Origin: Podarcis filfolensis
Lineage: Eukaryota
Assembly: GCA_964270895.1 (NCBI GenBank)
Contig: OZ185448.1
Length of the DNA stretch: 64,000 nucleotides
Direction: 5' to 3' (one strand)
In this document: positions 1 to 64,000 of the stretch, piece after piece
How positions within the stretch are numbered: position 1 is the stretch's first letter
How the letters are laid out: the number at the start of each line of letters is the position of its first letter
Notes under the pieces: model-generated
The model's input: only the letters and a program-made list of their open reading frames with translations
Database searches by the model: none
Told to the model about the DNA's origin: nothing
Position numbers and translations under genes: made by a program

Positions 1-2399
1 TGTTCCAGACAATAAACAAACCAGAATCTGGGTAAAAGGCATTGTCAAATCATAAAATGAGTCAACCCACCAAAATTAGCTATTTATTCCTTAAGAGAAC
101 CTCTCAGGGGGAAAACAGAGCACATTGACAAGGTTTTGATAGGTACATCTATTTGTATACAGAAGAGTAATTCACTCAAGGCACAAATGATTAGTTTGTT
201 CTGGAAAATAATGGTTTAGAGCCCCATAAAACAAAACAAGGATCCACTCAACGAGAAGTCCATCATCTCCAGAGCAATGGAGAGGGATGTTGGTGCACAA
301 GATTTGGCTGAGGAGAACCACAGAGCCAATTTCTTTGAATCTCTTGACTGACACCACATGAATATTACAAAGAGAAATTAAAATATTTAAAATGTAACTT
401 GCCCAAAAAAGGAACTGGTGGTTTAATAGGCCCCCCTCACACTGTGAGATAAATTTATTAGTTTTCATTCCAGATACCTCTCAGTGAGGCTTACTAGAAG
501 TGTAACCCTAGGCAGATTTAGGGGGAGAATTGCAACCTCTGGTGGATTGTGAACCCGTCAAGTGGTATTTAGAAATGACTCAGTCAGGATTTCAAAGAAA
601 AGTCCAACTAGTGCTAAATTCAGTTGCGATGGCTGGGCTGATTTATTAACAAACCTGGGAAATTTTTATACTGTCAAAAAAAGAAAAATGCTTGAGAGAA
701 GACTATATGAAAAAGAGAGTGAGGTGCCTTTTTTGTATGGATGTTTGTGTTACCATCCAGAATGGAGAAGAGAGCAACAAGGTTTGTGTCCTGCCTATGG
801 ACTTCCCAGAGCCATCTGGCTGGTCACTATTAAAACCTTCCCGCGTTTTCTTTCCAGGAAAATGGTTGGAATAACTAAGCTACCCGCCCCAAATTGATGT
901 CCTGATCCAAATCTCCCTTCATCCACTGCTACTACATTCTTTTTCACCTGTGTAAGAGCCCATTCACACAACTCCCATGTCATGCCATTTTTAGCTGATG
1001 GGCTAGACCAGCAGGAACGTGGAGCTTTACCTTTTCGATACATACGGAGAAAATGAAGCTGCCAGCCAGGCCTGAGAGTTGCTTTTCCTTATGTTCTCAT
1101 ATCAGGTTGGTGGCATCTCCTCCTTCCACTGTGTGGACACACCCATTCCAGAATGGGGCGGGGGACAGAACATGGCCAAAGGAGGCTACAGGAGGTGGAT
1201 TTGCCTGCTGCCCATGACTCCATGCTTCCAAGCATGGGGTCAGGCCCTGGCGGTAGGAGGGACTCCCATCATGGTGACCAAACACTCAGCCGCATGCTTG
1301 GTGTCTCTTCCCAACACTCCTCATTGTGCCCAACGTTATTGTCCCGCCCCCCCCCCCCGACTCCCTGCCTGGAAGCCACCGACCCTGGGCAGCCCCTTAC
1401 TTACCCAGCTTCACTGCTCTGGTCCTCTTCATCAGTTGGCCATTGTCGCCTGGTGGGTCCTCGCTCAGCCTCCTGCGATGGTTGCCTTCTAGAGGTGCAA
1501 ATGCCTTGATGAGTCATAACTAGATTTGGTTCTGGAACAGGCGTGACGTCAGCTTGCCCTGATATTACTGTACAAGCAGGAGGATGTGGTGAGGACATGA
1601 GGTGAGAGAAGGAGGAGGTGGTAGTGTCCTCAGCCAGCTCCCCTACCCTTCACTCCTCCCCACAACTGAAAGCAGCATCTTGTAGGCAGACAGCGTTTGC
1701 TTTGCAACCTGCAGGTAAAGCAGTAGCCAGCGATGCAGCAGAGGCGGTTAGAGCACTGAAGCCTAGAGCAAAAGCCGCTGGCTGCTTTTAAAAAGCAGAG
1801 GAAACAGGGCTCAACCAGGTGGCAATTTGCAGCCTGCAGCAACCCGTGGCCCTCCGTGGCCAAGAGAGAGTTTGCCATGCACCTCCTCCCCATAAGCCCC
1901 ACTCAGGTGTGCACCACCAAGTGCATTGGGGGAAGTGGGAGCACGCTTGAGGGTCCCTACTCTCTAGGGGCCGTCTGTCACCTGGCCCTGTCATGTCTTT
2001 TGTCTCCTGGCCTTGTGTGGGCTCCCTGTGAGATCTAGAACCTTGAACATTCAAGGAATCCACATGAGCCCTCTAGCCTCTTCTCCAGCACAAGGAGGAC
2101 CACAGAGATGGGATGGAGGGGATGGGAGACATGGGGGTGGTGTGGCTCTTTCCCTAACAGCTATGGGAGGGCCTGGCAGCTGCAGCAGGCTCTCAAGAAT
2201 CTGCCTTGGAGGGCAACAGTCCTTCTATGCTCAGGAACTCCCTGCTAATTGAGATCAGGCTGTTCTGTTTTTGGTGCCTGCTAGAAATTGTTGTGTTTAG
2301 GTAAGCCGAGCATGTCATTTGATTATGTATATTTACTCTTAAACTCTATTGATTTTATATGTATTTTAAAAAATTAAAGATTTTCTTGGATTACACGCC

Positions 2400-4100
2400 T
2401 TGTCTATTTTTTTCAGGTTGTGCAGTATTTATTACAAATCAGTTACATTTGTTGTGAGACATTAGTGTTGAGTACAGTGTAAGGTTGGAGGAGAGGAGGG
2501 GTGGTGTGGTGAGGCTTATATTCCTTTGTATAGTGAATGTGTGGGGTTTTGTGTCAGCATCAACTGGGTATGTTTTCTTTCTGTTCATTTATTACATTTC
2601 CTTTGTTGTGGGAGGTATTGGGGGGCAGGGTGTGGTTGGTTGTCTGTGATTGGCTGCAGCGGGATTTTTTGCATTTCTGAGGGGGCGGGGAGGGCTTGTT
2701 GGGTCAGGTAAGCCAGATTGATTCGTATGCTGTTGGTGGATTCTTGTTGTCTTATTGGGCTGTGTACTATATGTGATAAAGGGGAGCCATTCTGGGGTGA
2801 AGGCATCTTCTTCTATTTGTCCCTGTTACATTTTCAGTTTGTTGGTTAGCCTTTCTATTAAGGTCATTTCCCATAAAATTTGATACCGTTGGTCCATGTT
2901 TACTCCTGACAGGTCTCTCCAGTGTCTGGCTATGAGGCTTTTGGCGGCTGAGAGCAGTTGGGTTATAAGCTCTGTATAATGTGAGTGGTCATTGTGTTCT
3001 AGGACGATGTTCAGTAAGGCCAGTTATAGGGTAAGTTCTAATACCTGTTCAGTTATTTTGGATACCTCTCGCAGGACTGCTGTCCAGAAGGGTTGGTTTT
3101 AGGACATTCCCACATGTGGAGGTATGTGCCTGTGGAGATGCAGCCTCTCCAGCATCTTGGTGAGGTTCCTGGGTGTATCAGCACCAGTTTCTGTGGTATT
3201 AAGTACCACCTGTGGGTGAGTTTCAGAGTGAGTTCCCTTCTTTTGGCTGATATGGACTTAAAGGGAGGTTTAGACCACCTTCTAGTTCATTGGGTGGGGT
3301 TAATTTCATAGCCTATGTTGTGCTCCCATTGTTCTTTGATTGCGTCAAGGGGGTTTGTGGGATTTTGGAACAGTATTTTGTATATTGTGGATACCATCCC
3401 TTTGCCGTGTCCCTCTGCTATTGGGAGGTTTTCAAAGGAGGTCAAAAGAAAGCAAAACAATACATTTGGCACCAGTTGGGCTGCAGGAGTTGCTGGAAGG
3501 AAGTCTACAAGATGCCATCCAACCACCTTAGGGACTCCACTCTGGACAGTAGCGTAGCGTGGGTTGTCAGCACCCGGTGCAAGGCAAGTAATTTGTGCCC
3601 CCTAACCCGTGGATTTGCGCCCCCTAACCCGTGGATTTGTGCCCCCTAACCCTAACCCCCAGATGTTGCGCCCGGTGCGGCCGGCCCCCCCTGCATCCCC
3701 CACGCTACGCCACTGACTCTGGATTTGTGCAGGGTTTACTCCGTAGCCTTTTTCTCTCCTGAATATGTTCTGCAAGGCAGTGAGTACGGGATTTACTACC
3801 AAAGACTTTCTCACAAATAGCTGCAAGGCAGTGCAGGTTTAAGACAAGAGTTTACTTTCTTCTAGCTCGGCTACCTTCCCAGGTTGACGAGCCCCATCTG
3901 CCCTAATTACACTACTGTCAGGTAAATTGCAATTATCGAGTCAAGACTTGCTCAGAATAGGCGCCAATTAATCTAATATACACTGCACTATGCTTCAGTG
4001 TTTCATAACAATATACCTATACTTTTGAGGGTGCAGTAACACACCACTCTTCTTTAAATGTGGTTATTTTATCTTCCGATTATCCTCAGCTGTGTTGAGC
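2400..4100 (-). mobile_element. L1-type LINE 3' fragment, interrupted by a MITE
   Basis: Minus-strand translation includes TIYKILF..KEQWE and the zinc knuckle CWRGCISTGTYLHMWEC of ORF2. Ends approximate. Confidence 0.75.
3547..3715. mobile_element. hAT MITE with CAGTGGCGTAGCGTGGG TIRs
   Basis: 17-bp TIRs (1 mismatch), 8-bp TSD ACTCTGGA, internal 22-bp tandem units. Confidence 0.9.
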
Positions 4101-4371
4101 ATGACAATCAGCATCCCTGATGGAAGCAGAATGTGAAAGGCAGCCAGATTCTATGAAAAGGGAAGATAGATTACAGCTGAACTGAAGTGCCCTAGCATGG
4201 CAGGGATGGTAGTATCCACCCGTTCATAGAAAATACCTTGATCCAGTGACGGCTTCTGTCAATGGAAAGTGGGTGGTGTTTTCTGCTGGCTTTTCCTTCC
4301 CTGTCTAGCAGCCTGCTTCTCCTTTACCAAGCTTTTTCATCACAAGAGTTGTGAAGCATTAAGTATCAGAT

Positions 4372-4500
4372 GAATCAGAGAATGGTAGAGTTGAAAGGAA
4401 CCACAAAGGTCAACTGGTCCAACCCTCTGCAATGCAGGAAACCTTTTGCCCAACGTATGATTAGGAGTCTGATGCTCCACTGACTGAGCTATCCAAGGAA
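4372..4500 (-). mobile_element. tRNA-head / CR1-tail SINE fragment (similar pieces at about 32170-32260 and 43600-43660)
   Basis: GGATAGCTCAG head and TTCC..CAACTCTAC..ATTCT tail on the minus strand. Confidence 0.55.
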
Positions 4501-5998
4501 CTATAAAGCTCTAGGTTAGGGCCAGTTAGGCGGCAATTCTAGCCCCATTTACCTGGGAGTAAGCCCTACTGAATTCAGTAGGAATCACTTCCAAGTAGAC
4601 ATGTTTAGGTTTGTACTGTTATAGTTTACAGAATGAATGGGTATTCTGTGCTTGCCTCCACCAGAAAAAATCCTGGTTTGTTTTTTCTTTTTCTTTTGGA
4701 CTGCAGGTTTCTTACCATACAGCATATAAGTGGGTGGGGCTGGAACAAAGGGCAGAAATAGCAGAAGTGTGGAGCGTGGGCTGCTACAGAAGGCCCAGGG
4801 TTGCTACCAGCTGCCTGCCCGCCCACCAGTTCAACAGTCACCTCCCAACTTTATGCAAAGCAGGCTCTTCCTGGAGTCAAGTTCTCTTCTCCGAATCAGC
4901 TGGGGGATTTCCACATCTGCTGCATGCTGTGATGCACATTTTGCTCAGCAACTCAGTGAAGGGGAGGAGCGGCACTTTGGGAATTGAACACAATTCATGC
5001 CGAGCAGCAGGACACCAAACTAATGCACTGGGCAAGGGCCCTTTCTCATTCTAGGGTTTAGCCAGGGACAAGAGTGGGGTACTGCTGCTGCTGGGCGCAG
5101 CTGGCTGGTGTGGGTTTAAGGTCCTCTGTGGCCTGATGGAGGATGGTGAGCTGGGGGCCAGCAGGCTTAGAGCTCCCTGGAGGACTGCTGCCCCCTTGTG
5201 TCCAAGAGTCACTGCAAGGCCATCTGGGAGCTCTTTGAGGAGCCTTTAAGATAAGGGGGTCAGCTGAGGAAGACAGATCCTGCCTCCACGGAAGTGTAGT
5301 ATGGCAGGGACCTCAAATTCACTCAGATCCCCAGCAATGGAGGTACGGAAATTTTTATACTGCACAGTTCAAGTCATGCATCTTAATTGGCAGGTAACTA
5401 AACTTTTGCTTCAACCTGCAGAGGTTCCAATCCGCACACAGCCTACTGTGGCTATCAAATCCTGGCTGCACCCCGTGGCTCATAGTAAGCCAGCAGCAAG
5501 AGCCTGAGTGATGGCAGGAATCTGCACTCATACATTTAAAAGGTTATGCAGATTTATGCAAATGTGCTTCAACATTCAGGTTCTGTACTTGAATGTTTCT
5601 AACCACTTCCTTTCTTGTGAAGCTTCCATTCGCCTGGATAGCTTCTCATCTTCTCAGAAGCCTTTCATTCTACCGGTACCTGTGAGACGCGGGCACACTA
5701 TGATGCCAGAATGGTCCATCTGGGCTGCCCACAGCCACACAGTCTTCTCTTCGCCAGCTGGGAGCAGCAGCCTCAGCCTCCATGGGGGGTCCATGACAGG
5801 TCCTTCCCCATGCAAGCTGCAATCATCTTTTCCTCCTTTTGGAAATGCCATCCTGCCTATTATCACACCTTGAGTGGAATAAGTGCAATAAAGCTGGATC
5901 ATATGGATAAAAAACTTTAATGCTAGAATAGTGTTGTCTCAGTCACTTGGCGATACTTCCTGGCATCCCCATCACCAAAAGCAGTCCCAGAGCGTCCC

Positions 5999-6004
5999 TT
6001 TATT
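5999..6004 (-). terminator. Candidate IL4R poly(A) signal
   Basis: AATAAA on the minus strand about 740 nt after the stop, followed by a GU-rich tract. Confidence 0.45.
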
Positions 6005-6742
6005 CAGCCTCCTTCCCCTCCTCTTATCTGATCTCTGGCAGAGGGCACAGGAAGTCACACCACCATGCAGAGACCTTGTTGCTTGCTATGGATATATGAA
6101 GCAAGACCTCCTTACTTGTACAGAAGCAGCAACAAAAGAAAGGCAGGCAGACTGTTCTCTGCAAAAACCAAGGCAGTGCCTGAGCAAAAGCTGGCCACTT
6201 GCTGGATTCAGAGCCTGTCAGCAGGCAGAACCGAAACACTTGACAGGCAGTGTGGAATCCATTGCAGGTCACTGTCCAGTAACTTGAGCCCAAGAACAAC
6301 TGGTGCTCCAGCCCCCAGCCCAATCTGGGTCAAGAAAGCACCCATCCCCCTGAAGGTCCCATTCATGTAAGAAGTGCCAAACGCAGCCGCTTGAGTCCAG
6401 CAAATTGTCCTCAGAGTTTCCACACAGATGCAGGTCTACAAGCAGGAAGGTGCCTCTCCTTGCTGGCCTTTGGCTTAGTCCTCTGTTGGTAATAAGGGCC
6501 CTTCCCTACCTGGGCTTAAAGGGGATGGTGAACACCTTTTGTCCCTCCTTTAATTCCCTCTCCCATACATCCTCCTCCTCTGACTGCAGTCCCATAGCTC
6601 CTCCTCCCTGAACCCCCAAACCCTATATGCAGTTGCTGCTGCTTTCCTATTTACAGCATAGCGGATCTCTGGATTTAGGGAGAATTCCACCTGGAGGAGG
6701 TCACTGCCTGGTTCAGGCGGAATTAAGCAGGTACAAGGGGCC

Positions 6743-9700
6743 TCAGGGGTATGAAATGCCTTTGTCCCTGGCCACATCTTCCCTAAAGCATCCATCGGAA
6801 GCCACCTGTTGCATGTCAAGGTCCGCCCCGCAGGGTGCACTTGCCCAGGCCAGGTCTCTTACCTCCTGAGCCCCCCAGCCAGGGTGAAAGAGGACCCTGC
6901 TCACCCCAGTGGCTGCTGCAGGGCTGTCCTGGACAATGCTGAGCAAGGGTTTGTAAGGGGACTGCCCATCTAGGCTGCAACCAGCGCTGCCACTCTTGCC
7001 CTGGGGGGCTGTGCCTTCCTGGAGAGCTGAGCTGAAGGCGCGGTAACCAGCCAGGAGGGAGGCTGCTGGGCAGGGGCCAGACTTCCCTGGGGCATGTTGG
7101 GAGGAGCTGCCTGGCCTCGCCTCTTGCTCTGCAGCTGCCATACAGGAGGAAAAGCAAAGCGAATCTTGGGCTTCTGGGAAGACACCCTGGAAAGTAGGGT
7201 GCAGGCTGCCAGTCACAGGTGCAAGGCAAGGCCCTGAGGCATGGCTGAATGGCTGGATTTGGTCCCTGAAAGGAGAAAACTCCTCCTGCTCCTCCTCACA
7301 GACCTGGCTGAAGCCGGCTATGGGCTCCGCCACCAGGCTGCTGAAACACTTGTAGCCCGAGGGCTGGGGGGCGGCTGTGCTGCCACCCCCCGCTTGCAAA
7401 CAGAGTCTCTCCGTGGTGACGGGTTGTGCCTCTGGGGAGAAGAGGCTGTGGCTGAGGGGCAGTGCCAGGGCAGCACTGCCTGGCTGGGACGAAGCCACTG
7501 TCTCTGTGCTGGTGTTGTGATAGATAGGTTCGGAAGAGGTCTCCAAAACACCACTGTGCTTGTCCAGCGGTACATCTTGAGAAAAGGGAAAAGCACTCTG
7601 CATGTGCCCCGGAGCCTGGTCCTTGAGATGTGGGTGCTCGTCCAGGATACCGGTGCCCCCACTGCTCAGGTCCCCACTGAGAAGGTCCCTGAAGAGCTTG
7701 GCCACGGCGTCTTCATGAGGGACCTGGCAGTCTTCCTCTTTCTGAGTTTCTGGCTTGGCAGATGCAATGCAGCTGTGAATATGCACAGGGTGCTCAAGGC
7801 CCATGTTTCCGAATGGCACCACCGCTGCTGTCACACCAGCGGCCACTTTGCTCTTGGCGGGGTTTGGAATCTGGTCCCACCATCCCTTCTTCACCCTGCA
7901 AAGCAAGAAAGCGCCACCCATTAGTCCTTCCCGGCCCTCAGAAAGGGAGAGACAGGGCTCTGCAAGGGCTGCCTCCCCTCCGAACATCAGGAACCAATCT
8001 TCCCCCTTCCGAGGTGACTAGCAGCCAAATGCATGGTTAAAAACACCACGTGAGAGAGCTGAGGAAGACTGTTTGGCTGGAAGGAGGATGAGGAGAAGAA
8101 GACTCAGAAGGGACAGGGGCCACTTTTCTCTTCCTTTCCTGTCAGGGTTGCAGGAAAATGCCTCTGCCAACAAGGCCTGCAACCTTCAAGCAGAAGTGAC
8201 CATTTTTAAATTTGTTTTGCTGTGGGCAAAGGGCAGCCCTGGAGACAACACCTTGCAAGGCACCCAAGACCTACCTGGTGATGCAGAAGAAGCTGAAGGT
8301 AGCCAGGGCCATGATGAACACACACAGCAAGGGGATGAAAATCCAGAGGATAGACCCAGACCTTGGCTCAATCTCTGGAAGGCAAGAAGCATTTTGGTTA
8401 TCTGGGTGTACAATTCACCCTGATGCCCATGGGAGGCAGGCTGGCTGGCTAGCTGACAGACAGGCACCCACCCACCTGGAAAGGGGGCAAAAGATCAGGC
8501 TCAATGCCCAGAAGCCTCAGTTGACAAAGGAGCCCAACTCACACAGCTGGAAAGAATTTCAGGTGATTTGCAGTATTTCTCCTTAGGGTTTTATTTGCCT
8601 ATTGCCTTGTAGGGATGTGGTGAGGTTTATTTGTCGGTTTTAGCTTTTCTCTTGTTAGGGGAATTGCAGCCTTCCAAGTCCTTCTTTTGGAAAAGGAGTT
8701 TCCCAAATTGGGATGTGGGGATGGGCACCGACAGGCACATTTAACGCCTCATGTGTCTGGTTTCTCCTGTACATGCTAATCTAACCTTTAACCCCCTCCT
8801 GCAGTTTCAAGCTTGTTTCCCTTCAGCCAGACTTACCTTGGGCTGGGGAAAGGGGTCCTTGGGTCACCCAGCACCACCAAGGTAAGGGGCAGACAGGATT
8901 TGAACTGCTTATTATTCATGTAGCACCATCACCGCACACAGAGCAAGAGAAGCAAGAAGGTAGGTCTCTGTCCCAGGTAGTCTATCATCTCACCTTTGAC
9001 CAAGGAAAAGACAATAGGCAAGGAGAAGAAAAGAGAGGAGAGCAGAGGAGGTGGAGGAAGCACAAATACAGCTACAGGCAGTATACCGTGAAGTTATATG
9101 CAGAGAAAAACCAGCAGATAATGAGCTTGATGCAGGAAGAGGGAGCACTGGTGGTAGCGGGGCCTGATGTCCTGTGGCACCACACTGAACCTGCTAACTT
9201 CACCCAGGGGTCTGCAGCAGAGCTGCTTTTAGCAAGCCTACCCAGGGCAAGCAATCAAAGTCACTGTGGAATCTAGAAGGTCTTTCCAGTTATTTGTCTC
9301 TAGCCAGGCAAACTGCAACTGCCCCCTGCCTCTCCGCCTGTGTTGTGCCACTGATCGCTTAGTGCATTTTCATGCAGAACATTGTGCCACCTTCTTCTAC
9401 TAAAACAAGTCTTCCAAATGACTAGTATCATGTGCCTTAGTCTTCAGAAAGAGGTACTGTCTACAGAAGAAAATTGTGATGAAATAAGTGAGAGGCCTGC
9501 AGTTTAATTCGATGTCCAGCTTGACTGGAAATGCAAGACCTCAGCAATGCGGGAGAAATGCTGTTGCTCACTCAAAGGGGCTGGATGGCGCACAAACGTT
9601 CCTGCGGGTGGGGTGGGAGTATTTCACAAATCCAGAAGGTTTACAGAATCCAGAAAAGAGAGAGCCCACAATGTGGAGCCCAGAACACACAGGGATGCCA

Positions 9701-12700
9701 ACTGAGATGCCAACAGATTGTTAATAATAAACAGGTGCCTTGCTCAGCCCCTGCCCTAAGCACTTACCGTTTTTCCATGTGTACTCAGCGCTCCAGTCAC
9801 TCCAGATGCCCCTGAACAATATAATTCTCTGCCGCACTTTTGCAACATAGGTGGTTCCTGGCATGAGGTTATCGTCGAAGATTTTATAATGAAAGCTGTG
9901 CGTAGTGTGTTCGTGTAACTTTGGGAGGGGGAAAACAGAAGCAAACAGGTTTACATTATGTGGTCCTTCCCACGCCACAGGAAAACACTGGGAGGGGGTT
10001 CTTCTGGTGAGTGCAATTCTTCTCTTTCCCAACTTTCTATGGAGGAAGATCATTTTGGGATGTGGTAGAAAAGCTTTTGGACTCTTATGTGACAATGGAC
10101 AAGGGAATAAATTTCAGAGAAATGTTTCAAGACAAGCTGCAATGGAAGCTTTGTAGATGAAGTCAAGGGGCTTGAGACCAAATGACAGAAGGCTCCAGGG
10201 TGGAAGGATCTCCTTCCCTCCCTGCTGAGTCTGGCCATTTCCCACCTGAGGGGCGGCGTGGGGAGGGGAGGGCGTGGGGAGGGGGAGACAGCCACAGCCA
10301 CAGCCAGGGACCCAGGGCGGGCTCATTCCTCCATCTAGGCAAGCAAGCAAGAGATGCAATTCAGCCCAGCCAAAGCACTAGGAGTGTGTGGAACAGGACT
10401 GAGGTGGGGGAAGCCTGGCCTGGACAGAGCCCCAGGGGCCAGGTGAAAGAGGCCTGGAGGGCCGCATCTGCCTCCCTTCCCCTAGGTTCTGTGATCCAAA
10501 GCCTTGGGGGCTGGTGGCCCTGCTCTCAAGCCAGTCATAAAAGCCAGCCCACTGCTCTTGTGTGCCCCCCTGGTGAGGGGCATATAATAATTTGCAAATA
10601 TATCTAAAGGCTTTTGGGCCTGCAGTTCGCTGGATCTACAGAGCTGCCCAAGGAAAGTGTTAAGGAAGGGCAGGAAGATGCCATGTCAACTGGCATGAGG
10701 CAGAGTGGGGGGGGGGGCAGGGCCATTCTGAGGCTTTCAGGGGTCCCAACACCTCAACCTCTGCTCAGGACATAGAAGGTCCCCTCCATGGTGTATGTGA
10801 TTGTTTCAGTATTTTTAATTTTAGACTTAATGGCATTTTTAAACATGGATGAGCCTGCCACCTTGGGTTCCCTTTAGGATGAAGGTTTGGATATCAATGG
10901 AATTAATTAACAACAATAAATTTGCAGCACTATTCCAGGTGATCGTACAGGGAGGAGCATGCTGAGAAGGTGTGCCTACCTTGTCCGTCTGGTTTATAGG
11001 CCAATAGGCAACTTCATATTCTGTTTCCGGATTTTCGTGAAGAATGTTCCCTTCTTCATAGTCATCTGCCCAGGTGAAGATGTACGAGTCATCCTTCCTG
11101 TTAACAGTCAGGTTGACAAGCGGTCGGGGTTTTACTGCATTTGGGAAGAAATCAACAAAGAGAAAGATGTGGGGAGGCAAAAGAGGTTGGGGAGTGCGCC
11201 TGCTCCCCACACAGAGCAGCCAACGTGGGCCTCTGGTTTAGAAGGAGGGGAAGGTCAAAGCAGCAGGTCCTTCTCCCTGGAAGGACAGACACACACGTCC
11301 ACCCCCTTCTCTTAATTCCTTCTCGCTGCTGCTTCACACCATACCGTCTCATGGCAATGTTGTGTCCACATTAACAGGATGTTCTCCGTGTTAGAAACTC
11401 AGATATATAAGCTAGGTACCAAAAGGCTCCTTAAACCAGGGTTACAGTCACGAAAACAGAATGTCTAGTTGGCATTTTGGGGCCAAGCAGCTTGGTCCCC
11501 AAAATTTGTTCTGATCGTGCAGATAAAATATCACAGATACAGTTCTAAAGGGTGTGCTGTTAGTGTGTAAAACAGAGAAGATCCAAGGAAAAATGCACCT
11601 GGTGCCTGGGAAATTTCAAATGCTCAATGTGTTGTTCTTATGTTACTGTGTAGGAAAGCACCCTGTGGCTTTGATGTGGCTATAGAGAAACAGGCGGCCA
11701 GCAGGTGTGGGCAAGTAGCAGGCTGTGTCCATTCCAGGTGACCCCCAACATGCATACAGAGGCAAGCCCCTCAATCCATTGGGGTTTTCCACAGTTGCCA
11801 CATATTGTCCTGCTTCCTTGAATTCTGAGGCCTCTCCTAAGCTCTTCAACCAGTTCCCGGGAGTAGCCTTAGCTCTTCTAGGCAGCCATTTTTTTCTCTC
11901 TCCATCAACCTCTCTAACTTCTTCCAAACTGGAATATCCCCCCTCCAGGCACCTGAAGAATAAACCTGCCACCCTTCAAGGCAGTGGCTTTGCCTAACGG
12001 ACTAAGATGGATGCAGGAAGGTCTCTGAGCATTGATTGGTGCTAATCATGAAGACAAACCCTCCCTTCCCACCCCGCTCGTATGCTGCTCCTCTTGTCTT
12101 GTTCTTCAGAGCAGCCCCCAGGAATGCGCAAGGAGGGTCTGCCAGACCAAAGGATCCCTTACCAATGTCATCAGGGTCCACACTCGTCATCTTCCAGATC
12201 TCCTTCTCGTTGGCCTCCAGTGAGAAATGATACTTGTAGTTATGCAGTACTTCAGACTGAATGGTGCAAGTACACTTGGGGGTCACATCCAGTCCTCTCT
12301 CGTTCTTAGGAGAACATTCCCATGATTTCCTGCAACAATGGCAAGACTTAAAAGATGTTTTCAAAGTAGACAACACTTGGATTATTTCTGCCAGAGCCTC
12401 GATTTGGGAAAGCTCAGCCCAAGTGAGAGAGGGGCTTTGCAATGCCTCCAGCTGCACCAGGCTGTGGATTCCCCTGACCCCACCCCCGGAAAGGTTGCAA
12501 GCGTGCAAGAGGGGACAAATCTATGCACCTTGAAAGCTCTCCAGCAACAAATGATCCAGTGAAAAGTATAATGAGAAACCTTTTGGATCCAGCATTTCTT
12601 ATTCTCAGTTTGGAAAACTCAAAGTGACTTCAACTCAGCTCCCAGAGACATTTTGTAAAGAACCCGCATCCATTTTCGGGAAAAGGTTTGGGCTGGCTAC

Positions 12701-15700
12701 TCCTCCCAGGGTGTCTCAGAGAAGGCGAAGCCACCACAGATGCATTCTGCAGCCCTGATATCAGTAGCCACCAGGGCTGGCAGTCCAGGCCCTCAGACTA
12801 CATTCCCCAGGATGGCAAGGGCTTTATATTTACCTGCCATATGTTAAGGGCCTCCTTCTCTGTAAGAGAAGCACTGTGGCACAAGTAATGCTGAGCGAGG
12901 CCCAACAATGTTAATGTCACTTATTTTAATTTCTCTCACTTTTTATATTATTATTACCCTACCCTAGTAAGCTTTCAGGAGGGTACCACCAGCCCCGAAA
13001 ACACCCGACAGAGGAAAGAGATCTGGGGGCAGTTCACATGTTTCACAGCATGACCTACCCTGGGCCATTAACTGTACTAGTCGTTGCAACACGCAGGAGG
13101 AACTCCGTGGGGCAGTCGGTGGAAGCATCCACTTCCCAGTGACAAACCACTTCGGATTCATAGTCTGTGAGGCAACTTGGCTGGATGTCCTTTGAAGACA
13201 CGGCTAGGAAGAGACAGAAGAGTTTGCTTGAGTGCCAGACTGACACCAGCTGTTTGTGCAGTTTTCAGAGGAAGGCGTTTTCCTGAACGAAACTTACTTC
13301 TTCAGAGGAAGAGTCCAACAGAGGCCTACCCAGAAGGAGCCTCCGCAAAGCCCCACTCCAGCCCTCCAAGGTGCCATTGTGTGTTAGCCTGGAAAAGCCT
13401 TAGAAAAAAGACCTTCCNNNNNNNNNNNNNNNNNNNNNNNNNNNNNNNNNNNNNNNNNNNNNNNNNNNNNNNNNNNNNNNNNNNNNNNNNNNNNNNNNNN
13501 NNNNNNNNNNNNNNNNNNNNNNNNNNNNNNNNNNNNNNNNNNNNNNNNNNNNNNNNNNNNNNNNNNNNNNNNNNNNNNNNNNNNNNNNNNNNNNNNNNNN
13601 NNNNNNNNNNNNNNNNNGGTGGGAGGTCTTCCACAGGGCGGGTGCCACTACCGAGAAGGCCCTCTGCCTGGTTCCCTGTAACTTGGGCTTCTCGCAGTGA
13701 GGGAACTGCCGGAAGGCCCTCGGCGCTGGACCTCAGCTGACTGCTGCTTCTTTTTCCTCCTCCAAGTGCTTTGGGTTGCTCACCTCACCATTTATAATGC
13801 TCTCCTAAGAACATGAAAGTAGCCCTGCCGCTGGATCAGGCCAAAGGGGCCCATCTAGTCCAGCATCCTGCTGTCTCATTGAATGACCAGATGCCCCAGT
13901 GGGAAGCCTGCAGGTGGGATTCAAGCGCAAGAGACTCCCCACCTCCTGTGATTTCCTGCAACTGAGATTTGGAAGTGTTTCCGTGTCTGTTCTGAATCTT
14001 CCAACATTAAGCATCACTAGGTGTCCTTGACTTTTAGCATTATGAGAGAGAAAATAAAACTTCCCTATCTCATCTCCTTATCTGCTGCTGCTTACCTGTC
14101 TAAAATTTCTAGCAGGCTTGTTCTACTTTTCCGCCACCCAAGCCACTCCTCTGCTTCTCACAGTGGAATCCTGGGCATGTCTACACAGAAACAATTCCCA
14201 CTGAGTTCTGTAGCAACTTGAAGACTGAAAGGTCTATCATTCCAAAGCTTAGGGCCTTAGGCCAACAAGAAACTATTTCTTCTTCTTCCTGCAACAGACT
14301 AAGTGGCTCCCCCTGCTGGAACTTGCTGCGAAATGCTCAGGCAGGATTGCAGCTTGCGAGATGGCATCTTTGCCACGGTCTGCTTCCTTGCACCGCTTCT
14401 CCTGTTTCTGGCGTTCCTACAGCAACATGCCCCATTGACCTCTCTGCAACATGGCCCCATTGACCTCTCTGCTCCAGGCTGAGCCAGGACATCTCCAGCT
14501 CAGCTTGCGCAACCCTCCGGATGTTTATTTTCCTATCAAACATGCACAAGGCAGCTTCGCCTCTAGTTTCGGTTCCTCAAAAGCAGCAGAGGGAGCAAAC
14601 TTCCCTTTTCATCTTCAGCAGAAAAGCCATGAAGAAATGAAACAGACTAGATGCTCCCCAGGAGGTGAGGGGAGAGGTGGCATCCGTCCCCCAAGGGAGA
14701 GGGAGCCCCTTCCTGCCAACCCAGCCACATTCCTACACTGACTCAGGAAACTCTCTCTCGCTCCCCATCCCGTGAAATCTCAGGGCAGACCAAGTTGACT
14801 CTCTCAACATGGAAGCAGCCACAAGGAAGGACCACTCTGCCTCCTGTCCTCATAGTGGCCAACCAGGTGCCCCAAAAGGAAGATGCTCACAAACAGGAGC
14901 ATCCCCCCACTGCTGTTTCCAGTAAGTGGCATTATTCAGAGGCATTTACTGCCTCTGATACTGGAGGGAAAACCATCATCATGGCTAGTAGCTATTGGGA
15001 GACCTCTCCTCCACCTCTACTGTGGATTTGTCTCATCCTGTCTAAGTCGCCCAAGTGAGAAGCCATCACTGCCTCTTGTGGAAGTGAGTCCCATAATGTT
15101 TTAAATGTGTGGGGAAGACCTTATTTTTGTCTTCCAACATCCTTGGACGTCCCCAATGAGTTCGCCTGTTAATGAGGGAGGGGGAGAAAAACATCTGCCC
15201 AATATACCGTAAAAATTAAACTGTTGCGCTACTAAAGAGAAGTAGGAAGGATCTCCTGAGGTGGGAGACAGATGGAAAATCCACAGACTCAAGAAGAACA
15301 ATAGAATCACAGAATTGTAGGGTTGCTAGTGAGCCCACCTGCCTGCAGTGCAGGAATCACAGCTAACAACTGGGCTCCATGGCCTGGCTAGCAGACTGCT
15401 CCACCTCTACCTGCACCCCACTGGGAAAGCCTTCGCTCAGGGACAGAGCACCTGCTATGCATGCAGAAGGTCAAGGTTCAATCCCAAGTGGCAGCATTTC
15501 CAGGGAAGGCTGGAGAAACCTTGCCTGAAACCTTGGAAAGCAAGTGCTTATAGTCCGTGTAGATCATGGGTAGGCAAATTAAGGCCTTCTAAATCCGGCC
15601 CATGGACGGTCTGGGAATCAGCGTGTTTTTACATGAGTAGAATGTGCCCTTTTATTTAAAATGCATCTCTGGGTTATTTGTGGGCCATAGGAATTCGTTC

Positions 15701-16517
15701 TCCCCTCCTCAAAATATAGTCCGGCCCCCCACAAGGTCTGAGGGACAGTGGACCGGCCCCCTGCTGAAAAAGTTTGCTGACCTCTGGTGTAGAAAATATG
15801 GGCCGACCACCGAGCCCCCCCCCCCCGCCCCGGCTGGACACTTACTGATGATGGCAGGAGGAACCTAGCCTGTTTATGGAAACAGGAGGATAAATGGGGT
15901 GTGTGTGGTGGGTGCCTGGCTTATTGTAGAGATTCAAAACTCTGCAACGACCGTCTTAAGGGTATGGTGGTAAAACCCACGGCAACCCCAGACCCAGCAA
16001 AACTTCTTAAACACCTCCTCACCAACCCACAACACCAGGAATTAGAGCCAGAAATGCTCCTGGCACAGGAGCCAAATCCTAGGGGTCTCCCTTTCCCACC
16101 AGTTGATGGGCGTTGCCTTTCAAATGGTGTGGGTGCACAGCATCATGTGATCGATTATGGGGCGGGGCTTAACCCCCCCCCCCATTATATTGTATTCAAC
16201 TTGGCACGCCTGCTTCGTGGAAACCTGACCCAAGGAAGCAACCCGCCCAAGCCTTGAAAAGCTTCCAGGAGGCTGAACCTCGGCAGGAGGGTCCCCGCCG
16301 CCCCTCAGGGAGTCTCTGGGTGCGCAACTGCTACGGCCGGGGGAGCCTCGCTCTCCGCTCGGCTGGCCGCGCCCGGACTCTCCCTATTGCTGCCGAGGGA
16401 AGCGGCTTTCCTCCGCGGAGACTTACTGTGCCAAAGCGAGCAGGCGAGGAAGACGGAGAGGAGGAGGAGGCCGGGCTTCCTCCGGGGACCCCCGAAACCC
16501 GTCCCGCCGTCGGCCAT
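6743..16517 (-). CDS. IL4R: Interleukin-4 receptor alpha, full-length membrane form (7 coding exons, 653 aa)
   Basis: Exons: 16517-16427 signal peptide (MADGGTGFGGPRRKPGLLLLSVFLACSLWH); 13203-13059 (CLTDYESEVVCHW); 12329-12163 (ECSPKN..KCTC); 11134-10980 (VKPRPLVNLTV); 9918-9768 (WSDWS); 8374-8275 TM exon of 100 bp (ILWIFIPLLCVFIMALATFSFFC); 7895-6743 (Box1 KKGWWDQIPNPAKS, then GYKCF, GYRAF, PYKPL). All junctions are GT-AG and phase-compatible, total 1962 nt. Head-to-head with NSMCE1 as in other amniotes. Confidence 0.92.
13418..13617. other. Assembly gap (200 N)
   Basis: Run of n inside IL4R coding intron 1. Confidence 1.
13618..13738 (-). mobile_element. L2 fragment adjoining the assembly gap
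   Basis: Homologous to the two other L2 copies; absent from the matching site in unit B (about 23422-23450). Confidence 0.7.
15565..15786 (-). mobile_element. hAT (Charlie-like) MITE inserted into a SINE
   Basis: Homologous to 48151-48476; 7/8 TSD GTGTAGAT/GTGTAGAA. Confidence 0.8.
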
Positions 16518-17280
16518 CCGGAGAGTCGGGAACGAAGGGCGCCGGGCCCTGCCGGGAAGAGGCAACAACGTCGAGCGGCCCGCTTCCCTCCTCCTGCCAG
16601 TGCCAGCCCGGCCGCCAGGCGCGGAGCCAGGCGAAGCGGAGCTCAGGAGACGCCCGCCCGCCCCCGCTTGGCTTGACCTGGCTGCCCGTAGTGCCGGAGC
16701 CCCTCCCGCTGCTGCCTGCTTGGGTGACGGGCTGCTCCACTCGGTGGGTGGGGAGGAAGGGCGGGCCTCCCTCCGCGCGTCCCGGGGCGGCTCTCTGAGC
16801 AAATTCGGCCAGCGCCCGCCTCGTCCCGCCTCCCCCGGGGTTCCGGCCAGCGCTCGTGCGCAAAGCGAAAGGGAATCCCGGAGGGGAGAGGGCCCGGGGA
16901 GGGGGGGGGCGGAGACCCGACGGCGACCGGGAGCCCTTCGCGACTCGCCGACTCCAGCCCCCTTGGGCCACGCGCCCTCCGCTGCTACGGCTGCTGTCCG
17001 GGAAGCGCTGGGTTACGCCCCGGCCCTCCTCCTGGGGCGCGGATTTGCATGCCGAACCCGGCCCCTTCCCGCCTTTGACGGGAATTCCCAGCCAGCTAGG
17101 AAGCCCTCCCTGGCGGGGCTCGCACAAAACTCGGCTACAACAGACTGCGATCGGTGTCTCCTGAGCATGTGCAGAGTGCTCGCGGCGCGGGACGACCACG
17201 CCAGCCCCGTGGTGTGTGCGCGCAGCCAAGTCAGTCCGGGCTCTGGAGTCGTGGCGCTGCAACCCTTTTGGCCTGTTTCA
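16250..17280 (-). promoter_or_regulatory. CpG island, putative IL4R promoter
   Basis: CpG-dense tract over and upstream of the IL4R ATG; perfect kappaB palindrome GGGAATTCCC at 17080-17089, octamer ATTTGCAT at 17043-17050, GAS-like TTCGTGGAA at 16214-16222. Confidence 0.65.
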
Positions 17281-17689
17281 GCTGCAGCTGAGCTCATCTA
17301 CTCTTATTACATTTCCTATAAGAGCAGGTGAAAGTTGACCAGGTAGATCATTGGAGGAGGGGGGAGAAGCAGGAGTCTATGGGGCTCAGGAGGGGTGCTA
17401 AGAAGGAAGAGGTGGGGTTTTTGGAAGTAGAAAGGTAGGAAATGGCTTAACTGGTGCTTGCATCAAGGTTTCCACATGCACCTCCTCTTCCCACTGAACA
17501 GTACTGTCACTGGGATGCAGTTACTCATTGACAAGTTAGCCAGTGTGCTGGAGTGGATCTTCCTTATTTAGACCTTTTCTGTATTGCCTAATTATAGATA
17601 GGCAGCCACGCCACTTTATACTAAGCCAGACCATTGTCTACACTGATTGGCAATCGCTCCCCAAGGCTTTCAGGTAGGGTGTGTCTCTC

Positions 17690-18075
17690 AGCCCTACCTA
17701 GAGATGCTGGGGACAAAAATGGAATGGCAGAAAAAATTATTTGAGTACGCTGAGATGGCAAGTCTAATGGGGAAAGTTAGGAATCATGGCCACCAAAAAT
17801 TTAACACAGAATGGGACAAATACAGACAATGCCTTAAAGATCGTTGTAAACATCTGAAATCTGAAATGACTCCTGCAAGGTGACATAACTTATGGATATA
17901 TTAGATAAATATAAATTAGATGTTATTCAATAAGCAGTTAATATAGAATTGTAGAGGACCCACGTTCAGGTGGAGGGAAGTCTTGTTACTTTACTATATC
18001 TTTGATGGAGAGTGATAATTGGGATGTATACTGAAAAATCAATAAAGATTAAATGCAATTTTAAAAATAAATAAA
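17690..18075 (+). mobile_element. L1 3' end
   Basis: WQKKLFEYAEMASLMGKVR..KFNTEWDKY resembles the squamate L1 ORF2 terminus; A-rich tail follows. Confidence 0.65.
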
Positions 18076-18153
18076 TGCTGGGGACTGAACCTGGAACCTT
18101 CTACATACATACAAAGCAGTCACCACTGAGCTGCAATGACCCTTCCCTGACTA

Positions 18154-18395
18154 CAGTGGTACCTCAGGTTACAGACGCTTCAGGTTACAGACGCTTCAGG
18201 TTACAGACTCCGCTAACCCAGAAATAGCATCTCGGGTTAAGAACTTTGCTTCAGGATGAGAACAGAAATCGTGTGGCAGTGGTGCGGCGGCAGCAGGAGG
18301 CCCCATTAGCTAAAGTGGTGCTTCAGGTTAAGAACAGTTTCAGCTTAAGAACTGACCTCCGGAACGAATTAAGTTCTTCACCAGAGGTACCACTT
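18154..18395. mobile_element. Tc1/mariner (Tigger/pogo-like) MITE
   Basis: TA|CAGTGGTACCTC..GAGGTACCACTT|TA, with three tandem CAGGTTACAGAC units. Confidence 0.85.
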
Positions 18396-19113
18396 TATAT
18401 ATAAAAATAACTATGTGAACATATCTCTAAAGCAGTATGCTGAAAGCGACAGGTATTACAGAACCACACAATAAAACCATCAGGACTAGTTTCTGATAAA
18501 TAAATGCTGCTATCAATTCCTTCACCTTCGGATACATCTCCCCACTCAACCCCTCCCACCAGCCTGGGCTCAAACAAACACAGATCACTCCAAAAATCTC
18601 AGAAGAAAGGGGGCTTCCTGGAACCTGCTGACACTGCCCTGGTCTTGCTTTTACGAATAGACCCCATGCAGACTGTACTGTGTCCTGTTCAGCACTCGGC
18701 TTACTTGCACTGCACACACCCGGGTCCAGGAGGCAGCAGGTTTCGTTTGGTGAGTTTCCCGGGGGGTCCAAAGGGTGGTGCATAAAACTGAGTATAGAGG
18801 TGTCCTTTCCCTGGCCTCTGCATCCCTCTCATCCAAGGACCTTGGGCCACTTGCCATTTCTCAAGCTAGCGTACTTCACAGGGTTTCTGGGAAGGTAAAA
18901 GAGGTTTCTCGCACAGCACCCCCAGCTCCTCAGAATGACCTTGCTCCCCTTCACCCCACACCCCTCGTTCTGGCCTGAGTTGCAGTTCATTTCAGTGTTA
19001 TTGCAGATCAGCATGTATCTGTGAGAAGCAGTGGTTTGGTATCTGTCCATCTTCAGGCGTGTTCTTGAGGGACTACGTGGCACAGAAACACACGTGCACA
19101 ACAAAGCCTGTGT

Positions 19114-19270
19114 CATAGCTGTCAATTTTCAGATTTGAAAATAAGGGATCAGCAGCCTCACCTGTCCCAGGGACAGTATACGGGATATCTAACAATCCAG
19201 GATAGCAGCGGGAAGCAGTGCTGGAATAAGGGAATTTCCTGCAAAAAAAAAAGGAAGGTTGACAGCAATG
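19114..19270. mobile_element. hAT MITE
   Basis: TIRs CATAGCTGTCAA / TTGACAGCAATG and perfect 8-bp TSD GCCTGTGT. Confidence 0.85.
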
Positions 19271-20242
19271 GCCTGTGTTAGTGTACTCTTTAATATAGTT
19301 CAGTCCAGGTATGAGGCGGGAGCCTTGCAAAGCTTGTGCTGCCTGCCAAGTCAGTTCCTGGAAGGGGTAGAGGCATAGGGGGCCCAATGAGTTATTCCTT
19401 CCAAATCAACTTTAAGGGTGCCAAGCACAACTCCCTTGGACCTCTGTGTGTGAAATTTGGCAGGCTTCATCCCCTGAAAAGGGGATGCTAAGCTCACAGA
19501 TTCCACCCATTTCTGCCTGAAAGGAGAAAAGGGTTAATAATTTGGTGCTCCCCTAGTATTGTTTTCTGTTATCAGCAGCCCAATTTACAATAGCCCTATA
19601 TTGGAAACAATCTATAGAACTCCCCACTGAGATCTGGTTAAATAGTATTTGGAGTGTGGCTCTGTTGGAAGGCCTTACTTGACACAAAAGTGTAATTAAA
19701 GGCACTTCAAGGATACACACTTTTGGTGATGTTGGCTTCCTTTCTTTTCCTTTATAAATGAGACGGAAGATACTTTTATTCCACTTTCAACACAGGAATC
19801 TCTGTGGAGAGGCTACTTGAATTGATAATACATAACTTATTGCATGTGCACTATGTACTACGTATGGAATTTAATAAGAATGGACCACTGGACAAGTTAA
19901 TGTAGTTGTGTGTTCTTGTCTTTATTTAAATGAGAAACAATAAAAATCATTGGGGTGACTTCAGAAAGAGGTATTGTCTACAGCAGAGAATTGCACTGAA
20001 TTAAGTGAGAGGTCTGCATATTAATTTGATGTCTAGCTGACTGGAAATGCAAGACCCCAGCAATGTGAGAGAAATGCTGTCACTCACTTAAAGGGGCCGG
20101 ATGATGCACAAACGTTCCTGTGGGTGGGGTCGGAATATTTCACAAATCCAGAAGGTTTACAAAATCTAGAAATAAAGAGCCCACAATGTGGAGCCCAGAA
20201 CACACGGGGATGCCAACACATTGCTAATAATAAACAGGTGCC

Positions 20243-23200
20243 CTACCCGATCCACCCATCTGTTTTCCAACTTATCGGGATGCTCCAATCACTCCAGGTG
20301 TTCCCGAGGAAATAATTTTTCTGGCGCACTTTAGCAAAATGGATCCTTGCTGGCATGAGACTCCCTATGGCAATTTTAAGTTGCGTGTCCGTCGTCATGC
20401 GTTTGCGTGCCTTTGGAGGGGGGAAAAAACCAAGAAGCAAACAGGTTTACATTATGTGGTCCTTCCCACACCACAGGAAAACACTGGGAGGGGGTTCTTC
20501 TGGTGAGTGGAATTCTTCTCTTTCTCAACTTTCTATGGAAGGAGATAATTTTGGGATATGGTAGAAAATTGCTTTTGGACTCTTATGTAGCAATGGACAA
20601 GGGAATGAAAGCTTTGTAGATGAAGTCAAAGGGCTTGAGACCAAATGATAGAAGGCTCCAGGGCAGAAGAATCTCCTTCCTCCTGAGCCTGGCCATTTCT
20701 CACCTGAGGGGTGGGGGGACAGCCACAGCCAGGGACCCAGGGCTGGGCTCATTCCTCCACCCAGACAAGGAAGAAAAGATGCAATTCAGCCTAGCCAAAG
20801 AACTAGGAGTGTGTGGAACAGTAATGGGGTGGTGAAAGAGGCCTGGAAGGCTGCATCTGCCACCCCTCCCCTAGGTTCTGTGATCCAAAGGAAAGCAATG
20901 GCTTGGGGCTGGTGGCCCTGATCTCAAGCCAGTCTACTCTGAGAAGTCATAAAAGCCAACCCACTGTTCTTGTGTGTGCCCCACCTGTGAGGGGCATAAA
21001 ATCATCTGCCAAATATATTGTTATAGATTTAGGATAAACCCTAGAAATTAATAAATGCTACTCCTGTAGTGATGGCTGAAAACCACATATACTCCCCTTT
21101 TCTCAAATGCAGCTCTGCACACTGGTCTGCATAGGCAACTAGGGCAATTTGCCTGTCTATTGCCACAAAGAGCAGCTGAACATATGTATTGTTGTGTGCA
21201 TGTGGTGGGGGGGGCAATGACTTTCACTAGAACAAATGGATTCTGTGAATGGTCCTTGATAGACATCAGAGAGAACAATGAAGGCACTTTCTCATGCAGA
21301 GCTGCCCAAAGAAAGTGTCATGGAAAGGCAGGGAAGATGCCATGTCAACCAGCATGAGGCAGAGCAGGGGGGTGGGGAGAGGGGTATTCTGAAACATCAA
21401 CCTCTGCTCAGGACACAGAAGGTCTCCCCCCCACAGTGTATGTGGTTGTTTTAGTATTTTTAATTTTTGTTTTAATGGCATTGTTTTAACATGGATGAGC
21501 TTACCACCCTGGGTTCCTTTGGGAGGAAGGGTGGGATATAAATGTAATTAACTGATTAACAATAATAAATTTGCAGCACTATTCCAGGTGATTGTACAGA
21601 GAGGAGCATGCTGGGAAGGTGTGCCTACCTTGTCCTCCAGCATGCCTTCTTGCCCAAAGGCAACTTCATAGTCTGTTTCCGAATTTTTATGGAGAATGCT
21701 CTCTTCATTATAGCCATCTTCCCAGGTGAGGATGTATCCGCCATCCCCCATCTTAAGTTTCAGGTTGACAGGCTGTCGGGGTTTCACTGCATTCAGGAAG
21801 AAGACAACAAAGAGAAGGATGTGGGGAGGCAAAAGGGGCCCCTGCTCGCCTCTCAGGGAAGACAACACGGGCCTCTGCTTTGTAAGGAAGGGCTGGTCAA
21901 AGCGGCAGACTTTTCACCCTGGAGGACAGACCTCAACCTCTCCAAGTTCTCTCCAGAACTGGAGTATCCCCCTCCAGGCACCTGAAGAAGGGGGCTCTCC
22001 ATTGCAAAGGTTTCTGCCACAATAAGCCTGCCACTGTTTAAGGTGGTGACTTTGCATAACGTACTAAGGCGGATGCAGGAGCAGCTAAGGAAGGTCTCTC
22101 AGCATTGATTGGTGGTAATCGTGAAGACAAATGATCTGTGCCCACCACACTTGTATTCTGCTACTCTTGTCTTGTTCTTCAGATCAGCCTCTAAAGATGC
22201 GCAAGAAGGATCTTGCAGACCAAAGGATCCCTTACCAATTTTACGAAGGTCCTTAATTGCCTTCTTCCAGATCTCTTTCCCATTGGCCTCCAGCGAGAAA
22301 CGATACTTGAAATTATCTAGTACTTCAGACCGAATGGTGCAAGTACACTTGGGGGTCACATCTAGGCCTCTCTTGTTCTTAGGAGAACACTCCGACGATT
22401 TCCTGGAACAATGGCAAGACTTAAAAGATGTTTTCAAAGTAGACAACACTCGGATTATTTCTGCCACAGCCTCGATTTGGGAAAGCTCAGCCCAAGTGAG
22501 AGAGGGGCTTTGCAATGCCTCCAGCTGCACCAGGCTGTGGATTCCCCAGGGAAAGTTGCAAGCGTGCAAGACGACATAAATCTGTGCACCTTGGAAGTTC
22601 TCCAACCCAAGTGGTCCAGTGAAAAGTAGAATGAGAAACCCTTTGGATCCTGCGTTTCTTATTCTGAGTTTGGAAAACTCACAGTGGTAAGGAGGGTACC
22701 ACCAGCCCCAAAAACACCCAACAGAGGAAAGAGAAGATCGGGTGGCAGTTCTCACATTTCATAGCATGACCTACTTTTGGCCACTGAATCGATTAGTCAT
22801 TGTAACATGCAGGAGGAACTTCTTGGGGCAGTTGGTAGAGGCGTCCACTTCCCAGGAACAACCCACTTCGGAGTCATAGTCTGTGAAGCACCTTGGCTGG
22901 ATGTCCTTTGAGGATACGGCTAGAAAGAAACAGAAGAGTTTGCTTGAGTGCCAGACTGACACCAGCTGTTGTGCGTCATCTCCAGATTTTCAGAGGAAAG
23001 CAGTGTAGGAATGTTTTACTCAATGCAACTTACATATTCAGAGGAGGCCTAGCCAGAAAGGGCCTCTGCAAAGCCACACTTTGGCCCTCCAAGACTCCAC
23101 TGCAGAAAGGGATAGAATCTCTGCTCTACTCCTGTTTTTTCAGGCAGAGCCGTAATTACAGGGGGGCTAGCCAGGTTTTTTTGCCCTGAGTGAAGCCTCC

Positions 23201-24638
23201 AGATGGGTGCCATTGAGGCTCTTAAGCTCTGTGTGTGTGTGCCAAGCTGTGTCTTTGACAAGGGTGAAATAAAGCCTAGATCTGAGTCTGGCCGAGGGGG
23301 ACCTTGTGTGTGTGTGTGTGTGTGTGTGTGTATAGTTTTTAAAAAATACTCCTGGGGTAGAGAATGCATTTTGTCTGAGTCTGGAAAGCTAACTCTGCCT
23401 CTGCCTTAGAAAAAAGACCTTCCAAGGACAAGCCTTAAATTTCTATGTTGACTGCTGCTTGTTTTTCCTCCTCCGGGTACATTGGGTTGCTCCCCTCAAT
23501 GTTTATAAAGCTCTCCTAAGAACATGAAACTAGCTCTGCCACTTGATCAGGCCAAAGGGGCTCATCTAGTCTAGCATCCTGTTCTCTCAGATGCCCCAGT
23601 GGGAAGCTTGCAAGCAGTATTCAGACACAAGAGACTCTCTACCTCCTGTGGTTTCCTGCAAATGGGATTTGGAAGGGTTTCCATGTTTTGATTAGAGGCA
23701 GAGTATGGTCATCATGGTGGTAGCCACCGACAGTGCTGCCCTCTTTGAAATTGGATTAAAGCAATCAAATTTGTTGGCCATCATTGCCTCCTGTGGGAGC
23801 AAGTTCCACATTTTAACTCTGTGCTGGATGAAGTTCTTCCTTTTATCTGTTCTAAATCTTCCAACATTAAGCATCACTAGATGTCCTTGACTTTTAGCAT
23901 TATGAGAGAAAGAAGGAAACTTTTCTCTATCCAGTTTCACTCCCCCTGCTTTGCGAAATGCGCAGGCAGGACGCAGCTTATCTGAGCTAGTGGTGCCCCT
24001 CGGTTCATTTCCTTGACTGCTTCCTTGAGCCACTTCCTATGCAACACAGCTGTGCTCCAGATTGTGCCACGACATCTCCAGCTCAGCTTACTCAGCCCTC
24101 CGGAAATGAAACAGCCACAGGACTAGCAACCCCCCCCCCCCCCGGAGGTAAGGGGCAGTGTCTGTCTCCCAAAGGTGAGAGGCCCTTCCCAACTGCCCAG
24201 CCGCTCTCCTGTACTGACTCTGGGATGTCGATCTCTCTCTCCTGCATCCCCTGAAATCTCAGGGTGGACCAAGTGGACTCCTTCAAGATGGAACTGAACA
24301 AAGCTCTGGTAACAAGGAACCATTTTAGGGGGCTTTCCATTTGGAGTTGTCGCACGTTGAAATGTTAGGCCTCCTGGAAACCTGACCCAAGCAGCCTCAG
24401 CCCATTTCAACCCGTTCAAGCTTTGGAAATCTTCCAGGCAGCTGAAACCTGGCAGGAAGGTCTCCGCCGCCCCTCCTGGCCTCGCTCTCTGCCCAGCTGG
24501 CTGCCCAGCTGCCCTCCTGCAGAGGGAAGCAGCTTTCCTCCACGGAGACTTACTGTGCCAAAGCGAGCAGGCGAGGAAGACGGAGAGGAGGAGGCAAGGC
24601 CTCTGGGGCCCCCCAAGGCCCGTCCTGCCGTTGGCCAT
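20243..24638 (-). CDS. Secreted IL-4R-alpha-like paralog, ectodomain only (5 coding exons, 240 aa)
   Basis: Exons 24638-24554 (signal peptide), 22919-22775, 22402-22236, 21786-21629, 20410-20243, total 723 nt, open frame with GT-AG junctions. Six D1 Cys and WSDWS are retained. The donor after WSDWS is lost and the frame reads ...SWKTDGWIG-TAG. AATAAA on the minus strand at 19921-19926 and 19775-19780. Expression is not shown by the sequence. Confidence 0.75.
23515..23910 (-). mobile_element. CR1 LINE 3' fragment (shorter copy at about 13806-14050)
   Basis: GHLVMLNVGRFRTDKRKNFIQHRVKMWNLLPQE resembles the CR1 ORF2 C-terminus; present in both duplication units. Confidence 0.75.
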
Positions 24639-25601
24639 CCGGAGAGCTGGTGATGGAATGTGCCTGGGAAGAGACAACAACGTTAATGCCTTTTGAAAGC
24701 CTGTTGGCCGCCTCCAGATGCGTGCCTGTGGAGGTAGACTGCCACAGGCAATGGGGGCTCTGCAGGTTTAGCTGAACCCTAGAGCGATCTTCACTACGGA
24801 ACGCCACCCACTTACCTGTGTGAAGGGATTAGGGAGCCCCCCTTTTATTCAAGGCCCAACTGAGAGCAAGGCCCAGCCCCTTTGCAACAGTCATAGCCAG
24901 CATGCAACAGGCAGAAGCCACGAGATATTGGCCAGTTGCCCAGCTGTGGCCAACCACTTGTCCTGCCCTTCAGGCCTTCGGCTTCTATGAGGAGCTGGGA
25001 GGAGACTGGGCCAAGGGGGCTCAGATGCTAGGGCCCCCAAACACTCACCGCTACTGACCCCCTTTCTATGTGGCTTTCCGGGTCTCTTTGCTTTGCTGTA
25101 CTTGCCGCTAATGCTGCCTGGTCGCTTCTACAGGGAGGCTCAGCCCAGGGATTTTGCTGCCTGGGGCACAGCAGCAGCAACTCAGTGTATAGCACCTCTG
25201 AATGTGGACAGAGCTGGTTTTAAACTTAGGAACCTTTTATTTCAGATTAGTAGGCAGAGCAGCTCCCAATAGAATATAACAGCCATGGAGCGGGTTTCTA
25301 GAGCTTATTGAGAGATGGAGGAGTGAGAGATGGTGTTTTTCTGATCAAATCCCCCTCATGCACAAGTCACCCTCTTTCTCTCCCAGCCAACTCAGGCGAG
25401 AAAGCCAATGGTCCTCTGCTAAGTTGCTACTACAATTTAGAGACCCCCCTTTGTTTTGACTGCATTTTTCTCAAACAAGCTATTCAATGCTTCAGGAGCC
25501 TGGATAGCAAAAGTTGAACCACATTGCAGTGCTCTCTCTCACACACATTCACTCACCAATACGAGTGGATGGAACCTCCATTTTCTCAGCCACAATGTCA
25601 C

Positions 25602-25642
<41 letters not shown>

Positions 25643-26130
25643 TTTATGGTTGCCCCAGGCACTCTGAGTGGCTTCTAAGAATTATAAAAGCATAATAAAA
25701 CATCCAACATTAAAACCTTCCCTTTACGGGTCTGCCTTCTAAAATTCCCATAGTTCTTTATTTCCTTGACACCTGATGGTGTTCCACAGGGTGGGTGCCA
25801 CTACCAAGAAGGCCCTCTGCCTTGTTCCTTATAATCCAGGAGTGCCATCTTAGCCCCACAACCATGGGTGCCATGCAACGTGCATGGCCCTGGTGCTGCT
25901 ATTTGTGGGTGCCTGGCCCCTTCATGGGGAATTTTGCCGGTGCTGAGGCACCCAGAGCCCCGGGGGAGTCGGCACCTATGTTTTATCTTCACTTCTCACA
26001 GTGAGGGAACTGCCAGAAGGCCCTCAGAGCTGAATGCTGGGGGTGGAGACGCTCCTTCAGGTAAACCGTTTAGGGCTTTAAAGGTCAGCATCAACACTTT
26101 GAATTGTGCTCGGAAACGTACCGGGCACAA
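25602..26130 (-). mobile_element. L2 LINE 3' end with (AAT)n tail
   Basis: Reverse-orientation homolog of 51920-52335. Confidence 0.75.
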
Positions 26131-26429
26131 TACGTGTATTATGCCTGGGCAGTATTTGCATCAGCTGGGTGGTTTTTTTAATACGTGAGGGATAATAAGC
26201 CTGAGCTCTGACTTTGCAGTGACTTTTCCTTTAAGGGTGGAACTGCGACCATTGAGAGTTATACTGAAATTCTGAGTGTCTGAGCCCACCCCACGCCCTT
26301 ATGGGGTGGGCAGCACTATCTCCCCCCCTCCCCCCAAAAAACACCTAAATGAACCAGGACGCTCCTTCTACAAACAATGAGCGTGCCCCTCTCTACTTTG
26401 TTATCTTCAGGCCCTGCACTTCTCCCTGC

Positions 26430-26561
26430 TCCAAACGTCAATCCGGCTGTGACTTCGCTCATTGGCTAAGAGCTCCGAGAGGGCGTGGCCATTATTGTCG
26501 GAAGCTCTTTTCTCCCGCGGTTTCTTTTCTCTCCTGTTCTTCAGCTCTAGTTCTCCGCTAG
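26430..26561 (+). promoter_or_regulatory. NSMCE1 promoter and non-coding exon 1
   Basis: CpG-rich; inverted CCAAT (ATTGG 26461), GC box GGGCGTGGC, donor TAG|GTGAGC at 26561; acceptor of the first coding exon at 27355. Confidence 0.6.
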
Positions 26562-27362
26562 GTGAGCAGCAGCCGAGGGGCAGGCGCGCTCGCCTACCCG
26601 CTTCCCTCTTCATTTCTTCCCGAGTGGTTGCACTCTGCCCACGCTCAGAGGCTACTTTCCGGGTCATCCCCAGCCAAGGTAGGCAGCGTCTCACGCGCAG
26701 GATTCACGTGTGTTCGCGCTCGTCGGGAAGGCAAAGTGGCTTGCGGAGGGCGGGTGCTGGGAAAGGCGGCGCTCCCTCCCTCCCTGACAGGGGCCGACAC
26801 ACCGGAAACTGGGCAGCTGCAGCAGCAGCAACCCCAGGTGTGGTGGAGCAGAATGCCAAGACAATCTTACTCGGCTACGAGTGATCGCCAAAAACATGAA
26901 GAAGTTGCAAGGCTGGAAGCGGCTCCCCCCCTCCGACATTTGCAGAGGAGCCCCCTCTAAGCCCCCTCTAAGCAAAGGAGACCCAAAGTACATTTAAAAA
27001 TATATATATATTTAAAAGCAACCCCATAAAAGTGAACGTAGCAATTGTTTTGTGTCAAGGAAGCCGTAATTTCAAAGGGAAGGGGTGTGATGGGGTTTGT
27101 GTTTGTGATTTATTTATGGCATATTTTGTATTTTTATCTTGCATTTTTATGCTGTGAACCGCCCTGGGATCTACAGAGTATGGGCAGTATACAAATTTAA
27201 GATTTTTTTTTTAAAAAAAGCCATTCTGCACAGTGAGCTTGTTGGGGAGCCTGCTGGATGAGACCGAAAGGATCCCCAGGAGGAGGGAGAGGCAGAGGGG
27301 GACAGGAATGCTGTTCACGGCCCTGTTATCTAGCTGTTTTTCTCCATCCTGCAGTCCTGAAC

Positions 27363-30300
27363 ATGGACATGGCCCTGGGCACCAACCTGAATGATGCTCA
27401 CCGCCAGTTCCTGCAGGCCTTCCTAACTCTTGGCTTTGTGGAGAGGCCTGAAGCTGCGAAGCTACACCAGTTGTACTGCCAGCTGCACAAGGGTGAGTGG
27501 GGGAGCAAGTCCACTGGCGGAGATTAATAGAGGGCTGGGTAGCAGGCTAGTCCTCAGGAGGGGAAAAGGAGGCAGGAAGGGCTGTGTGGGTATAAGTAAA
27601 AGCTGTGCTAAGTAATCTTGAGACTCAGCCCCTCTCCCCACATTTGATCCTTTTCTGCTCTTTGACAAGCTGAGCAGGGAAGGCGATGGTGGCATTATGG
27701 CGTTCCCCTCCACCATCATGCTCTCCTGTGTGCTCTTAAGCTGTCCCATCTTTCCATTCCATCTTCTGCTGAGTTCAGTGCAAAAAGTCAGCTGTGTATG
27801 TGATGCTCAGGTGTAAAGCACAGGGTGTGTGTGTATGTAATTTGTCAGCGAAAGGATCCACAACCTTTCTTCCTTTCCAGGGCTCCAGGGACTTCTTTCA
27901 CCTGGATCAGTGCCAGCGTCAGAACTGAGGCAGGAGAGGGAGACTGAAGGGGACCCTCCCCTCCCCTCCCTCCCTCCCTCCCTCCCTCCCTCCCTCCCTC
28001 CCTCCCTCTGTGTGTGTAATGAAGAGCCTCTCAGGGTCTGGCAGTGCCCCCTTTCCACCCTCGCCTCTGTCCCCAAGAGTTAGCAGTCACGGATATTCGG
28101 GTGTGGGGGCTTTTTGTTTCTTTAAAAGCAAGCAGAACTGTAGACCAGCTGGACTCTAGAGATAGTTTTAGCTGAGATTTTTTTTAAAAAGTGATTTTGA
28201 ATTACAATTTTTTGGGGGGGGAGGGAAACGACTCATAAATATGCACACAGGTCCTGTTTCACAACACTTGCTATGCAAAAATTCACTTATCCAAACATGA
28301 GGAGTTAGTACCCAAACCTCACTATACACACCTCAGATTCATATATCCAAACAGCCAAAGTTTGCCCGCTTCCTTGCTTCCTTCTCTGTTTGTGCTTTGC
28401 TGGTCAGCGACAGCCATTTTCAGCCAGAAACCAGGGAGGGTGGGGGAGAGGGATCAGAAAAACCAGTTTTTTCTTTGCTGGTTGGCTGCAGCCATTTCAG
28501 GAAGAAAACATGGATGGGGGTAGGGAGAGAGATTGGATAAATCATGGATTGGAAATGTTCCTGTAGGAATCAATGGAAATTGTGAACTTGTTATGTGACT
28601 GTTCTCCTTTTCCTTATATTCTCACCTCTCTTTTTCTTCCCTCCTGCACAGTCCATTATGTACCTGATCAGCTGGATGACTTCATCAACACTTTGAATGG
28701 TCAGCTGCAGCCTTTGTCTTTGGAGATCAGGAAAGGAGTATCAGAAGAAAATGGGAGAACATATTATGCTTTGGTAAGGCAGGGTTGGCTGTCACCTGGT
28801 GTCTTTTCCTTGTAATTTGAAATTGGGAAGGGTGGGATCTGGGGAGGGTCGCATGCTGCTGCTGGATCACAGTGTCCCCCTGACAAGGAATCCAAGAGGC
28901 ACACCCTTTCCCTCATTCTACACCCTTGCTGGATGGTGGCAGGACTGCTCCAGAGGCTGGAGGCTCTGCCACAGGAACTGAGATGAGCCAATAGCTGCAG
29001 GAATAAAAAAGGAGCTTGCCTCCTTCGAAGCAGCTTTGCCCATGGGAGGGACCAGCCACATCTGGGCTGTAGGTGCCAGGGAGACGGCGTCAAAGAATCC
29101 TCTTGGCTTGGACCTCAGAGGCTGCCTGGTGTCTCCTTTATCACACTTGCTTTCTCCCCCAGGTGAATCTGGCTGAAACTGAGATCACCCTAATGGCAAG
29201 CGACTACTCTGAAAATGAGCTGGAATTGTTCAAGAAGACTGTAAGCATGGAAACTTTGAGTGCGCAAACGTGGCTGAATCTGTAGCAGATTGCTGCCTGC
29301 CTACCTGTTGGCCAGCCTCCTAAGTGGCCCAGATTCAGTGGCCCCCAGTAGCCATGGGGGGACTCACTTTCTGGACTTGGCCTCTGCTCCCCAGCCTGTC
29401 CATGTTTTGGGAATCTCACGGGTCTTGGGAGGGTGAAATGCAGCCCTCTGCATCCAATGTGCTTAATGCAGTGTTTTTTTCTGGGGGTACACAATACTGG
29501 CACCTTCCCCCATGTTATAAGTGCGGTACTTACTGTCACAACTTCATGGTGAGTACCGGCACCTTTTTGCCTAAAAAAAAGAAGAAGCATTGGCTTAATG
29601 AAATACAAAGCCAGGAGTCCACTATCCTCCCGCTAGCTGGCCAGAGGGACGTGGCCCCTGTGATGTCCTTTGCTCACTTAGGAAAGGGGTTTTCCATCTG
29701 CAGATGGATCTGATTGTGCTGTCTAGCAACGGCTTTGCCTCCTCCACGGAGATCCTGAACCTAGCTGACCAGCTGAAGCCAAAGAAGATGAAGAAGGTGG
29801 AGGCTGAGCTAGTACTGCAGCGCCTGGTGCAGGATAAGTGGCTCTCCGAGGTACGGGAATGTGGGTGGGGAGCTGGAGTGGGCAGGTCCCACTTTTGCCC
29901 CCTTGCCTTCCTTTGATATGGGGGCAGTTGAACCACAAGGGACGTATCTGGGCCTCTGCTCTCTTGCAGAAAGAGGGAGAATACACTTTGCACCTGCGCT
30001 GCGTCCTGGAGCTGGAGCAGTACATCCTCCGCCACTACCAGGACTCTGCCCGCAAGTGCCACGTCTGCCACAGCCTCTCCATCCAGGTCAGGAGGCCCAC
30101 ATCAGCTGGTGGTGTATGTGGGATCGTCAAGGCTTGGGGATGGGGGAGCAGTGGCCAGGAGTTCCCCTGTGCAGTGCCACCTCCCCTGCAGCTTAAAACC
30201 AGCCTTGTGGAGAGGCTGATCAGGAGAAAGTGTTAACCACCCTTGGCCTCCAGGAGCCTTACTGCTGCTCAGCCCTGAGGCTCTTCATCTCACAAAGGCC

Positions 30301-31083
30301 GTCTGCCTCCCATTCACAGGAGTTTTTCCCTTTCAGAGCCAAGTCTGTGAGGACTGTGGAATCGCTATGCACTTGCCTTGCCTTGCCAAATATTTCCAAG
30401 CCCAAAGGGAACCTCGTTGCCCTAACTGCAAGCAGTTCTGGCCCCACCAGATTCCAGGTAACACCCCTGAAGAGTGCCTTCCCAGAGAAACATGACCAGT
30501 TTCGTGCCGCGGGTTGGGGCGGGGATACAGGAGCCTGCTCTCCTTCTGGTCCACTGTCTGCCTTTCAGGACATTCTGGGAATTAACCCAAGGACTTCTTT
30601 GCTTTAGTGAACTGGCAGATTTCCTGGAAGCGATACGGCTTCTTGCATATGAGATAAAGAGAGACTCATTTGTGTAGAATGTATTCTTCCAGATTTCTAG
30701 CAGACCCCCTCTCAAAGTTCACGGAAAGCCCATCCTCCCGGAAGCAGCTAGCTAGCCAGATTTCATCTCATTTGATGGATTCTGTTTCTTGCCCTGTGGC
30801 TCAGGCTGGGAGGGAAAAGGATCTCTGGTGGGTCGGGCTTTCTTTTGGCCAACAGGGAAAGATCTGCCTGTCAGAAACTGGTACATAAATGGGTTGAGGG
30901 TGAAAGTGGAGGTGGGAAAGGTCCCAAAGGCCACGGTAAGGTAATCAAACTCTTATTCAGCCCATTCTGTATTTTTCCATCTCCATCACAGAGATCAACC
31001 TACCAGGACCTTCTGGGCTCTCAAGCACTCCACAGGAGACCCGGAGGAGTGCAGCCTCCCCAATGGCCCAGAGGCGGCAGTAA
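27363..31083 (+). CDS. NSMCE1: NSE1 homolog, SMC5-SMC6 complex component (7 coding exons, 268 aa)
   Basis: Exons 27363-27492, 28652-28773, 29163-29240, 29704-29850, 29970-30086, 30337-30457, 30992-31083 (807 nt). Motifs [36 protein letters not shown] and the RING-like [23 protein letters not shown] match NSE1. Confidence 0.97.
27954..28006. repeat. (CCCT)n microsatellite; others: (TG)n 23305-23331, (GATT)n 42457-42480, (CCCT)n about 62987-63010
   Basis: Read directly from the sequence. Confidence 0.95.
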
Positions 31084-31272
31084 GAGTTCTCCCGGCCCTT
31101 GTTGGAGAAGTACAGACAAGCAGCTGTTACTGGGGCCCAGCACAGCCGCTCTAGATTTGCGTAATTTAAGTGTCTGAAATACATACCTTGTAATATATTT
31201 TTTTCCCTCAGGATCCAACCTGTCTCACAATTCTCTTTCCTTTTTTTACTATTTATGTAAAGCTTTTTTTAA

Positions 31273-31300
31273 AATAAAAAATACAGGTTTTTCATTTATT
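31273..31300. terminator. Convergent poly(A) signals of NSMCE1 (+, 31273-31278) and KDM8 (-, 31295-31300)
   Basis: AATAAA and TTTATT 16 bp apart; each is the first canonical hexamer I found after the respective stop codon. Confidence 0.6.
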
Positions 31301-32646
31301 TTCAAGCTATCAAAGCACATGTAACAACATACAATACCTTTCCTGGCAACTGCATGACCGTATATTTAGCAAAGTTTTTAAAGGTCTTATGAGGGTGACT
31401 GGGCCTCAACTCTGCTCCTTCCCAAAGCTGTCCTCTGTATCTTTTTGTTTTTGAAAGATAACGTAACCCTTTCGGAACACCATAACTTGTGAGCATCTCA
31501 AGAAGCTGAATGTTGCAGGATTCAGGACAGACTGCTTCATGCAACACATAGTTAAAACTCTCTCCTGCAGGAGCCAGTGAGGGCCAGCAACCTAGAAGGC
31601 TCTAAAACAAGAGGGTCACCAATGGCTACTAGCCAGGACGGCTAGGCTCTCTCCCTCCACAGTTCGTGGCAGCAGTGCTTCTAAAAATCAGTAGCTGGCA
31701 GGCACAGGAGGGGAGATTTGCTCTTGTCCTTGGGTCCTGCTTGTGGGTTTCCCATTCAGATGTCTGGTCAGCCACTGTGAGAACAGGATGCTGCGCTAGA
31801 TGGGACACTGGCCTGATCCAGAAGGCTCTTCATGTTCTTATGAATAAAGGAAGCTGCCTCAAGCCACGCCAGAGCAACGCTTGTGACAGGAAGCAGAGTC
31901 ACCAGCAGGGGTTGTTCCTAGCCTTACTTTCAGAGTGCAGAGTTTGAACTCTGGACTGTCTGTGTGGAAAACGGGCACTTTTGCCTTCCCCAACCCCAAA
32001 TTTAAAGAAATCTCAATTCCTGCTTGTAACTTCTATAGCTTTACCCTCCTTGCATTTGTGGGGTTGGTGAGGGCATGATGAATCTACAGAGAGATTTCCC
32101 TCCGCAATGACTAAGGACTTCTTTGCCCATCTTGCACAAGATCTGAGCCCTTCAGACTTCGTAAAGCAGTATTATAGAATCAGAATTGTAGAGTTGGAAG
32201 GGATCCCAAGAGTCGTCTAGTCCAACCTGCCATGCAAGAAACCTTTTGCCCAACATGTATTGCAGGGGCTCTAGTCATGAGTGCATCAGTTCCATTAGGG
32301 CCTCCACCAAGAAAACAGAATCAAAATGGTGACTTTTCTGTCTCCCTTGACCAAGCAGGTTGTGCTAGACCAGCAAAGGCAATTCAATTCACAACACATA
32401 ATTTAAATATTAATTTGTATTCTGTTGTCCTTTGAGAAAAGTTTTAAGAGAGCCCTTTTTAACAAAAACCAAAGAGGGACAAGTCACTATTTTAGCCCCT
32501 CCAGAAAACTCTGTCTTTGATGCCCTTGATCCTCAACCACAGCAGTTGAACTGTGTGTCACAGCCCTTGCTGCCTCCTGGCAGCTCCTTCCTTCATCTTG
32601 CCTGAAGTCCCTGAGCAGAAGAGCCCTCCCTTGCTCCCAGCAGACG

Positions 32647-35600
32647 CTACGACCACCAGAAGCTGACGGAGAAACTTATGTCCAGGGACCGCACATAGTG
32701 CCAGTAGCTAACTGGGATGAACAGAACTTCTCCAGGGCTCAAGATGCAATCTTGAAATGCAGCTGCTTTGAAGTTGGGGAATTTCACCAAGTCAGGGTCT
32801 TCCACATCCACCTGGAAATGAAAGAGAAAACGCTGTCTTAATATAATTCAGACAGGACTATCCACGGTAGTCTCATTCTTTGCACCAAGAGGCTTACAAT
32901 TTAGGTGACAGGAGAGAGGGGCTGGATGTGGAGGGAAGCAGGGAAGGGGAAGAAGAGGAAGAGGTGAGTGTTGGAGCCTGGCTGCAGTTGGGGATGGCAA
33001 CTAGGATACGGGGCCAGTCTTCAGGGCGAACTCCATGATTTCCTTCATGGAATAATTCAGCCCCTATTATGAGGGACTGACTACTGGGTGCCCACCTGGC
33101 TGGTGTTGTGAAGGAGGTGGCCTTCATGTGGATAAAGGTTTTCAGATTCCTGAGGAGAATACAGGCGGACATATTTCCGTCCCATTACCTGGAGAAAGGA
33201 ACGTCGAAACATTTGTCAATAATCCGAGCTCAACTTTTCTAACTAGCATTCCTTTGCTCAGTATCCGGAGTGTGCCCTGACACACAGGATTTCTGCAAAT
33301 GGGGTCTGATCAACCTCTTGCCATCATTTGCAGAAAAAGGAGCCCAGACATCCCCGTCCAAAGTTTGCAGGCCAACAATAGGCACTCTCCCCTGCCCCAG
33401 TGCCTTTCTAATTTCAGTTCTCAGCACTCCCTCTCTGCTCTTCTCCTTGACAGCCCATCAGCACCTCAGTCCAGCTGAGATCTCTGGCTGCAGAGAGCCT
33501 TCCCTGAGCAACTTCTAGAGGGACGCTTCTCTGGTGACTGTTGTTGCTGCCACCCATAGAACAGGAAGCAGCTTCCCTTGAAAGGCAGGAGGATACAGAA
33601 GTCCTGCCTCTGATTGGCAACTGCCCTCCTTACCCCCCGCACTGCAGCCTGTCACAGAGGCCCTACCTGGACTAAGAAGTTCTGCTGCGGATCCTGATGC
33701 AGAGGGGAGACAGTCCCTGGTGGACCAAACCAGGCGTTGACAGTGATGTCCTCTTCATCTCCTTCGCCCAGGCAGCAATAGTCAGGGATGCCAATATCCA
33801 GCTTCAGCTCTGGGATCTGGCAGCAAATTGGTTAGAAAGGAAAGCATTGTACACTAGCTTGACATTTATTTAAAGTATTTATTTAGGGACGCGGGTGGCA
33901 CTGTGGGTTAAACCACAGAGTCTAGGACTTGATGATCAGAAGGTCGCGGTTCGAATCCCCATGACGGGGTGAGCTCCCGTTGCTTGGTCCCTGCTCCTGC
34001 CAACCTAGAAGTTCGAAAGCATGTCAAAGTGCAAGTAGATAAATAGGTACCGCTCCGGCGGGAAGGTAAATGGCATTTCCGTGCACTGCTCTGGTTCGCC
34101 AGAAGCGGCTTAGGCATGCTGGCCACATGACCTGGAAGCTGTACGCCGGCTCCCTCGGCCAATAAAGCAAGATGAGCGCCGCAACCCCAGAGTCGGTCAT
34201 GACTGGACCTAATGGTCAGGGGTCTCTTTACCTTTTTAACCTGCTGTCTATTTTGTTTGTGATCTTCGGATGAAGAGTGGCAAATAAATAATCCAAAGAT
34301 GGCTCACGGCAACCATTAAAACGAGACCACAAGATAAGAGATGGTGAGGCAAAGGATGCAAACAGAAAAAGGCGGAGTTTCAGGCATCAACCACTTGGGC
34401 AAAGCAAATGCCAACAGAAAAGGGAAGAGGCTTTGTAAAGTGCCAGGAGGCAGCTATCAAGGAAGGGGCAAGATGGGTCAGAGCACAGAAAAGGCCTGAT
34501 CCTGCACCTCAGCCAAGGCTCTCTTTACTAGTGTGGGTGGCGAAGGGACAGCATTCAAACCAAACAAGGTCTCCCTCTGTTCCAGCATTAGTTGTTATGG
34601 GGATTCTCTGCTGGGGCCAGGCTGGGGGGGGGGCTGTTCTATACAGTCTTGGGTTCCCTCCTCCCCTGCTTCCTCAGGACATCAGGAGAACAGCTGGCAA
34701 CAGGATGTTGGCTGGCATTAAACAACATGAGTTTGATTAGCTAGAAGTGACTCAGTGGGTTTTGGCAGACGGCCCACCTAGAGTCAGGGAGGAGTTTTCC
34801 TACCAGGTGGATTGGACACCTACGAGAGGAGAGGTCTACTGTGATGCTCGCAGCCCTTTGCACACGTCTCTGAAACCTGTTTGGCCCACGTGCCTTTTCC
34901 CATGGACTGTGGAGGATGCCTGGGGTGGAGTTTCCAGAGAAATGCTTCCCTGAAAGGCGTGGTGGCACTTTGGATCATTTCCAGATATGAAATTTTGGGG
35001 GTGGAGAATTCACTGCATTCTGGTGAACCCGGCATCTGTTTCCTCCCATCAAATAAGAACTAGAAGAACCATCCCTTTGGTTTACCTGGTCAAAGAGCTG
35101 GTGCTGAGCAAGGTATCCCTTATGGTCCTGCAAATTGAAGGGAGGGAAGAGAGAGAGAGAGGAGTGAGTGGATATCCTTTATATACAGAAAAGTCAACTG
35201 AACAGCAGCAAACAATTTGGTGGGGAGTCCAGAGCCCCACCCCACAAACTCTACCACTCACTGGTCAGCTCCCTGCTCCCCACCCCAAGGAGCTCTGCCA
35301 GGCCTGCCCTCCCTTTCCCAGTCTCATTGCAGCCATCCATGTTACTCAGAGGCTGGCAGGTGCTCACATAAATAAGTTCACTAATATTTTATTTAAGGAG
35401 AAGCCTTTCCTGCTTGCTGAGTTCCCAGGGCGGAATACAACAATGGAGTTAACACAGACTCAACCCAGCATAATTTGTCCTGCTCTTCCCAGCCAGGCTG
35501 TTTTGTGGGAGGGAGAAGATCCAGACCTCATTCTCAATATACTGTCTGATGAAGTCATCCACGGTCATGAGGGTCTGGGACCACTCCTCATCTGTGTAGC

Positions 35601-37472
35601 GGGATCCAAGCTCCACAGGGACTGTGCGGCTGCCGGCCACCTGGCGGATGTAGCTCACGCTGCAACAAAGGAAGAAGAACCAATGGCAGGGCTCTCTCTC
35701 TGTGTGCCCACCCTGTTTCCAAAGGCCCTGTTCCCTCTTCCTCAGGCAGAGCAGCTTACAGTTCTTTTTGTTCTTTCCTCTCCTACATGGGGGAAGTGCC
35801 AGCGGGAACTTGCAACAATTTGTGTATTTTTTGAAGTATTTGGCCTGGCTGGCTCAGGGCACCGTCTAATAACTCACAGATAAAGTTACTTCTGTTACAA
35901 TCTGCCTGTGATTATACACCGTGGGATATCTGCCATCCCTTAGAGCAACTTTGACCTGAATGGCAAGCAGGCAGAGGGAAAGGTCAGGCTGGTGTCATTT
36001 CTGATCCTTCGCTGTGTTTTCCTGATAGCACGAGTTCTGATCCACTCCTCTGTGCACCCCCTGGAATTTCACTGTCAGGCTTGCCAGGGCAAATATTATG
36101 GTAGCCAAAAGCTAAACTGAGCACAGGCACAAATCAAGCCCTGCGGTTCCAGCAGTACAGAATGCAGGCCCAAAACAGGCTTCTTGCCTTTAGCTCAGGG
36201 GCAGAGAGAGCATCCTCTTACAGAAGATAAACTGGAGAGGATGCATGATGTCAGGAGCCCCTCCAGCCCCACACCCAGATGCTGCCTCCATTGGGCAAAA
36301 CCTTTCTCTGTCCTGGAGGCAGCCACCCACCCTCTACCTGCTCTCTTGCCCTCACCTCCACTTTCTCAGGCAAGGCCAGTGGTCCACAACCCCCTCCAAG
36401 ACCACTGGCTTTTGAGGGGTTAGGTAACTGTCCCGGAAATGTTCCAGCGATGGGCAGAGAAGCTGTGGGACAGCAGTTTCTGGGGCTATAGCAGGGGCTG
36501 CTGGGGTGAAGTCCGTCCGGATTTTCTGCAACAAGGAGCAGGTGGTTAGTTCTACTTCTTGTTTCACTGGCAGGGGCTCAGTGTGGGTTGGCCCCTCCGC
36601 CACTGGCAAAAGGAAGGCTTAATCTGCTTCAGTCCTTGAGGTGTGCCAAGGGAAAAGGCCATCACTGGCCATGAAAGGGGCTCTGCTGTGTGGGAGGTGG
36701 CAATGTTTCTGAGTACCAGTTGCTGGAGACGGCAGAAGGGGGCTGATCTTGAGCTGAGGTGCTGCTTGTGAGGGAGTGGGGGCTTCCCCTTGGGACACCC
36801 GACTGGGGGACCTGGCTGGTCATCCTGCAAGAACAGGAGGCTGCAGGAGACGGGCTCGCCTTTTGCTTGATCAAGCTGTAGCGAGGCTCGCCTTCGAGGA
36901 GAGGGGAGCTGTTCTTGCAGACGGGAAGGGGACCCTTTGCAAGCTGGTACCTTCCTCGGGGGTGCTCCGGCGCGGGCTCTCGGTGCTGGCTCCTCGGGTG
37001 GCAGGTGCCGCTGGAGGACGGGGACCAGCCTGCCCATGACGTCGTCCAGGACAGGCGCGCCGAGCAGGAGGCTCAGGTCGCAGAGGCGCAGCGCCTCCCG
37101 ACTGGCCCTTCGTGCCCGGCACAGGCTCAGCACGCGGAAGAGGCAGCCCAGCGCCCACGCCCGCCGCCACACCGCGCTCACCGCCCGCCACGGGCCCACG
37201 TGCAGCCGCTCCCAAGAGTAGTCGCAGACCTGCTCGCCCAGCTCCAGGCAGGCTCGGCGGGCTCTCTCCGAGCCCAGAGACTCCTCGCCCGCATCGCCCG
37301 GGTACACCAAGGCGGCCGCCTCCTCCAGCAGCAGCGCCACGCGGGCCCCCTCCGCCCCCAGCCCCAGCGATCCCAGTCCCAGCCCGGCCCGTGTGCTCGG
37401 GAGCAGAGCCCGCACCGCCGCCCAGCAGGCAGCAGCAGCACTTGGTGCCTCCTGCTCCGAAGCAGTGGCCAT
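32647..37472 (-). CDS. KDM8: Lysine demethylase 8 / JMJD5 (7 coding exons, 424 aa)
   Basis: Exons 37472-36951, 36525-36356, 35659-35527, 35127-35086, 33816-33667, 33188-33096, 32811-32647 (1275 nt). Contains [35 protein letters not shown], the JmjC HQD..WHYVR metal ligands and the [10 protein letters not shown]-terminus. ATG in strong Kozak context. Confidence 0.97.
33886..34236 (+). mobile_element. Sauria SINE (lacertid POM type), full length
   Basis: GGGACGCGGGTGGC tRNA-like head and CCTTT tail; near-identical to four other copies in the window. Confidence 0.9.
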
Positions 37473-37479
37473 GGCCGGG

Positions 37480-38500
37480 CCCGGCGGGAGGGAGGGAGGA
37501 GAGAACCACTCAGGGGCCACGAGGAGGCCTCTCCCTAGAGTGAGCTGCCCCTGGACAGGGAAGCTCCATGCCACCCGGCGGGCGGAGGAGCTGGGCCGCT
37601 GGAGGTAGACTGCTCCTGGACAGGGAGGCTCTACTTGGCTGCGCAGGTGTCTTTCTCACCTCCCGCCACACGCCTGCGCAGAGCAATGCCGGATCTCTAG
37701 AGCACAGAAACAAAGACAGTCCGGGTTTGGGGGTGTGGGACTTCCGGGTTCCACATTCCGCAAGCCGTCATCAAGTGTTTCTAAGTGTTTCTTACAACAG
37801 CCCTGCAGGGAAGTTCACTGCTAATCTTACGGCGGCGTTGCAAATCCAGGCACCTTGGGAAACAAAAACGCCGCTGCAAAGATGAACAAGCAGAAATGTG
37901 TACTCTGCACGGGAGTCTAATTTTCATAAGTTTATGGGAGCGTTCTCACTCATCCCGCGCCTGCGCAACGAGAGCGCCCTTTCACTTTGCTCCGCCCACA
38001 GGCGTGTCCGGCCCCATTTCGTCTAAGCTCACGCGCAGCAGGGGCCGCTGGTTTACCGTAGAACTGCAAACGGGTAGACTAGCCGTGGGGAGAGTGGCTT
38101 CCGGGATCAGGCGTCTACCTGAGTCTCATGCTCCCCAACCCGACAGGAGAGGCGGCTCCACTCGGAGTCCATCCATGTTTGTTTTCATGGCCGCTTGCTT
38201 ATTTGTAACATTTAAAACATTCGCCCCGGTCTCTGAAAATGCAAACGCAGCCCCTCGGTATTCTCCCCACATTTCGGACCAAGGGAGGTGCTGCCGGGGC
38301 ACGACAGCCTTGCAGCGCAGCCCACCCTTGAGTGCCCTGTGCACGCGAAGCAAAGGTGCGATGCTGGAGCCCTGGGCGAAGCCTTTCCCTGTAGCAAAAA
38401 GGCCCTCTCCCCCCGGCAGCGGTTCTGCCCGAGCTCAGCATCGGGCATCCCCCTTCCCCGCCAGAGGGTCAAAGGCGTCGCCCTCCCGTCCTCGGCTCCT
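37480..38500 (-). promoter_or_regulatory. KDM8 CpG-island promoter
   Basis: CpG-rich; NRF1-like CGCCTGCGCA twice, ETS CTTCCGG twice; candidate non-coding exon donors at 37660 and 37831. Confidence 0.6.
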
Positions 38501-38613
38501 GCTGCCGCTTCCTCCCCCGCCCCCCAAAGTAGAGAGAAGGACATCTCCTGAGCCCCTCCTACTGCTAGGCACCCCCCCCCACATTCATTTGCAGGCTAGC
38601 AGGGTATGTTTGG

Positions 38614-38964
38614 TGGAAGCGGGTGGCGCTGTTGGTTAAACCACAGAGCCTAGGGCTTGCCGATCAGAAGGTCGGCAGTTCGGATCCCCGTGACGGGGCG
38701 AGCTCCCGCTGCCCACTCCCTGCTCCTGCCAACCTAGCAGTTCAAAAGCACCTCAGAGTGCAAGTAGATAAATAGGTACCGCTCCGGCGGGAAGGTAAAC
38801 GGCGTTTCCGTGGGCTGCTGTGGTTTGCCAGAAGCGGCTTAGTCATGCTGGCCACATGACCCAGAAGCTATACGCCGGCTCCCTCGGCCAATAAAGTGAG
38901 ATGAGCGCCGCAACCCCAGAGTCTGTCACAACTGGACCTAATGGTCAGGGGTCCTTTACCTTTA
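38614..38964 (+). mobile_element. Sauria SINE
   Basis: Same family; TSD-like AGGGTAT(G/A)TTT flanks. Confidence 0.9.
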
Positions 38965-40055
38965 GGGTATATTTAGAACCTTTTTGCTGAAATATGCTTT
39001 TTAGCTCCCTTTTATTGTATTTTGTTTGTATGTTTTACGTACATCGCCCTGTGCTCATCTGAGGAGGGATGGTGAAAAAATAAAGCAGACCAGGCTTTCC
39101 AGGGCGTTGTATTGAGGTGTTATTTCCTTGTTTCTTCGGTGTCAAGTACTGCCTGGGCAGTGCAGTTTCTACCATACGTGCATTCCTATTCTGCACCCTC
39201 AACAGGACTAGCAGCTTGCCTCAACATTGTTCAGACCTCCAATAACAGCCTCTCTTGACTGGCCTCCACCTGCTCACTTCAATGAATTTTGATCCAGGAG
39301 AGCTGCTTTTGTGCTCAGGTTCTTCTTTTGGGCTTCCCATAGGGGCATCTGGTTGGTCGCTGTGAGAACAGGAGGCCGGGCTAGATGGGCCCCCAAAATC
39401 TGGGCAGCAATGAAATGCAGGGTCAGGACTGAGGGAGACTGACCAAAAACGGTGTTGCATGGACATGCTCCAGGTTTCTCGGTGGGGATGGGTTTCCCCT
39501 TAACCCACTGTAGCCACCAGTCCATGCTCCTTCGCTTCATCAGACAGCACATTAAGATGATGGTGAGGAGATTCAGGAGACCAGCAGCAAGATTCCTGTC
39601 CTCTTGTGGCAAGAGCAGGCTTTGGATAGAGTTAATGTATAAACTGTGATATCTGATTGAATATTACCTATTAGATATAGATACTGATTTTATTCTGACT
39701 GCCGTAATATTAATCACATTTGCGCTTTCAGACAGAATGTACTAGGCTTGATCTTTGTGTGCCTCATGCCATCCTCCTTTGCTGTGTAAAGCTATGTTTA
39801 CATTGCATGCCACTTCCTGCCTTATCTGACCCTGGAAGGGTCAGATAATGATGTTTTGTGGAAGAGGTATGTGTTGACTTCACATCTGGGTGAGAACTTG
39901 CATTTCTCCTTGAAGCTATCTGGGGCCCAGAAAGAGGAGATGGGAGAGGAATTTATGACCTTCTCGCTGAAGGTCTGGTTGCCTAGACAACTATCCGATA
40001 AGTTGTAAGTTAAGACCCAAATATCCTGGGAACTTTGGGGCACCCCAAGGGAATT

Positions 40056-40312
40056 GTGAGCTCCCGTTGCTCGGTCTATGCTCCTGCCAACCTAGCAGTT
40101 CAAAAGCACATCAAAGTGCAAGTAGATAAATAGGCGGGAAGGTAAACGGCGTTTCCGTGCGCTGCTCTGGTTCGCCAGAAGCGGCTTAGTCATGCTGGCC
40201 ACATGACCCGGAAGCCATACGCCGGCTCCCTCAGCCAATAAAGCGAGATGAGCGCCATAATCCCAGAGTCGGCCATGACTGGACCTAATGGTCAGGGGTC
40301 CCTTTACCTTTA
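40056..40312 (+). mobile_element. 5'-truncated Sauria SINE
   Basis: 12-bp TSD AAGGGAATTGTG at 40047-40058 and 40312-40323. Confidence 0.9.
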
Positions 40313-41593
40313 AGGGAATTGTGGGGGAGTTAATATCAGTATGGAGCAATGTGTTTCTAACATCCCATGACCTGTAACTTTTCTTGATGTATGTAGAAAA
40401 ATGTTTTGATGTTTGGTGTCTATTTGTGTGCGGTGCTATATATGCTATATAATCTGGGTAACAAACCGGTGGTGTAAAAGTAAATTCTTACTAGAGGGAG
40501 GTAATTCTGTAGGAAGGCAAAGAAATGGGTTGGATCAGACACAGGCAAAGGATAGGGGGACTTCTCTAGTCATAAGCTTAAAAGCTTAGTATACTATATA
40601 TTAATGTGCCTATAATATTTAATAGTGGACCCCTGTTGCCTGTTCACTCTATGAATAATGGTTGACAAATTCTTTAATGCATTGCCTTGTTCTGGAGTCC
40701 AAAGTCAAATGTCTTCCTGAGCCTTGCCAGGTGTGGAGAGGTGGAGGCTGGGAGGCCTTCCCTAATCTTTACAAATGGTTAGGCTTTAAATTCGGCTTTG
40801 TAATTTCATGTACAGAATTGGGTGTGTGGGTGGCAATTCCAGATTAATTAATTAACACGTCATCTTAAGGTGTGAGCTTGCTTGTTTACTTGAAATATTT
40901 ATAAACGCCTCTCTTCCTCTTACAGGTGCTTACAGGGAACAGGGCTATGTTGGGCTTAGCTCAATAAACAAACATTAGCTTTAACGTGTCTGAGGTTTTA
41001 GTTTTCATATCCTATGTTATATGATAACTGTAATAATGCAAAAGTAAATGCATTCTTCATTTCCTGCATAAAATTGTGTGGAAATATTTGGTGGTATTTT
41101 TTTTGCTGAACCTGTTAGAAATGTGAGCCATTAACAAATTATCTTTGAAAGCTGCAATTTTTTTAACAGGAAAAACAACTTGAGGTCATTCGCTGACAAA
41201 GTGGGTTTATATTCTTTTTCTAAAGCTCTTTCTAAAAAAAGAAAAGGAGGGGGGGAGTGTTGAACGGGATATGTTTTGAATACATTCCAGGCCTTACGGC
41301 CTGATTACCCTTTTTCCGAAAGCTGCAGAATTGGCTATTAGTCTGTTTGTGCACAAATGAAAAGGGTTTTCAGGCTTTCCAAAAGGACTCTGAGCACAAA
41401 ACTATAATTTAGGAACAATGAGTCATTTGTCCAGTGGTGGAGTTTGCACTAACTACTAGACCAGACGAGCCTCCCCCCCCCCGCCCCCGGTGAAAGAGGC
41501 ACAATGTTCCCTCCTTCTCCCCACAGTGCATGGAGGCACACAGTGCTTTTTCCCGGGGGGGGGGGGGGTACAGGGGTACGCATACCCCTAAAC

Positions 41594-42517
41594 TAGGGTT
41601 ACCAGACATCTCCGTTTCCCAGGGACAGTCCCCGGATTTGTAAATTTGTCCCTGGACAAATTCCGTCCCCGGATTTCATCTAATGTCTCCAGGAAACGTG
41701 GCAGCAGCAGGGGCAGTCTCAGTAGCCCGGAGCCAGCCAGGAGCTGCCTGCTACCGTGGTGCCCGCCATTTTGCCTTGCTGGATGTCCCCATATGATGTG
41801 TTGCTCACAAGACACATATGGGGACTCACAAGACACATATGGAGAGTAGGGGCTGAAGACATGGTGTTGGGCACCGCCGCTGGACGAAAGCTGCGCGGGG
41901 TCATTGAGCTCTGTGTGCTGCTGCAACTTGGCGCTCAGCTCGCCGTCGGCACCGCTGCCCAAGGCCATCGGCTCAGCCTCCGGGTGGTGCTTGGGCAGCT
42001 GCGGCTGCTGCTTGGCTTCGCCATTGTGCTCCTCGACTTGCAAGTGGCGGCTCAGCTTGTTGGCCAGCTCGTTGTTGGCCATTGCGGATGAGAGGCGAGC
42101 AGGAGACGAGGTGATCCAGCCCAGGCGCGCCTCCTCCCACTTGCTCGCAGCCGGCTGTGCCCCGGACCCGCTGACTGGGCGTGCCATGGCGCGGATGGGC
42201 AGCCGCTGGACAATGCCTGCGCAGGAGACGCCCAGACAGATGGGCAGGGCAGCAGCAGGAGGAGGGGGTTCTGCTAACGCTTACTCCCAAGTAAGCTGGT
42301 AGGGGGTCGCAGTGCAACGAGGGAGGGTGGGGGAAGCACGGCTAGCACTCCAAGAAAGGCCAGGACCCAGAGGAAGGCCACGCTACAGAGGAGACCACAG
42401 AAGAGAAGATATTCTTTATTTTTTTAAAATATTTTTTTCTGTTTTTTAAAAACAGAATTGATTGATTGATTGATTGATTGTGTCCCTGGATTCATTGAAA
42501 TAAATCTGGTAACCTTA
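41594..42517. mobile_element. Non-autonomous hAT (Blackjack-like) element carrying a gene fragment
   Basis: TIRs TAGGGTTACCAGA / TCTGGTAACCTTA (1 mismatch), perfect 8-bp TSD CCCTAAAC at 41586-41593 and 42518-42525, and subterminal GTCCC(C/T)GGA repeats. Confidence 0.88.
41846..42082 (-). pseudogene. EFHD2: EFHD2 (swiprosin-1)-like exon-1 fragment inside the hAT element
   Basis: MANNELANKLSRHLQVE..ALGSGADGELSAKLQQHTELN..HHVFSPY matches, from memory, the EFHD2 N-terminus MATDELATKLSRRLQME..ALGSADCELSAKLLRRADLN..RRVFNPY. It is truncated before the EF hands. Confidence 0.8.
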
Positions 42518-45229
42518 CCCTAAACATTTTGTGAATCTTTGTACTTTTGTCCATTTACTGTATTCATTTCCCCCGATTTGAACTACAAAATGGCGATTTT
42601 CTTGAGTCAAAATGAGAGTACCCCATGTTTTTAAAGAAAAAAAGCACTGGAGACACAACAAGCAGACGGGCAGATCCATGTCAAACTGCAAGGTAGGATA
42701 CCCTCCCTAGGAGGAGCTGCCTTCTCACTGACAGACCAGACATTAAAAACGCAAACTGGAAGGGAGGCAGGAAGGGTTGCTATGGCTTCCTCCACATGGC
42801 CTTGGATCCAGGAACTGTTTCTTCTACATCATCCACACACAATCCAGATTGACTGCAACTTTTTTGCCCCTGAAAAGCACTTCCTGAGAAACTGGTTTCC
42901 TTCTGAACATAGAAGCTCATTGCTGATGGATTTTGCATTCCCATGCAGTGTGTCCATTTGGAAACCATTTTAGGCCGTCCTGGCAATGAGGTGGCGGTGA
43001 ATCTGTGTCTTGCCAAGATCACAACCTCCACTTCTTCCTTCCCCTGGGGCATGTCAGGGAGGAAAAGGTGGGGAGAGCCTATCCAGGGGAGGGTTTTAAA
43101 CACGTCTCTTATCAAGTAACTGCACCCACCCTTGTGGGCTTAGAGAAGAAAATGCTTAATAGGCCTGGTTACCTAAGGGAGCATTTTCTCAGTGCAAAAA
43201 AGAGGAAAGTGGAGGATGAGCTTGATTTCAGCTTCCTTGCCTGGGTGGTGTGCGCAAAGGTTCTGTGTGCATATCTTGGATGGAGGTTCCTAAACTTGAT
43301 AGAAGTCAATGGGCATTGAAGGGCCTGTGATGTGGTTTGCACGGTGTGCAAAGCTATTAACAGATTGGGCCCAGGTTATTGGAGAGACTGTTTGTTCCTA
43401 TACAAACAGCCCAGATCTCTGGTGGTCAGATGAGCTCCACCCCATACCACACTTTTCAAAGGTACAACACTCAGGGTGTTAGTCCTTTACCATTGCAAGT
43501 CCCCCTACCATGTGCAATGTTCTTCCGAAATTAGTTGGGCTTCGGCTGTGGGGTGTTTCCAGACGCAAGTGAAAGCTTCTCTATTCCCCAGGCATTTCCT
43601 GACAGGACCAAGGTCCTAGATGACTCTTGTGGTTCCTTCCAACTCTACAATTCTATGATTCTGTTACTGTGGGGCTGTTCTGGGTGCTCTGTTTTGTTCA
43701 TGGGTTTAAATAGATATTGTTATCATTTTAATGTGTTGGAAACCACTTCCCTATAGGTGAAAAGCAGCCTATATATTTATATTAAATAAAGAGGAGGGTC
43801 CTTACTCTTTGGGCAGGCTTGTGTGGAAGCAGCAAGTCCTTTAGACCCCATGAGCTTCTTGGACTGAGCCCCCACGAAGTGATTTACTCCCACCCAGAGC
43901 TTTTGTGGGGAGAACATCCCTTGAATTCTACACCCAAAACAGCTAAAAACTAGATTCTTATTTTTAAACTGGCTTTCTTAAGAGTTCTGTGTGTGGCTGG
44001 TGGCTCTTAACCTTACGTAAGGCGGGTGCAGAGGGTCAGGTGTTCAGCCATGGATATCAGCTTCTTTGCCAGGATTTTTCCACTTTGAAGGGCTTGGGAT
44101 GAACAGCAGGGGCTGGCAGCCTTTGTTCTTGTTCTTAAGCCGCTGACCTTGACTGCTGATCTTTTCAATGCCAAAGAAAAGCCGACATTAGTTCCAGGTA
44201 GTGGGACTGTGATCTGGTTTCTTTCAAAGGGGCTTCTGACTCTAGCGATGGGCAGCCCCTTCCTGCCTGCCCTCCCCAAACAATGTGTGGGTCTGGTGTC
44301 TGAGCAAAGGACCACATTCTGCTGGGCGGCTTCTTCTGCTCTGCCTGCAATGCCTTTCACAGGGAAAGGCCGAGCCATCGCTCTGGGCCCAGCGCTGCAG
44401 CCATCCTGCCCTTCTAGGTTTCTCTTCCCCTCCCCCACCCTTTTCATCCCTAATTTGAATTAATCACCAGAGTCCAGCCAGGGCTTCTGGGTTTTGTGAA
44501 AATGGCATAGACACATGCTCAGCAATTCACCACTCCAGTCCTAAGTGGGGCATTTTTACGAGATGGATCGATTTTTAAAATGACAGCATCTGTTTGCTTG
44601 TACACATTTATTTATAATTCTTCCCCTGGCGATTATAGCGGGAGCTGGGTGAGTAATAACCAGCTGTGTGAATTAGCAAGGAGAGGAAGCTGTTATTTGA
44701 TCTGTGAAGGAAGGCGGAAGCCGAGGCCAGAGGTAATAAAAATGCAACAGATGCCCCATCGATGCAGTCCCACGAAGGGACTTGTAAATTACCAGGAATG
44801 TTGACTAGCAAAACCAATCAGCAGCGATGGGGCTACACAGAATTTCTATGAGCCCTCTCCCATCCCACCAACATTTCACAGGCAAAAACAGGGCCACTTC
44901 TGTGTTTGGCTTGCAATACTCCTATCCCTTGCACCCCAGATTGCTAGCCCTGCACCGGTCCTATCCTTCTGTTTTGCTGAAGCCTCTTCTCTGCCATCTG
45001 TATGCTGTGCTCATCGACTCTTCAGATGCCTGCCTTCAAGTTCCACCATTACAGAAGCCAGCAGGTTACTTCTTTTTGCTAAAGATAGCTTGGACAGATA
45101 GAACTGGCCTCAACAAGGTTATTGACAGTTCAAAATACACCACAGCAGCTGCAGTGTGTTAGGAGCAGGGAGAGCCAAAGCAGGCATAGAGTTGGGAGAG
45201 CATGCCAAGAGATGGTGGGAGAGTCCACT

Positions 45230-45830
45230 CCCTGACCAGGCAATGGGTTCCCTTATCAGGCTGCTCTTTCCGTCAATAAGTTTATTCTACTGGTCAATCA
45301 AATTCTACCTGACCCTCTTCAGTTCCCTCCCCAGAATTCTGTTCTTAAAATGAAGCACCCAGAACTGGACCCAGTTCAGAATCAAGTGCAACTCTGGCTT
45401 CTTGCACCTTCGAAACTATTTAGTGTAGCCTCTAATCTCATTAGCCTTTTTTGAACTATCAACTGCAGGCTTGTTTTCAGCTTGTGATCATCTATGATTC
45501 CAAGATCCTTTCCATATAAACTGCTGTCAAGCCAGGGATCTTCTGTGCTATACCTGTGCATCTGACACCCCCACCCTACAGAACTTTGTCTCTGTTGAAT
45601 TTCATTTTGTTAGTTTTCGCCCAGTTTTCCAATCTGTCAAGGTCATTTTGACTTTAATCTTGACTTTTGAGCTGTTAGCCATTCCTCCCAGTTTTGTATC
45701 ACTCACAGCTCTGACAAGGATTCCCTCCAGCCCTTCATCTAAATCATGTTGAAAACTCCTGACCGTGTCCTAATTTGGTACCCCATAGGAAACCCCCCTC
45801 CACTTCGAAGAGGAGCCATGGATGGTCACT
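45230..45830 (-). mobile_element. CR1 LINE RT fragment
   Basis: Minus strand reads DRLENWAKTNKMKFNRDK, a CR1 RT motif. Ends approximate. Confidence 0.7.
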
Positions 45831-46151
45831 TTTTTAATTACATTCTCCAATCAGCTGTGAATCCACTTGAGGAATCCAACCTGCATTTAACCAGTTTGAC
45901 AACCAAAGCATCAAGGAGGGAACATGGTAACTACAGTATGCTCTGCCTCCACCATCAGAGGCTGTAATGCTTCTGAATATGAGTTGCTTGAGACCACAGA
46001 AGAAGAGAGAGTGCTCTTGTGCTTAGGTCCTGCTTGTGGGTTTCCTATTGGGGCATCTGGTTAGCCACTGGATGCTCAGGACCCCCTTTGGCCTGACCCA
46101 CCAGGGCTCTTAGGTTCTTGCCAAAGTCAACCTGCATTAGGGACATGTATG

Positions 46152-46496
46152 GGGACGCGGGTGGCGCTGTGGGTTAAACCACAGAGCCTAGGACTTGAAG
46201 GTCGGCGGTTCGAATCCCTGCGACGGGGTAAGCTTCCGTTGCTTGGTCCCTGCTCCTGCCAACCTAGCAGTTTGAAAGCACATCAAAGTGCAAGTAGATA
46301 AATAGGTACCGCTCCGGCGGGAAGGTAAACGGCGTTTCTGTGCGCTGCTCTGGTTCACCAGAAGCGGCTTAGTCATGCTGGCCACATGACCCGAAAGCTG
46401 TACGCCGGCTCCCTTGGCCAATAAAGCAAGATGAGCGCTGCAACCCCAGAGTCTGTCACAACTGGACCAAATGGTCAGGGGTCCCTTTACCTTTAC
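46152..46496 (+). mobile_element. Sauria SINE
   Basis: Same family, full length. Confidence 0.9.
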
Positions 46497-48150
46497 TATG
46501 TGTGATTGGTGGTCTCAGTCTCTCTCTCTCTCTCCCTCTCCACTGGTGCAGAAGGCTGGTGGTCATGTGACAACAAGCTTCTCCCCATCTCTGGCCTTTT
46601 CCCTACTGGAAAAGGAGCTTGGAGATTTTGCTGCACGCTCTGGAAGCTGCTCATGCCTTTGGTTGCTGCTCTCTCAAGTTTCCCTGGAGAGGCCCTGAAA
46701 GATATTGATTACTAATATGTGCAAAATTAATAGTTGCGCTGGAATGATCTTCCACTGATAAGCAGCTTGCTCCTGCTAGGGAAGATGCAGCCATGCATTG
46801 GAGCCGCCATGGTTTTTGCCACTGAGCATCATTCTGGAGCGAGCTGAGCGAGGAGTCTGCAATGACCGAGATGTCTTTATCAACCTGTTCCCTGCATTGT
46901 GTTTTTATCACGCCATCTGCTCTGTGGAGAGTGGCAGCTGCTGGGGTCGTACAAATAGCTCTGTTGTGTACTTGCGTGTAGAACAACATATTGTCATAAT
47001 TTCTCCGATATTACTGGATGGAATAACTTTAACCGAGATAAGGTGACATTATTCCTGGCACTTTGCAATGTGTGGGTTGGAGACAGGGTGTTTTTGCAGT
47101 GGGGAGGGAAGATCAATGCCTCTCACAGCCAGTTTCCCCCTCCCCAACTGCTTCCTGAAAGCCCAAGAAACAGGAAGCCGTACTTCCTCTCTGGCTTTAA
47201 TGTGGAAGATACAGAACCACAATGAATTGCAGACTTCGGGGCTATTTAGAGCATGTCTGGCTGGCTTCACAATGCATAAAGCCTCTGACATGCAGGCTGT
47301 GCACACACCATCCATTTTAAGCACAAGGCTTCCCCCCAAATTATCTAGTTTGCCTTCTGCAGAGCTAGCATTCCCAACACCCATAACAAACTACAGTTCC
47401 CAGGATTCTTTGGAAAGCCATGTGTTTCAAAGGGATCATGGGTCACAGAATGACCACCTGCTCCTTTAGTCACATCTTAGGGCATCTTCTTCGAGAAAGC
47501 CTACTGGCTGCCTTCCCGAGCTTTTGATCCCTTTTGATCCCTTGAGAAGCCTCTTCTTTAGACCACTTCCTTCTTTCCTTGGGGATCAGGCCAGTCTCCT
47601 TCCTCTGGCCACAATGTTTTGCTCCTACCTAGTAGCTCATTTGGCTACTACAGGGTGGATAGGCCTTTTCATTATGCCCAGAGAGTAAATACCCACTCTG
47701 TGGCAGGAGCTGGGCTCGAACAGGGGAAGAGCACCAGGAAAGGGTTAATCCCCTGCCCCTGTGGGGTTGTGGCCTGGATCCAGATTGCTCCAGTGCAGCT
47801 GCATTTTCTCCTTGCAAAGAGTGCAAGCAGTGGCGTAGCATGGTGGTGGCGAGGGGGGCAATTGCCCCGGGTGCAAAATTCTGAAGGAGTGCAACCAAGC
47901 ACCCCCACAACAGGCTCCCCCATCAGGCTGAGACACAGCAACATTGGCGGGGGGGGGGGGGTTACGGCTGGCAAGCAATGGTGGGACATGGAAGGGAGAG
48001 GGCAGTCCCAACGTGGGTGCCCGCCAGCATGTCCCTCACCCTCATGCCTCGCTACCGCCACCTGGTGGAGCCTCTGCAATTCAATCACTACTTGCAGGGT
48101 GCCCTCCACGCACCCGCTCCTCCTCCTCTGGGCAAGAGGTGCGTCTTGGC

Positions 48151-48476
48151 CAGGGGTCAGCAAACTTTTTCAGCAGGGGGCTGGTCCACTGTCCCTCAGA
48201 ACTTGTGGGGGGCCGGACTATTTTTTTTTGGGGGGGGGGAAATGAACGAATTCCTATGCCCCACAAATAACCCAGAGATGCATTTTAAATAAAAGGACAC
48301 ATTCTACTCATGTAAAAACACCAGGCAGGCCCCACAAATAACCCAGAGATGCATTTTAAATAAAAGGACACATTCTACTCATGTAAAAACATGCTGATCC
48401 CTGGAACGTCAGCAGGCTGTATTTAGAAGGCGATTGGGCTGGATCCGGCCCCTGGGCCTTAGTTTGCCTACCCATG
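48151..48476 (+). mobile_element. hAT (Charlie-like) MITE with an internal duplication of about 70 bp
   Basis: Ends CAGGGGTCAGCAAAC..GTTTGCCTACCCATG; 7/8 TSD GTCTTGGC/GTCTTGGT; the CCCACAAATAACCCAGAGATGC block occurs twice. Confidence 0.82.
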
Positions 48477-49959
48477 GTCTTGGTGCATGTTGGAAGCACT
48501 ATGGCTGCTTTCCACATTCACCCTCCGCAGGGGCTCTGGCGCATGCCTCTACCCTGGCTGCCCAGTCCCCCAGGAGGCTACCACACATGCAATGTCCTGG
48601 GTGCTAGCAACCCACGCCATGCCACTGAGTGTGGGGGAACCAATCTATTTTGGTGCTCACTGTTCACATGTGTAGACCAAGCCCACCCTCTTCCCCAGTG
48701 AAAAGTGATTTAAAGCAGGGGAAGGTTTTGCACTGCTGGTCTTCAGATCTGTTCCTCTGAGCAGCTGGGAGAGGAAACAAGGGAAGCGACGCAGTGGGTG
48801 CTGCACTGTGCAGTGCTTTCTAGGCAGTGCAGCTTTTCAGGTTTTGTTTTCATGAACAAACAGCCTTTGCCTCTGTAGAGGGAAGACCCTGGCTTGTGCC
48901 CAGCAGCCCTCTCAATGCCTGCCATTGTCCATAACAAAACAGAACAGCTGCACTTGGAGCATTTACAAATAATTGGGAGAAAATTTTTTTCTATTAAAAA
49001 GTTCAGCGTTTTCTCATTCATTTCTGTTCCCCCCTTTTTTTGCAACACACAAAGGTTAGTCTCTGAACCATCCCATAAGGTGTACGTGTGGACCTGAAGG
49101 CGAGCAGAAATTATACAGTACAATTATAGAACAAACTCATACAAAAGGGGGAATAATGGAAAATAATTGCATTTGTTAAAAAAGTGGGGTGGGGTGAGCA
49201 AAAAAGGTGGGTTTCATTAACATATAGCCAGGAAGCTCATTCTTTTGATTTGTACCTGGGAGAGGATTGTGGAGGACAGCGGGAAGTCAAAGGGTGGAAT
49301 TGGGGGAGTTGAGGAAGAAATGCTTCCAGCCTGCAGGCAGCCCCACAGGCAGAGTTCAACAGCTTTGCACACCATCCCTCCCCCAAGAAAAAGTTGTTCG
49401 GCAGACAAGAGTGTTCCTTGTAAGCCAACAGGTGCTCTCTAAGCTGTAAGGAATACAACAGCTTCCTTGGAGACAAGTGACCTTTATTTAACAGCTTAAG
49501 AGTTCTTCTCCCACTGCCCCTTCTGGAGTGGGACTTAGCAACACTACAGAACAATTTGTTGCAGGAAGTGAGGCATTAATTGCAACACACAAACACACCA
49601 ACCCTGCAGGGAGCTTATGATAAAGCCGAGTGCAATTATCCAAGCTGGAGTTCAGGCTTTTAGCTAATAGCTCTAAAGTGCTCTGGCTTTTTAATATTGC
49701 TATATAAATACTCTCCCATTCTCGAAATCTTAACTTCCAAAAGCATATATTTATCTCCGTGTGTGTGTTTCAGGGGTCTGTGACACAGCTGGCGATTTAG
49801 CGTGGTGACGTGGCTCAACTTTTCACAACCATCAATCACTTTTCCCCCCAGAGATGCAGCAGATTGACATAATTTGTGGACAGACATCCGGAACATTTTT
49901 CAGATATTGGGGACTGGGATGTTGCACATCCCCCCAAATGTTTTTTTTAAAGTTGTGTT

Positions 49960-50140
49960 AATGGTGGAAGAGCTTCTTCCTTGGAAGCAGAAACCACAGG
50001 TTCAATCCCCAACAGCATCTCAAGGGAGAGACTTCTCTCTGAAATCCTGGAGAGGCACTGCCAGTCAGTGCAGACAATACTGAGCAAGATAGACCAAAAA
50101 ATGTTCTGGCTCAGAATAAGACAGCTTCCTAATGTTTCTA
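49960..50140 (+). mobile_element. tRNA-derived SINE with L2-type tail (Squam3-like); a second copy lies at about 15425-15565
   Basis: GGTTCAATCCC B-box, then CTGAAATCCTGGAGAG..CTGCCAGTCAGTGCAGACAATACTGAGC. Confidence 0.65.
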
Positions 50141-51919
50141 TTTGAGCACAGTACAACACAGAGTGATAGACCACTCTCTCTACCTTTCTAAAACAAATTA
50201 TCTGTCCTCATTTTTTTTTTTAATTTCAAAAAGCCAATTCCAAAATACCAAAATACCAGAATCACACAGTTCCATTTTTAAGAAAAGGGGTTTTTTTTGG
50301 CAATCAGATATATGTGTGCATGCAAAAACACTATAAATTATGCTTCTGTATTAGTGACAAAATGCTGCACAGGTCTATTGGAATCAAGACGAGATTTGGA
50401 CATAGGTTGCTTAAAAGTGATATTCGTTATAAATTTAACCACCAAGAGTGCTGAGCCAGATGGTTTCAAGTTCCCAAAGGGCAAGAGCTGGTTCCATCTC
50501 CTTCCCAAGCTCACAGGTTAATCTACTCTGCATTTGCTGTGCTCCTCACTTTTTCTGCAGCTCATAGCAAGTCGGGAAAGGAGGGAAGGTTGTGGAAGCA
50601 ACACCTTAGAGGGGACCACCCTGGTAGACTGCTCTCTTTACCTGCCACTCAAGAGCAGCCCGTGTAGGTGTGATTCTTTCCCCAGAGCTGCTTTCTGGCC
50701 TGTATTTTAGCACATTTATATCCTGCCTTTCCTTCAAGGAGCTCAAAGTGGCCTTCTCCACCCCTGCTCCATTTTATCATCACAACAACAATGTGAGATA
50801 GGCTAGGCTGAGAGATAGCAGTGACTGGTCCAAGGTTACCTAGGATGCTTTGTGGGTGAATGGCCCATTGGTCTGTGTCTCCTCCCATCTTCTCACATGA
50901 CCCTGGTCCTTCCCAGCTTTCCTGACCGAGCACCTCTTCCTCCCCATTGCTGCCTGCAGGTGCCGGGCTGAGGTCCCCAGTGGGGATTGCAGAGCAGAGA
51001 AATGTATGCAAAGCTCCCAGATTCTTGGTTTTCCCCCTGCCCCTCTTGGGTGAAGCTCTTCTTCCTCCCCACCTCCTGAGGTGCCCTCAGAGTCTCTCTT
51101 TGCTTTCCATTTTCTGAGTGTCACCTCTGTGTGAATGAAACCCACACTTGTTACTGTGTGTGTGTTGACTTTGGCATTTTTTTTGCTGTATTTTAAAAAT
51201 GTTGCCAGCATCTGCATGTACTGCAAAAATTAAATTAGGCTTGGATTTTATTATCCCTTTTATTTAATTTATCTTAACTGTTGCTTTCAAGCTGTGAACC
51301 AGCTGTTGACTGTGAAAAAAGGAGCATTTTAAAGCTTCCTGTAATGGATGCAAGTAATCACTCTGGCAATTATAGTCACTGTTATGCTCCTGCTCTGTGA
51401 GCTGTCATGAGCTGGCCAGAGTCTGACCGAGTGGCTGAGATACCTCGGAGGAAGGCGAGGGGACCCCGGATCCAAAAACTAGTTGCGCGGGATCCACTCT
51501 GGGGAGGGGGAAGAAGGAGAAGAAGGAGGAGAAGCCACTGGACTGGGCACAGCACTGAGCCCAGGTGCTATGAGAAGGCATTGCCTTGGTCCTCCTCGCA
51601 AGGATGGTTTTGTTTGACCTCTCAAGCACAACTGCTGGTCATGACCAAGAGAGTCTGCTTATGCCTTTATGAAAAACCCTACCGGGGAGCAAAAAGCTCT
51701 TGATGCAGAAGTCTTTGCACAGACAGAGATCTCCCTCAAAGCTACACCTTGAACTGTCCTCAAGTGAGCACTGTGACAGATGAACAGCTGGCCTTGCTTG
51801 CTGGAATGTTGTCCTGGGCTGTGAGAGCAGGTCCAGAGTTCAGGGATGGAAGGAGGACCATGGACAGCTCAGCATGACGCTGGGAGAAAATCAGGCTCTA
51901 AAGAGAGGCTGCATCAGCA

Positions 51920-52290
51920 CCATAACAATTCAAGGTGTTGGTGCTGACCTTTAAAGCCCTAAACGGCCTTGGTCCTGTATACCTGAAGGAGTGTCTCCAC
52001 CCCCATCATCCAGCCCAGACACTGAGGTCCAGCGCCGAGGACCTTCTGGCGGTTCCCTCGCTGCGAGACGTGAGGTTACAGTGAACCAGGCAGAGGGCCT
52101 TCTCGGTGGTGGCGCCTGCCCTGTGGAACACCCTCCCAGCAGGTGTCAAGGCAATAAACAACTATTTTACTTTTAAAAGACAACTGAAGTTTTAGGGAAG
52201 TTTTTAATGTCTGATGCTGTATTGTTTTTAATATTCGGTTGGAAGCCCCTCAGAGTGGCTGGGGAGACCCAGCCAGATTGGCGGGGTATA

Positions 52291-52335
<45 letters not shown>
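51920..52335 (+). mobile_element. L2 LINE 3' end with (AAT)n tail
   Basis: GCTGACCTTTAAAGCCCTAAACGG..GAGGGCCTTCTCGGTGGTGGCGCC..TGGAACACCCTCCC, the typical squamate L2 3' end. Confidence 0.8.
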
Positions 52336-52336
<1 letters not shown>

Positions 52337-54101
52337 CATTGAAAGCAAACTGTAGGTGGTCAAAGGTGCTGGGGGTGATCTACTGTAGATGATTAAGGGT
52401 GAGACGTGAAGTACAGTTCTTAGGATTATTGGGGGGAAGCTATGTGTGTGTGTGGTGTGGATGTGACTAGAGACTGTTTTGTTCCAGGCAGAGTCCTCTG
52501 ACAGGACCTGAGAAGTAGAGTCAGGCCAGGTTAGGAGGCCAAGCTAGTGGGTAGCGCTAATTGGGAGACAAACTAAGCTGCCTTCAGTCTCTTCTCCTGA
52601 CAGATCCATAGAAGGCCTGAGGCACAGCCCACAACCATACAGGGGCTTTATCTGTGCAGATGACCTGCATCTTCCTTTCTGGCTCAACGAGTGTGACTGG
52701 GGAGGCCAGAGGGGGCCTTTAGCAGCCGTGCTCCATTCTTCCTTGCCAAGTCATCTGCTAGCGTGGATGGGCATGTAAATGTGGCAGAGTGCTGGTTACT
52801 CACATCTACAGAGTCATGGTGCTGAAGAAACAGAGAAGACAGCTCAGCTGCTGTCTGAATCACCCCTGTGAAGGCACCGCATGTTGCTCAGATATACCAG
52901 ACCTCACGTAGAAGACTATGAAAGCAGCTCTCACACAAAAATTCTCAGTAATAAAATTGTTGCTCATTGCACCAAGGGGACATTTGCTACCAAGGGCTTT
53001 GCTGCTGTTTTGTGGAAAGTGCTGCCCCCGTTCTCTCTCACACAAACATACACACAGGTATCTTGCCTTGTATTATTATTGTTGCTGTTAATTGCTATTA
53101 AGATGCCACAGGGTGGTTTACAATTTAACAAGCACATGAATGTAGAGGACATTCTGCCACCACAGGCCTGGATACCTCAGGTAGCCCCACACAGCCAGGC
53201 CCAGATCTGTCAGGTGGATGGACGTGAGCTGTGGGGTTGACAATTTCTCTCCTCCATTTCTTTTCCCTGAAATGGAGTCTCACCATGACATGCCCCTGGA
53301 ATTGGTGCTAGTCACATAAAACATTCATTTATGAGGTTAAATACAGGTCAGATTGTACATGTACTTTGGACCTCTCCCTCTCTCTGATTCAGTTGCAAGA
53401 ATCCAAGTTTGGGTCTTCTTGATTGCATTTCGGATCTCACCATGCCTAGGAGGGACTTAAGGGTGTTGATTTTCACTCCAAAACTCCCAGCTGGTGGTGT
53501 CTGATTTTATTTATTATTCACAACTATATTTATATATTGCTTTATTAAAAAAAAACCCAGAGTGGGTCTAATTATTGTACATAAAACCATACAATAAAAG
53601 TCATAAAAGGTTAAAGTAAGGCATCAGTTCACCATTGTGGTATATTCTTAACTGCCTGCATAGACCTGGCAGAATAGAAAAGTTGACACGGAAGGTGCCT
53701 GATGAATTTCTACTGGCAGAGTATTCCACAGGACTGGTCAAACGAGCTTAGACATTTTGGGTCTCTCCAAATGATTTATTTAATAATTACACAGCTATGG
53801 CTCAGATTCCTTTGCACAGTTTCTTACCCAAGGCTGTGCATCTGTTGCCTGGACATTTCATTTTCCTGTCCACAAGTCTCAGTATTTGATTGAGGCGCAG
53901 AAGCCAGACTTTTCCACCCAGGTGTTTCTGTTGCTCTTGCAAGTGCTGAGAGACAGACGAATGAACCACCTTCCTTGACATCCAAAGCACTGGGTAAGCT
54001 TTGAACAAGTGCTATTTATTACTGACACCAGAGTGGCCGATTGGTGCACAGAGATGACACTCCCCCAGCATGAGGGGTCACTCAGATTTTTCCTAGCAAG
54101 G

Positions 54102-54567
54102 CAGTGGTTTTCAACCAGTGTGCCGTGGCACCCTGGGGTGCCTTGAAAGATGGTCAGGGGTGCCGTGGGCAACGCTGGCCTCTGTCCCTCTTCCCTCCCT
54201 TCCCTCCCTTCTCTGATGCCTTCTTGCGTCTCTGCCTCCCAAAGGCTTGCACAGCTGTTTGTTGCAGCAGATTGCCTGGCTACAAGCTCCCCAAGCGAAT
54301 GGTGCCTCTGGGGCTGGCCAGGGGGTGCTCCTCTCTTTGGGGCAGGGGGGACAGCTCAGAGACCAGGGGTGGCTTCCCAGAGGAGAGGGGAGAGGAAAGG
54401 AGGCTGAGGGAACCCTCCACAAGGGGGGATGTTTGAAAAGGGGTGAGGGGCTGTCGGCTCTGCAGGCAAGGGGTGACATAACTGGGCTCCTGAGCCCTAC
54501 AGGGGTGCCAGAGAAAGAATGTAGTTGGTCAAGGGAGCTGTAGACCCCAAAAGGTTGAAAATCTCTG
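54102..54567. mobile_element. Older hAT (Charlie-like) non-autonomous element
   Basis: Ends CAGTGGTTTTCAACC / GGTTGAAAATCTCTG with a degenerate TSD. Confidence 0.65.
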
Positions 54568-54575
54568 TTTTAAGG

Positions 54576-54699
54576 CAGTGGCGTAGCGTGGGGGTGCAGG
54601 AGGGGCCGGCCGCACCGGGCGCAACATCTGGGGGTTAGGGTTAGGGGGCGCAAATTACTTGCCTTGCCCCGGATGCTGACAACCCACGCTACGCCACTG
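54576..54699. mobile_element. hAT MITE, same family as 3547-3715, opposite orientation
   Basis: Perfect 17-bp TIRs and 8-bp TSD TTTTAAGG. Confidence 0.92.
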
Positions 54700-57600
54700 T
54701 TTTAAGGAGTTGACCAGAAGGAGTGTGTCTGAATGCTACCACTAACCTCTGAGCTGTTCTGCTCGCTGGGGGAAGCACACATCACCCCTCATCTTTCTTA
54801 TTTATTATCTATCTATCGATCTATCCCCCCCCTCATCTTATTTACTGCAATGTTTAGCTGCCCAGAGTATTTGTGAATGGCACAGAGAAATGAGCACACC
54901 TGAGAGTTTGCATTGCATCGCAGGGCCAGGGATGGAGCTGTTTGACAGTGTCTTGAGTGTGAGAGTTGGCTCCCATCCCTTCTGGATTGTGGGAAAATCC
55001 TTCCTCTCACCCCCCCCCACCCCCGTCCAATGTAAAGCAGGCAGTGCTCAGGAGTGGGAGGCAGAGTGTTCTGCAAAGCTAAAAGCTTCCCTGGCATCCC
55101 TGGATACCTTTTAATGCAGGCAGCTGCGATTCCTCTGGGGATAGCAAATGAGACACATAAAGTGTAATGCCCTATGAAATCACAAAGAGACATTCTCAAC
55201 AGATGAAAAAAACAACAACTTTAATATAAAAATAAAAATTGATAGACTCTGCCTTTGGTAATCCAAAAAGCAGGTATTACTTTAACAATATCCATTACTA
55301 TCTGTAAAGTATATTTCAGCCCTTAAGTGTACCTGTCATTTTCCAGTTTAAAATGAGGAGATGCATATTTCTTTGCGTCCTTCAGGGAAACAAGATGGCT
55401 GCCAAGTGGTTCCCTTGGGAATGGTGGCAACTGAACTCGGCACATCATCTTCTCCTTTGGGAAGGACAGAGGTGTGGTCCTCATCCTTCCACTGCTTTTG
55501 ATGCATCTTCCCACTCCCCTGAGCGTCTTGAGGAGTGTCTTGTTTCGCTTGCACCATTGGGTGGTGGTGGGTGGACCCCTTGTGCCCAAGGAAGGAATCT
55601 CACTTCCTTGTGGGGGCAGAGATGCCTATAAAACAGACCGTGTCACCATAGGCTGAAACACTCCCCGTTTGGGAGGGTCCTTGCCCAGCTTACTAATTAA
55701 TGTAACAACCAACGTAAAATGAAAATGGGGGAAATGAGGTAAAACAGAACGAAAAGTTTTCTGGCATCTTAAGAAACTAAAAAAAAAGGCTTATGGCATA
55801 AGCTGGACTAGGGTCCTGTGAGAGGGAAGCATCGTTATTTCACAGCGGGAGGCTTTGGCAAAAGTCCTTTGGTCCTTTTCATCTTCAATGGATTTTGCAT
55901 GGGGACTGATTTGTAAATCTGGGGACTGCCCCTGGAAAACCAATGTAAGGTCTGGTAACCTTACATTGGGTGGTTGGTGGATCATGGAAGATGCCCTCAA
56001 CTACTCAGGGCAGGGCAGGGCAGGGCAGCTACAGAGAATAACTTCTACAATGGCCTGGCAAACTAATGTCCAAGTCTGGCTCTTTGTTCCTAACTGCACT
56101 GCAGGAGGCTCACATGCCTGTAGCAGCTGCTGTTGTGGTGGCATCTCCCAATCCAATAGAAGGAAGCTGTCTTTTAGTGCTGCTGCCTCCCTCCCCACAA
56201 GTTGGCTTGGTGAGTCTCTTTCTTCCTTGTGCCATTCCTGAGTGAGCCCCTGATTCAAAGAGGCCACTGAGTATTTTCTTCAAGGAGGAGCCTCACTTCC
56301 CTCTATCTTATTTCTCCCAGAGGTCCAACAGGTGGAGTTGGGCTGCATCTCATTTTTTCTTCTATCCAGATCTGCAATTGTGAGCAGTGCTGGAGGCTGC
56401 TGGAGGTAGTCCAGGACCCCCTGCCTGTCTCTTTCCCTGGGCCAGGGGTCAGGGCTGCCCATCTTTTCAGCTTGGTGGTCTGGATCTGGGTAAGGGGAGA
56501 AGGTGCAGTCTGGAGGTTCGAATTCAGAACTGCAGTTTCCCCTCCAAACTAGATTCACCTTGCAAGACGCCCATTTAGCTCAGGCAAAAGAGTCTCTCAT
56601 CCCAACTGTTAATTCTGGGTCATGGGATTTCCTCTGTCAGCAGGTTGTGCATGGAAAGACCACAGTTTAATCCCTTGACAATGACAGTGAGGGGCTTGGC
56701 TATGATGAGGGGCGGCCTTTTTACCACCCCCCAGTGCTCTCCTGCTTGCCCACCTGCAGGGTTGCTTTCTGCATCATGCCTAAGGCACAAGTGATCTCCT
56801 AGAAAGGGACACCCCCAGTTTGTGCTCCTCGTTCTGCTTTTCCAGCTTCCTAGTGGGGTTAAGGGGCCACCCCAGGTCCTAAATTTCCCTGTGCAGCGAG
56901 CTACCAATTTACATGCAACAGAAACAGTTCCTGGGAACTTAATTAATCATAGTTTACGTACTAACAATGCTTGAAATAATTTGTATGGGCAAATAATGGG
57001 TATTCCCTACTGTGGAGGGATTTGTTGGTACCAATGTGCAATTATTTAAAAAGGCTTTTCCTCCATCAAATGATTAGATCTTCAGAGGTAATTTGGAGGG
57101 GAGCGGTTGAAAATGGTGACTTGCCCTGAGCGCCCCTGGCCTAGGAGGGGCAGCAGGAGGAAAAAGGCACCCAAAGGACCTCTGCTTGTCAGCCACTGCA
57201 GGCAGCCTGGCTTTGGGCCCTACAGGTGACACCCACCTGGGGGCTTGCCCTTCCCTCCAGCACTGGGCAGAGGAAGAAGCTACTTCCACCCTTACCCCAG
57301 ATTCCTTTCCCGACATCCTTGCAGCCAGCTGGGTTTTGGACACAGTAATGTCCATGGTCAGGGGTGGGTTGATACTGCTCTCCACCTCCACTACACTGCT
57401 CTCCACCTCCACTACCTCCAGGTGAGGATGAGCCCATGGGGGTGGGAAGCCCACTCAGGTCTCAGGTAGGGGACTGAGAAACCGGGAACATGCACCCGAT
57501 GTAAAGTCAAGGAGCAGAGAGCAAGAGCTGCCAGGCTGCCCCAAAGGGAATGACAACTCACTTCGAAGTGTAAGAAATAATGATGCAGCCAGCATCCCGT

Positions 57601-58949
57601 CCTCTTTCTGCTAACTCTCATCAGGCACGCCACTGTTGGCACGAGATCCATCAACAACCCTCTGAGCAGAAGCCTTGCCAAGGGCTCTGAGTGCCTGTGC
57701 TTGGCGCTGGAGTTTGAAAAGGCCTCACGGAAGGCTCAGTATGCCTGTGCTGGCTGCTGGAAGTTTCTATGAAGAGCCACTGGGAAATGCCATTAAGGCT
57801 GGCTTAGCAGCATCTTTGTCGGGCTCCCTTGCTGTGACTCAGACTCTATTCCCAGCACCCACCTGGGGTGTCCTCCAGCACAGCAGCGCCTGTGCACCAG
57901 GGAGCCGATGCCACTCAGAGCTCCGCCTTTAGAAGCACGACTCAATAATTGCACTGCTCCTAATTTACCCTTCCTTGTGCACTTCCCTATGGTTCCCTTT
58001 TATTTAAGGCTCTGCTTCAGTGCCGTAATTACTCCTTTAATCTGCAACGTCTCTGTCTGGAGCTCCCGGCCACCTGCAGGACCTGAGCCATAAACAAGCC
58101 ATGGCATCTCCACAGCGAGGTTCCTGCAAGAGCGGCTCCCTAATCAAATAAAAGGCAAATTAGATATTAGGAAATGGCTTTAAATCACATCTGGATTCCT
58201 GGAGAAATTCATCTTGCGTTAGGGGCTGAGTGAGTTTGAGATGTTTAATACTGCTGAGAAATGGAAGAGGCTGCAAGGAAGGGGGTGGGGAGCCTCTGTG
58301 TGATAAAGGCAGATGAAATGCAGACGTGTCCCTGGCAGGCAGACGGGACCAGGGACAATCAAATAAAAGCAAGGAAGAACATCTGCCGCTGCGTAAATCC
58401 TCCTTGTCCCTGGAGCGGAGGGGAAAAATTCACAAAATGAAGGAAGTAGAGACTGCTTTGGGCACTTGGCCCTCCCTTTGACTCTTCTCACAAATGCAAC
58501 CTCCTCCTGCTCTGCAACAGGCAGCCAAAAGAGGCCCACAGAACCTCTTGCAGCTTCCCACTGCAACACCCCAAATGCTATTCTAGACTGATGAGGTTAG
58601 GAGAGCCAGAGCAGTAGAATGGAAAGTGGGTTGGTTGCTGAATGGCAAGGAGGGGAAGATTTCCCCACCTGGGCCCATGTTCCCTTCTGGGAAACCTCCT
58701 GCCAGTGGTGGGCGTGGCCAGGGACAAAGGTGGGTGGAGCAAGGGATGTGAATGGAAGTGTGGCTGGAGAGGAGGCTTGTCCTGGGGAGAATCCTGAGGG
58801 CCAGGAAGAGACACCAGGAGGGCCGCATTGGGTCCGCAGGCTTGATGTTCCCCACTCCTGTTGAATGGAGACTGGGGAGATGTGAGTGCTGTTGAATGGA
58901 GACTGGGGAGATGTGAATAAAGAAAAGTTCCAGGGCGGCAATAGAAAGC

Positions 58950-59395
58950 AAACTAAAAATGCTTTTGCAGTTCATCAAAACTATCCAGCAATATCAAGTT
59001 ATAGGAAAACTGGTGCTATTAACAGTAATCCTTCTAGTTGGTTAATTGGTTCAGCAACTTCTCCACTTTAGGCCTGTGGAGTTAAATGATAACTAATCAG
59101 AGGCAGCTACAGGAGAGCTATGAGAGTCAGGTGAGGGTCAGATGCCTTGTCAATCCCAGCAGGTATATAAGAGGACAACCCGGCCTGCCCAGATCTGAAA
59201 GGTGTGCTGAAGAGTTTGCTAAAACAGTCATAGCAGATACAGCTGTTGTTAGTAACTCAAAGGTTTGGGAACCTTCAAGCTTCCAAGAGGCCCGGAGTTT
59301 AACCTCAGAGGATGCTGAGCCATGGTTAAATGCCATGAAGGCTAAACTTGATTCCTTAGAGAGGAACAAGACATGGGAACTAGTTCCAGGCCTGC
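58950..59395 (+). mobile_element. Ty1/copia retrotransposon pol remnant, internally deleted
   Basis: SSWLIGSATS resembles a degenerate copia protease WxxDSGAT motif. It is followed by EPSSFQEA..WLNAMKAKLDSLERNKTWELVP, the typical start of copia RT. Confidence 0.8.
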
Positions 59396-62323
59396 CCAGG
59401 CCACAAAAGATTTACAAAGTTCAGTTATATCCCATGTCCTTTAGAGGAGAAATTGTGAATTGTAGAATTTTAAATACCTGTCATCCTTGGCTTCACGCAA
59501 TTTTGTTTATAACACTCTTCCATTTTCTTCTAGTTTGAGGGTGGGAGATGGGGAGGGGCCTAGGGCCTCTCTTCCATCTAAATCCGGCCCTGCTTGGCAG
59601 GGTGGCAAAGGTGATGGCAGCCCCAGCAGCAGCTCCGTCCTCAGGGCTTGTGGCTGAGGCTCCTTCCGGACTGGAGCACCTCTGCCTTTCCCGCCCTTGA
59701 CCTGGCCAGTGGCATCCAGAGCAACAGCAGCCCCTGCCCCTGTTTGGGATGCTGCCCCTGGGGGATGCTGGCAGTCCTCCTCCTGCAGCCCTGAGCAAGG
59801 CCCGGGAACTCCTGCAGGGGGCAGCATGCCCCAATGGATGCCTCTGCTGAGGGGAGCCGCACTTGGTATTCCAGCCATGTCAAAGGCAGAGCTACTGAAA
59901 TGTAAAAAAAAAAAAGCGGAGAAGGAATCGGTAGTAAAACTCTTGGCTCGGCGATAAGGGGCCTGGCTTGGGCGAACAGAATGATCCGCCATTCCTTCTC
60001 GTGCTGCAGCAACGGAGATTTTATCCCTCCCGTGTCCTGGCTCCTTTTCCCCCTTGCGGCTGCCCGACGTGGGTGCGGAGGCTGCTCCCACAGAGCAGGG
60101 GGCTCTCTCGCGCCTTGCTTTGCTAGGCTTTGCTTTTCTCGCGCGCGCTGTCTGCTTCTTCCAGCTCCTTCGCCCGCGTGACTCAGGCAGGTGCCTCATC
60201 CAACAACTCACAACAGCGCCAGAATGCTCCTCCAGGCTGCTCGCTCCGTGTCAGATTTCCCCAGGGCTCCAGGCTGCTAGTGGAGCAGAAAATCACCTGT
60301 CCCAGGCAGGTGTGCCTGCGTGCCTCACTCCGGAGAGTCGACGCAGCTTCTGTCTAACACTGATGGGGTACAACCCCATCAGGCCGTGCAGCCTCCTGGG
60401 GCTACTCAAACCAGACCCTCCCTGGGGCCAGAGGAGGAGGAGAGATCTGTCGGTGCCATGCCTTGTACAACTGTATGGCAAGGAGGCCACTTGTGGTCTA
60501 ATGCTACCTGGGAACTGCTTGCACTCCATCCTTCTCAACGCTTTCAACCCCAGGATAGGAGGAAATTCTAGGGCTCTCAGGGAAATGCTAACACCGGGGA
60601 CACCAAGATAGCGTCCTGTTTCCTTGATGCCCCCTCCTTGGGGTGCAAGAAACCTGCTTTCCTCTGCCAAGCTCCTTCAGAGTTTCTATAGGACAGGAGG
60701 GCTAGCAGCAAGCTGCCTTCCCCACCCTGTAGTTTAGTGCAGCCTGCTCCCCCCATGAAATTCCCCCTTCCAGCCCAGTGATTAAGCAGGTGGAAGAAAA
60801 CCAGAATCCTAGAATTGGCATAAACACCCTTCAGCCCCTCCAGCCAAATTGCATGAAATTTTATTATGAATCGAGGTCCCTTCCAACTTTACAATTCTTT
60901 GATTCTATGAAATGGCCAAAGCAGACTGGAGAATGAAAGGAGGAGCTCTTTGGTTTAGCTCTTCCTCTGCTGGCATAGTTCCTTCCAATCCAGCTTCTGC
61001 TCTCCTCAGGAGCAACAGGGCGCAAGGAGACAGGGGTCACTTGCAGGGTTTTCTGATGGGCAATGGACCCTGAGGTCTGGAAGGCTAAAGGTACCATTTT
61101 ACCAGCCCACACTTCCCTTTGAAGGACTTCCTCCCTATGTTGGGTTGAGTTACAGATGACACTCTTTCAGTCAATCAGATCACAGGTCACATTTGCAAGT
61201 TAACCAGTGTGACCCCCTTTCTGGGAGTTGGGGAGGTTACAGACACCCCTGGTGAGCAGGGGAAGATGGCTAGCTGGCACTGTTGGAAATTGCCCTCAGG
61301 ATTTTGCAGTCTTCCTGCTGGAGAGAACATATCCTGTGCTTGTGGATTTGGGTCCGTGGTTGGAGTCCGTGCTTGGCTCGCTCAGGCTGAATGGAGGGCA
61401 AGGGAGCAGAGCTCTTCCTCATCCTGTCTGCCACCAGCACCACTAGCTCACCTGGCAGGCAGGTGGGCAAACGTGAAGACACCCAGTGTAGCAAAGGAAA
61501 TGGATCAGAGAAGCTGCTTCCCAAGTTAGAATCATAGAAAGGTGTGGTCATTTTCTCTTCCTATGTTTATATTCCAACAACACAGTTTATTGGCACTAGG
61601 AAATAGACAAGAGGACTTTTAGTAGCTTGGTCACAATCTCCAAAGCAAATTGCAGAAGTACTTATAAAACCAGTTTATTGAGGGGGAAAAAAATAAACAA
61701 GCACAAACCAAATGCAAGAAATGAGAAAAGAACCACCCTATGATGAGAGCTAATCTGTACATTTTGTTCCTCTGCAGCCTGTTGTTACCAAGCCTACACA
61801 TATTTTCCTGATCACACATTACATGTTTATACATATGTGACATTAACATGTGTCCTGCACTCTCCTTCAATTATCAGGGGCAATGAAGAAGCCCCACTGA
61901 GCCCAATTTGGCTTCAAAATAATTCTGCAGCTTCAATTGCCAAAATTTTTACAGATAGTAAAATGGTTGGTCTGGGTGCAAATTGTGCCTGTTCCACAAA
62001 CAAACATTGTCTGGGCCAGCAGATGACACTCAACTTGTTGCTGCGATAGAGACAGAGACAAAGGGAGAGCAGATATTGCTGTCGCCATAGGAGGAGCAAA
62101 ATAAGGGTGCAGCAGGTGGGCACAGAGGCCTGGACCAGGGTTAGCCAATGTGGTGCCCATCAGTTGTTGTTGGACTCCATCTGTCACCATTCCTGCCCAT
62201 TGGCCATGGTGGCTGCTGGGAGTTAGAGTCCAACCATCAATCTGCATTGTACCGTGTTGGCTACTAGATGAACCAGGTGAAGCTCAGGTGCAGACACAGG
62301 GCACAGATTGTCCAGGATAGTGT

Positions 62324-62670
62324 TAAAGTAAAGGGACCCCTGACCATTAGGTCCAGTCGTGGCTGACTGGGGTTGTGGCACTCATCTCGCTTTATTGGCC
62401 AAGGGAGCCGGCGTACAGCTTCCAGGTCATGTGGCCAGCATGACTAAGCCGCTTCTGGCAAACCAGAGCAGTGCACAGAAACGCCGTTTACCTTCCCGCC
62501 AGAGAGGTACCTATTTATCTACTTGCACTTTGACGTGCTTTTGAACTGCTAGGTTGGCAGGAGCAGGGACCGAGTAACGGGAGCTCACCCCGTCACGGGG
62601 ATTCGAACCGCCGACCTTCTGATCGGCAAGTCCTAGGCTCTGTGATTTAACCCACAGCGCCACCCACGTC
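62324..62670 (-). mobile_element. Sauria SINE
   Basis: Reverse complement of the same family. Confidence 0.9.
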
Positions 62671-64000
62671 TTTGCCATATTTCAAAAAGTAAAATTCCTG
62701 GCACCCACAAAATTGTTATGTTTTATTTTAGGAAACCACCCAAATTGTTGAGCTTTTTTGGGCAACCTCTCACAAAAATAGTGATTTTAAGCTTTTGGAG
62801 CAAACTTCCCCACTGACGCCATTTTTACACCAGAAAGGCAGGACATGTCAGGAATTTTCCCGACGTATGGCAAGCCTAGGAGCTTGGCTCTGAAATTTAG
62901 ATGGCTGAAAAGAAGCCCATCAGTGTGGGAGGCTCACAGCTGGAGCTCCAGATTTCTCTCCAGTCTGCAACAGCCACATTTCATCCCCTCCCTCCCTCCC
63001 TCCCTCCCTCCCCCCCCTTCTCCCCACCCAGGATGTTCTATGCCACGTGGCCCCAGAAGGAAGAAACTTCTTCCTCATTTAGGTAATCAATATAATCAAT
63101 GTTAAGAAAGAGGAGCCAAGTGGCTGGCGATGAAAAATGAGTTTCAGTTGGGCATTCTTAAAAAACAATAATAATGAAACAATTTCCAAGTGGTTTAAAA
63201 CATTGAATTTTCATTATATACATGTTGGCTGCCTCTTTCTTAGCCGGGATTGCTGGCCCCTTCAGTGGTGCCAGACACTTTGGGTTCTGTGGCTTGGGCG
63301 GGGTTGAGGGGAGGATTTGCAATCTGCAGCTGAAGGAGAATTAAGGACCCGCCTCCAGGAAATGAACAAACCTTTTGGTTCTGACAAGGAAAGAGATCCA
63401 AGAACTAAAAGCTACTTTCTCCCTCTCCCTCTTCCCCCCTCCCAATGACTCACTTCCAGGCCCTTCTTGGTTTCACAACCTGGTAGAGGTACAATGAAGC
63501 AAGAGATCCCACCAAACTCTTCATTCTTCTACTTCCTTTGCAACTTGATAGGAAGGATGGACTAGATAATTTAACTGTTATGAAATGTCCCTCTTTTTTT
63601 GGAGGAGCGGGTACAGATAGTAGGGGTGTCAGAGAATTCTGATGAAAGCAGGAGTGAGAATTGCCAGCATCCACTGATTTGTCCCATGTCCAGAACAGTA
63701 ATCAATCCAGAGAAGATGATTGGTATTCATTTTTATTGGTGCTTTCAGTCCGCAAACTGAATTCGTTTGTTTCCCCCACTTCTCCAATTTGCATTGCATT
63801 TTCTTTGCGTTGAAATGAAAGGGGCAGAATAACATATGACAACATAATTTACAGAATCAATTACAGAATCAAGTCACATAATTTCACTATGGCAGACAGC
63901 AAAACAAATAACTTCCTTTTTTGGCAGAGGATGAACTGCAGCATAACAGAAATAGTGCTGCATGGGATGAATCCATGGTGCAATGGAAAAGGATGCCTCC

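Follow-up and report, generated by a model that had tools for sequence, protein, structure and literature searches.

Organization of the IL4R locus

The window analysed here is a 64,000-nucleotide stretch of Podarcis filfolensis contig OZ185448.1. It carries two IL4R-type genes, both on the minus strand and both with intact reading frames. Copy A is a complete signalling IL4R gene with seven coding exons, the last of which is 96% identical to P. raffonei IL4R. The features on the copy A side are as follows.

9442..16571, minus strand: duplicated unit, copy A side (self-BLAST)
16427..16517, minus strand: coding exon 1, start codon and signal peptide (tblastn with P. raffonei IL4R, P0001; splice sites)
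13418..13617, no strand: assembly gap, 200 N, within intron 1
13059..13203, minus strand: exon 2, start of domain 1, Pfam IL4Ra_N (Pfam; tblastn and splice sites)
12163..12329, minus strand: exon 3 (tblastn and splice sites)
10980..11134, minus strand: exon 4, start of domain 2 (tblastn and splice sites)
9768..9918, minus strand: exon 5, WSDWS exon, followed by a GTAAGT donor (tblastn and splice sites)
8274..8374, minus strand: exon 6, transmembrane segment, without counterpart in copy B
6743..7894, minus strand: exon 7, cytoplasmic tail with box-1-like WWDQIPNP and stop codon, without counterpart in copy B

The run of N lies 215 nt upstream of the copy A exon-2 acceptor, and no exon or frame is affected by it. 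To either side of the run the sequence is colinear with copy B (offsets 9713 and 9711), and intron 1 measures 3223 nt including the N, compared with 3220 nt in P. raffonei. No letters were substituted for the run.

Copy B, about 3.7 kb upstream of copy A, is an ectodomain-only partial tandem duplicate of IL4R comprising a signal-peptide exon and four ectodomain exons.

19959..24683, minus strand: duplicated unit, copy B side (self-BLAST)
24554..24638, minus strand: exon 1, signal peptide (tblastn and splice sites)
22775..22919, minus strand: exon 2 (Pfam; tblastn and splice sites)
22236..22402, minus strand: exon 3 (Pfam; tblastn and splice sites)
21629..21786, minus strand: exon 4 (tblastn and splice sites)
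20260..20410, minus strand: exon 5, WSDWS exon, GT donor lost (also in P. raffonei, L. agilis and Z. vivipara)
20243..20245, minus strand: stop TAG reached by read-through past exon 5, with an added tail DGWIG
19921..19926, minus strand: AATAAA, possible polyadenylation signal about 320 nt after the stop (consensus match only)

Transmembrane and tail exons are absent from copy B within the duplicated unit defined by self-BLAST; copy B is thus related through its ectodomain only and is no signalling receptor. The TAG, five codons past exon 5, is kept in Lacerta and Zootoca. Given the loss of the exon-5 donor and the conserved stop, copy B should encode a secreted IL-4 receptor alpha-like protein, as predicted from the sequence, and this product may bind IL-4/IL-13. 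In P. muralis, an annotated product of 239 aa (P0003) terminates at this read-through stop. In P. raffonei, the annotation of copy B stops 81 nt past exon 4, and therefore exon 5 may be skipped in some transcripts. Contigs from two small runs guessed to be RNA cover introns as well as exons at a depth of 2-5, and none of the expected copy B splice joints was found among the matches listed for these runs. One contig passes from exon 5 directly into downstream DNA, which fits read-through and equally fits plain DNA.

Both copies belong to the IL-4 receptor alpha family. PF09238 (IL4Ra_N) matches exon 2 in both copies (E 2e-8 in each) and, in copy B, exon 3 as well (E 2e-4). Among solved structures, the closest are chains of human IL-4R alpha (E 1e-18). 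The paired domain-1 cysteines and the domain-2 WSXWS motif of type I cytokine receptors are present; all cysteines and WSDWS are conserved in copies A and B in four genomes. The transmembrane segment and box-1 motif of a signalling receptor are found in copy A only (exons 6-7, WWDQIPNP).

The duplication predates the Podarcis/Lacerta/Zootoca split

The same arrangement, donor loss and TAG are seen in P. raffonei (L001), Lacerta agilis (L002) and Zootoca vivipara (L003). Since both copies are found in all three, the duplication is old, not recent, and predates the split of these genera. Z. vivipara has two B copies, of which B2 has lost exon 4 and the reading frame. Snake IL4R proteins share 40-44% identity with A and 33-36% with B, which makes B the derived copy. 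For ancestry only this overall identity was used, and an Elgaria protein with a misannotated N-terminus was left out. Polarizing fixed A/B differences with the snake proteins was abandoned, as few clean sites were available (7 A-ancestral, 4 B-ancestral, 7 ties). No paper on IL4R duplication in lizards was found in a literature search.

Divergence between copies A and B

Intron divergence was taken from local BLAST alignments and from columns common to all sequences. A global MAFFT alignment of whole introns was dropped because it aligned unrelated DNA across large indels and inflated divergences to 0.25-0.5.

The proteins of copies A and B are 57% identical. The first-pass annotation had reported that exons of the two copies diverge more than introns, and this was borne out (dN/K(intron) 2.04, Fisher p 8e-9). 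Its hand counts were largely reproduced: about 60 of 150 nt differing in exon 5 (60 mismatches in 151 nt without gaps, 9768-9918 vs 20260-20410), 18 of 50 identical residues in that exon, and 32/49, 41/55 and 27/52 residues in the others (here 32/49, 41/55 and 27/53). In the adjoining intron that it had quoted as highly alike (9936-10110 vs 20433-20607), 10 of 177 columns are mismatches and 4 are gaps. This intron is atypical, however: non-coding sequence of A and B differs by 12-13% (12.2% over 2890 locally aligned positions, from 2% to 28% in 60-nt windows) and exons by 20%. By exon, nucleotide divergence was 11-14% in exon 1, 18% in exon 2, 16% in exon 3, 21-24% in exon 4 and 31-40% in exon 5.

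The changes had also been described as nearly all non-synonymous, which the counts contradict: pairwise dN is 0.29 and dS 0.31 (pN 0.23, pS 0.24). Synonymous divergence was 0.28 in identical-residue codons, with 13 of 50 four-fold sites differing. The Nei-Gojobori dN/dS was 0.95 overall, 1.8 in exon 4, 1.1 in exon 5 and 0.4 in exon 3. Cysteines, AKVRQ and WSDWS are spared as had been noted, and tryptophans mostly but not all. A dN/dS at or below 1 had been named as evidence against diversifying selection, and gene-wide the A/B ratio of about 1 is of just that kind; it is only at the level of sites, and against the intron yardstick, that an excess appears.

Copy B coding sequence is accelerated

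Rates were expressed as parsimony changes per site on a fixed tree. Introns of the two paralogs evolve at equal rate (0.127 in A, 0.122 in B) and hence provide a clean local neutral yardstick. Exons of A change at the intron rate (0.121; codon positions 0.113, 0.123 and 0.127), whereas those of B reach 0.255, 2.1 times the B intron rate, raised at all codon positions (0.264, 0.279 and 0.223; Fisher p 3.6e-14). The excess is most marked in the second fibronectin-type domain, encoded by exons 4 and 5. On the stem, introns gave 0.086 and exons 0.161.

The same asymmetry was obtained from pairs of orthologs. In three independent B pairs, dN/K(intron) was 1.85-2.25 (p 7e-5 to 8e-8), and in A pairs 0.83-0.96. 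Between the two Podarcis genomes, 22 of 591 exon sites of copy B differ against 31 of 1967 intron sites (p 0.002). In DNA contigs from one further Podarcis species, exon-2/3 pieces were 4.1-4.5% different and intron-only pieces 0.5-1.6%. The acceleration of B, seen in every orthologous B comparison, has been in place since before the Podarcis/Lacerta/Zootoca split.

Synonymous sites of B are also raised. In B pairs dS/K(intron) was 2.0-2.3, clean synonymous differences in identical-residue codons were 0.18 vs 0.08 in introns, and 16 of 118 four-fold sites differ, compared with about 9 expected. A rise of this kind does not follow from selection on residues. Part of it comes from non-synonymous third positions and multi-hit codons; the remainder is unaccounted for. 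Changes in B exons are richer in transversions (55:50, vs 126:69 in B introns), and with 9 of 105 changes at CpG, decay of CpG is ruled out as the cause; the shift in spectrum and the few CpG changes argue against a simple mutational cause. Conversion from A was also rejected as the source of B exon changes, since singletons of A state show no exon excess (13/72 in exons, 22/101 in introns).

Codon models

Codon models were fitted to eight sequences with our own GY94/F3x4 code. M2a was favoured over M1a for all eight sequences (LRT 37.6, p 7e-9), although conversion in exons 2-3 can inflate such site tests, and also for exons 4 and 5 only (LRT 13.2, p 0.0013). In the B clade only, the LRT was 14.9 (p 6e-4), and 21% of codons fell in a class of omega 4.6. 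No class with omega above 1 was supported in the A clade only (LRT 0.96). The diversifying selection proposed in the first-pass annotation is thus supported for copy B, with its codon class at omega of about 4.6 and dN at 1.85-2.25 times intron K, and not for copy A. The codons of high omega cluster at loops L2, L3, L5 and L6 by alignment to human IL-4R alpha, where the loop assignment is what we take to be that of the 1IAR literature.

Gene-wide omega does not exceed 1 between A and B (0.95) and stands at 1.17 in the B clade under M0; the copy A ectodomain gave about 0.95. Stem omega was 1.2-1.8 and not significant. A branch model with three classes (A, B, stem) was no better than a single omega in either ectodomain half, and so a burst after duplication is not claimed.

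Gene conversion is confined to short tracts

Sites at which A matches B within a species, in conflict with the other species, are concentrated in two short tracts.

12253..12446, minus strand: post-speciation conversion tract, intron 2 3' end into the 5' part of exon 3, copy A side (partner in B 22326-22519)
10151..10193, minus strand: cluster of species-pattern sites in intron 4, copy A side (partner in B 20614-20656)

Within 12253-12446, A and B differ by 1-4%, compared with 11-15% between A of Podarcis and A of Lacerta, and exon-3 residues are common to A and B within species. The cluster at 10151-10193 adjoins the intron quoted in the first-pass annotation.

Informative intron sites sort by paralog over species by 143:3, 21:4, 43:1 and 44:4, and the introns have thus not been homogenized since the lacertid radiation. 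Non-coding divergence is 0.09-0.19 between A and B, 0.05-0.09 among A copies and 0.06-0.09 among B copies; paralogs of one species are not closer than orthologs in non-coding DNA overall, only in the two short tracts. Intron-limited gene conversion, which had been offered as the other explanation, is thus real in these tracts, but elsewhere sites, introns included, sort by paralog. Because short tracts erase divergence, some introns look unusually alike.

Discussion

Recurrent positive (diversifying) selection on the predicted secreted paralog B is the probable basis of the excess of exon over intron divergence, which arises mainly because B coding sequence has been replaced at about twice the neutral rate. 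In the sequence of events that we propose, an old partial tandem duplication would have given an ectodomain-only copy B beside IL4R. Loss of the exon-5 donor would then have fixed the truncation, so that the predicted secreted receptor ends at the conserved stop. Coding sequence of B would have come under recurrent diversifying selection, strongest in exons 4-5 and at the aligned IL-4-binding loops, while copy A drifts at about the neutral rate. In addition, short interlocus conversion tracts have wiped out divergence in exon 3 and in stretches of introns 2 and 4. The agent of selection may be co-evolution with cytokines, or parasite antagonism.

Exons could also be old and introns young. Here the duplication would be much older than the introns imply, conversion would have repeatedly homogenized non-coding DNA and exons 1-3, and selection would have removed tracts overwriting exons 4-5, leaving islands diverged at synonymous and non-synonymous sites alike. 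The A/B synonymous divergence, about twice the 0.12 of alignable introns, fits this account, as do the third positions of exon 5 on the stem (0.29 vs 0.086 in introns) and the conversion that does occur in the two tracts and at the exon-3 residues. It seems distinctly doubtful, however, as intron sites sort overwhelmingly by paralog, introns of B evolve at the same rate as those of A, A has no exon excess at all, and the excess is equally strong between B orthologs, where A/B conversion has no bearing. Neutral decay of B as a partial duplicate under relaxed constraint would agree with the gene-wide omega of about 1, with the loss of exon 4 and frame in Zootoca B2, and with copy B expression being a prediction. 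Yet neutral decay cannot outrun introns, and B exons do so 2.1-fold. A random point change in B gives a stop in about 4.1% of cases, and the chance of zero stops among 151 changes is 0.002; the B frame is open in five genomes, and exon indels of intact B copies are all multiples of three. With the cysteines, WSDWS, signal peptide and stop conserved and M2a favoured over M1a in B, decay is extremely improbable.

The rise of dN and dS in B by one factor of about 2 would be expected if B held deep allelic lineages, kept by balancing selection with introns homogenized by recombination, or received exon-directed mutational input. Species-tree-incompatible sites point the same way (3/591 in B exons, 1/1967 in B introns, p 0.04), as do the presumed 3' UTR after exon 5 (16/339 sites vs 31/2038 in introns between the two Podarcis genomes) and another sample bearing the species name of the window, with at least 4 sites in exon 5 and at least 3 in exon 3 that differ from the window. 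Against this, B exon changes are mostly novel singletons (52/72) and not shared old variants, exon-limited germline mutation has no known mechanism, and the spectrum is shifted to transversions and not to a known mutational signature. As the explanation of the pattern, such lineages or input are very unlikely. That some process beyond residue selection acts on the mature-mRNA parts of B (exons, perhaps the 3' UTR), as MHC-like balanced allelic lineages or exon-directed mutational or RNA-templated input, is likewise unlikely. In MHC class I/II genes, exons diverge more than the homogenized introns flanking them, synonymous sites included; that pattern concerns alleles under balancing selection, whereas the IL4R pattern concerns paralogs and orthologs.

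Recurrent selection on a duplicate has precedents. In snake venom and serum protein duplicates (phospholipase A2, small serum proteins, three-finger toxins), exons differ more than introns (PMC6609765; PMC2711939; PMC6062510), with KA/KS up to 1.74 and intron KN of 0.05-0.06 (PMC6609765). The lizard genes resemble them as tandem paralogs with exons diverging more than introns, in the use of intron K as a neutral yardstick and in the reading as post-duplication positive selection. A codon class with omega above 1, as in toxin-type genes, was found in the phylogenetic test for all sequences, for exons 4 and 5 and for the B clade, and not for the A clade. The lizard genes differ in that pairwise A/B KA/KS is about 1 and exceeds it only in exons 4 and 5, and in that only one paralog has sped up, persistently across three genera and not in a burst. 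What evolves fast here is a cytokine receptor ectodomain, and neither a toxin nor an inhibitor of toxins. The type of pattern, accelerated exons in duplicates, is known and the gene is new.

In mammals, alternative splicing can yield a secreted IL4R alpha; in rodents its replacement rates are elevated in the extracellular and not the cytoplasmic part, and IL-4 shows diversifying selection at receptor-binding epitopes (PMC3017759). Selection on IL4R was not detected in primates (PMC5569703). Copy B resembles the mammalian soluble form, which modulates free IL-4, in being ectodomain-only, without transmembrane and signalling parts; but the mammalian form comes from one IL4R gene by splicing or shedding, whereas B is a separate gene with its truncation fixed by donor loss. 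The copy A ectodomain, by its omega, is like the mammalian one, yet the strong lizard signal lies in the lizard-specific paralog and not in the signalling receptor. The IL-4/IL-13 system has a dedicated decoy receptor in IL-13R alpha 2, a separate gene whose product binds ligand without signalling. IL-13R alpha 2 comes from another receptor subfamily, however, has a membrane anchor and a short tail, and is an ancient gene of wide occurrence, whereas copy B is a lineage-specific duplicate of more recent date.

As a point of method, pairwise dN/dS near 1 can mask a real excess over the neutral rate. If this reading is true, the soluble form of IL-4R alpha, produced in mammals by splicing or shedding, is a gene of its own in lacertid lizards. 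Selection in the style of an arms race would have acted on B for tens of millions of years while the adjacent signalling receptor drifts, and the pair would form a natural experiment on how constraint is partitioned between a decoy and its parent receptor. It would also point to a selective agent in reptile type-2 immunity, which may be co-evolving IL-4/IL-13 or parasite/viral antagonists.

Organization of the two IL4R genes

Gene models rest on an alignment of the P. raffonei IL4R protein (P0001) to the window, with exon ends set by the splice sites. Two minus-strand genes were obtained: copy A, with seven coding exons, and copy B, located 3.7 kb upstream and carrying counterparts of the first five only. 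Comparison of the window with itself gives the single diagonal of a tandem duplication (9442-16571 vs 19959-24683).

Coding exons of copies A and B, from the P0001 alignment and splice sites
16517-16427, minus strand, copy A exon 1
13203-13059, minus strand, copy A exon 2
12329-12163, minus strand, copy A exon 3
11134-10980, minus strand, copy A exon 4
9918-9768, minus strand, copy A exon 5
8374-8274, minus strand, copy A exon 6, transmembrane
7894-6743, minus strand, copy A exon 7, tail with WWDQIPNP
24638-24554, minus strand, copy B exon 1
22919-22775, minus strand, copy B exon 2
22402-22236, minus strand, copy B exon 3
21786-21629, minus strand, copy B exon 4
20410-20260, minus strand, copy B exon 5

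The open exon at 6746-8017 (minus strand) matches 'interleukin-4 receptor subunit alpha' of P. raffonei (P0001, 96% identical) and also of L. agilis (P0002). Exon 2 of both copies matches Pfam IL4Ra_N, and the closest solved structures are human IL-4R alpha chains. The reading frame is open in both copies. Copy B has lost the GTAAGT donor that follows exon 5, and five read-through codons lead to a TAG at 20245-20243. An AATAAA at 19921-19926, about 320 nt beyond this TAG, may serve copy B as a polyadenylation signal. The exon 4 sequons NLT and NQT of copy A (11080-11134, 10980-11000) are replaced by NLK and GQEGML in copy B, and the linker charge is reversed (DPDDI in A, DLRKI in B). Upstream of the start codons, homology between the copies persists for only about 50 nt (16571-17300 vs 24683-25200), and the GC-rich region upstream of copy A has no counterpart at copy B; the two copies thus probably have separate promoters.

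The only N run in the window (13418-13617), whose letters were left as N, falls within intron 1 of copy A and stands 215 nt ahead of the exon 2 acceptor; the exons and frames of copy A are independent of it. Its flanks are colinear with copy B (offsets 9713 and 9711), and the intron measures 3223 nt, 200 N included, vs 3220 nt in P. raffonei. A TG/CA-type microsatellite occupies the opposite site in copy B (about 23170-23390). The repeat adjoining the gap (13620-13743) has an inverted copy at about 52.0-52.3 kb (52016-52264, 86%) and a further copy upstream of copy B (25653-25827). An interspersed repeat of about 350 bp occurs five times (33886-34235, 38606-38964, 40056-40313, 46145-46495, 62324-62670; 87-91% alike, one inverted). 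Contig depths in the thousands in DNA runs identify 21440-21613 (copy B intron 4) and 23528-23875 (intron 1) as high-copy repeats.

Divergence between the copies

The first-pass annotation had noted that the exons of the two copies diverge more than their introns. Its counts were reproduced for exon 5 (60/151 nucleotides differ; 18/50 residues are identical), for the other exons (32/49, 41/55 and 27/53 residues identical) and for the intron it quoted (177 columns, of which 10 are mismatches and 4 gaps). The quoted intron is not typical of the non-coding DNA, in which the A/B difference is 12.2% over 2890 locally aligned positions and varies from 2% to 28% among 60-nt windows. Exons differ at about 20% of sites, and their excess over introns is significant (dN/K(intron) 2.04, p 8e-9; K(intron), the intron divergence, serves as neutral yardstick). 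The statement that the changes are nearly all non-synonymous did not hold, pS being 0.24 and pN 0.23; dN/dS between A and B is 0.95 overall, and exons 4, 5 and 3 have values of 1.8, 1.1 and 0.4, respectively. The observation is confirmed in part, and its reading as diversifying selection or intron-limited gene conversion finds partial support.

Age of the duplication

A B-type copy lies upstream of IL4R in P. raffonei (L001), L. agilis (L002) and Zootoca vivipara (L003). In every B copy the exon 5 donor is missing and the TAG stands at the same place; an annotated 239-aa 'IL4R alpha-like' product of P. muralis terminates at the read-through stop of copy B. Both duplication and truncation are therefore older than the split of Podarcis, Lacerta and Zootoca. 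A search with the A ectodomain as query returned short relatives in lacertids only. Snake IL4R proteins are 40-44% identical to A vs 33-36% to B, which makes copy B the derived copy.

Zootoca has two B copies. B2 (L003:13484-18772), the third tandem copy, is flanked by B1 and IL4R. It lacks exon 4 and most of introns 3-4 through deletion, so that exon 3 joins a truncated exon 5 out of frame, and the frame is lost. The C-terminal residues of its annotated 207-aa product (P0004) are intron-derived. L. agilis P0002 stops at 389 aa, and its last residues fit another frame of the last exon (window 7536-7586); a frameshift there, real or assembly-born, is suggested.

Gene conversion and lineage-specific rates

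Quartet-informative sites sort by paralog nearly throughout, introns included; the Podarcis/Lacerta quartet has paralog:species counts of 143:3, 21:4, 43:1 and 44:4 in introns 1, 2, 3 and 4. Support for conversion comes from two short clusters of species-pattern sites. One crosses the boundary between the 3' part of intron 2 and exon 3 (12253-12446; partner 22326-22519), and there the two copies in the window are 1-4% apart vs 11-15% between A of Podarcis and Lacerta; the other is in intron 4 (around 10151-10193, partner 20614-20656). The final 100 nt of intron 4, beside exon 5, differ by 3-7% across all sequences and look like a conserved stretch, not a recent event. Gene conversion is real but minor: it accounts for exon 3 being the least diverged exon and for the unusually clean intron quoted earlier, but not for the overall pattern.

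The excess sits in copy B. Parsimony changes per site were counted on the species tree for four A and four B sequences. In the A clade, introns (0.127) and exons (0.121; codon positions 1, 2 and 3: 0.113, 0.123, 0.127) evolve alike. The B clade gives 0.122 for introns and 0.255 for exons (0.264, 0.279, 0.223; p 3.6e-14), and the stem 0.086 and 0.161, with exon 5 highest. A ortholog pairs have dN/K(intron) of 0.83-0.96 and dS/K(intron) of 1.0-1.25, while three B pairs reach dN/K(intron) of 1.85-2.25 (p 7e-5 to 8e-8). Between the window and P. raffonei, copy B differs at 22/591 exon and 31/1967 intron sites (p 0.002). B introns are alignable almost in full among B orthologs, so the excess is not an artefact of alignment selection. 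DNA contigs of another Podarcis species differ by 4.1-4.5% in exon 2/3 pieces vs 0.5-1.6% in intron pieces.

Selection on copy B

Relaxed constraint is ruled out as the cause, since the exon rate of B exceeds its intron rate. The frame of copy B is kept: a random point change would create a stop in about 4.1% of cases, and none is found in 151 changes (probability 0.002); exon indels in intact B copies are multiples of three without exception. Transversions are commoner among exon than intron changes in B (55:50 vs 126:69), and 9/105 B exon changes fall at CpG sites.

Codon models were fitted with our own GY94/F3x4 likelihood code. For eight sequences over exons 2-5, M0 gave omega 1.23, and M2a improved on M1a with an LRT of 37.6. 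The corresponding LRT was 13.2 (p 0.0013) for exons 4 and 5, which are conversion-free as far as seen. With the B clade alone it was 14.9 (p 6e-4; omega 4.6 for 21% of codons) and with the A clade alone 0.96 (omega 0.95). Codons with posterior above 0.95 form four clusters: one at the exon 2/3 junction, one in the middle and final part of exon 3, one where exon 4 ends and one before WSDWS. Aligned to human IL-4R alpha, they correspond to the linker and to loops L2, L3, L5 and L6. Loops L2, L3, L5 and L6 we take to be IL-4 contacts, from the 1IAR and 3BPL work. The best explanation, which we hold to be probable though well short of certain, is that positive selection has acted repeatedly on an old and truncated IL-4R alpha paralog, presumably a secreted one, with short conversion tracts in addition.

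A second sample, labelled as conspecific, departs from the window sequence in copy B exon 5 (20306, 20346, 20372, 20385) and exon 3 (22258, 22318, 22363), hinting at notable within-species variation. The three exon 3 differences are gene-strand G-to-A changes carried by the window haplotype alone.

Synonymous change is also raised in B exons. B pairs reach dS/K(intron) values of 2.0-2.3, and codons for identical residues in copy B of the window and of L. agilis show a synonymous difference of 0.18 vs 0.08 in introns. Four-fold sites differ at 16/118 in B, about 9 being expected, and at 7/144 in A. Over the 340 nt past B exon 5, 16/339 sites differ between the two Podarcis genomes. Part of the excess is due to non-synonymous third positions and multi-hit codons. 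The higher CpG density of exons is found in A as well and was rejected as a cause. The rest leaves room for older exon lineages, deep alleles or selection-carried multi-nucleotide changes; B exons show a slight enrichment of sites that conflict with the species tree (3/591 vs 1/1967 in introns, p 0.04).

Annotation, transcripts and known systems

Small runs guessed as RNA show similar, low coverage of introns and exons, and the matches listed include no intron joints. Annotations differ at the 3' end of copy B: exon 5 is inside the P. muralis product, whereas the P. raffonei B-type gene (L001:1-5020, 210 aa) ends in intron 4, 81 nt past exon 4, and omits the WSDWS exon. No exon 1 of the P. raffonei B copy turned up in the 3.6 kb preceding exon 2, although intron 1 in the window measures only 1.6 kb. 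At 20259 the window has T and contigs of 'organism D' have G, changing the tail from DGWIG to AGWIG, as in P. muralis P0003; from this common tail, organism D is probably P. muralis.

In mammals, IL-4 and the IL-4R alpha ectodomain are fast-evolving, and soluble IL-4R alpha arises through splicing (PMC3017759); primate IL4R is without a selection signal (PMC5569703). Our literature search brought up no paper describing a duplicated IL4R in lizards. Copy B resembles the venom and serum protein genes of snakes, where faster change in exons than in introns of tandem duplicates is a classic pattern known as 'accelerated evolution' (PMC6609765, PMC2711939, PMC6062510). Particular to the lizard IL4R pair is that the acceleration is confined to one paralog and sustained. 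A pairwise dN/dS of about 1 would conceal this acceleration of copy B if introns were not used as the yardstick.

Follow-up and report, generated by a model that had tools for sequence, protein, structure and literature searches.

Does a lizard genome hold a gene of its own for a secreted IL-4 receptor alpha (IL-4Rα), or is the open frame upstream of its IL4R gene no more than a remnant of tandem duplication? The question is raised by a stretch of 64,000 nucleotides from Podarcis filfolensis (contig OZ185448.1), herein called the window, in which a shorter copy of the receptor gene (copy B) is followed downstream by full-length IL4R (copy A).

The parent gene IL4R lies on the minus strand at 6743–16517. 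Its coding exons 1–5 are located at 16517–16427, 13203–13059, 12329–12163, 11134–10980, and 9918–9768, with the WSDWS motif at 9804–9790. The transmembrane exon lies at about 8375–8274, and the last exon (about 7894–6743, within the ORF 6743–7987) contains the box 1 sequence WWDQIPNP. Copy B is a partial duplicate of this gene, covering about 19959–24683, and the stretch 19959–24646 matches 9442–16525 with a nucleotide identity of 71–84%, introns included. The 3′ breakpoint is situated near 19959, where homology to the parent stops. At the other end, homology begins only about 45–54 nt upstream of the copy B ATG; hence, the CpG-island promoter of the parent was not copied, and the observed/expected CpG ratio upstream is 0.28 for copy B versus 0.82 for IL4R. 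In a tree of the genomic region from exon 2 to exon 4, all B copies form one clade and all A copies another, each with a support of 100/100; this separation rules out that A and B have evolved in concert or recently undergone gene conversion.

Copy B is read on the minus strand from 24638 to 20243, with the ATG at 24638 and the TAG at 20245–20243. Five exons are separated by four introns, all of the GT..AG type, and the CDS of 723 nt gives a product of 240 aa. Exon 1 (24554–24638), conserved in all orthologues, comprises the ATG and the signal peptide and ends in the phase-1 donor CACA/GTAAGT (the slash marking the exon border). The first domain, D1, is split between exon 2 (22775–22919) and exon 3 (22236–22402; 87% identical to P. 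muralis XP_028561840), each half containing three cysteines. Both halves match the Pfam family IL4Ra_N (PF09238), with 36 bits for exon 2 and 22.4 bits for exon 3 at a cut-off of 22.1 bits. The mature part contains six cysteines, all of them in D1, and six are present in every B orthologue; among 40 IL-4R sequences, C39, C49, C59, and C98 are invariant and C82 and C96 nearly so. Exon 4 (21629–21786) forms the first half of D2 and exon 5 (20243–20410) the second half, including WSDWS at 20296–20282, the read-through codons DGWIG, and the stop. At the position of the exon-5 donor (20254–20263), the parent reads AAC G/GTAAGT and copy B continues with ACA GAT GGG TGG ATC GGG TAG; because this ancestral donor is lost, translation ends five codons later.

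In the protein search and fold tools, the spliced 240-aa protein of the window was represented by the orthologues P0001 and P0006, which are 89–90% identical to it (89.6% for P0006). P0006 reaches 61.8 bits with IL4Ra_N and matches human IL-4Rα chains at an E value of about 5e-18. Its AF2 model has a pLDDT of 88.3, and the top Foldseek matches (6oel_B, 8k4q, 3bpn_B, and 1iar_B; TM-score by target 0.83–0.86) are human IL-4Rα, onto which the two fibronectin-III-like domains can be superposed.

The ORF of copy B ends five codons past the D2 exon and contains no transmembrane segment, no box 1, and no cytoplasmic tail. A search of the window by tblastn with full-length Podarcis IL4R found no second, hidden transmembrane exon; the sole match, at 8375–8262, belongs to IL4R.

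The stop is followed by a likely 3′ UTR (20242–19958) derived from the former intron 5. Just beyond the duplicated segment lies a conserved block (19957–19763), the likely cleavage and polyadenylation region, with the signals AATAAA (19926–19921), ATTAAA (19875–19870), and AATAAA (19780–19775), that is, at +317, +368, and +463 after the stop. This block diverges by 2.3% from L. agilis and 2.6% from Zootoca, compared with 7.8% and 10.1% for introns, and is therefore conserved three to four times better than these. It is unique in the window, which rules out a repeat, and no Rfam match for a structured RNA was found in 17000–27000. On the 5′ side, a putative 5′-UTR intron (24815–24664), proposed from sequence only, would combine a conserved donor ACAG/GTAAGT (GT at 24815–24814) with an acceptor CCCAG/GCAC located 25 nt before the ATG.

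In these structural points, the preliminary description holds throughout: it had described a tandem partial duplicate of IL4R with a 240-aa frame over five exons (the coordinates are exact), intact splice sites, a signal peptide, six D1 cysteines and WSDWS, a replaced donor leading to DGWIG and a stop, no transmembrane exon between copy B and the IL4R promoter, and AATAAA about 320 and 470 nt downstream, close to the distances measured here.

Copy B and IL4R share one strand, the IL4R ATG follows copy B at a distance of only 3.7 kb, and the donors of B exons 1–4 are intact. The exons of copy B could thus be alternative 5′ exons of IL4R, from which read-through splicing would create a membrane receptor with a variant ectodomain. 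This is highly improbable, as no B copy retains a working exon-5 donor, the conserved stop is directly followed by the conserved poly(A) region, the Podarcis database models end at the copy B stop, and the CpG island of the IL4R promoter sits between both units. Judged by its sequence, copy B is instead a unit at a separate locus, with a start, a stop, and a poly(A) signal of its own and with no predicted route to a membrane form.

Intact orthologues of copy B are present in P. muralis, P. lilfordi, P. raffonei, L. agilis, and Zootoca vivipara (copy B1). They measure 231–240 aa and end at the same stop position, so that, together with the frame of the window, six intact frames across three genera are at hand. 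The stop and its flank, GGGTAG/ggcacctgtt, are identical in Podarcis, Lacerta, and Zootoca. B orthologues of 239–240 aa are annotated in RefSeq (XP_028561840, XP_028561841, and XP_028561843 from P. muralis; XP_053220264 from P. raffonei) and ENA (CAI5792487 from P. lilfordi), RefSeq naming its Podarcis models “interleukin-4 receptor subunit alpha-like.” Like copy B, these Podarcis models lie between NSMCE1 and IL4R, consist of five exons, and terminate in ...WSDWSIPISWKT[D/A]GWIG; they are 85–90% identical to the protein of the window. The models stem from automatic annotation, and no function is described for them. The one for P. raffonei in RefSeq deviates in having 210 aa: it reads through the donor of exon 4, even though a five-exon frame of 239 aa is present and intact. 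L. agilis B and Zootoca B1 are intact but unannotated.

Podarcis and Lacerta have one B copy each and Zootoca at least three B-type copies, some of which consist of D1 only and two of which have lost exon 4. The B family is partly decaying, as seen from this loss of exon 4 and from the read-through in the P. raffonei model. Outside Lacertidae, an exhaustive search of representative sequences yielded only full-length IL4R with at most 37% identity, partial models, and fish IL-21R-like proteins; a separate gene for soluble IL-4Rα has so far been found only in three genera of Lacertidae. The literature search likewise found no paper describing a lizard gene for soluble IL-4Rα. The earlier remark that no description was known consequently stands as regards publications and falls as regards databases, where gene models of B are already public in RefSeq and ENA.

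Whether these frames have stayed open by chance was assessed with 187 parsimony substitutions on a five-taxon B tree. Neutrality would predict about eight nonsense changes, but there are none (P about 3e-4; Monte Carlo 5e-4), and no change affects the ATG or any of the 16 splice bases (P about 5e-3). All of the approximately ten coding indels are net in frame, with only 9–30% of intron indels being multiples of three. The joint neutral probability of no nonsense change, no ATG or splice change, and in-frame indels only is far below 1e-6, and neutral decay of copy B is rejected. A frame-breaking variant in other species, which the preliminary description had named as speaking against its reading, is absent from the intact B orthologues of the five species, and all share the same stop.

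The coding sequence of copy B evolves at 1.8–2.4 times the intron rate in six of six pairwise comparisons (Fisher p 1e-3 to 6e-8), and its nonsynonymous rate at non-CpG sites is 1.7–2.2 times the intron rate. The ectodomain exons of copy A evolve at the intron rate. The acceleration ends at the exon borders (13.0% in exons versus 5.3% in 40-nt flanks, p = 4e-5), and since the adjoining intron sequence shows no such acceleration, an effect of regional mutation is ruled out. CpG content, with approximately 10% CpG sites in exons versus 2–3% in introns, accounts for part of the exon excess; an explanation by CpG alone is excluded, as the non-CpG rate is still 1.7–2 times the intron rate. Synonymous sites are also nominally faster than introns (1.4–2.9 times, weakly significant), and some of the excess may hence not be protein-level selection. 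The dN/dS ratio among B orthologues is about 1 (0.45–1.19) and, taken alone, looks neutral.

This last value would fit an unprocessed pseudogene or otherwise nonfunctional duplicate, in which the frame is open by chance and the database models are annotation artefacts. The missing CpG-island promoter, the lack of annotation in L. agilis and Zootoca B1, and the visibly truncated copies of Zootoca point the same way, as do the transcript searches, wherein exact look-up of the P. muralis protein (P0001) recovered no contig and an exon-4 word search no candidate. These blanks are uninformative for B because the cluster of genuine lacertid IL4R likewise lacks transcriptome-derived members in the collection. 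Against a pseudogene stand the six intact ORFs in three genera with one shared stop, exons that evolve faster than the neutral rate rather than at it, and a poly(A) block under constraint; the nonsense, splice-site, and indel statistics lead us to reject it as very unlikely. The suggestion that this lizard lineage turned soluble IL-4R into its own gene is herein strengthened by the ORF, stop, and poly(A) region kept in three lacertid genera, by the rejection of neutrality, and by the database orthologues.

What the product would bind is a question of its surface. The protein is 60% identical to the ectodomain of the membrane receptor and differs strongly from it in charge: the pI is 8.8–9.2 in B versus 4.9–5.9 in the parent, and the net charge shifts from −5 to −14 in A to +5 to +9 in B in every species, a swing of 10–23 units. 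In the loops that align with those by which the human receptor contacts IL-4, B shows a modest enrichment of variable positions (28/48 versus 63/157, p = 0.03). Tyr13 and Tyr183 are hot-spot residues of human IL-4Rα for IL-4. All Podarcis B proteins have His at the position aligned to Tyr183, where A and the B proteins of Lacerta and Zootoca have Tyr; B has kept the residue aligned to Tyr13. The charge reversal and the His of Podarcis argue against the view that B would bind the ligand of the parent in the same way.

These features, together with the twofold exon rate that stops sharply at the splice sites and the amplification in Zootoca, are also what a neofunctionalized paralogue would show: functional and secreted, no longer acting on the ligand of the parent receptor, and binding something else by its basic, fast-evolving surface. 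The partner could be a different cytokine, a product of a parasite or virus, extracellular matrix, or the acidic ectodomain of IL-4Rα; the protein could also work as a soluble subunit, as IL-12p40, EBI3, and CLF1 do. We regard this as possible but rather unlikely, given that the full binding module and the Tyr13-aligned residue are kept, that Lacerta and Zootoca retain Tyr at the Tyr183 position, and that an alternative partner is not indicated by any data in the analysis. Equally tentative is its extension to a lacertid-specific birth-and-death family of secreted IL-4Rα derivatives under recurrent positive selection, which would no longer trap host IL-4 and would have a new partner, conceivably a factor of a parasite or virus that targets the IL-4/IL-13 axis, or act as a soluble cytokine subunit.

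On balance, we favor the reading that copy B is a genuine protein-coding gene, maintained by selection and common to lacertid lizards, whose product would most likely be a secreted binding protein of the IL-4/IL-13 pathway. In the proposed course of events, a segment of IL4R, starting some 50 nt ahead of the ATG and extending about 285 nt into intron 5, would have been duplicated upstream of the parent. With the loss of the exon-5 donor in the copy, translation would have come to run five codons into the old intron before the stop. We infer that the gene is transcribed and that its transcript most likely ends at the conserved AATAAA region, which would have been taken over from unique sequence immediately past the breakpoint. 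The predicted product has a signal peptide and retains the cytokine-binding module of IL-4Rα in full, with both domains; because it has no membrane anchor, box 1, or STAT6-docking tail, it would be unable to signal and should be secreted. Its most likely mode of action would be to bind an IL-4/IL-13-family ligand in solution, competing with or buffering access to membrane IL-4Rα. The protein evolving at about twice the neutral rate and turning from acidic to basic points to a continuing adaptation of the binding surface, perhaps to a changed partner. Given its strongly reversed charge, the protein is less certainly a plain IL-4 trap than the preliminary description implied, and the ligand may have changed.

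IL-22BP (IL22RA2), IL-18BP, OPG, and CLF1 are separately encoded cytokine-binding proteins. Proteins of this kind are rare, a recent review counting four in humans (“one of only four”; PMC11727785). A dedicated and selectively maintained lizard gene would reveal a further mode of regulating type-2 immunity and would document how such a gene is born, namely by a partial tandem duplication, the loss of one splice donor, and the capture of a nearby poly(A) signal. Its fast protein evolution, charge reversal, and amplification in Zootoca would make it a tractable case for receptor–ligand or host–parasite coevolution in reptiles. For IL-4Rα, no cytokine antagonist with its own gene is known; in mammals its soluble forms arise by splicing or shedding.

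A close known counterpart is the soluble IL-4Rα of mouse, which arises by alternative splicing of Il4ra; it consists of the ectodomain, closes with a few foreign residues soon after WSXWS, and lacks a transmembrane segment. Spliced or shed, mammalian soluble IL-4R binds its ligand in solution and thereby competes with or buffers access to membrane IL-4Rα. Copy B has the same layout, namely an ectodomain only that stops shortly past WSXWS; unlike the mouse form, it comes from a separate locus with a start, stop, and poly(A) region of its own, is 60% identical to its parent's ectodomain, and is of opposite charge. Like IL-22BP, copy B would be a receptor-like protein with a soluble form only and a gene separate from that of the signalling receptor. 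IL-22BP is a class II receptor paralogue, whereas copy B derives from a class I receptor and lies in tandem with its parent. Within the pathway itself, IL-13Rα2 is the decoy receptor. As is predicted for copy B, it is a separately encoded, nonsignalling binder in the IL-4/IL-13 system; it differs in being a paralogue of IL-13Rα1, not of IL-4Rα, and in retaining its transmembrane segment.

The partial IL4R duplicate (copy B) lies on the minus strand and consists of five exons, 24638-24554, 22919-22775, 22402-22236, 21786-21629, and 20410-20243, which begin with the ATG at 24638 and form a CDS of 723 nt encoding 240 aa. All exon borders are canonical GT/AG. The N terminus is a hydrophobic signal-type segment, the first domain carries six cysteines, and exon 5 contains WSDWS (20296-20282). 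Exons 2 and 3, taken from the window itself, match the Pfam family IL4Ra_N above its curated cut-off. The full-length parent gene is located downstream on the same strand, with ectodomain exons at 16517-16427, 13203-13059, 12329-12163, 11134-10980, and 9918-9768, a transmembrane exon at ~8375-8274, and a last exon with box 1 at ~7894-6743; the second WSDWS of the window (9804-9790) is part of it. At the exon-5 donor the parent reads AAC G|GTAAGT, whereas copy B reads ACA GAT GGG TGG ATC GGG TAG and runs through to a stop, and no second transmembrane exon occurs in the whole window besides that of the parent. The product is devoid of an anchor and of signaling parts. The preliminary description, which had proposed a dedicated secreted receptor gene from the sequence alone, is thereby borne out in its 240-aa five-exon frame with intact splice sites, its signal peptide, cysteines, and WSDWS, its lost donor, and its missing transmembrane exon.

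The duplicated stretch 19959-24646 matches 9442-16525 at 71-84% nucleotide identity, introns included, in line with the tandem partial duplication described earlier; the two paralogues of the window differ by 23% in exons and by 12% in alignable intron. In local alignment, the homology reaches just ~45-54 nt 5' of the copy B ATG. Hence, the CpG-island promoter of the parent (GC 74%, CpG obs/exp 0.82) was not copied, and the 600 nt upstream of copy B have a CpG obs/exp of 0.28. Two conserved splice sites 5' of the ATG, a donor at 24815 and an acceptor at 24664, hint at a short 5'-UTR intron and a new promoter, with a possible link to the part of the intergenic region that faces NSMCE1. The gene order in the fetched loci is KDM8, NSMCE1 (opposite strand), copy B, IL4R. 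Gene calls of two fetched loci (L001 and L002) and DNA alignment place NSMCE1 at ~27300-31200 on the plus strand, head to head with copy B, and KDM8 at ~37500 to 32700 on the minus strand, with a CpG island at 36000-38000. Synteny across 26400-38000 matches that of mammals. In P. lilfordi, P. raffonei, and L. agilis, intron 1 of copy B spans 2848-3706 nt. In the window (22920-24553) it measures 1634 nt, owing to a 1.2-2 kb deletion that is confined to this species or assembly.

A word search on the stop-free reading frame that surrounds exon 3 matched two proteins, one of 239 aa from P. muralis, named 'interleukin-4 receptor subunit alpha-like', and one of 207 aa from Zootoca. The P. muralis cluster also includes entries from P. 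lilfordi (240 aa) and P. raffonei (210 aa), and its proteins share a C-terminal tail identical to that of the window's protein. RefSeq models for orthologues exist, three of them from P. muralis. DNA identity to the window amounts to 97-99% for P. raffonei, 94-96.5% for P. lilfordi, and 85-91% for L. agilis, which places the window in a further Podarcis species. The P. raffonei model (L002:10001-16473) continues past the exon-4 donor into intron sequence; in the genomic sequence, neither this donor nor the exon-5 acceptor is damaged, and a five-exon frame of 239 aa is intact. L. agilis carries an intact 237-aa frame 5' of its IL4R (L003:812-6820), for which the record has no gene call.

The Zootoca vivipara locus is amplified, with at least three B-type copies (L004:883-6515, L004:13484-18825, and L005:10001-16387) and two full-length IL4R genes (from L004:22492 and L005:17922; 782 and 791 aa) within ~100 kb. 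A five-exon frame of 231 aa is intact in one B-type copy, for which the fetched locus has no gene call. The other two lack exon 4, and their modeled products comprise D1, the first ectodomain domain, only; the annotated products are cut short, either because of read-through (207 aa) or because exon 3 is spliced out of frame to exon 5 (157 and 223 aa). LOC132593203 and LOC132593204 look like additional copies.

Every B-type copy ends with the same TAG in the same context. In a maximum-likelihood tree of the genomic sequence from exon 2 to exon 4, B and full-length copies form separate groups with 100/100 support; a single duplication, therefore, predates the split of Podarcis, Lacerta, and Zootoca. 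Outside Lacertidae, an exhaustive search returned just full-length IL4R at ≤37% identity, plus partial models. Annotated 'interleukin-21 receptor-like' proteins of cyprinid fishes (Megalobrama, Cyprinus; P0136, P0144; 245-324 aa) match the lizard protein over its whole length and may represent another short, separately encoded class I receptor.

B orthologues compared in pairs give a dN/dS of ~1, which, taken alone, would fit a pseudogene. Neutrality is rejected on three independent grounds. First, ~4% of random changes in the frame create a stop, so that ~8 nonsense changes are expected among the 187 parsimony substitutions on a five-taxon B tree; none is observed (P ~3e-4; Monte Carlo 5e-4), and the ATG and splice bases are unchanged (0/19, P ~5e-3). 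Second, the ~10 coding indels are all net multiples of three, compared with just 9-30% of short intron indels in the same genes. Third, a 195-nt block directly past the duplication breakpoint, which occurs once in the window, diverges by 2.3% from L. agilis (introns, 7.8%) and by 2.6% from Zootoca (introns, 10.1%). It contains AATAAA (+317), ATTAAA (+368), and AATAAA (+463), the first and last being the signals noted beforehand at about 320 and 470 nt. These data show that selection maintains the open frame, accurate splicing, and a 3'-end signal.

The coding sequence diverges 1.8-2.4 times as much as its own introns in 6/6 orthologue pairs (Fisher p 1e-3 to 6e-8), whereas the identical measurement on parent ectodomain exons gives 0.95-1.04. 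CpG sites, which are commoner in exons, account for some of this excess; outside CpG, nonsynonymous changes still accumulate at 1.7-2.2 times the intron rate. The excess ends at the exon borders (exons 13.0%, adjoining 40 nt 5.3%, p = 4e-5; window versus L. agilis). This pattern is read as positive selection on the protein, with the caveat that synonymous sites, few in number and of weak significance, are nominally faster too. The parent ectodomain exons (9768-16517) keep pace with introns (ratio about 1; dN/dS 0.56-0.80 between lacertids), so their binding module is either only weakly constrained or also adapting. In every species, copy B has a basic mature ectodomain (pI 8.8-9.2, net +5 to +9); that of the parent is acidic (pI 4.9-5.9, net -5 to -14). 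All N-glycosylation sequons are gone from Podarcis B; L. agilis retains two.

Fold analysis used the P. lilfordi orthologue, which shares 89.6% identity with the protein of the window. Its sequence matches human IL-4R alpha chains (E ~5e-18), and its predicted fold comprises two β-sandwich domains (pLDDT 88.3) with solved human IL-4R alpha ectodomains as best structural matches (TM by target 0.83-0.86). Copy B encodes a complete, well-folded IL-4R alpha binding module behind a signal peptide, in a unit that has its own stop and a conserved poly(A) region and that selection keeps intact; it is probably transcribed. The product would be secreted, bind a ligand of the IL-4/IL-13 family in solution, and act as an antagonist or carrier. 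Loops that align to the IL-4 contact loops of the human receptor contain a modest excess of variable B positions (p = 0.03), and Podarcis B has His where human Tyr183 aligns. This His and the charge reversal leave real room for a changed binding partner.

Gene models of copy B are already public, and the sequence is therefore not new. What appears to be new is its recognition as a gene dedicated to soluble IL-4R alpha that is conserved and under selection; literature searches turned up no description of it. Copy B is alike in principle to IL-22BP, a separately encoded soluble receptor paralogue, and its product resembles the spliced soluble IL-4R of mouse. Unlike this pair, copy B belongs to the class I receptors and sits in tandem with its parent; it is so far known from just three lacertid genera, evolves fast, and carries the opposite charge.
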